20,000 nucleotides of DNA from IMG/VR virus record IMGVR_UViG_3300031994_000090; one strand, 5' to 3'. The notes beneath the pieces are model-generated. The model worked only from the letters and a program-made list of their open reading frames with translations, was not told the DNA's origin and did no database searches. Below, in pieces: positions 1 through 20,000 of the stretch (positions are counted from its first letter, which is position 1; every line of letters begins with the position of its first letter). Made by a program: the position numbers and the translations under genes. This DNA is from an uncultured virus (IMG/VR IMGVR_UViG_3300031994_000090) (Duplodnaviria; Heunggongvirae; Uroviricota; Caudoviricetes).

Positions 1-474
1 CTCAAGTTCATGCAGAGCTGTCTGCCGGTGCTTCCTTCCGACTGGGGTAACATGGGCATGCGTGACGGAAAGGCCAGGACTCAACTCCTCGCCTCGAAGT
101 TCTATACGAGCCACAAGAAGACCGACCCCACCCCGCTTTGTCCTGCTGCGTACTACGCCGCGAATATCGAAACCGCTACTCTGCCGAAGGGAACCTTCTC
201 TCTCGGTACGACGGAAGAGGTCTTCGAGATTCTTGACGGAATCAAGTACGGAACCAACGGAAGCCGCGATGCGGACAAGGTGAACGCCCTTCAGAACCGC
301 ATGGGTAAGAGTGCAATTTCAAATGGTTCCTACCTTTGGTCTTGCCTTCGTCTCAGCGCCTTCGGCGCGTGGTATGCGTATGGCTACGGCGGTTTCTTCA
401 ACTACAACGGCTTGTATAACGCCTACGTTGTTGTGCCCGTGGCGCATCATAAGCTGAGCGACAGCGAAGACTAA
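1..474 (+). CDS. DGR target protein, C-terminal part (likely C-type-lectin-fold receptor-binding/tail protein); 5' end lies outside the window
   Basis: Frame open from base 1; C-terminal ...YLWSCLR..AW..G.F....Y.VVPVA motif resembles CLec-fold DGR targets; contains the VR. Confidence 0.9.
   Translation, partial: LKFMQSCLPVLPSDWGNMGMRDGKARTQLLASKFYTSHKKTDPTPLCPAAYYAANIETATLPKGTFSLGTTEEVFEILDGIKYGTNGSRDADKVNALQNRMGKSAISNGSYLWSCLRLSAFGAWYAYGYGGFFNYNGLYNAYVVVPVAHHKLSDSED
325..446 (+). repeat. DGR variable repeat (VR)
   Basis: Ungapped 122-nt alignment to 1088-1209 (offset 763); 17 mismatches, all opposite TR adenines (8 A>T, 8 A>G, 1 A>C). Confidence 0.98.
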
Positions 475-487
475 ATCTTAAACCTTC

Positions 488-513
488 GGACGGCGGGCTC
501 CGTACCGCCGTCC
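488..513 (+). promoter_or_regulatory. GC-rich hairpin/cruciform downstream of VR (probable DGR retrohoming target-recognition element)
   Basis: GGACGGCGG (488-496) / 8-nt loop / CCGCCGTCC (505-513), perfect 9-bp stem starting 14 nt after the target stop codon; no long U-tract. Confidence 0.8.
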
Positions 514-530
514 ATAACTTCCTATTTGAT

Positions 531-986
531 ATGGATGAAAGCAAATCACTGAAAGAGCAAATAGACTATTCCGTTCCTAAATACCAGATGGCTTCGATTT
601 ACAAAGGATTGAAGCGGTTGGCAAAGCGCGTTCATAAACTCCAGTTCGAAATGACGAAGGAGAACAAACGCATTTATGGGGACCGTATTAGCGATAGGGT
701 TCTGGATTGTATAGAGGATTTTGTAATCGCCTATGATTTTCAAGACGAGAGGCCGCATTACTATATGAAACTCACCGCAGATATTCATATTGTTATGAGT
801 CTCATGGGTGAAATCATAGACGAGCATATCCTTATTCCGAAAGCCCATGTAACTGGCAGTGATGGCAGAACCGTACCAAATAAGCAGGACAAACTCGTGA
901 TTCAGATTTACGAAGAGATAGGAAAAATTGACACAGACATGGGTAAATGGAGGGTGTCGGCAATTAGCAGCAAGCCTGGCCAATGA
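531..986 (+). CDS. avd: DGR accessory variability determinant (Avd-like four-helix-bundle protein)
   Basis: 151 aa, helical, IYK...K..YGDRI...IGK....GKW pattern typical of Avd; lies between VR and TR. Confidence 0.85.
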   Translation: MDESKSLKEQIDYSVPKYQMASIYKGLKRLAKRVHKLQFEMTKENKRIYGDRISDRVLDCIEDFVIAYDFQDERPHYYMKLTADIHIVMSLMGEIIDEHILIPKAHVTGSDGRTVPNKQDKLVIQIYEEIGKIDTDMGKWRVSAISSKPGQ

Positions 987-1087
987 AATCCCTTGAAATA
1001 TGAGGGTCGGTCCAGACAGTCTGCTCATCTGAATAAGATGGAGCCCATACTGTCATTTACAGTTAAGAACAAGAAAATGGGCGTTGA

Positions 1088-1209
1088 GGTTCCAACCTTT
1101 GGTCTTGCCTTCGTAACAACGCCAACAACGCGTGGAATGCGAATGGCAACAACGGTTTCTTCAACAACAACAACTTGTATAACACCTACGTTGTTGTGCC
1201 CGTGGCGCA
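1088..1209 (+). repeat. DGR template repeat (TR), part of the DGR template RNA
   Basis: Non-coding copy of the VR with 14 AAC/AAT triplets in the VR reading frame; 29 nt upstream of the RT start. Confidence 0.98.
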
Positions 1210-1238
1210 GCTTATTTATGAGCAATTATCGTTGAACT

Positions 1239-2417
1239 ATGGTAAGTTTAAGGGAAGTATATCGGGATTATCGTGATGCGGTTAAAAACAAGTCGCATAA
1301 TCCAGATTATGTCGCTTTTGACCTGCACCGTTGCGCAAAATTGAACAAACTGCGCGACGACATAGAGAATCGTACTCTGCGGCCCACATCTTCCGCCTAT
1401 GTCGTCTTTTCCCCGGTAATCAGAGAGGTGTATTCCGCCGATGTAGCCCAGTGTACGGTGGAGCATCGTCTGGAAAGACACCTCCGGCCCTTGATTGAGA
1501 AGGTAATCAATCCGAGGGTATTTAATAACCGCGTCGGCATGGGACTCGACAGAGCCCTTAACTGCCTCGCGGAAGATATTTTTGAGGTGAGCAACGGGTA
1601 CACCGAGGATTGCCACGTGGCCGTTGCGGACCTCTCCGGGTATTTTCCGAACGCCAACCAGGAACGCAGTTACAATATCCTTAAGCAACTGATTCTGGAT
1701 TCGGACATTGCTCCGGAGAAAAAGGATGAACTGGTCTATCTGCTCCGGATGAGCATATACTTCAACGCAAATGCTTCCGAACGGCGCAGTCCCGCTGCGG
1801 ACTGGTATAGGGTGCCGCCGAACAAGAGTCTCATGAACAAGCCTGACGGCTTCGGTGCGGCCCCCGGAAAGATAATCATGCAGATGGCCATGACGTTTTA
1901 CCACGACGAGGTAATTAAGTGGCTCCTCTCGTGCGGAGTGCGTGTCACCGTATATGGCGACGACTTCGCCTTTGTTTTTAAGGATAAAGACCAGTTCCTC
2001 AACCTCATTATGCCGGAGTTCCGCTCAAGGATGGCCGCTATCGGATGCGAGGTTCACAAGCGGAAGTTCTACTGCCAGTATTACAAGAAGGGTGCGCATT
2101 TCTGCTCGCAGTGGGTACTTCCCGGGCGCGTATATGCCGGGAATCGTACCGTCTATAACTTCTTCGAGAAGATAAAGTATTGGAACCGCCGGTTCTCGCT
2201 CCGCAATGCCGAGAGGATGGTGTCTTCCCTTGATTCGTATTTCGGCATTTTCCGTAACCGGCAGGGATATGCCATCCTCCGCCGTGGATACGAGAGGTTG
2301 ACTGCCAGATGGAAAGAGGTGGTCGAACTGAAGGAGCGCAAGAATATCCTCGGTCTTCGGGACGGGTACAAGCACAAGGAATTGATATGCAAAATCTATA
2401 AACTCAACTTAATATAA
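1239..2417 (+). CDS. DGR reverse transcriptase (divergent motifs)
   Basis: 392 aa; PxxREV, ADLSGYFPN, GAAPGKIIMQ, YGDD (1953-1964), basic C-terminal thumb; adjacent to TR. Confidence 0.95.
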   Translation: MVSLREVYRDYRDAVKNKSHNPDYVAFDLHRCAKLNKLRDDIENRTLRPTSSAYVVFSPVIREVYSADVAQCTVEHRLERHLRPLIEKVINPRVFNNRVGMGLDRALNCLAEDIFEVSNGYTEDCHVAVADLSGYFPNANQERSYNILKQLILDSDIAPEKKDELVYLLRMSIYFNANASERRSPAADWYRVPPNKSLMNKPDGFGAAPGKIIMQMAMTFYHDEVIKWLLSCGVRVTVYGDDFAFVFKDKDQFLNLIMPEFRSRMAAIGCEVHKRKFYCQYYKKGAHFCSQWVLPGRVYAGNRTVYNFFEKIKYWNRRFSLRNAERMVSSLDSYFGIFRNRQGYAILRRGYERLTARWKEVVELKERKNILGLRDGYKHKELICKIYKLNLI

Positions 2418-2423
2418 TCAGCC

Positions 2424-2672
2424 ATGAAACAGAACGAAAAACTCATTGCCATTCAGGCTCAGGAAGACATCATCCGTGACCGGGAGGCACGCCTTTCTTC
2501 CACCGATTACATCGCCGCAAAGATTGCCGAAGGTAAGGCCACCAAGACCGAGTACAAGGTAAAGATTGACGAGCGCCAGACCTGGCGTGACGAAATCAAC
2601 GCCGCCCAGGAGGAAATCGCACGGCTCAATGCCATCGAACCCGAGGAGGACGTGAACGATGATGCTCGATAA
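2424..2672 (+). CDS. Small phage protein, possibly tail-fibre assembly chaperone-like
   Basis: 82 aa; L..TDY...K..EG...Y....RQ.WRDEIN motif recalled from phage proteins at the end of tail modules. Confidence 0.65.
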   Translation: MKQNEKLIAIQAQEDIIRDREARLSSTDYIAAKIAEGKATKTEYKVKIDERQTWRDEINAAQEEIARLNAIEPEEDVNDDAR

Positions 2673-2961
2673 CGTAATCGTCACGGACAACAATATCCAC
2701 ATCACGGATTCGGCGTTTCTGTCGAAGCGTGATGCGGATAGTCTTCTGTATGAGGTGGCGGCAGAATACCCTACATGCTCCGTGGTTGTCAACCGCACCC
2801 ATGGAAGCATGATGCGGGAATGGGCTGCGCACACCCTTCTTTACAAACTCCACCTCTTTCGCTCCCATACGAAGGATGTGGACCTTAATTATCCGCAGAG
2901 GTGGTGGGTGTCTCTCGCCTACAACATCTTCGGTGCTATCGCCCTAATCTTCTTAAAGTAA
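2659..2961 (+). CDS. Hypothetical phage protein with C-terminal hydrophobic segment
   Basis: 100 aa ORF tightly packed in operon. Confidence 0.7.
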   Translation: MMLDNVIVTDNNIHITDSAFLSKRDADSLLYEVAAEYPTCSVVVNRTHGSMMREWAAHTLLYKLHLFRSHTKDVDLNYPQRWWVSLAYNIFGAIALIFLK

Positions 2962-2967
2962 AGTGTT

Positions 2968-3231
2968 ATGAAAAAGTTGTTTGAAAAAATCAAAGAGTGG
3001 TTCCTGACCCTCGACCAGCGGTATTACATCGCTTTCATCATCGGCATGATTCTCGCCGCCTTTATCGCCCTCGTGGTTCCCAAGTTCGCGGAGTGGTGCG
3101 TGGTTCCTATCTTCTTCGCCCTTGCCATCCTTGAGTTTGTCCGGCAGTGGCAGGGGAAGCCTTCTTGGTGGAGGTACGAGCTGGCCACACTTATCGGCAG
3201 TGTAATCATCTGGATATTCCAGATAGTATAG
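2968..3231 (+). CDS. Small multi-pass membrane protein (lysis-region associated)
   Basis: 87 aa, about 3 hydrophobic segments, upstream of holin. Confidence 0.75.
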   Translation: MKKLFEKIKEWFLTLDQRYYIAFIIGMILAAFIALVVPKFAEWCVVPIFFALAILEFVRQWQGKPSWWRYELATLIGSVIIWIFQIV

Positions 3232-3243
3232 GAGGAACGGACA

Positions 3244-3732
3244 ATGGTACAGGCTACTGAAAACGGCGCAGTCAACACCGTAGTGGAGGGGGGCGCAACC
3301 ATTGGAGTAGTCGCTTTCTTCTCTGAAGCCATGAAACAGACTTTGCCTTGGCTGGTACTGGCGGTACCTATCATAGTTCTCGACTTGCTGTACGGTATCC
3401 GTGCGGCAAAATATCGTGGTGAAAAGGTGCGTTGGTCAACTGCCATCAGGAGGACCGTTGACAAGGCGGTTGGGTATGTCATGTGGTGCGCCGCCGCAGT
3501 AATGATTGCCCAGCTCTTTGAGGTCGCGTGGCTCGACAAGGTTATTCTCGGCCTTGTGTACGGAAACGAACTCATCAGTGTCATTGGCAACTACCTCGAA
3601 ACGAAGGGTATCACCCTCTCTGTCGGGGCCCTCTGGAACCTTATCTTCCGCAAGGCGGGCGAGAAAGTTGGCGTAGAGGTCTCGAAGGAGGAACTGGAGG
3701 AAGTGATAAAGCATAAGGGGGAAAAGCAATGA
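3244..3732 (+). CDS. Phage holin (Phage_holin_4_1-like)
   Basis: DLLYGIRAA..RGE....S.AIRRTVDK..Y and E..SVIGN motifs, TM segments; ATGA overlap with endolysin. Confidence 0.85.
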   Translation: MVQATENGAVNTVVEGGATIGVVAFFSEAMKQTLPWLVLAVPIIVLDLLYGIRAAKYRGEKVRWSTAIRRTVDKAVGYVMWCAAAVMIAQLFEVAWLDKVILGLVYGNELISVIGNYLETKGITLSVGALWNLIFRKAGEKVGVEVSKEELEEVIKHKGEKQ

Positions 3733-4418
3733 CTTTCTACGAACAGTGCCTTGGGGGTTATGTGCCCCAGGGCATTACCCTTCCGGTAATGTACGGCGGC
3801 AAGCCCGTGGGCCTTCTTCTTGATGGTGGCCATGGGCTTGAGCAGTACACGCCCGGGAAGCGCTCTCCGGACGGAACGCTCATTGAGGGCCGGTGGAACC
3901 GCGAAATGGTCGCAAGGCTCCTTCCGGACTTGCGTGCCATCGGCTTTGACGCCAGGTGCCTTATACCGGAGGATGAAGACATCAAACTGGCGGACCGAGT
4001 GGCGAGAGCGAATGCTATTATGGCCAGAGAGTCGGACAAGGCGTGGTTCTACCTTTCAGTGCATATCAATGCCGCTTCCGGTCCGGGATGGGAGCCTCGC
4101 GCCTCCGGTTTCTGCGCTTACGCCAGCGCCAACGCGAGCGAGGTGAGCCGGAACTTCGCAAGGGCCATGGTGGCCGCAGCGCATCGTTTTGGACTGAAGG
4201 GGAACCGCTCTGTCCCCAAAGAGGGTTACTGGACTGCCGGATTCTATGTGATACGATGCACAAAGATGCCCGCCATCCTCACGGAATCGCTCTTTATGAC
4301 CAACCCCAAGGAGTGCGAGTTCCTGAAGAGCGAGAAGGGAAAGGAGACGCTTTCTGCCGTACACGTGGAGGCTCTTTGTGATTTCTTTAGAGTGCCCTAT
4401 GCCCACGTTAACGGATAG
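3729..4418 (+). CDS. Endolysin, N-acetylmuramoyl-L-alanine amidase (Amidase_3)
   Basis: LDGGHG...E...SVHINA...ILTESLFMTN zinc-amidase motifs. Confidence 0.93.
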   Translation: MTFYEQCLGGYVPQGITLPVMYGGKPVGLLLDGGHGLEQYTPGKRSPDGTLIEGRWNREMVARLLPDLRAIGFDARCLIPEDEDIKLADRVARANAIMARESDKAWFYLSVHINAASGPGWEPRASGFCAYASANASEVSRNFARAMVAAAHRFGLKGNRSVPKEGYWTAGFYVIRCTKMPAILTESLFMTNPKECEFLKSEKGKETLSAVHVEALCDFFRVPYAHVNG

Positions 4419-4581
4419 AGAGAAGGCGGTGGATAAGATACTGCGCGACCTGGGGCTTGGCCCGGAGTTGCGCGGCCTTGTCTCCCGCGAGGTGGGGAGC
4501 ATGACCGGCTATGCCACAGAACTGGATAGTATCACTATCCGCCAGATTGAAGTGTATTTGAGAAAAACCTTAAGCCAATGA
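4399..4581 (+). CDS. Hypothetical protein (60 aa, start at ATG 4399)
   Basis: Fills gap between endolysin and next gene; ATGA overlap at 4578-4581. Confidence 0.55.
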   Translation: MPTLTDREKAVDKILRDLGLGPELRGLVSREVGSMTGYATELDSITIRQIEVYLRKTLSQ

Positions 4582-5132
4582 AACGATTCTTCGAAATAGC
4601 GGGCATTTTAGCCCTTGTAGCACTCGGGTGGATACTTGGGACCTTTTATCCGGTAAAGTCGCTCCAGCGGCTTGCAGGGTGGCAAGAGCGGCGAGATACG
4701 ACTTATTTCCACGATACCACTTTCGTTGATAAGCCCGTACCAGTCGAAGTAACCCCCTTGGGCTATGAACTTATCCCCATTGGGACGATGGATAGGATAG
4801 CCGGGCAGATACGGGCCCTGGAGGACTCTCTTGAGAAAAAGCCACGTATCGCCAGGAAGGATAGTTTAATCTACATCGAGGTGCCCATGGAACAGAGACA
4901 CTTCACGGACAGCACCACCTACGACGCTTGGGTATCCGGCTATAACCCGAAACTCGACTCCCTTCGCATCTACACCACTTCGATGCAGATAGACGTCACC
5001 AAGGAGCCGATAGCCCCCAAGAGACTATTCAGCTTTGGAGTCCAAGTGGGCATCGGTGCCCAGTACGGACTTGTGCGAAAGCAATTCGACATAGGACCCT
5101 ACGTTGGAGTGGGATTGCAGTACAATTTCTGA
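4578..5132 (+). CDS. Putative spanin-like lysis protein (N-terminal TM, C-terminal beta-signal)
   Basis: N-terminal TM helix, Y.AWVSGY.P.LDSL motif, C-terminal amphipathic strands ending GVGLQYNF; last gene of lysis cassette. Confidence 0.6.
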   Translation: MKRFFEIAGILALVALGWILGTFYPVKSLQRLAGWQERRDTTYFHDTTFVDKPVPVEVTPLGYELIPIGTMDRIAGQIRALEDSLEKKPRIARKDSLIYIEVPMEQRHFTDSTTYDAWVSGYNPKLDSLRIYTTSMQIDVTKEPIAPKRLFSFGVQVGIGAQYGLVRKQFDIGPYVGVGLQYNF

Positions 5133-5136
5133 AACG

Positions 5137-5177
5137 AATAAAAGCCCCGCAAGGATTTCTCCTTACGAGGCTTTGTT
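5137..5177 (-). terminator. Intrinsic terminator between convergent blocks (best on - strand, possibly bidirectional)
   Basis: Minus strand AAAGCCUCGUAAGGA-GAAA-UCCUUGCGGGGCUUU followed by UAUU; the two plus-strand C.A mismatches become G-U pairs on minus. Confidence 0.8.
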
Positions 5178-5178
5178 G

Positions 5179-5424
5179 TCAATGGCCTTTCTTGAGGGCT
5201 ATGAGGTTGCGGAGACCTCTGCTCCCGGGCGGGATTCCCTTCCCGCGAAAGCCGCCGGTGAACGGGAAGTATTCGATGGTGGCGCAGTTGACTTTGACGT
5301 ATAGCGAGAACTCCGTCTCACCAATCACATCAATACCGGCCCTCGCGAGTTCCCGCTTGGCTCCGGCCTTGCGCCGAGGGAGAATCGTATCCCTTGCTTC
5401 CCGCCACTCTTTACTTGTTGACAT
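5179..5424 (-). CDS. Hypothetical phage protein
   Basis: 81 aa, last gene of minus operon, overlaps upstream gene. Confidence 0.7.
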   Translation of the reverse strand: MSTSKEWREARDTILPRRKAGAKRELARAGIDVIGETEFSLYVKVNCATIEYFPFTGGFRGKGIPPGSRGLRNLIALKKGH

Positions 5425-5710
5425 CGGTCTTATCCTCCGGACTTAAGGTTTTATTCACTCTGTCTATATCGTCTTTGAGTCTCTTGAATGCCGCATCCAG
5501 CTTGTCTGCGGTCTCTTGGCTCATAGGCTTAATTTCTGTAATGAGGGGCTTGCTCATTGACTCTTTCATCGCCTCGCGGAACCCACGAAGCATTTCTCCG
5601 GAAATGATGTCGCCGAACATTTCTTCGAGCCTATCGACACGTCTTTCAAGTCGAATCAGAAGAAAGATGATGGCGAGCAGGACCAGACAGATAATAAGGT
5701 TGCTATTCAT
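5411..5710 (-). CDS. Hypothetical membrane-anchored coiled-coil protein
   Basis: 99 aa, N-terminal TM. Confidence 0.7.
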   Translation of the reverse strand: MNSNLIICLVLLAIIFLLIRLERRVDRLEEMFGDIISGEMLRGFREAMKESMSKPLITEIKPMSQETADKLDAAFKRLKDDIDRVNKTLSPEDKTDVNK

Positions 5711-6035
5711 GGCTCTGTTCCTGCAATATCCGTTTCAGTTCTTTCGGTGTTGATACCTCCCGGTGGTGCCTTATTGTTTCAATGAATTTATCCCGGCCAT
5801 ATTGTTTGTATAGTTGGATGAAGTCTGCTTGAATAAGGTCGCAAGGTTCTCCGGGCTCGATAGCCTTTTCTTTGCCCTCTTTTTCTGCAATGAGAGAGAG
5901 TTCAAAGATGTCGCGACCATTTTTATCGACGATAACAAATCGATGGCCATCAATGTTAACTGCTCCAGTGTGACGAACAATGGAGAACTGGGAGTTAGCC
6001 CAGAACTCTTCTGTCATTAGGATGGGTAATTTCAT
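5703..6035 (-). CDS. Hypothetical phage protein (start MKLPIL at 6035)
   Basis: ATGA overlap with ASCH gene stop. Confidence 0.7.
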   Translation of the reverse strand: MKLPILMTEEFWANSQFSIVRHTGAVNIDGHRFVIVDKNGRDIFELSLIAEKEGKEKAIEPGEPCDLIQADFIQLYKQYGRDKFIETIRHHREVSTPKELKRILQEQSHE

Positions 6036-6334
6036 AGTCTTTCTCCAAGTTTGATTACATAATACTCTTTGCCGGGCTTTGCGCCCCATTTCTCTTGGCC
6101 GGTGCCAACCCGGCAACCACCATATTTGAATGACATCGTTTTACGGTCTTTTGCATAGCCGCGATAGAAGGTGACAATATCGTATTTCCTCCACCGAAGA
6201 TGCGGCTCGCTCCATCCGGTTTCTAACCTTCTTCGATAGAATTGCGTCAGACTGCGATACTCCTCCAGCTTTTCTCCGGAGTCAATCATGTCGTAATACT
6301 CATACGTCAGGACGAGTTTCAGTTCTCTTACCAT
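6032..6334 (-). CDS. ASCH/PUA-like domain protein
   Basis: L.L.L...YYDMI.SGEK.EEYR and F..GY motifs. Confidence 0.8.
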   Translation of the reverse strand: MVRELKLVLTYEYYDMIDSGEKLEEYRSLTQFYRRRLETGWSEPHLRWRKYDIVTFYRGYAKDRKTMSFKYGGCRVGTGQEKWGAKPGKEYYVIKLGERL

Positions 6335-6391
6335 AAATACTATAATTTGATTTCTTTTTCAATGCCAACGGGCCGACGGGCGTACTGGGGC

Positions 6392-6886
6392 CTAATACGG
6401 ATTTTTTAGATTATCCAGAATCTTACGCCACTTTATTGGCATCCAATATGCGTTGCATACCATAAAGTGCTCGCAATCGTGCCGAATAAAGCGGATGTAT
6501 TTAATATCCCAGCCCATACAATCCTTGACATCTGCTGCGAGGTATCGCCAATCCTCATCATATCCACCAGACCTTTCGCAAAGTTTCTTGAGCCAAGGCA
6601 AAATTTTACCGGCCTCGATTAAGTAGTCTCCGAGCGATTTGGATTGCGCTATCCGCCGTGCCCTTGCAAGACCCTCGTTAGAGCGGACCTCAAGACCACA
6701 CTCGGCTTTCTTGTATAGTTCCGGTTTCTTGAAGCCCCAACCCAGGGCGAAGTCACGGGTGTCGCAATTTATTGTTTGAATGTGTTCAGCAACTATCGCA
6801 TCGTCCATAATGCGATTTATCGGCACCCAATCATCGTATGTTCCATCAATGATGTTAAGTGTGTCTGGTACTTTATTCATAGACAT
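6392..6886 (-). CDS. Hypothetical protein (likely start 6886 or 6880)
   Basis: About 164 aa ORF; the longer start at 6916 falls inside a structured intergenic element. Confidence 0.7.
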   Translation of the reverse strand: MSMNKVPDTLNIIDGTYDDWVPINRIMDDAIVAEHIQTINCDTRDFALGWGFKKPELYKKAECGLEVRSNEGLARARRIAQSKSLGDYLIEAGKILPWLKKLCERSGGYDEDWRYLAADVKDCMGWDIKYIRFIRHDCEHFMVCNAYWMPIKWRKILDNLKNPY

Positions 6887-6893
6887 TATTTGA

Positions 6894-6953
6894 TAAAAAG
6901 GGTGCGGCCCCTCCAAATGGAGAGAGGAATATGTACACTATCCTCCGCACCCC
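6894..6953 (-). promoter_or_regulatory. Large-loop stem + U-tract element, copy A
   Basis: GGGTGCGG 6900-6907 / CCGCACCC 6945-6952, 37-nt structured loop, U5 on minus strand. Confidence 0.65.
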
Positions 6954-6959
6954 GTAATC

Positions 6960-7304
6960 CTATCTATTATCTCCTTCCCCGTGAATCTTATCCCGATTCA
7001 AGCGGTCAGTGAGTTTTTCGATGTTCTTTTCCGCCACGTAGGAAAGGGAAACGCCAAGGGCGTGAGCCATGATAGAGAGATACCAGAGGGTGTCGCCCAT
7101 TTCCAGAACGATTGCCTCCACTCTTTCTGTGTCAATTTTCCCACCCGCATCCCTGATGGACTTCTTGATTTTCCCGGCCACTTCACCGGCCTCCTCGCAG
7201 AGTCCAAGAGCGCAGTATTTGGCGAGGTTCTTCTTACGCATCCTCTTGAACTTATCCAGAAGGAAAGTCCTTGAGGCTTCTTGATACGAATCAAAATTAT
7301 ACAT
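6960..7304 (-). CDS. MazG-like nucleoside triphosphate pyrophosphohydrolase
   Basis: LGLCEEAGEVAGKIKK...EMGDTLWY: EExxE...ExxD motif. Confidence 0.9.
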   Translation of the reverse strand: MYNFDSYQEASRTFLLDKFKRMRKKNLAKYCALGLCEEAGEVAGKIKKSIRDAGGKIDTERVEAIVLEMGDTLWYLSIMAHALGVSLSYVAEKNIEKLTDRLNRDKIHGEGDNR

Positions 7305-7306
7305 AC

Positions 7307-7642
7307 TTATCCGATGATTTTATACATCTGCATAAACCCATCCTCCTCCTTGATGGGCTTATATCCACACTTCTTATAGAAGTCCTGCACCCAGTCCGTG
7401 AGGACGGAATTGAGGTCAATACGAAAGATGCCTTGTTCCCGACAATAAGACTCGCAAGCGAGCATAAGCGCCCTTGCTATGCCTTGCCTTCGTAGTGGCT
7501 CTATGACCGAGAGACCAGAGAGGTAGCAGACACCGGGGTTATTGTCCTCAAATGACATTTCCACGATTGCTCCGCCATCGGACTTGATAATCCTTACGGA
7601 TTTGCCCCACGGCCAGGTGTTATGATGCCAGATTAGTTTCAT
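7307..7642 (-). CDS. GNAT-family N-acetyltransferase
   Basis: L.V..PLRRQGIARALM acetyl-CoA motif A and FYKKCGY motif B. Confidence 0.9.
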   Translation of the reverse strand: MKLIWHHNTWPWGKSVRIIKSDGGAIVEMSFEDNNPGVCYLSGLSVIEPLRRQGIARALMLACESYCREQGIFRIDLNSVLTDWVQDFYKKCGYKPIKEEDGFMQMYKIIG

Positions 7643-7653
7643 TTATGTCTCAA

Positions 7654-7747
7654 TAAAAAGGGGCGGCGTCTCAATCATCCTCCTTCTTTCGGAACACGTC
7701 CGATACCGGGAATCCGCCATGCACCACGCGCAGACTTTTCCGCCCCG
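7654..7747 (-). promoter_or_regulatory. Large-loop stem + U-tract element, copy B
   Basis: GGGGCGG 7660-7666 / CCGCCCC 7740-7746, 73-nt loop with inner TCGGA/TCCGA hairpin, U5 on minus strand. Confidence 0.55.
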
Positions 7748-7754
7748 TTGCCAT

Positions 7755-7958
7755 TTACGGCTTAATAGTTTTTCTGGTTATTTTATGGGATTGTACCCAT
7801 GCTTTTGCTTCGCTCAGCTTATGGAAGATAAGGGGAGCCCATTCTCCTTTTACTGTCGGTTCTGTAACATCTACCCACCACAAGAGCCCGAGTAGTCTTT
7901 TCTGGATTTTGAAGTGATGGTAGTGGCCGACGCCTTCGGAAACAATTCTGTACTTCAT
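7755..7958 (-). CDS. Hypothetical protein (start MKYRIV)
   Basis: ATGA overlap with upstream gene. Confidence 0.7.
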   Translation of the reverse strand: MKYRIVSEGVGHYHHFKIQKRLLGLLWWVDVTEPTVKGEWAPLIFHKLSEAKAWVQSHKITRKTIKP

Positions 7959-8353
7959 AATATACCTCCCCATATTTCTCCGGGATGCGGATTATCAAAT
8001 TCCGGATTATGGAAATGCTCGCAACCCTCAACAATCGAAGGCATCTGCTCCCAGTTATCATCGTCGATATTCCGCAATTCTTCCTTCTTCCATTCTGCGC
8101 AGAGCGGAGTGAATAGGAGGCAGTTCTTTGCTTCGCATACACGGACCGGTACTCTACTCGTGAGCCCCGGAGCCTTCTCTACTTCTTGCTTCTCGTCCGT
8201 CTGCGTGTAGTGTACGCAAAACTCCCAACATTGCGGCTTATTCTTGGGGTTCTCGTGGCAAAGCCTTTCGTGCCGAGAAAGAGCCCCGGCATTAAGTGAG
8301 ACCTTACCGCAATGCTCACATTGATACACTTTTATGTTAGTGAGTGTTTTCAT
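7955..8353 (-). CDS. Cys/His-rich zinc-finger protein
   Basis: YQCEHCGK.......HE..C plus further Cys clusters. Confidence 0.75.
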   Translation of the reverse strand: MKTLTNIKVYQCEHCGKVSLNAGALSRHERLCHENPKNKPQCWEFCVHYTQTDEKQEVEKAPGLTSRVPVRVCEAKNCLLFTPLCAEWKKEELRNIDDDNWEQMPSIVEGCEHFHNPEFDNPHPGEIWGGIL

Positions 8354-8817
8354 AGTTTTGAACAGTAATAACAGTATCTATAACCACGATTAACACGCCT
8401 TTTCAGGCAGCATTGACACCATTCGGGATTACCCTTCCGACTATCTAACTCTTGCTGTGTTAACTCTACGTTAAGGTTTTGCTTCCGGTTGATAATCTTG
8501 TTATGCCGAGGATGGTATTTTTGAATCATTTCGTACTCCTTATTGAGCATATCTTGCTCATTATCGAAGCGAAACTCCTCCTTGAACTCGAATGGTTTTC
8601 CGTGCATTGAGTGGTAATACCATCTGGAGTATGGGTGTTGAATGGTAGTCCCAACATAAACAACCTTTCCGTTGGCATACCCGAAATACACAATGTATTT
8701 GTCTTTCCGCCGTGTATAATCCTTTACCTCTTGCAAGAAGGATTCGTAGTCTTTGGGGCCATCTACCCGTTTCTTGTAGTAACTATATAACCCATTCTGG
8801 TAATCGGTCCACCTCAT
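8350..8817 (-). CDS. GIY-YIG-family nuclease with C-terminal zinc ribbon
   Basis: YIVY-x-VVYVGTT...R...H...E..MI....P..N; C-terminal CxCC...CxxC. Confidence 0.75.
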   Translation of the reverse strand: MRWTDYQNGLYSYYKKRVDGPKDYESFLQEVKDYTRRKDKYIVYFGYANGKVVYVGTTIQHPYSRWYYHSMHGKPFEFKEEFRFDNEQDMLNKEYEMIQKYHPRHNKIINRKQNLNVELTQQELDSRKGNPEWCQCCLKRRVNRGYRYCYYCSKL

Positions 8818-8820
8818 AAC

Positions 8821-9012
8821 TTATCCATCTTTCTTCTCGCCAACAACAGGAGTCGTGTCGGTAACTTTAACCCATGAACCATCGAATGGCGAATCCGTGT
8901 CTATATCTATCACAACCTTCGCAGAATGTCCCAGGTCACTGATAGTGATTAGTTCCCTCGCACGAGCATAGCACTCTGCGAGGGATGCGCAATTCAGTTC
9001 GATGTGTTTCAT
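8821..9012 (-). CDS. Hypothetical protein
   Basis: 63 aa, tightly packed. Confidence 0.65.
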   Translation of the reverse strand: MKHIELNCASLAECYARARELITISDLGHSAKVVIDIDTDSPFDGSWVKVTDTTPVVGEKKDG

Positions 9013-9013
9013 G

Positions 9014-9295
9014 CTATTCGCCCTTCAAATACGCCATTATAGGTGGCCAGATAACATTGAACACCTCTCGCTTTTCGGGTGGAACATCATCGATTGTAAC
9101 ACACTCGGCAAGGACGAGGTAAGGAGGCATCCCGATGGCGTCACAAATGGCGTAGAAATTCTCCTTGGTCGGGAGGGAAAGATTGTTTTCGATATTGTAC
9201 AAAGCCGTTATGGAAATACCGGCTTTCTCGGCGACATTCTTTCGCTTTAGCCTCTTCTCTTTACGGAGCCGCTTAATGGTGCTTCCTAAATCCAT
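9014..9295 (-). CDS. XRE-family helix-turn-helix transcriptional regulator
   Basis: LGSTIKRLRKEK.....VAEKAGIS...LYNIENN...P. Confidence 0.9.
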   Translation of the reverse strand: MDLGSTIKRLRKEKRLKRKNVAEKAGISITALYNIENNLSLPTKENFYAICDAIGMPPYLVLAECVTIDDVPPEKREVFNVIWPPIMAYLKGE

Positions 9296-9296
9296 A

Positions 9297-9776
9297 CTAC
9301 CTCTCCTCCACTATTTCGCAACCGGCGGAGCAGATGTAGTCGATATGCCCGGGCTCATCCTCGATGCCGAAAAACACTACGTCTTCGGGAGCCTTCTTAA
9401 GCCTCACGACCTTATAGATGCCACCGGCATGCTTTACCTTGAAAGGAACCGTTACGGGCTTGCCAACCTTGGCAAAATGTTCCTTGACGTCCTTAAGCAA
9501 CGCCACGAGGGCATCTATTTCTGTGTCGCCAAACCCGCAGACACCTTCTTGAAGGTTGTCGCCAATCAGAAGGGAGACTTGATTTCCGTCCATTGTAGGC
9601 TCAATGGCGCACTCGTAGGCAATTCTGCCCATCAGTTCCTTTTCGGCCCTTTGTGCGCCAATCTGGGCGCCATAGCAGACCGCTGTGTGCACTAAATCCC
9701 AAGTGAGTGTCGGATTGTACGCCTTTACGGACTCAACGTGCTCCTGGGCGATTTCGTCGATTGTTTTCATTGTCAT
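9297..9776 (-). CDS. Hypothetical protein (start 9776 or 9770)
   Basis: 159 aa; contains LLIGDNLQEGVCGFGDT...A motif recalled from phage proteins. Confidence 0.7.
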   Translation of the reverse strand: MTMKTIDEIAQEHVESVKAYNPTLTWDLVHTAVCYGAQIGAQRAEKELMGRIAYECAIEPTMDGNQVSLLIGDNLQEGVCGFGDTEIDALVALLKDVKEHFAKVGKPVTVPFKVKHAGGIYKVVRLKKAPEDVVFFGIEDEPGHIDYICSAGCEIVEER

Positions 9777-10008
9777 TTATCTTTTCTGAAATTTTTCCCA
9801 AAACATTGATAATCCCCACCGCCAGATAGTACGCGGCGGGGAAGATGTTAACACCCGGTATCGCCCCGGCGAGGAATGCTTTGTATATCCCCGTCGAGCT
9901 GAGCCGGCATCCCTCCTTCAGTAGCCTCCGCACATTCCTTGTAGTGTAGAACGTGCAGATAGCCAAAGGAAGGAGGTAGAGAATAAGGATGATGCTATCT
10001 GCTTTCAT
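9733..10008 (-). CDS. Hypothetical membrane protein
   Basis: Two hydrophobic segments, PGVN turn. Confidence 0.65.
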   Translation of the reverse strand: MKADSIILILYLLPLAICTFYTTRNVRRLLKEGCRLSSTGIYKAFLAGAIPGVNIFPAAYYLAVGIINVLGKISEKINDNENNRRNRPGAR

Positions 10009-10195
10009 TCCTCTTTTGGTAGGTTATAGATAACGTCCAGAGGAACCAGGATACATAGAGATTGTATTCCTTGCCAAAATTTGCCTTCACATAGCGAAAG
10101 GCGATGCCGGGAATGAACTCTATGCAGAAGTACCTGAAATCCTTTCTGGATGCGCAGTTCTTCTCAATTCCAATATGCAGGTTGCCGATTCTCAT
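9995..10195 (-). CDS. Hypothetical protein
   Basis: 66 aa, overlaps neighbours. Confidence 0.6.
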   Translation of the reverse strand: MRIGNLHIGIEKNCASRKDFRYFCIEFIPGIAFRYVKANFGKEYNLYVSWFLWTLSITYQKRNESR

Positions 10196-10359
10196 TACTC
10201 CTCCTCTTTTACGGAATAGCCACGACGTTCCAGTTCGGTAACGAGCGCATCCGTCGAGGCGTCGTCAATATGGCTGTCAACATATTTCTCTTTCTCTTGC
10301 CAAGACAAGGAAGCATATACCTCATCTGCGTCAATGGTAATCTTAATTTCTGCGTCCAT
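10195..10359 (-). CDS. Hypothetical acidic protein (start MDAEIK)
   Basis: Starts 2 nt after methyltransferase stop; ends LV.ELERRGY. Confidence 0.65.
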   Translation of the reverse strand: MDAEIKITIDADEVYASLSWQEKEKYVDSHIDDASTDALVTELERRGYSVKEEE

Positions 10360-10361
10360 AA

Positions 10362-10871
10362 CTATTCGTGTTTCATAAAACAAATCCAGTGTGTTCCCTG
10401 GGATTTTCCCACCTTATGACCGAAGATTGGTCTTTCCGGGGCGAGGGCAAGGATGCTTTTGACCTTAATGTCGGTGTCACTCCACTTGAAGATTAGGAAC
10501 CCACCGGGTTTCAGTACCCTAAAGCACTCTGCAAAACCCTTTTCAAGATAGTCCCTCCAGTCCTTGCGTAGTTCGCCGTATTCCGCATACAAGTCACCGC
10601 GTCTTTCGTGAGAGGCGTTATCGTCCTTGGAGTAGTACACCATGTGTGGCGGGTCAAAGACCACCATGGCGAAAGTATTGTCCGGGTATGGCATATTGCG
10701 GAAGTCCGCAACCACATCTGGATGCACCTTAAAAAGTCCGCCCTTACAGAGCGGGACCTCTTCGTCCCTTATGTCTTGGAAAAGAACACGCTCATCTTCC
10801 TTGTCGAAGTAAAACATCCTCCCGCCGCAACAGGCGTCAAGTATCGGGGGGGGGTAATTCAAATTTTTCAT
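10362..10871 (-). CDS. Class I SAM-dependent methyltransferase, probable amino (N6-A/N4-C) DNA MTase
   Basis: ILDACCG motif I, VVFDPPH motif IV, RVLKPGG; small phage-type MTase without evident TRD. Confidence 0.85.
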   Translation of the reverse strand: MKNLNYPPPILDACCGGRMFYFDKEDERVLFQDIRDEEVPLCKGGLFKVHPDVVADFRNMPYPDNTFAMVVFDPPHMVYYSKDDNASHERRGDLYAEYGELRKDWRDYLEKGFAECFRVLKPGGFLIFKWSDTDIKVKSILALAPERPIFGHKVGKSQGTHWICFMKHE

Positions 10872-11038
10872 TTCTCTACCTCCTTATAATCCAACGCATC
10901 GAAAGCCCCTTGCAGATAGGCTTGCTCAATGTCGGTCTGGTCTAATTCATACCCACCGGCGGCGGCTTGATGATACACGCTGCGGGCGTATCGCTTACCC
11001 TTCTGCGTGAGTTCCTTTGGTACTTCTGTTGTTGCCAT
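10868..11038 (-). CDS. Hypothetical protein (start MATTEV)
   Basis: ATGA overlap with MTase; AY..GA motif. Confidence 0.6.
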   Translation of the reverse strand: MATTEVPKELTQKGKRYARSVYHQAAAGGYELDQTDIEQAYLQGAFDALDYKEVEK

Positions 11039-11069
11039 GATAATTAGGTTTATTCTTTCGGCTTTTGTG

Positions 11070-11285
11070 TCATACCCGCATCCCCTCCGGGTATTTGGTG
11101 GCAAGAGGGCGATAGTTTTCCGGGGCCTTCTTCCCGCAGACTGGGCAGACCATATCGGGTATCACATGCTTGTGAAAATACTCATCATCGTAGCCGGAGC
11201 GCTCCATTGTATGCCCGCAGTGTTCGCACTCGAAAACGGCATAGAAATCGCGGCGGTTCTGCGACTTAATTTCCTTGATTTTCAT
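11070..11285 (-). CDS. Zinc-ribbon protein
   Basis: CEHCG...CPVCGK; NRRDF.A.FECEHC motif. Confidence 0.8.
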   Translation of the reverse strand: MKIKEIKSQNRRDFYAVFECEHCGHTMERSGYDDEYFHKHVIPDMVCPVCGKKAPENYRPLATKYPEGMRV

Positions 11286-11433
11286 TGCGTTTCTTCAATC
11301 TGTTTAACACTTCTTTGTAGTATGCCTCCTCCGTGGGATAGCGCCCGGTCTCGTGAGTGAGAATGGCATCCGCAGTCCTCACAACCTCCCGGACATCTAT
11401 CCACGTGAGTTGGTCAAGAATCTTCGTCTTCAT
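11266..11433 (-). CDS. Small hypothetical protein, 55 aa (not in ORF track)
   Basis: MKTKILDQLTWIDVREVVRTADAILTHETGRYPTEEAYYKEVLNRLKKRNENQGN; fills the gap and overlaps both neighbours. Confidence 0.65.
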   Translation of the reverse strand: MKTKILDQLTWIDVREVVRTADAILTHETGRYPTEEAYYKEVLNRLKKRNENQGN

Positions 11434-12451
11434 CTGTAAAAAGCATAGGGTATTCCTCGTTAGAGTGGAAGCCGGAAATGGTATCGTCGGAGTAGATGAA
11501 CCATTTCATGAAGTCCTCGGCGTTGCGGAAGAGCGCCCGGCGCTCTTCCGAGCATTGCGAGAGGAAGATTGCCATCCTCTTTGTGTACTCACGAACGAAG
11601 ATGGGATACCTCCTTGCGTCTCGCGCCCTGGATGCCGTGTCTGCCAGAGGGCAGAGGATGCACCCAAGCCTTGAATACCCCTCGTTGTAGAGTTTGCAGT
11701 ACGGCAGTTTGAAAAGCCGTATGAGCATCCAGACATCGGCATCGGTCCACTCCCATATCGGGGATAAGATAACCTTCTCTGCACCCCTTACGCACCCGAG
11801 AACGGTCTGCGCATCTACTTCAAAGAGGTCAACGTGCTTGACGTACTTCTTTCCGCCCTTGACCACCACCGAATGCTCGCCAACCTCCTTGGGGTGCTTC
11901 TTCGTACCGAGGAAAGTTTTCTTTCCTCCGAAGGCTTTGAGCGGCGTAGGGTTCTGCTTCGCCCGCCGGTCACTCTCTGCAACTCGCAGTCCGGTGGCGA
12001 CTACCTCACCATGGCCGGAGAACTCCTTGAAGATGTCACAACACCATCGGTGGTCTCTGGACGGGGCCCCGTGTTTCGTGAGTTCCGTGAGGAAGTTCAT
12101 TGTCTTTCCGTCGGGCCCCTTCGGAGGAAGATTAAGGCGGACACGGCCAGTGGAAACGTACACCTCTCGAATGAAAGCCATCAACTCCGGAGGGTCGATG
12201 GTCGTGCACTGCATTTCGGCATGGAACTTCACGTCTGCGTGTTCAAAGAGCCAAAGAAGCGCCATTGAATCCTTTCCGCCAGAAAAGGCTACATTGAAGC
12301 CGCCCTCGGGGTTGTATTCAAGCGCAAGGAGTTCCGCCTTCTTTATGAGCGATATTGCTCTCTCAATTTTATATCGCAGTTGGGGGGGGGTAATCCTTAA
12401 TGCTTCCTCAAGGGAAATCTTCGGCTCCACTCCATACTGCTTACTGCTCAT
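11414..12451 (-). CDS. Phosphoadenosine phosphosulfate (PAPS) reductase-family protein
   Basis: VAFSGGKDS PP-loop, RWCC, G.R..ES..R, PI.EW, RLGCILCP (CC...CxxC Fe-S signature). Confidence 0.9.
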   Translation of the reverse strand: MSSKQYGVEPKISLEEALRITPPQLRYKIERAISLIKKAELLALEYNPEGGFNVAFSGGKDSMALLWLFEHADVKFHAEMQCTTIDPPELMAFIREVYVSTGRVRLNLPPKGPDGKTMNFLTELTKHGAPSRDHRWCCDIFKEFSGHGEVVATGLRVAESDRRAKQNPTPLKAFGGKKTFLGTKKHPKEVGEHSVVVKGGKKYVKHVDLFEVDAQTVLGCVRGAEKVILSPIWEWTDADVWMLIRLFKLPYCKLYNEGYSRLGCILCPLADTASRARDARRYPIFVREYTKRMAIFLSQCSEERRALFRNAEDFMKWFIYSDDTISGFHSNEEYPMLFTDEDEDS

Positions 12452-12698
12452 CCTCTTGCATCAGTTTCTCCGCTTCGATAAGCGAATTGAGGGCACTATC
12501 CAGCGGCTTGGAGACCTTCTTGTACTGCTCCGGCTCCTTGTCTTTCAGGTAGCCAATGAGGCAGAAAAGACTCTCAAAGGAATCATGGAGGAGGGATTCG
12601 CGCTCACTCTCCGGTTCCTCTGCGGTTTTGGCGATGAACACCATAAACACGATGCCGATAATAACGGCGACAACAATGATTGCGATGATTGCTTTCAT
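12441..12698 (-). CDS. Hypothetical membrane-anchored protein
   Basis: N-terminal TM. Confidence 0.7.
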   Translation of the reverse strand: MKAIIAIIVVAVIIGIVFMVFIAKTAEEPESERESLLHDSFESLFCLIGYLKDKEPEQYKKVSKPLDSALNSLIEAEKLMQEDEQ

Positions 12699-12880
12699 TT
12701 CACTTCAAGGTTTTTGATGTAAGCGGGGACTGGGCGGGGCTTCCAACACCCTTTCACTGCATCGAGGGCAAAGTCTGCATCGTGCATCCAGCACGAGGGC
12801 ATATCGAAGCAAGTTGAACACTCGTGGCGAACCGGCTTCAGTTTCGCTTGCATCTGGTTATACTTTTCTTCTACGGTCAT
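12695..12880 (-). CDS. Small Cys-containing hypothetical protein (start MTVEEK)
   Basis: CxxC...C...C; ATGA overlap downstream. Confidence 0.6.
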   Translation of the reverse strand: MTVEEKYNQMQAKLKPVRHECSTCFDMPSCWMHDADFALDAVKGCWKPRPVPAYIKNLEVK

Positions 12881-12881
12881 T

Positions 12882-13403
12882 TTATTGTTGTGGTTTGAAA
12901 TCGTAGTAGCAGTGGAACTCTCCCTTCCGCTCGCCACGCTTCATCTTTTCGAGCCTGGTTGCACGATGGGTGTCTGGAGTAAAGTAGGCGACCTTCTGAA
13001 CCTCATCCACGACATACCCGAGGTGTCGTAGGTAGGAAGTCTGGTCGTGATAATGCTTGGTGCCGTGCCGGAGACGCATCTTCGTCTGTTGCGGAAGGCC
13101 CCAACGGGCCAGCATATCCTCGGTCTTGTATCGGGCCTTGTAAGAGGCTACGCGCTTCGCTACGGCCTCCGGAGTGTAACAGGCAGAGGAATCCCCACCA
13201 CGGGCGAGATTCGACGCCTTACCGGCCTTTACGCCCATGTTGTGAAGATGCTCCGGAGATTTCCTCAAATGGTATCTGGACTGGATGCGGTCGATGCTCG
13301 AAAGACCTACGCCAGTGAGTTCCCGGATTTCCTTCTTCGTGTGGTCCGGGAACAGACGGATAACGAGGCGTATCTGCTCGCTTGTGAGTGGAACACCGGT
13401 CAT
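12882..13403 (-). CDS. HTH-containing DNA-binding protein
   Basis: N-terminal LTSEQI...FPDHTKKEI...GVGLSSI......HLRKS helix-turn-helix pattern; basic. Confidence 0.65.
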   Translation of the reverse strand: MTGVPLTSEQIRLVIRLFPDHTKKEIRELTGVGLSSIDRIQSRYHLRKSPEHLHNMGVKAGKASNLARGGDSSACYTPEAVAKRVASYKARYKTEDMLARWGLPQQTKMRLRHGTKHYHDQTSYLRHLGYVVDEVQKVAYFTPDTHRATRLEKMKRGERKGEFHCYYDFKPQQ

Positions 13404-13528
13404 AACTCGATGCTCCAGTAGAGCCAGACAAGGAAGATACGCCGCCCCATGTAGGACCTGGCAACTATGATTGTCGGCAGAACGTAGAACTGACTGCCTT
13501 CCTTCCGGTTAAGATTCGTGAACTTCAT
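13400..13528 (-). CDS. Small hypothetical protein (start MKFTNL)
   Basis: 42 aa; FYVLPTI...WL.W pattern; ATGA overlap. Confidence 0.5.
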   Translation of the reverse strand: MKFTNLNRKEGSQFYVLPTIIVARSYMGRRIFLVWLYWSIEL

Positions 13529-13712
13529 TGTCTCGCGGTTTGAGGAAATCACAACTTTCGGTCTTGGGGTTGACGAGCGCGACCTTGTGCCCGCAGTAGC
13601 ACTTGTCAACATACTCCGGCTGCATGGTCTCGTTGGCATCATCGTACCACTCGCCGATTTGGACCTTCTTCACGAGGTCGAGGCGACACAGCTTGCAGTC
13701 CTTGCATTTCAT
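13509..13712 (-). CDS. Small Cys-rich protein (start MKCKDC)
   Basis: CKDCKLC...C...CDF; ATGA overlap. Confidence 0.65.
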   Translation of the reverse strand: MKCKDCKLCRLDLVKKVQIGEWYDDANETMQPEYVDKCYCGHKVALVNPKTESCDFLKPRDNEVHES

Positions 13713-14137
13713 TTCAGTTTCCATTTGGGCAGTGAAGGGTTGAAGGCTCCGGGGACTCTGGCGATATTCTTGATGTTCATGGTGATGCCCTCCGGAAGAT
13801 TATCCTTCGGATTGACCATGAAGGCATCAGGATAGCCGGTATATGTAATTGCGTAGTCGAGAAGGTCTTCGAGATTATCTCCAAATAGTTTCTCATCCCG
13901 CCGTGTCGAGTAGTAGTATTTCTTGCGCGTCCTCCCTTGCGTGTATTCCTTCTCTGCGCACTCGAAATGGATGCAGTATTTGCCCTTTGTCGCATCGTAG
14001 TACAGACCCCAGAACACGAGGGAGTACGCGGTGCATTTCTGGCACTGGGCGGTAATCCTTGCGAGGGCCGCTCCGTAGTCATAGGGCGGCACTGGCTTCT
14101 TGAACAGATTAGCCAAACAATCCAAAAGGTTCTTCAT
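13709..14137 (-). CDS. Hypothetical protein (start MKNLLD)
   Basis: 142 aa in operon. Confidence 0.65.
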   Translation of the reverse strand: MKNLLDCLANLFKKPVPPYDYGAALARITAQCQKCTAYSLVFWGLYYDATKGKYCIHFECAEKEYTQGRTRKKYYYSTRRDEKLFGDNLEDLLDYAITYTGYPDAFMVNPKDNLPEGITMNIKNIARVPGAFNPSLPKWKLK

Positions 14138-14615
14138 CTTTCTTCTTCTCCTTTTTGGCTTTAGATTTCTTTCTGGGTTTCGGAGGCTTGATGTTGAGAC
14201 TGAAGGCAATCTCCGGATAGTCAATAGTAGGGTCGAAGACCTCACGGATGGGATGCCCGAAGTATCGCATCATCTTGCGCTTCAAGATATAGTCCTCCGT
14301 GGCGAATCCCTTGATGTCCTCGACAACCTCTTTTCCGTCCTTGATATAGACAAAATCGGCGGCGTATGTGACGGGGTGTTCGCAGAACTTCTCTACAATC
14401 TTCGTCTTGGTCTTCAGTTTGACCTCTACGGCCTCCGTCTGCCTTGGGATGAGGGTAAATACCTTTTGAAGTTGAAGGTCGCTTATAAGGCCCCTTTTCT
14501 GGGCTTCGCGCAGTATGCGGTAGCGGTCAACTTCCGGAGTAGAGTCAAAGGTTATTCCCTCGAACTCCACCTTCTTGGTTCCGTAGTATCTATTCTTAAA
14601 TCCCATTGTCGTCAA
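14109..14615 (-). CDS. DUF1064-family PD-(D/E)xK endonuclease
   Basis: GITFDS..E..RY..L...LQLQ..F.L...Y.ADFVY...VVEDIKG. Confidence 0.88.
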   Translation of the reverse strand: MTTMGFKNRYYGTKKVEFEGITFDSTPEVDRYRILREAQKRGLISDLQLQKVFTLIPRQTEAVEVKLKTKTKIVEKFCEHPVTYAADFVYIKDGKEVVEDIKGFATEDYILKRKMMRYFGHPIREVFDPTIDYPEIAFSLNIKPPKPRKKSKAKKEKKKDEEPFGLFG

Positions 14616-14916
14616 ATAGTTTTGGTTCGGTATCCACCTTACGGCGCTTGCTGTGCTTCGGCCACTCCGTGCGAAGGAACGGGCATCTGGGGCTGTTGAT
14701 AATCTTGTTGACGCGCTTTGTTACGCCATTAGTGAGCATCGAGTCAAGAATTTCCTCGTTGACTCTGCAACGGCCCTTATTGGCATAGCCGGTGATAACC
14801 CTGAACTTGATTATCGGATGCTCGGCCTTGATGCACCGGTCGCAGTTGTGCGCCATCCAATCCATGCCCATCGTCCCGTTTGAGAAGGTGGGGTAGTCGG
14901 TTCTTTTCTTTGCCAT
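14596..14916 (-). CDS. Cys-rich hypothetical protein (start MAKKRT)
   Basis: FSNGT....W...NCDRC.K...C...CP motif. Confidence 0.7.
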   Translation of the reverse strand: MAKKRTDYPTFSNGTMGMDWMAHNCDRCIKAEHPIIKFRVITGYANKGRCRVNEEILDSMLTNGVTKRVNKIINSPRCPFLRTEWPKHSKRRKVDTEPKLFDDNGI

Positions 14917-14917
14917 A

Positions 14918-15112
14918 TTACGAGTCGTCTTCATCACCAACGTCGAGAAGGGCGGTGTCGCCTATCTGTTGGAAACCAATCTTCTTGGACTTATCTTCCT
15001 TCTTTGTCCTCACGTCCAACTCCCTTTCCAGATAGACCGGTATCCCAAACAAGCGCACTTCTTTCGCCCAGCGGGTGTCCGATTGTATTATTGAGATTTG
15101 CAAGATTGCCAT
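14918..15112 (-). CDS. Hypothetical protein
   Basis: 64 aa; LFGIPVY...KKIGF. Confidence 0.6.
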   Translation of the reverse strand: MAILQISIIQSDTRWAKEVRLFGIPVYLERELDVRTKKEDKSKKIGFQQIGDTALLDVGDEDDS

Positions 15113-15157
15113 AGTTGTGCACGGCCCTGCTCACGGCAAGGCGGAATAGTAGATTGT

Positions 15158-15310
15158 TCATACCTTCACTGCGGAGGTCTCGGAAACGATTACGAACATT
15201 CCGGATGGGAGTTTAACCTTCCACTCGCCGGGACGAAACTCCTCCACCACCTCGCCGGTGGCGTAGCCGTTTACTGTCCTCCATCTGATTTTGTCGCCGA
15301 TGCCAATCAT
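15158..15310 (-). CDS. Small SH3/KOW-like beta-barrel protein, 50 aa (not in ORF track)
   Basis: MIGIGDKIRWRTVNGYATGEVVEEFRPGEWKVKLPSGMFVIVSETSAVKV; ATGA overlap with upstream gene. Confidence 0.65.
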   Translation of the reverse strand: MIGIGDKIRWRTVNGYATGEVVEEFRPGEWKVKLPSGMFVIVSETSAVKV

Positions 15311-15786
15311 TTTTCGTCGGGGTATTTCATGTCGAAGTAATTGAAGTCGGCCTCGTCGAACTGGCCGTGGCCCTCCATGTCGTTGAGGGTCTTGAAGATG
15401 GTGTACTGCTGCTCACCATCGTGGTAGGTGCGGTCCAGAAGAAGGAGGGTGAAGCGGGCCAGGGTGTTGGCGTCCGCTTGCCAGTTGTCGTAACTGCGCG
15501 TGCGGTTATCGCCCTCATTGGAGCCCCAGGTGGCATCCGTCACCATCTTGCTTATGAACTCCTCGAAGAAGTACACGGCCCGCTTGACTGCGGTGTAGTA
15601 TTCCTTGAGGGCCCCGAGTTCCGGATTCTCTTTCGAGGTTGCGCCTACACTGCGGAACACTGCGTCTATCCTCTGGGTGGTCCTTGCAAGCTGGAGCATC
15701 GAGGCATCGGCTTGCAGATATAGGGCCTTGAGAGAATTGGCGATGGTGCTCTTGTTGATGATGTAGTCGGTGGCCTTTTCGGCCAT
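15307..15786 (-). CDS. Hypothetical protein (start 15786 or 15807)
   Basis: About 160 aa helical protein. Confidence 0.75.
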   Translation of the reverse strand: MAEKATDYIINKSTIANSLKALYLQADASMLQLARTTQRIDAVFRSVGATSKENPELGALKEYYTAVKRAVYFFEEFISKMVTDATWGSNEGDNRTRSYDNWQADANTLARFTLLLLDRTYHDGEQQYTIFKTLNDMEGHGQFDEADFNYFDMKYPDEK

Positions 15787-15793
15787 GATTTTC

Positions 15794-15964
15794 TTATCCT
15801 TCTTCATCGAGTTTGTATTTTTCTACAAGACAGAGAGGTATCGCGAGCCGCCCCTTGTTATAGAGCGAGGGCCCGCGAACCTCATACTTGCCCTTGATAC
15901 CAGGAAGGGAGATAAACTCCCCATCCTGCGGTTGTCTGTCACGGATGTCTATCCAGTCTTCCAT
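15794..15964 (-). CDS. Small protein with DUF551-like N-terminus, 56 aa (not in ORF track)
   Basis: MEDWIDIRDRQPQDGE... resembles the W-I-x-V-x-D-R-L-P start; fills gap. Confidence 0.55.
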   Translation of the reverse strand: MEDWIDIRDRQPQDGEFISLPGIKGKYEVRGPSLYNKGRLAIPLCLVEKYKLDEEG

Positions 15965-15982
15965 GGAATTGACCAGGCGTCA

Positions 15983-16264
15983 CTATTCTTTGCTCGCCTT
16001 CTGCGCCTCTATTCTTTCTATGATGGCTTTTTGGACGTCCTTGCTCATAATAATATCAACAAGCGCGTATGCCGCAAGTTCATGCTCGGAGCAAGTCTCG
16101 ACAAATTTCTTCAAGCCCTTGAATAAGAGCAGAAAGTAACTGGGATTTACTTTATCTTCCCCCCCCCGTTTCTCGGTGAAGTTAGAGATAAGTGAGCCGT
16201 CTTTCTTAACGGCGAAAACAATGTCCTGCGTAGGGACAATAAGCATTTCTTGATTCTGGTCCAT
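15983..16264 (-). CDS. Hypothetical protein (contains G9 tract)
   Basis: 93 aa, AT-rich upstream context. Confidence 0.7.
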   Translation of the reverse strand: MDQNQEMLIVPTQDIVFAVKKDGSLISNFTEKRGGEDKVNPSYFLLLFKGLKKFVETCSEHELAAYALVDIIMSKDVQKAIIERIEAQKASKE

Positions 16265-16294
16265 GTTATTATTATTTGAATGTTGGAAAAGCCG

Positions 16295-16362
16295 TAAAAA
16301 GGGTGCGGCGGCAGGAAACGATTATGAAAGGTAGCGTGAAAGTAGCCCCGCTACCGCACCCG
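16295..16362 (-). promoter_or_regulatory. Large-loop stem + U-tract element, copy C
   Basis: GGGTGCGG 16301-16308 / CCGCACCC 16354-16361, 45-nt loop, U5 on minus strand; 15/15 identical to copy A at the U-tract end. Confidence 0.65.
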
Positions 16363-16382
16363 GGCAGAAAAGAAAAAAGGGG

Positions 16383-17204
16383 TTACTTGCGGTCGTCCGG
16401 ATAGAAGGAGTTGGAAAGTTCCTTTGGGACAATGTCCGTGCAGTTGACCTTCTTCGCTTCGTTGAGGGTGAGGATGAATCCGGCCTTCAACTTGTCGGTC
16501 TCCTTCTTGATGCGGTCCTTGTCATTGGAGTTCACCTTGAGGTCGTCAACGAACTTCTTGCGGCGCTCGTGGATGATTTTCTCAATCACGCCCAGAGCCT
16601 CATCGACGTTCTCGGCCTGGAGGACGATGGTTCCGTTCTGAACATCATTATCGTCGCGCCAACGGGCAGAGACGGAGATATTGTAGAACTTCAGTTCGGG
16701 AGCCTTCTCGCCTTCCTTGAGTTCCCGGGGCTCCGGAGCAACGAACACTGCGTCGTCGAAGTTGCCCACACTCTTGAAGGTGAACACGCCATCGTATGTG
16801 CGCTCCATGTACTCGGCGGTGATGGCCAGAGCGTCGGCCACAGTCTTGGCGTAGAGGATAACCGTGTGCTTCTTAGGCTTGAGGTTGCTCTCCACCTGAA
16901 TCTTCCAAGGCTTCTGCCATGCCGGAGGCGTGGCGAGTGTAGCCCGGCGCTGGATGGCGGAGCAATACACGCCGGTGATGTCACCGGTCTGGAGGTGGAA
17001 CTGGACCGTCTGGATGGAATCGGAATCCAGAAGGGTGCCCCTCTTGAGGATGATTTCTTTCTTCTCAACCTCCTGGTTGAACTTGTGACCATCCTTGGGG
17101 TCTGTCTTTTCCTCGACCTCTTTCCATTTGCGGTAGAGGTCTTCCGCCACATACTTCCCGTGCATCTGCTGCGGGTCGGCGGTAAAGATGATGTCTTCTT
17201 TCAT
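16383..17204 (-). CDS. Phage protein: RNA polymerase beta-insertion-like N-domain plus two DUF4494-like repeats
   Basis: KYVAEDLYRKWKE...EKKEIILKRGTLLD resembles Bacteroidota RpoB insert (recalled, not searched); C-terminal duplicated W/FYxxxV...L.A..V..A repeats. Confidence 0.55.
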   Translation of the reverse strand: MKEDIIFTADPQQMHGKYVAEDLYRKWKEVEEKTDPKDGHKFNQEVEKKEIILKRGTLLDSDSIQTVQFHLQTGDITGVYCSAIQRRATLATPPAWQKPWKIQVESNLKPKKHTVILYAKTVADALAITAEYMERTYDGVFTFKSVGNFDDAVFVAPEPRELKEGEKAPELKFYNISVSARWRDDNDVQNGTIVLQAENVDEALGVIEKIIHERRKKFVDDLKVNSNDKDRIKKETDKLKAGFILTLNEAKKVNCTDIVPKELSNSFYPDDRK

Positions 17205-17386
17205 TGTGATAGTGCGGTTGATATTTTGTTAAGAATGTCTTCGGGTTTCTCCTCAACAATGAGAGGAGTATTGTCGTGCGCTATGCAGACCGTAGAGCCG
17301 TTATCGCCATAGTTGGCAATGCTCGCGATGTATTCGGGATTGATGTAGATATTTCCGAACCGTTGTTTCAACTCAATCAGTACCAT
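17201..17386 (-). CDS. FlbD-like small protein (start MVLIEL)
   Basis: LIEL......YINPEYIASI......V.....L.VEE.PEDIL.KI pattern; ATGA overlap. Confidence 0.6.
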   Translation of the reverse strand: MVLIELKQRFGNIYINPEYIASIANYGDNGSTVCIAHDNTPLIVEEKPEDILNKISTALSQ

Positions 17387-17891
17387 ATTTCTTCTTATTG
17401 TCTTTATTGAGGCGCTTGATTGCATCTTCACAGAGGTGGTGGACCCACCAGGTCCACTCATCGTGGTCGTTATTAGGAAGGTCCTTCTCATTGTAATACT
17501 TGGTGATGATGAACTGCGCCTCGATGTGATGCTCCAGAACGTACTGGCGGTAACGGACCGCAATATCGCCATCCTCCTCGGTTGGCTTGGTGTTACGGAG
17601 GCATGTGTCAATGAGGAAGTTGTCTGTATAGACCTCCACGGTGGTGTTATCCGGGCAATGCCGAACCCCCTCATAGACCGCACGCATCTTCATACGGGTA
17701 TCGTCCGTAGCCTTACCGGCCTGGGCGAACTTCGCACGCAGAACGGAGGGTGCGAACATGCGGCCCTTTGCACCGGCTATCTCCACCTCTCCGCAGTCCT
17801 TGCTTTCAAGGACGATGTAGGCATAGGCGCCGGTATCCTCGTGTACTATGCCGTTGGTATAGACACGGATTTTGTTAGAAGTCGAGTTCAT
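17373..17891 (-). CDS. RNase HI-fold protein with substituted catalytic residues
   Basis: IRVYTNG, GAYAYIV, TDDTRMKMRAVYEG, VEVYTD correspond to RNase HI YTDG, GGxGxV, TNNRMELxA, VxIxTD. Confidence 0.75.
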   Translation of the reverse strand: MNSTSNKIRVYTNGIVHEDTGAYAYIVLESKDCGEVEIAGAKGRMFAPSVLRAKFAQAGKATDDTRMKMRAVYEGVRHCPDNTTVEVYTDNFLIDTCLRNTKPTEEDGDIAVRYRQYVLEHHIEAQFIITKYYNEKDLPNNDHDEWTWWVHHLCEDAIKRLNKDNKKKYGTD

Positions 17892-19989
17892 TGTCTTGCT
17901 CTTTATTGTACCATGGTTGCGTTGGTGATTCATGATGCCCCTCCGGAGCCGTGGCGGGCATCGGGATTTCCATCTGCACCGGCGTTGAATCCCATCCGTA
18001 CTGAAACATTTCAGTAGGCGTGTTCTTCATGCGCTTGGTTTCCGGCTCGTAGTACACGCCAACGAGGTCTCCGATATGGATACCCGGGATTCTGTTCTTC
18101 GCAATCTCGATTACGTTGGTGAACTCACCGGCCTTGATGGCTTCGAGTTTCGGCTTCGGGAAGAAGGCTTTTGCCTGGTTCTCGAAGTCTTGGTTGATGC
18201 GGTGGACGAGGAAGATATTGTCGGCAAGGTTTCCGATTTCAGAAGCACCGGCAATATCCTCAAAGCGAAGGAAGGCGCCCTGCTTGCGCGGGTGTGCCAC
18301 AAGCCAGCAGTGGAAGTTGTGCTCGCGGACCATATCGTGAAGGTCCTTGATGAAACTTATCTGTGCCCTCAGCTTCTCGCGGTCATAATCCACGTCAAGG
18401 TCAATAACCATGAGGTTGTCGAGAATGACATTTCTGACGCCCTTTTGGACTATATCGAGAATGTCCTTCTTAAGCTGCTCCCAGTTATTGCCGTACTCAG
18501 CATTGTGAACGTAGAGTTTTCCCTTGAGCCACTGGAGTATCTTTTCCTCGACATCCTTTGGAACGTAGTAGGAATCGGAGCGCTTGAAGGAGGCCCGGAC
18601 ATTTGCCTTTCCCGCCGCCGGAAGTGTAATCCACGATTTGAGCATCCAGTCCGGAAGTTCACCGGAGAAGATGGCCGTTGGATACCCTTGCTGTACCGAA
18701 CTCAACATAATGGAGTTGAGTACCGTTGACTTACCGGACGAGGGGCGACCCGTCATGACCGAGAGTTGCTGGAGTATCGTACCCCCGAATATCTTGTTGT
18801 CGAGGTCCTTGATGCCCGTGGCGATACTCTCGATGGAGTCCGGGTCTATGGTCTTGATTTCATCCAGTCCGAGCCAGATAGGGCCCTTCTCCTGCGTTTC
18901 CTCCTGAGGGACGAACGGGCGCTTCTCCGCACCTTGCATACGGCGCTTATAGGCGAAGTCTGCAACATCCTCCCTGGTGGAGTAGGCTTCGGGGTCGTAG
19001 AGGAGCCGGACATCCCGCCACCGGTACTGGGAGCAAGAGGCGTGAAGACACTTGTAGGCGATGCTTCCATCGTCATACTGGAATATCATCGCATCCTTGG
19101 CCTTGTGGGCCTCGTTGAAGAGACAGTGCTCAAGGATGAAGCGCGTTCCGCCCGCCGCCCTCACTTCCTGCTTGACGGGAATGTGGTACTGACTGATGAA
19201 GTCGCGAAGGTTGAACTTCTCGCGCCCCCAGTCGTTGCGCTGTGTGGGCTTGGGTTTCTCCGGAAGGTTCGATACCACCTTCTCAAAGAAGGCCCGGTCT
19301 GTCGGAACAATCTCATCCGGAACCTTCAGGAATCGGCACCAACGCTGCGGGCGCTCCTCATCATCCTCGCGCCCCTTCCCTGATTTCGTGCCGGGGAGTT
19401 TCGCCATGCGAGCCGCATTGAAGATAGTCTGGTCGATATGGACCCGCTCATCGTCGAACATCATCCCGAGGACCTTGATGAAGTCCGTCACGAGATTCTT
19501 GTTGGCATCGTTGTTGGCGAGTTCGCAGCGGAGGTAGATATGAGCCCCATTGGCGGATGCTACGACAACCGGCTCGTTGAAGCCTTCGTCCAGAAGGTAT
19601 CGGACCACCTTTCTTGCGACCGCTATCGCGTACTTCTCATCATCGCCGGTGGCATTGGTATCCGCCGGGCGGATGGGGTCTATGTCGATGAATACCCAGT
19701 CGCGGGCAATGATGTCGCCATCGCTTGTGGTGGTCGCCCCGAGGATAAACCTCTCGTACTGCTGTCTTGACTTGCACCCCTCGTTGATGGCATTGAATAT
19801 CTGAAAGACGTTGCCATTAAGGAGGTCTGGATTCTCGTTAAGCGCCATAATGGCCTTCTCCGGGGAGTGGAAGTACCCGGACCACATCTTTCCTCTTTTA
19901 TCCTTAACCCTTATCTCGGCAAGTTTGCCGGTCGGGCGGAAGATGGAAAACCATTTGTATATGTCGCTTTCGTTGATTCGCAAGCCCAT
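17875..19989 (-). CDS. Primase-helicase fusion (AEP/PrimPol primase, Cys/His domain, DnaB-like SF4 helicase)
   Basis: FIDID, SANGAHIY, RMAKLPGT (AEP motifs); C..H...C.H.SC; Walker A GRPSSGKST, ILDNL, AHPRK, IAGASEIGNLAD. Confidence 0.92.
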   Translation of the reverse strand: MGLRINESDIYKWFSIFRPTGKLAEIRVKDKRGKMWSGYFHSPEKAIMALNENPDLLNGNVFQIFNAINEGCKSRQQYERFILGATTTSDGDIIARDWVFIDIDPIRPADTNATGDDEKYAIAVARKVVRYLLDEGFNEPVVVASANGAHIYLRCELANNDANKNLVTDFIKVLGMMFDDERVHIDQTIFNAARMAKLPGTKSGKGREDDEERPQRWCRFLKVPDEIVPTDRAFFEKVVSNLPEKPKPTQRNDWGREKFNLRDFISQYHIPVKQEVRAAGGTRFILEHCLFNEAHKAKDAMIFQYDDGSIAYKCLHASCSQYRWRDVRLLYDPEAYSTREDVADFAYKRRMQGAEKRPFVPQEETQEKGPIWLGLDEIKTIDPDSIESIATGIKDLDNKIFGGTILQQLSVMTGRPSSGKSTVLNSIMLSSVQQGYPTAIFSGELPDWMLKSWITLPAAGKANVRASFKRSDSYYVPKDVEEKILQWLKGKLYVHNAEYGNNWEQLKKDILDIVQKGVRNVILDNLMVIDLDVDYDREKLRAQISFIKDLHDMVREHNFHCWLVAHPRKQGAFLRFEDIAGASEIGNLADNIFLVHRINQDFENQAKAFFPKPKLEAIKAGEFTNVIEIAKNRIPGIHIGDLVGVYYEPETKRMKNTPTEMFQYGWDSTPVQMEIPMPATAPEGHHESPTQPWYNKEQDNELDF

Positions 19990-20000
19990 TCTCTTGACTA

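What the first reader, a model, noticed from the sequence alone, without database searches (positions are those of the whole stretch)
1410..2120. DGR reverse transcriptase lacks the canonical DGR signature yet A-specific mutagenesis is evident
Seen: the region equivalent to G-[ILM]-P-I-G-x-L-T-S-Q reads GAAPGKIIMQ (1854-1883). The catalytic loop is YGDD (1953-1964) rather than YMDD/YVDD, the usual (K/R)DR of motif 2 reads AQC (1446-1454), and FLGY reads FCSQ. The fingers Arg (PVIR, 1422-1424) is kept. From recall of Bordetella bRT work, Arg74 and Ile181 influence A-mutagenesis; by manual alignment the Ile181 position is Pro here. Inference: this may be a divergent DGR-RT lineage reaching adenine infidelity with a different active site. 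The observed spectrum (8 T, 8 G, 1 C) could reflect that, but n is small.
Basis: partly seen in the sequence, partly recalled or inferred. Interest (0 to 1): 0.75.

Follow-up and report, generated by a model that had tools for sequence, protein, structure and literature searches.

The report
Phage DGR reverse transcriptase, rewired active site
A rumen-phage mutagenic reverse transcriptase belongs to a small lineage that replaced several supposedly signature active-site residues yet still appears to rewrite only adenines in its target gene.

Summary
Window 1-2417 is a complete DGR cassette: the 3' end of the target gene with VR 325-446, an Avd gene at 531-986, TR 1088-1209 and the RT at 1239-2417. 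All 17 of 17 TR/VR mismatches sit at TR adenines (8 T, 8 G, 1 C).

Aligned to Bordetella bRT, the RT keeps R74, G182, Q187 and the catalytic aspartates. It has Cys for R84, Pro for I181, Met for S186, YGDD for YMDD and FCSQ for FLGY.

These are not private decay. All 17 sequences of one monophyletic clade (45-99% identity, SH-aLRT 100) share the set. RT dN/dS is 0.02-0.09.

Two near-identical relatives have identical TRs, but their VRs differ at 18 sites, all at TR adenines. That points to recent activity.

Among the 150 best representatives of 1.84 billion proteins, YGDD, the Cys and CS each occur once, in one clade member.

The mutated fraction of TR adenines (48%) matches canonical relatives. 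A>C looks depleted (4 of 51 against 196 of 887), but this rests on only 3 loci.

The RT scores below Pfam's RVT_1 cut-off and fails the SQ signature, so screens that rely on either could miss it.

Verdict: a functional, previously undescribed variant of a known kind.

The parts
1..474 (+). 3' end of the DGR target gene. The full gene is L066:7258-8424 in the same virus record and encodes 388 aa. It is probably a tail or receptor-binding protein, and it has no Pfam hit.
325..446 (+). Variable region (VR). It differs from TR at 17 positions, all TR adenines, all at codon positions 1 or 2.
488..513 (+). GC-rich hairpin (9-bp stem, 8-nt loop) 14 nt after the target gene's stop codon. It could be a DGR cruciform/hairpin or a terminator; its function was not tested.
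   Evidence: z -3.6; 0 of 200 shuffles fold as well
531..986 (+). Avd-like accessory gene (151 aa), predicted to be a four-helix bundle.
   Evidence: phrog_3206 at E 0.0015 for this protein, and 13 of 20 family members hit it. AF2 pLDDT 87; Foldseek 4dwl_D (Bordetella Avd) TMt 0.82, though with weak E-values of 0.015-0.05. No sequence-level match to bAvd.
1088..1209 (+). Template region (TR), 32 adenines, rich in AAC codons.
1239..2417 (+). DGR reverse transcriptase (392 aa) of the non-canonical YGDD clade.
1422..1424 (+). R62, equivalent to bRT R74 (fingertips Arg that contacts the incoming dNTP). Kept.
   Evidence: contacts from 10.1101/2023.10.23.563531
1452..1454 (+). C72 in place of the motif-2 Arg (bRT R84). 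Invariant in the clade.
1854..1883 (+). Motif 4, GAAPGKIIMQ. P209 replaces bRT I181 and M214 replaces S186. G210 (= G182) and Q215 (= Q187) are kept.
1953..1964 (+). Motif 5, YGDD. G240 replaces the M of YMDD. Catalytic D241 and D242 are kept.
2100..2111 (+). Motif 7 (primer-grip region), FCSQ in place of FLGY.

Best explanation
This is a working diversity-generating retroelement of a ruminant-gut phage. Its reverse transcriptase belongs to a small, single-origin lineage nested inside the Bacteroides-phage-type DGR RT family.

Inferred mechanism, by homology with the Bordetella system: RT plus Avd copy TR RNA (1088-1209 with flanks) into cDNA and misincorporate opposite about half of the template adenines. 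The cDNA then replaces VR (325-446) at the 3' end of a 388-aa tail or receptor-binding gene.

What is different: the lineage has fixed a coordinated set of substitutions around the dNTP and primer-terminus pocket. These are bRT I181 to Pro, S186 to Met, YMDD to YGDD, primer-grip LG to CS and motif-2 Arg to Cys. It keeps the catalytic aspartates, the fingertips Arg (R74), G182 and Q187.

Shown here: the substitutions are lineage-wide and under purifying selection, and adenine-only VR change continues at the usual extent.

Inferred: the set is a compensated remodelling that preserves adenine-selective infidelity. This fits the published view that A-mutagenesis does not depend on specific protein contacts to the base.
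For: Cassette and A-specificity:
- 17 of 17 TR/VR mismatches are at TR adenines.
- Clade relatives L001 and L004 show 18 of 18 and 16 of 16.

Recent activity:
- L001 and L004 have 0 differences in TR and 18 in the 122-nt VR, all at TR-A sites.
- The same pair has 6 differences in the 638 nt between VR and TR, and 22 in the 1179-nt RT.

Extent of mutagenesis:
- 51 of 107 TR adenines are changed in the clade, against 552 of 1084 and 335 of 702 in the two canonical-type groups.

Selection:
- RT dN/dS is 0.021-0.093 over 6 pairs.
- Some dS values are saturated.

Lineage-wide motifs:
- All 17 clade sequences (P0001, P0004-P0016, L003, L004, L007) carry C72, P209, M214, YGDD and FCSQ.
- None of the 53 other homologues or 57 other viral loci carries C72, P209, G240 or CS.
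- A lone Ser at the primer-grip Gly occurs in P0026 and P0061.

Phylogeny:
- The clade is monophyletic with SH-aLRT 100 and a stem of 0.46.
- It is nested in the IGxLxWQ group, with sister P0020+P0072 (YMDD).
- The tree has 46 rows chosen from about 218, with bRT as outgroup.

DGR RT identity:
- The family profile hits bRT 8ub7 at 3.2e-32, against 8.4e-11 for the next hit.
- The AF2 model has pLDDT 92.5, and its top Foldseek hit is 8ub7_A with TMt 0.83.
- 53 of 61 family loci examined have a TR/VR pair next to the RT.

Only one RT:
- There is one RT match in the window's virus record (32 kb) and one in L001's record (68 kb).

Independent Pro at the I181 site:
- L067 has APGNLPSQ and is otherwise canonical. 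Its two VRs show 9 of 9 and 17 of 18 A-only changes.

bRT contacts:
- I181 and G182 touch the template base; R74, I181 and Q187 touch the incoming base.
- No protein contact is made to purine C6 (10.1101/2023.10.23.563531, passages).
Against: - No biochemical assay: cDNA synthesis and misincorporation by this enzyme are inferred.
- bRT I181N lowers A-misincorporation from 52% to 24% and raises Km 27-fold (PMC7826257). A change at this site could therefore have been expected to matter.
- Only 3 independent VRs are available for the clade, two of them from one phage lineage.
- TR/VR could not be checked for the deep members (P0011-P0016, P0071), because their contigs were not retrievable. The one exception is P0016, whose ORF call runs into an N-rich TR-like stretch.
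- The virus records are 42% and 70% complete, so a second RT elsewhere in the phage or host is not excluded.
- The sequencing-run evidence is from assembled contigs only.
Confidence: 0.85

Rival explanations
1. The remodelled pocket is not neutral. It changes the misincorporation spectrum, specifically less dGTP opposite template A and so fewer A>C changes in VR, giving this lineage a different repertoire of VR amino acids.
For: - Pooled clade spectrum is 23 A>T, 24 A>G and 4 A>C (7.8% A>C).
- The canonical-type relatives of the same family show 115 of 552 (20.8%) and 81 of 335 (24.2%) A>C.
- Fisher test against all others gives p = 0.013.
- Locus-level Mann-Whitney gives p = 0.025, with 3 against 49 loci.
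- bRT in vitro misincorporates dA 22.2%, dC 17.8% and dG 11.6% (PMC7826257), which implies about 22% A>C. Binomial test on 4 of 51 gives p = 0.005.
Against: - Only 3 loci, two of which share a TR and target.
- 13 of 49 other loci have an A>C fraction as low as the clade maximum.
- VR sequences have passed selection on the protein, so they are not a raw mutational spectrum.
- Several tests were run on the same small sample.
Confidence: 0.2
2. The RT is inactive or decaying. On this view the A-specific VR differences are relics, or are made in trans by another, canonical RT.
For: - The signature (I/V/L)GxxxSQ is not met.
- Pfam RVT_1 scores 26.8 bits, below the 29.6 cut-off.
- The records are incomplete, at 42% and 70%.
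Against: - dN/dS is 0.02-0.09.
- The open frame is intact, with the catalytic aspartates, in all 17 clade sequences.
- L001 and L004 have identical TRs but 18 VR differences, while their RTs differ at under 2%.
- No second RT is present in either record.
- The RT gene is at least 99% conserved in contigs of 3 of 4 further ruminant-gut runs laid.
Confidence: 0.05
3. It is not a DGR RT by descent. On this view an RT of another class (group II intron-like, retron, or defence RT) happens to lie next to a repeat.
For: There is a weak NCBIfam hit to the group II intron RT/maturase model, at E 0.009 and 15 bits against a cut-off of 300.
Against: - The best sequence and structure matches are to bRT by a wide margin.
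- The clade nests within a family in which 53 of 61 loci carry Avd-TR-RT cassettes with A-specific VRs.
- An Avd-fold gene lies between VR and TR.
Confidence: 0.02

Closest known systems
Bordetella phage BPP-1 DGR (bRT-Avd, PDB 8ub7)
   Same: - Same gene order: target/VR, Avd, TR, RT.
- Adenine-only TR-to-VR changes, at about half of the TR adenines.
- RT fold match (TMt 0.83).
- The catalytic aspartates, R74, G182 and Q187 equivalents are kept.
- Avd has a four-helix bundle fold.
   Different: - 16% sequence identity.
- I181 to Pro, S186 to Met, YMDD to YGDD, FLGY to FCSQ, R84 to Cys.
- An insertion of about 30 residues between motifs 3 and 4, and a longer C-terminal region. Both are shared with the whole Bacteroides-phage-type family.
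Bacteroides phage F1/F2/F4-type DGR RTs and related IMG/VR phage RTs (the IGxLxWQ and PIGxxSSQ groups)
   Same: - Same family at 30-40% identity.
- Same cassette layout and TR length.
- Same insertion and C-terminal extension.
- The clade is nested within this family.
   Different: These relatives keep Ile at the I181 site, Arg in motif 2, V or M in YxDD and (L/I/V)G in the primer grip. They pass Pfam RVT_1 (59 bits for P0017).
Epsilon crAss-like phage DGR RT with GxxxSP (PMC11054128)
   Same: A natural phage DGR whose RT departs from the SQ signature. For that reason the motif-dependent detector myDGR misses it (abstract and passages read).
   Different: It has a different substitution, in the final residue only (Q to P). 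No change at the I181 site, YxDD or primer grip is reported there.
DGR RT motif variants catalogued by DiGReF (Schillinger et al. 2012, PMC3521204)
   Same: That survey shows the SQ dipeptide can vary (SP, SH, NQ, PA, AQ, VQ in 15 of 155) while A-specific VR changes persist.
   Different: MQ is not in that list. (L/I/V)G is called almost invariant, and YxDD x is M, V, A or C only (passages read). Pro-Gly and YGDD are outside the described range.

Membership tests
Diversity-generating retroelement (DGR) | TR/VR repeat pair whose differences are confined to TR adenines | tested here: met
   17 of 17 in the window. 18 of 18 and 16 of 16 in clade loci L001 and L004.
Diversity-generating retroelement (DGR) | VR lies at the 3' end of a protein-coding target gene, with changes at codon positions 1 and 2 of AAY codons | tested here: met
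   VR 325-446 sits inside a 388-aa ORF that ends at 474. All 17 changes are at codon position 1 or 2.
Diversity-generating retroelement (DGR) | RT gene adjacent to TR with intact catalytic aspartates (motif 3 D, YxDD) | tested here: met
   D131, D241 and D242 are invariant across the family and align to bRT.
Diversity-generating retroelement (DGR) | Accessory Avd protein (four-helix bundle) encoded in the cassette | tested here: met
   phrog_3206 at E 0.0015, with 13 of 20 family members hitting it. AF2 predicts four long helices, and Foldseek gives 4dwl_D TMt 0.82. Profile-to-sequence comparison with bAvd found nothing.
Diversity-generating retroelement (DGR) | IMH-like GC-rich 3' end of VR and a hairpin or cruciform downstream | tested here: inconclusive
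   VR and TR share a GC-rich 3' end and diverge after 446/1209. A 9-bp GC hairpin lies at 488-513. It could equally be a terminator, and function was not tested.
DGR reverse transcriptase clade | Signature (I/V/L)GxxxSQ in RT motif 4 | tested here: not met
   The motif reads PGKIIMQ. G and Q are kept; Pro replaces I/V/L and Met replaces Ser. The signature is described as conserved in 90% of 155 DGRs, so it is characteristic rather than absolute (PMC3521204).
DGR reverse transcriptase clade | Descent: groups with known DGR RTs rather than with group II, retron or defence RTs | tested here: met
   The family profile hits bRT at 3.2e-32, against 8.4e-11 for a group II maturase. The top fold match is bRT. 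The clade nests among RTs with TR/VR cassettes. No tree across all RT classes was built.
DGR reverse transcriptase clade | Adenine-selective misincorporation by the RT-Avd complex during cDNA synthesis | not testable with these tools
   This needs an in vitro or in vivo cDNA assay. Here it is only inferred from the VR patterns.
Pfam RVT_1 (PF00078) | Score at or above the gathering cut-off of 29.6 bits | tested here: not met
   26.8 bits for the window's RT. Of the 13 clade homologues, 8 carry no precomputed PF00078. Clade member P0015 scores 34.4, sister-type P0017 scores 59.1 and bRT scores 61.6.

The most novel reading that the evidence does not exclude
The YGDD clade is a second natural solution to adenine-selective infidelity. 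A remodelled dNTP and primer-terminus pocket (Pro for I181, Gly in YxDD, Met for S186, Cys-Ser primer grip, Cys for the motif-2 Arg) keeps about 50% misincorporation at adenines. At the same time it shifts the spectrum away from dGTP:A, giving few A>C changes. If so, it would show directly which pocket features set the extent of DGR mutagenesis and which set its spectrum. It would also offer a new enzyme for targeted in vivo hypermutation.
Probability: 0.2. Interest if true: 0.75.

Novelty: new variant of a known kind. Interest (0 to 1): 0.6.

Why it matters
- **Mechanism.** bRT I181 is one of only two residues shown to promote A-mutagenesis, and it contacts both the template base and the incoming dNTP. 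A lineage that has replaced it, together with the YxDD X residue and the primer-grip LG, yet still shows A-only VR change at the usual extent, is a ready-made natural mutant series. It can test whether adenine selectivity depends on specific pocket residues or on generally low catalytic efficiency.
- **Detection.** This RT falls below Pfam's RVT_1 cut-off and fails the SQ signature. A motif-dependent tool is already reported to miss another variant (PMC11054128). DGR censuses may therefore undercount such lineages, at least in ruminant-gut viromes.
- **Engineering.** If the spectrum really differs, the enzyme could widen the toolkit for DGR-based directed evolution.

Tried and rejected
- **Nucleotide search against GenBank phages.** Megablast of window 1-8000 found no match.
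- **PDB search with the single RT sequence.** phmmer found nothing even at E 1. Only the family profile reached bRT.
- **Search of species genomes.** The genome-contig scan for clade members found 166 pattern matches but none that encodes a relative. Host-integrated copies were therefore not found.
- **Searches for more clade loci.** The metagenome scan gave only 4 clade loci: one is a duplicate of the IMG/VR contig and one a 1.1-kb fragment. L003 has a TR but no VR on its 4.4-kb contig. P0071, the deepest clade-like representative, is not in viral contigs; only 28-32% relatives came back.
- **Avd by sequence.** The Avd profile against PDB sequences and against bAvd found no significant match. 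Only the fold and PHROG evidence support Avd.
- **RNA structure downstream of TR.** RNAalifold predicts a long hairpin at window 1241-1329, but 0 of 32 pairs show compensatory change in 4 sequences, so there is no support.
- **A simple side-chain volume swap between position 214 and the YxDD X residue.** I considered this and dropped it, because the sister lineage combines W with M.
- **Earlier findings.** The search of earlier findings returned nothing for this genome.
- **Sequencing runs.** All runs are kept as assembled contigs. They cannot show within-population VR microdiversity.

Full report
**1. What is there**

The first 2.4 kb of the window is a complete DGR cassette on the + strand.
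- The 3' end of a target gene runs to 474. The full gene is 388 aa in the parent virus record.
- A 151-aa ORF lies at 531-986, a repeat at 1088-1214, and a 392-aa RT ORF at 1239-2417.
- The repeat pair (325-451 and 1088-1214) is 85% identical.
- In the 122-nt core, all 17 mismatches have A in the RT-proximal copy (TR). They are 8 A>T, 8 A>G and 1 A>C, all at codon positions 1 or 2.
- A 9-bp GC hairpin follows the target's stop codon.

Downstream lie a holin-like gene and an endolysin gene. Beyond them, on the other strand, are MazG-like, methyltransferase, PAPS-reductase-like and primase/helicase genes.

The window is bases 7951-27950 of a 32,325-nt IMG/VR virus record estimated to be 42% complete. 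Near-identical DNA is held by sheep, goat and bovine gut runs.

**2. The observation**

I fetched Bordetella bRT from the BPP-1 record and aligned it. The equivalences are:

| bRT residue | This RT | Status |
|---|---|---|
| R74 | R62 | kept |
| R84 (of KDR) | C72 | changed |
| I181 | P209 | changed |
| G182 | G210 | kept |
| S186 | M214 | changed |
| Q187 | Q215 | kept |
| M of YMDD | G240 | changed |
| L, G, Y of FLGY | C289, S290, Q291 | changed |

The catalytic aspartates are kept.

In the bRT cryo-EM work, I181 and G182 contact the template base, and R74, I181 and Q187 contact the incoming base (10.1101/2023.10.23.563531, passages read). bRT R74A and I181N lower adenine misincorporation from 52% to 8% and 24% (PMC7826257, passages read).

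**3. Is it a DGR RT?**

- Pfam RVT_1 scores only 26.8 bits, below its 29.6 cut-off.
- The single sequence finds nothing in the PDB.
- A profile of 34 homologues hits bRT (8ub7) at 3.2e-32, against 8.4e-11 for the next hit, a group II maturase.
- An AF2 model has pLDDT 92.5, and its best Foldseek match is bRT in the active state, TMt 0.83.
- The middle ORF hits the PHROG 'Avd protein of DGR' weakly, at E 0.0015. Of 20 family members, 13 hit it, the best at 2e-19.
- That ORF's model is a four-helix bundle that matches Bordetella Avd (4dwl_D, TMt 0.82), although the Foldseek E-values are weak. No sequence-level match to bAvd was found.

**4. Private decay or lineage feature?**

A word-indexed search of 5.8 billion proteins gave 66 homologues.
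- The 13 closest (P0004-P0016, 45-99% identity), plus three loci (L003, L004, L007), all carry C72, P-G in motif 4, M214, YGDD and FCSQ. With the window that is 17 of 17. Some may be the same phage seen twice.
- None of the other 53 homologues or 57 other viral loci carries C72, P209, G240 or the CS pair.
- A lone Ser at the primer-grip Gly occurs in P0026 and P0061, and Ala at the I181 site occurs in P0020.

An exhaustive phmmer search of 1.84 billion representatives gave 1109 hits. Among the 150 best:

| Position | Residue counts among the 150 best representatives |
|---|---|
| YxDD X | V 118, M 9, T 8, A 3, C 2, G 1 |
| Motif-2 Arg | R 126, K 9, C 1 |
| Primer-grip pair | CS 1 |
| I181 site | I 134, L 5, P 3, A 2, V 1 |

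The single G, C and CS all belong to P0071, a 46%-identical clade member. In its motif 4, GAPAGMLIEQ, the Pro lies one residue earlier, Ala occupies the I181 site and Glu the S186 site.

A maximum-likelihood tree used 46 rows that I chose from about 218, with bRT as outgroup and the quick search.
- The clade is monophyletic (SH-aLRT 100, stem 0.46).
- It is nested within the IGxLxWQ group.
- Its sister is a YMDD-bearing pair (support 93).

Nei-Gojobori dN/dS between the four available clade RT genes is 0.021-0.093. dS is saturated in four of the six pairs.

The changes are therefore old, fixed and maintained.

**5. Is the clade active?**

L001 and L004 come from two 68-kb contigs, and their RTs are 84-85% identical to the window's RT.
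- Their TRs are identical.
- Their VRs differ from TR at 18 and 16 sites, all adenines.
- The two VRs differ from each other at 18 of 122 positions, every one at a TR-A site.
- By comparison, there are 6 differences in the 638 nt between VR and TR, and 22 in the 1179-nt RT.

Changed TR adenines total 51 of 107 in the clade, against 552 of 1084 and 335 of 702 in the two canonical-type groups.

Only one RT match exists in the window's record and one in L001's record. Both records are incomplete, and L004's was not searchable.

Contigs from four further ruminant-gut runs were laid on window 1-2500.
- They cover the RT at 99% identity or better in three runs.
- In two runs they stop matching, or diverge at equal length, across 351-430, which is the VR core.
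- These are assemblies, so this is only weak support.

**6. Independent support for Pro at the I181 site**

P0091 (L067) has APGNLPSQ with otherwise canonical motifs and lies far from the clade in the tree. Its TR pairs with two VRs that show 9 of 9 and 17 of 18 A-only changes.

**7. Spectrum**

Of 61 loci examined, 53 had a TR/VR pair. The eight without one were L003, L019, L022, L027, L028, L049, L052 and L062. L060 was dropped as a duplicate of L058, which left 52 loci.

| Group | A>T | A>G | A>C | A>C share |
|---|---|---|---|---|
| Clade (3 loci) | 23 | 24 | 4 | 7.8% |
| W/F-type (31 loci) | 190 | 247 | 115 | 20.8% |
| S-type (18 loci) | 118 | 136 | 81 | 24.2% |

- Fisher test against all others gives p = 0.013.
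- The locus-level Mann-Whitney test gives p = 0.025.
- However, 13 of 49 other loci are as low as the clade maximum, two of the three clade loci share a TR, and VRs are filtered by selection.
- bRT in vitro gives dA > dC > dG (22.2, 17.8 and 11.6%), so the order of the three is the same.

I treat the deficit as a lead, not a finding.

**8. Comparison with what is in print**

- Schillinger et al. 2012 (PMC3521204, passages read) report the SQ dipeptide varying in 15 of 155 DGRs (SP, SH, NQ, PA, AQ, VQ). They call (L/I/V)G almost invariant and find YxDD X to be M 53%, V 33% and otherwise A or C.
- A GxxxSP variant in epsilon crAss-like phages was reported as unexpected and as escaping myDGR (PMC11054128, abstract and passages read).
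- No paper in the library holds both 'diversity-generating retroelement' and 'YGDD'.
- Roux et al. 2021 (PMC8144416) does not contain the word 'motif'. Its supplements were not examined, so the clade's contigs may already sit unremarked in that catalogue.

**9. Verdict**

By architecture, A-specific TR/VR pattern, Avd and descent, this is a DGR. It fails the motif-4 signature and the Pfam cut-off.

It is best described as a new variant of a known kind: a rare, single-origin RT lineage with a remodelled pocket that keeps adenine-specific diversification.

The mechanistic inference, compensated remodelling with a possible shift in spectrum, needs coordinates-level modelling and a cDNA assay.

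Noticed in passing
Family-wide, e.g. L008-L024 and P0017-P0049: The majority state of motif 4 in this Bacteroides-phage-type DGR RT family is IGxLxWQ, or FQ. Trp or Phe replaces the signature Ser in 24 W and 2 F of the 150 best representatives. This variant is also absent from the list of SQ variants in PMC3521204. All 31 such loci with a TR/VR pair show adenine-dominated changes.
   Followed up: partly
L067:3730-6173: An otherwise canonical DGR RT (P0091) has Pro at the I181-equivalent site (APGNLPSQ). One TR (4906-4988) serves two VRs (4344-4417 and 3730-3812).
   Followed up: partly
window 1241-1329 (+): A long hairpin is predicted in the 5' coding region of the RT just downstream of TR, where Avd- or RT-binding stem-loops lie in the Bordetella element. 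None of its 32 pairs shows a compensatory change in 4 sequences.
   Followed up: partly
window 10362-12451 (-): A DNA methyltransferase gene (phrog_954, E 4e-64) lies beside a PAPS-reductase-like gene (phrog_424, E 7e-29). This may be a phage DNA-modification module.
   Followed up: no
window 6960-7304 (-) and 17875-19989 (-): A MazG-like pyrophosphatase gene and a 704-aa primase/helicase gene lie in the divergently transcribed replication module.
   Followed up: no
window 1-351 versus 1265-2500 in runs X3, X5 and X6: In other ruminant-gut samples the RT gene is at least 99% identical to the window. The target gene's non-variable part is only about 94% identical (21 other letters in 351). The first 26 nt of the RT ORF are also replaced by a different sequence. 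This suggests mosaic exchange around the cassette.
   Followed up: no
L001 versus L004, locus positions 8501-13176: The two otherwise 98-99% identical phage contigs lose ungapped identity completely from about 2 kb downstream of the RT. The cause is an indel or a swapped module, and it was not resolved.
   Followed up: no
L066:1172-7147: Three large ORFs (752, 607 and 585 aa) lie upstream of the DGR target gene. They are presumably tail or baseplate proteins and were not annotated here.
   Followed up: no
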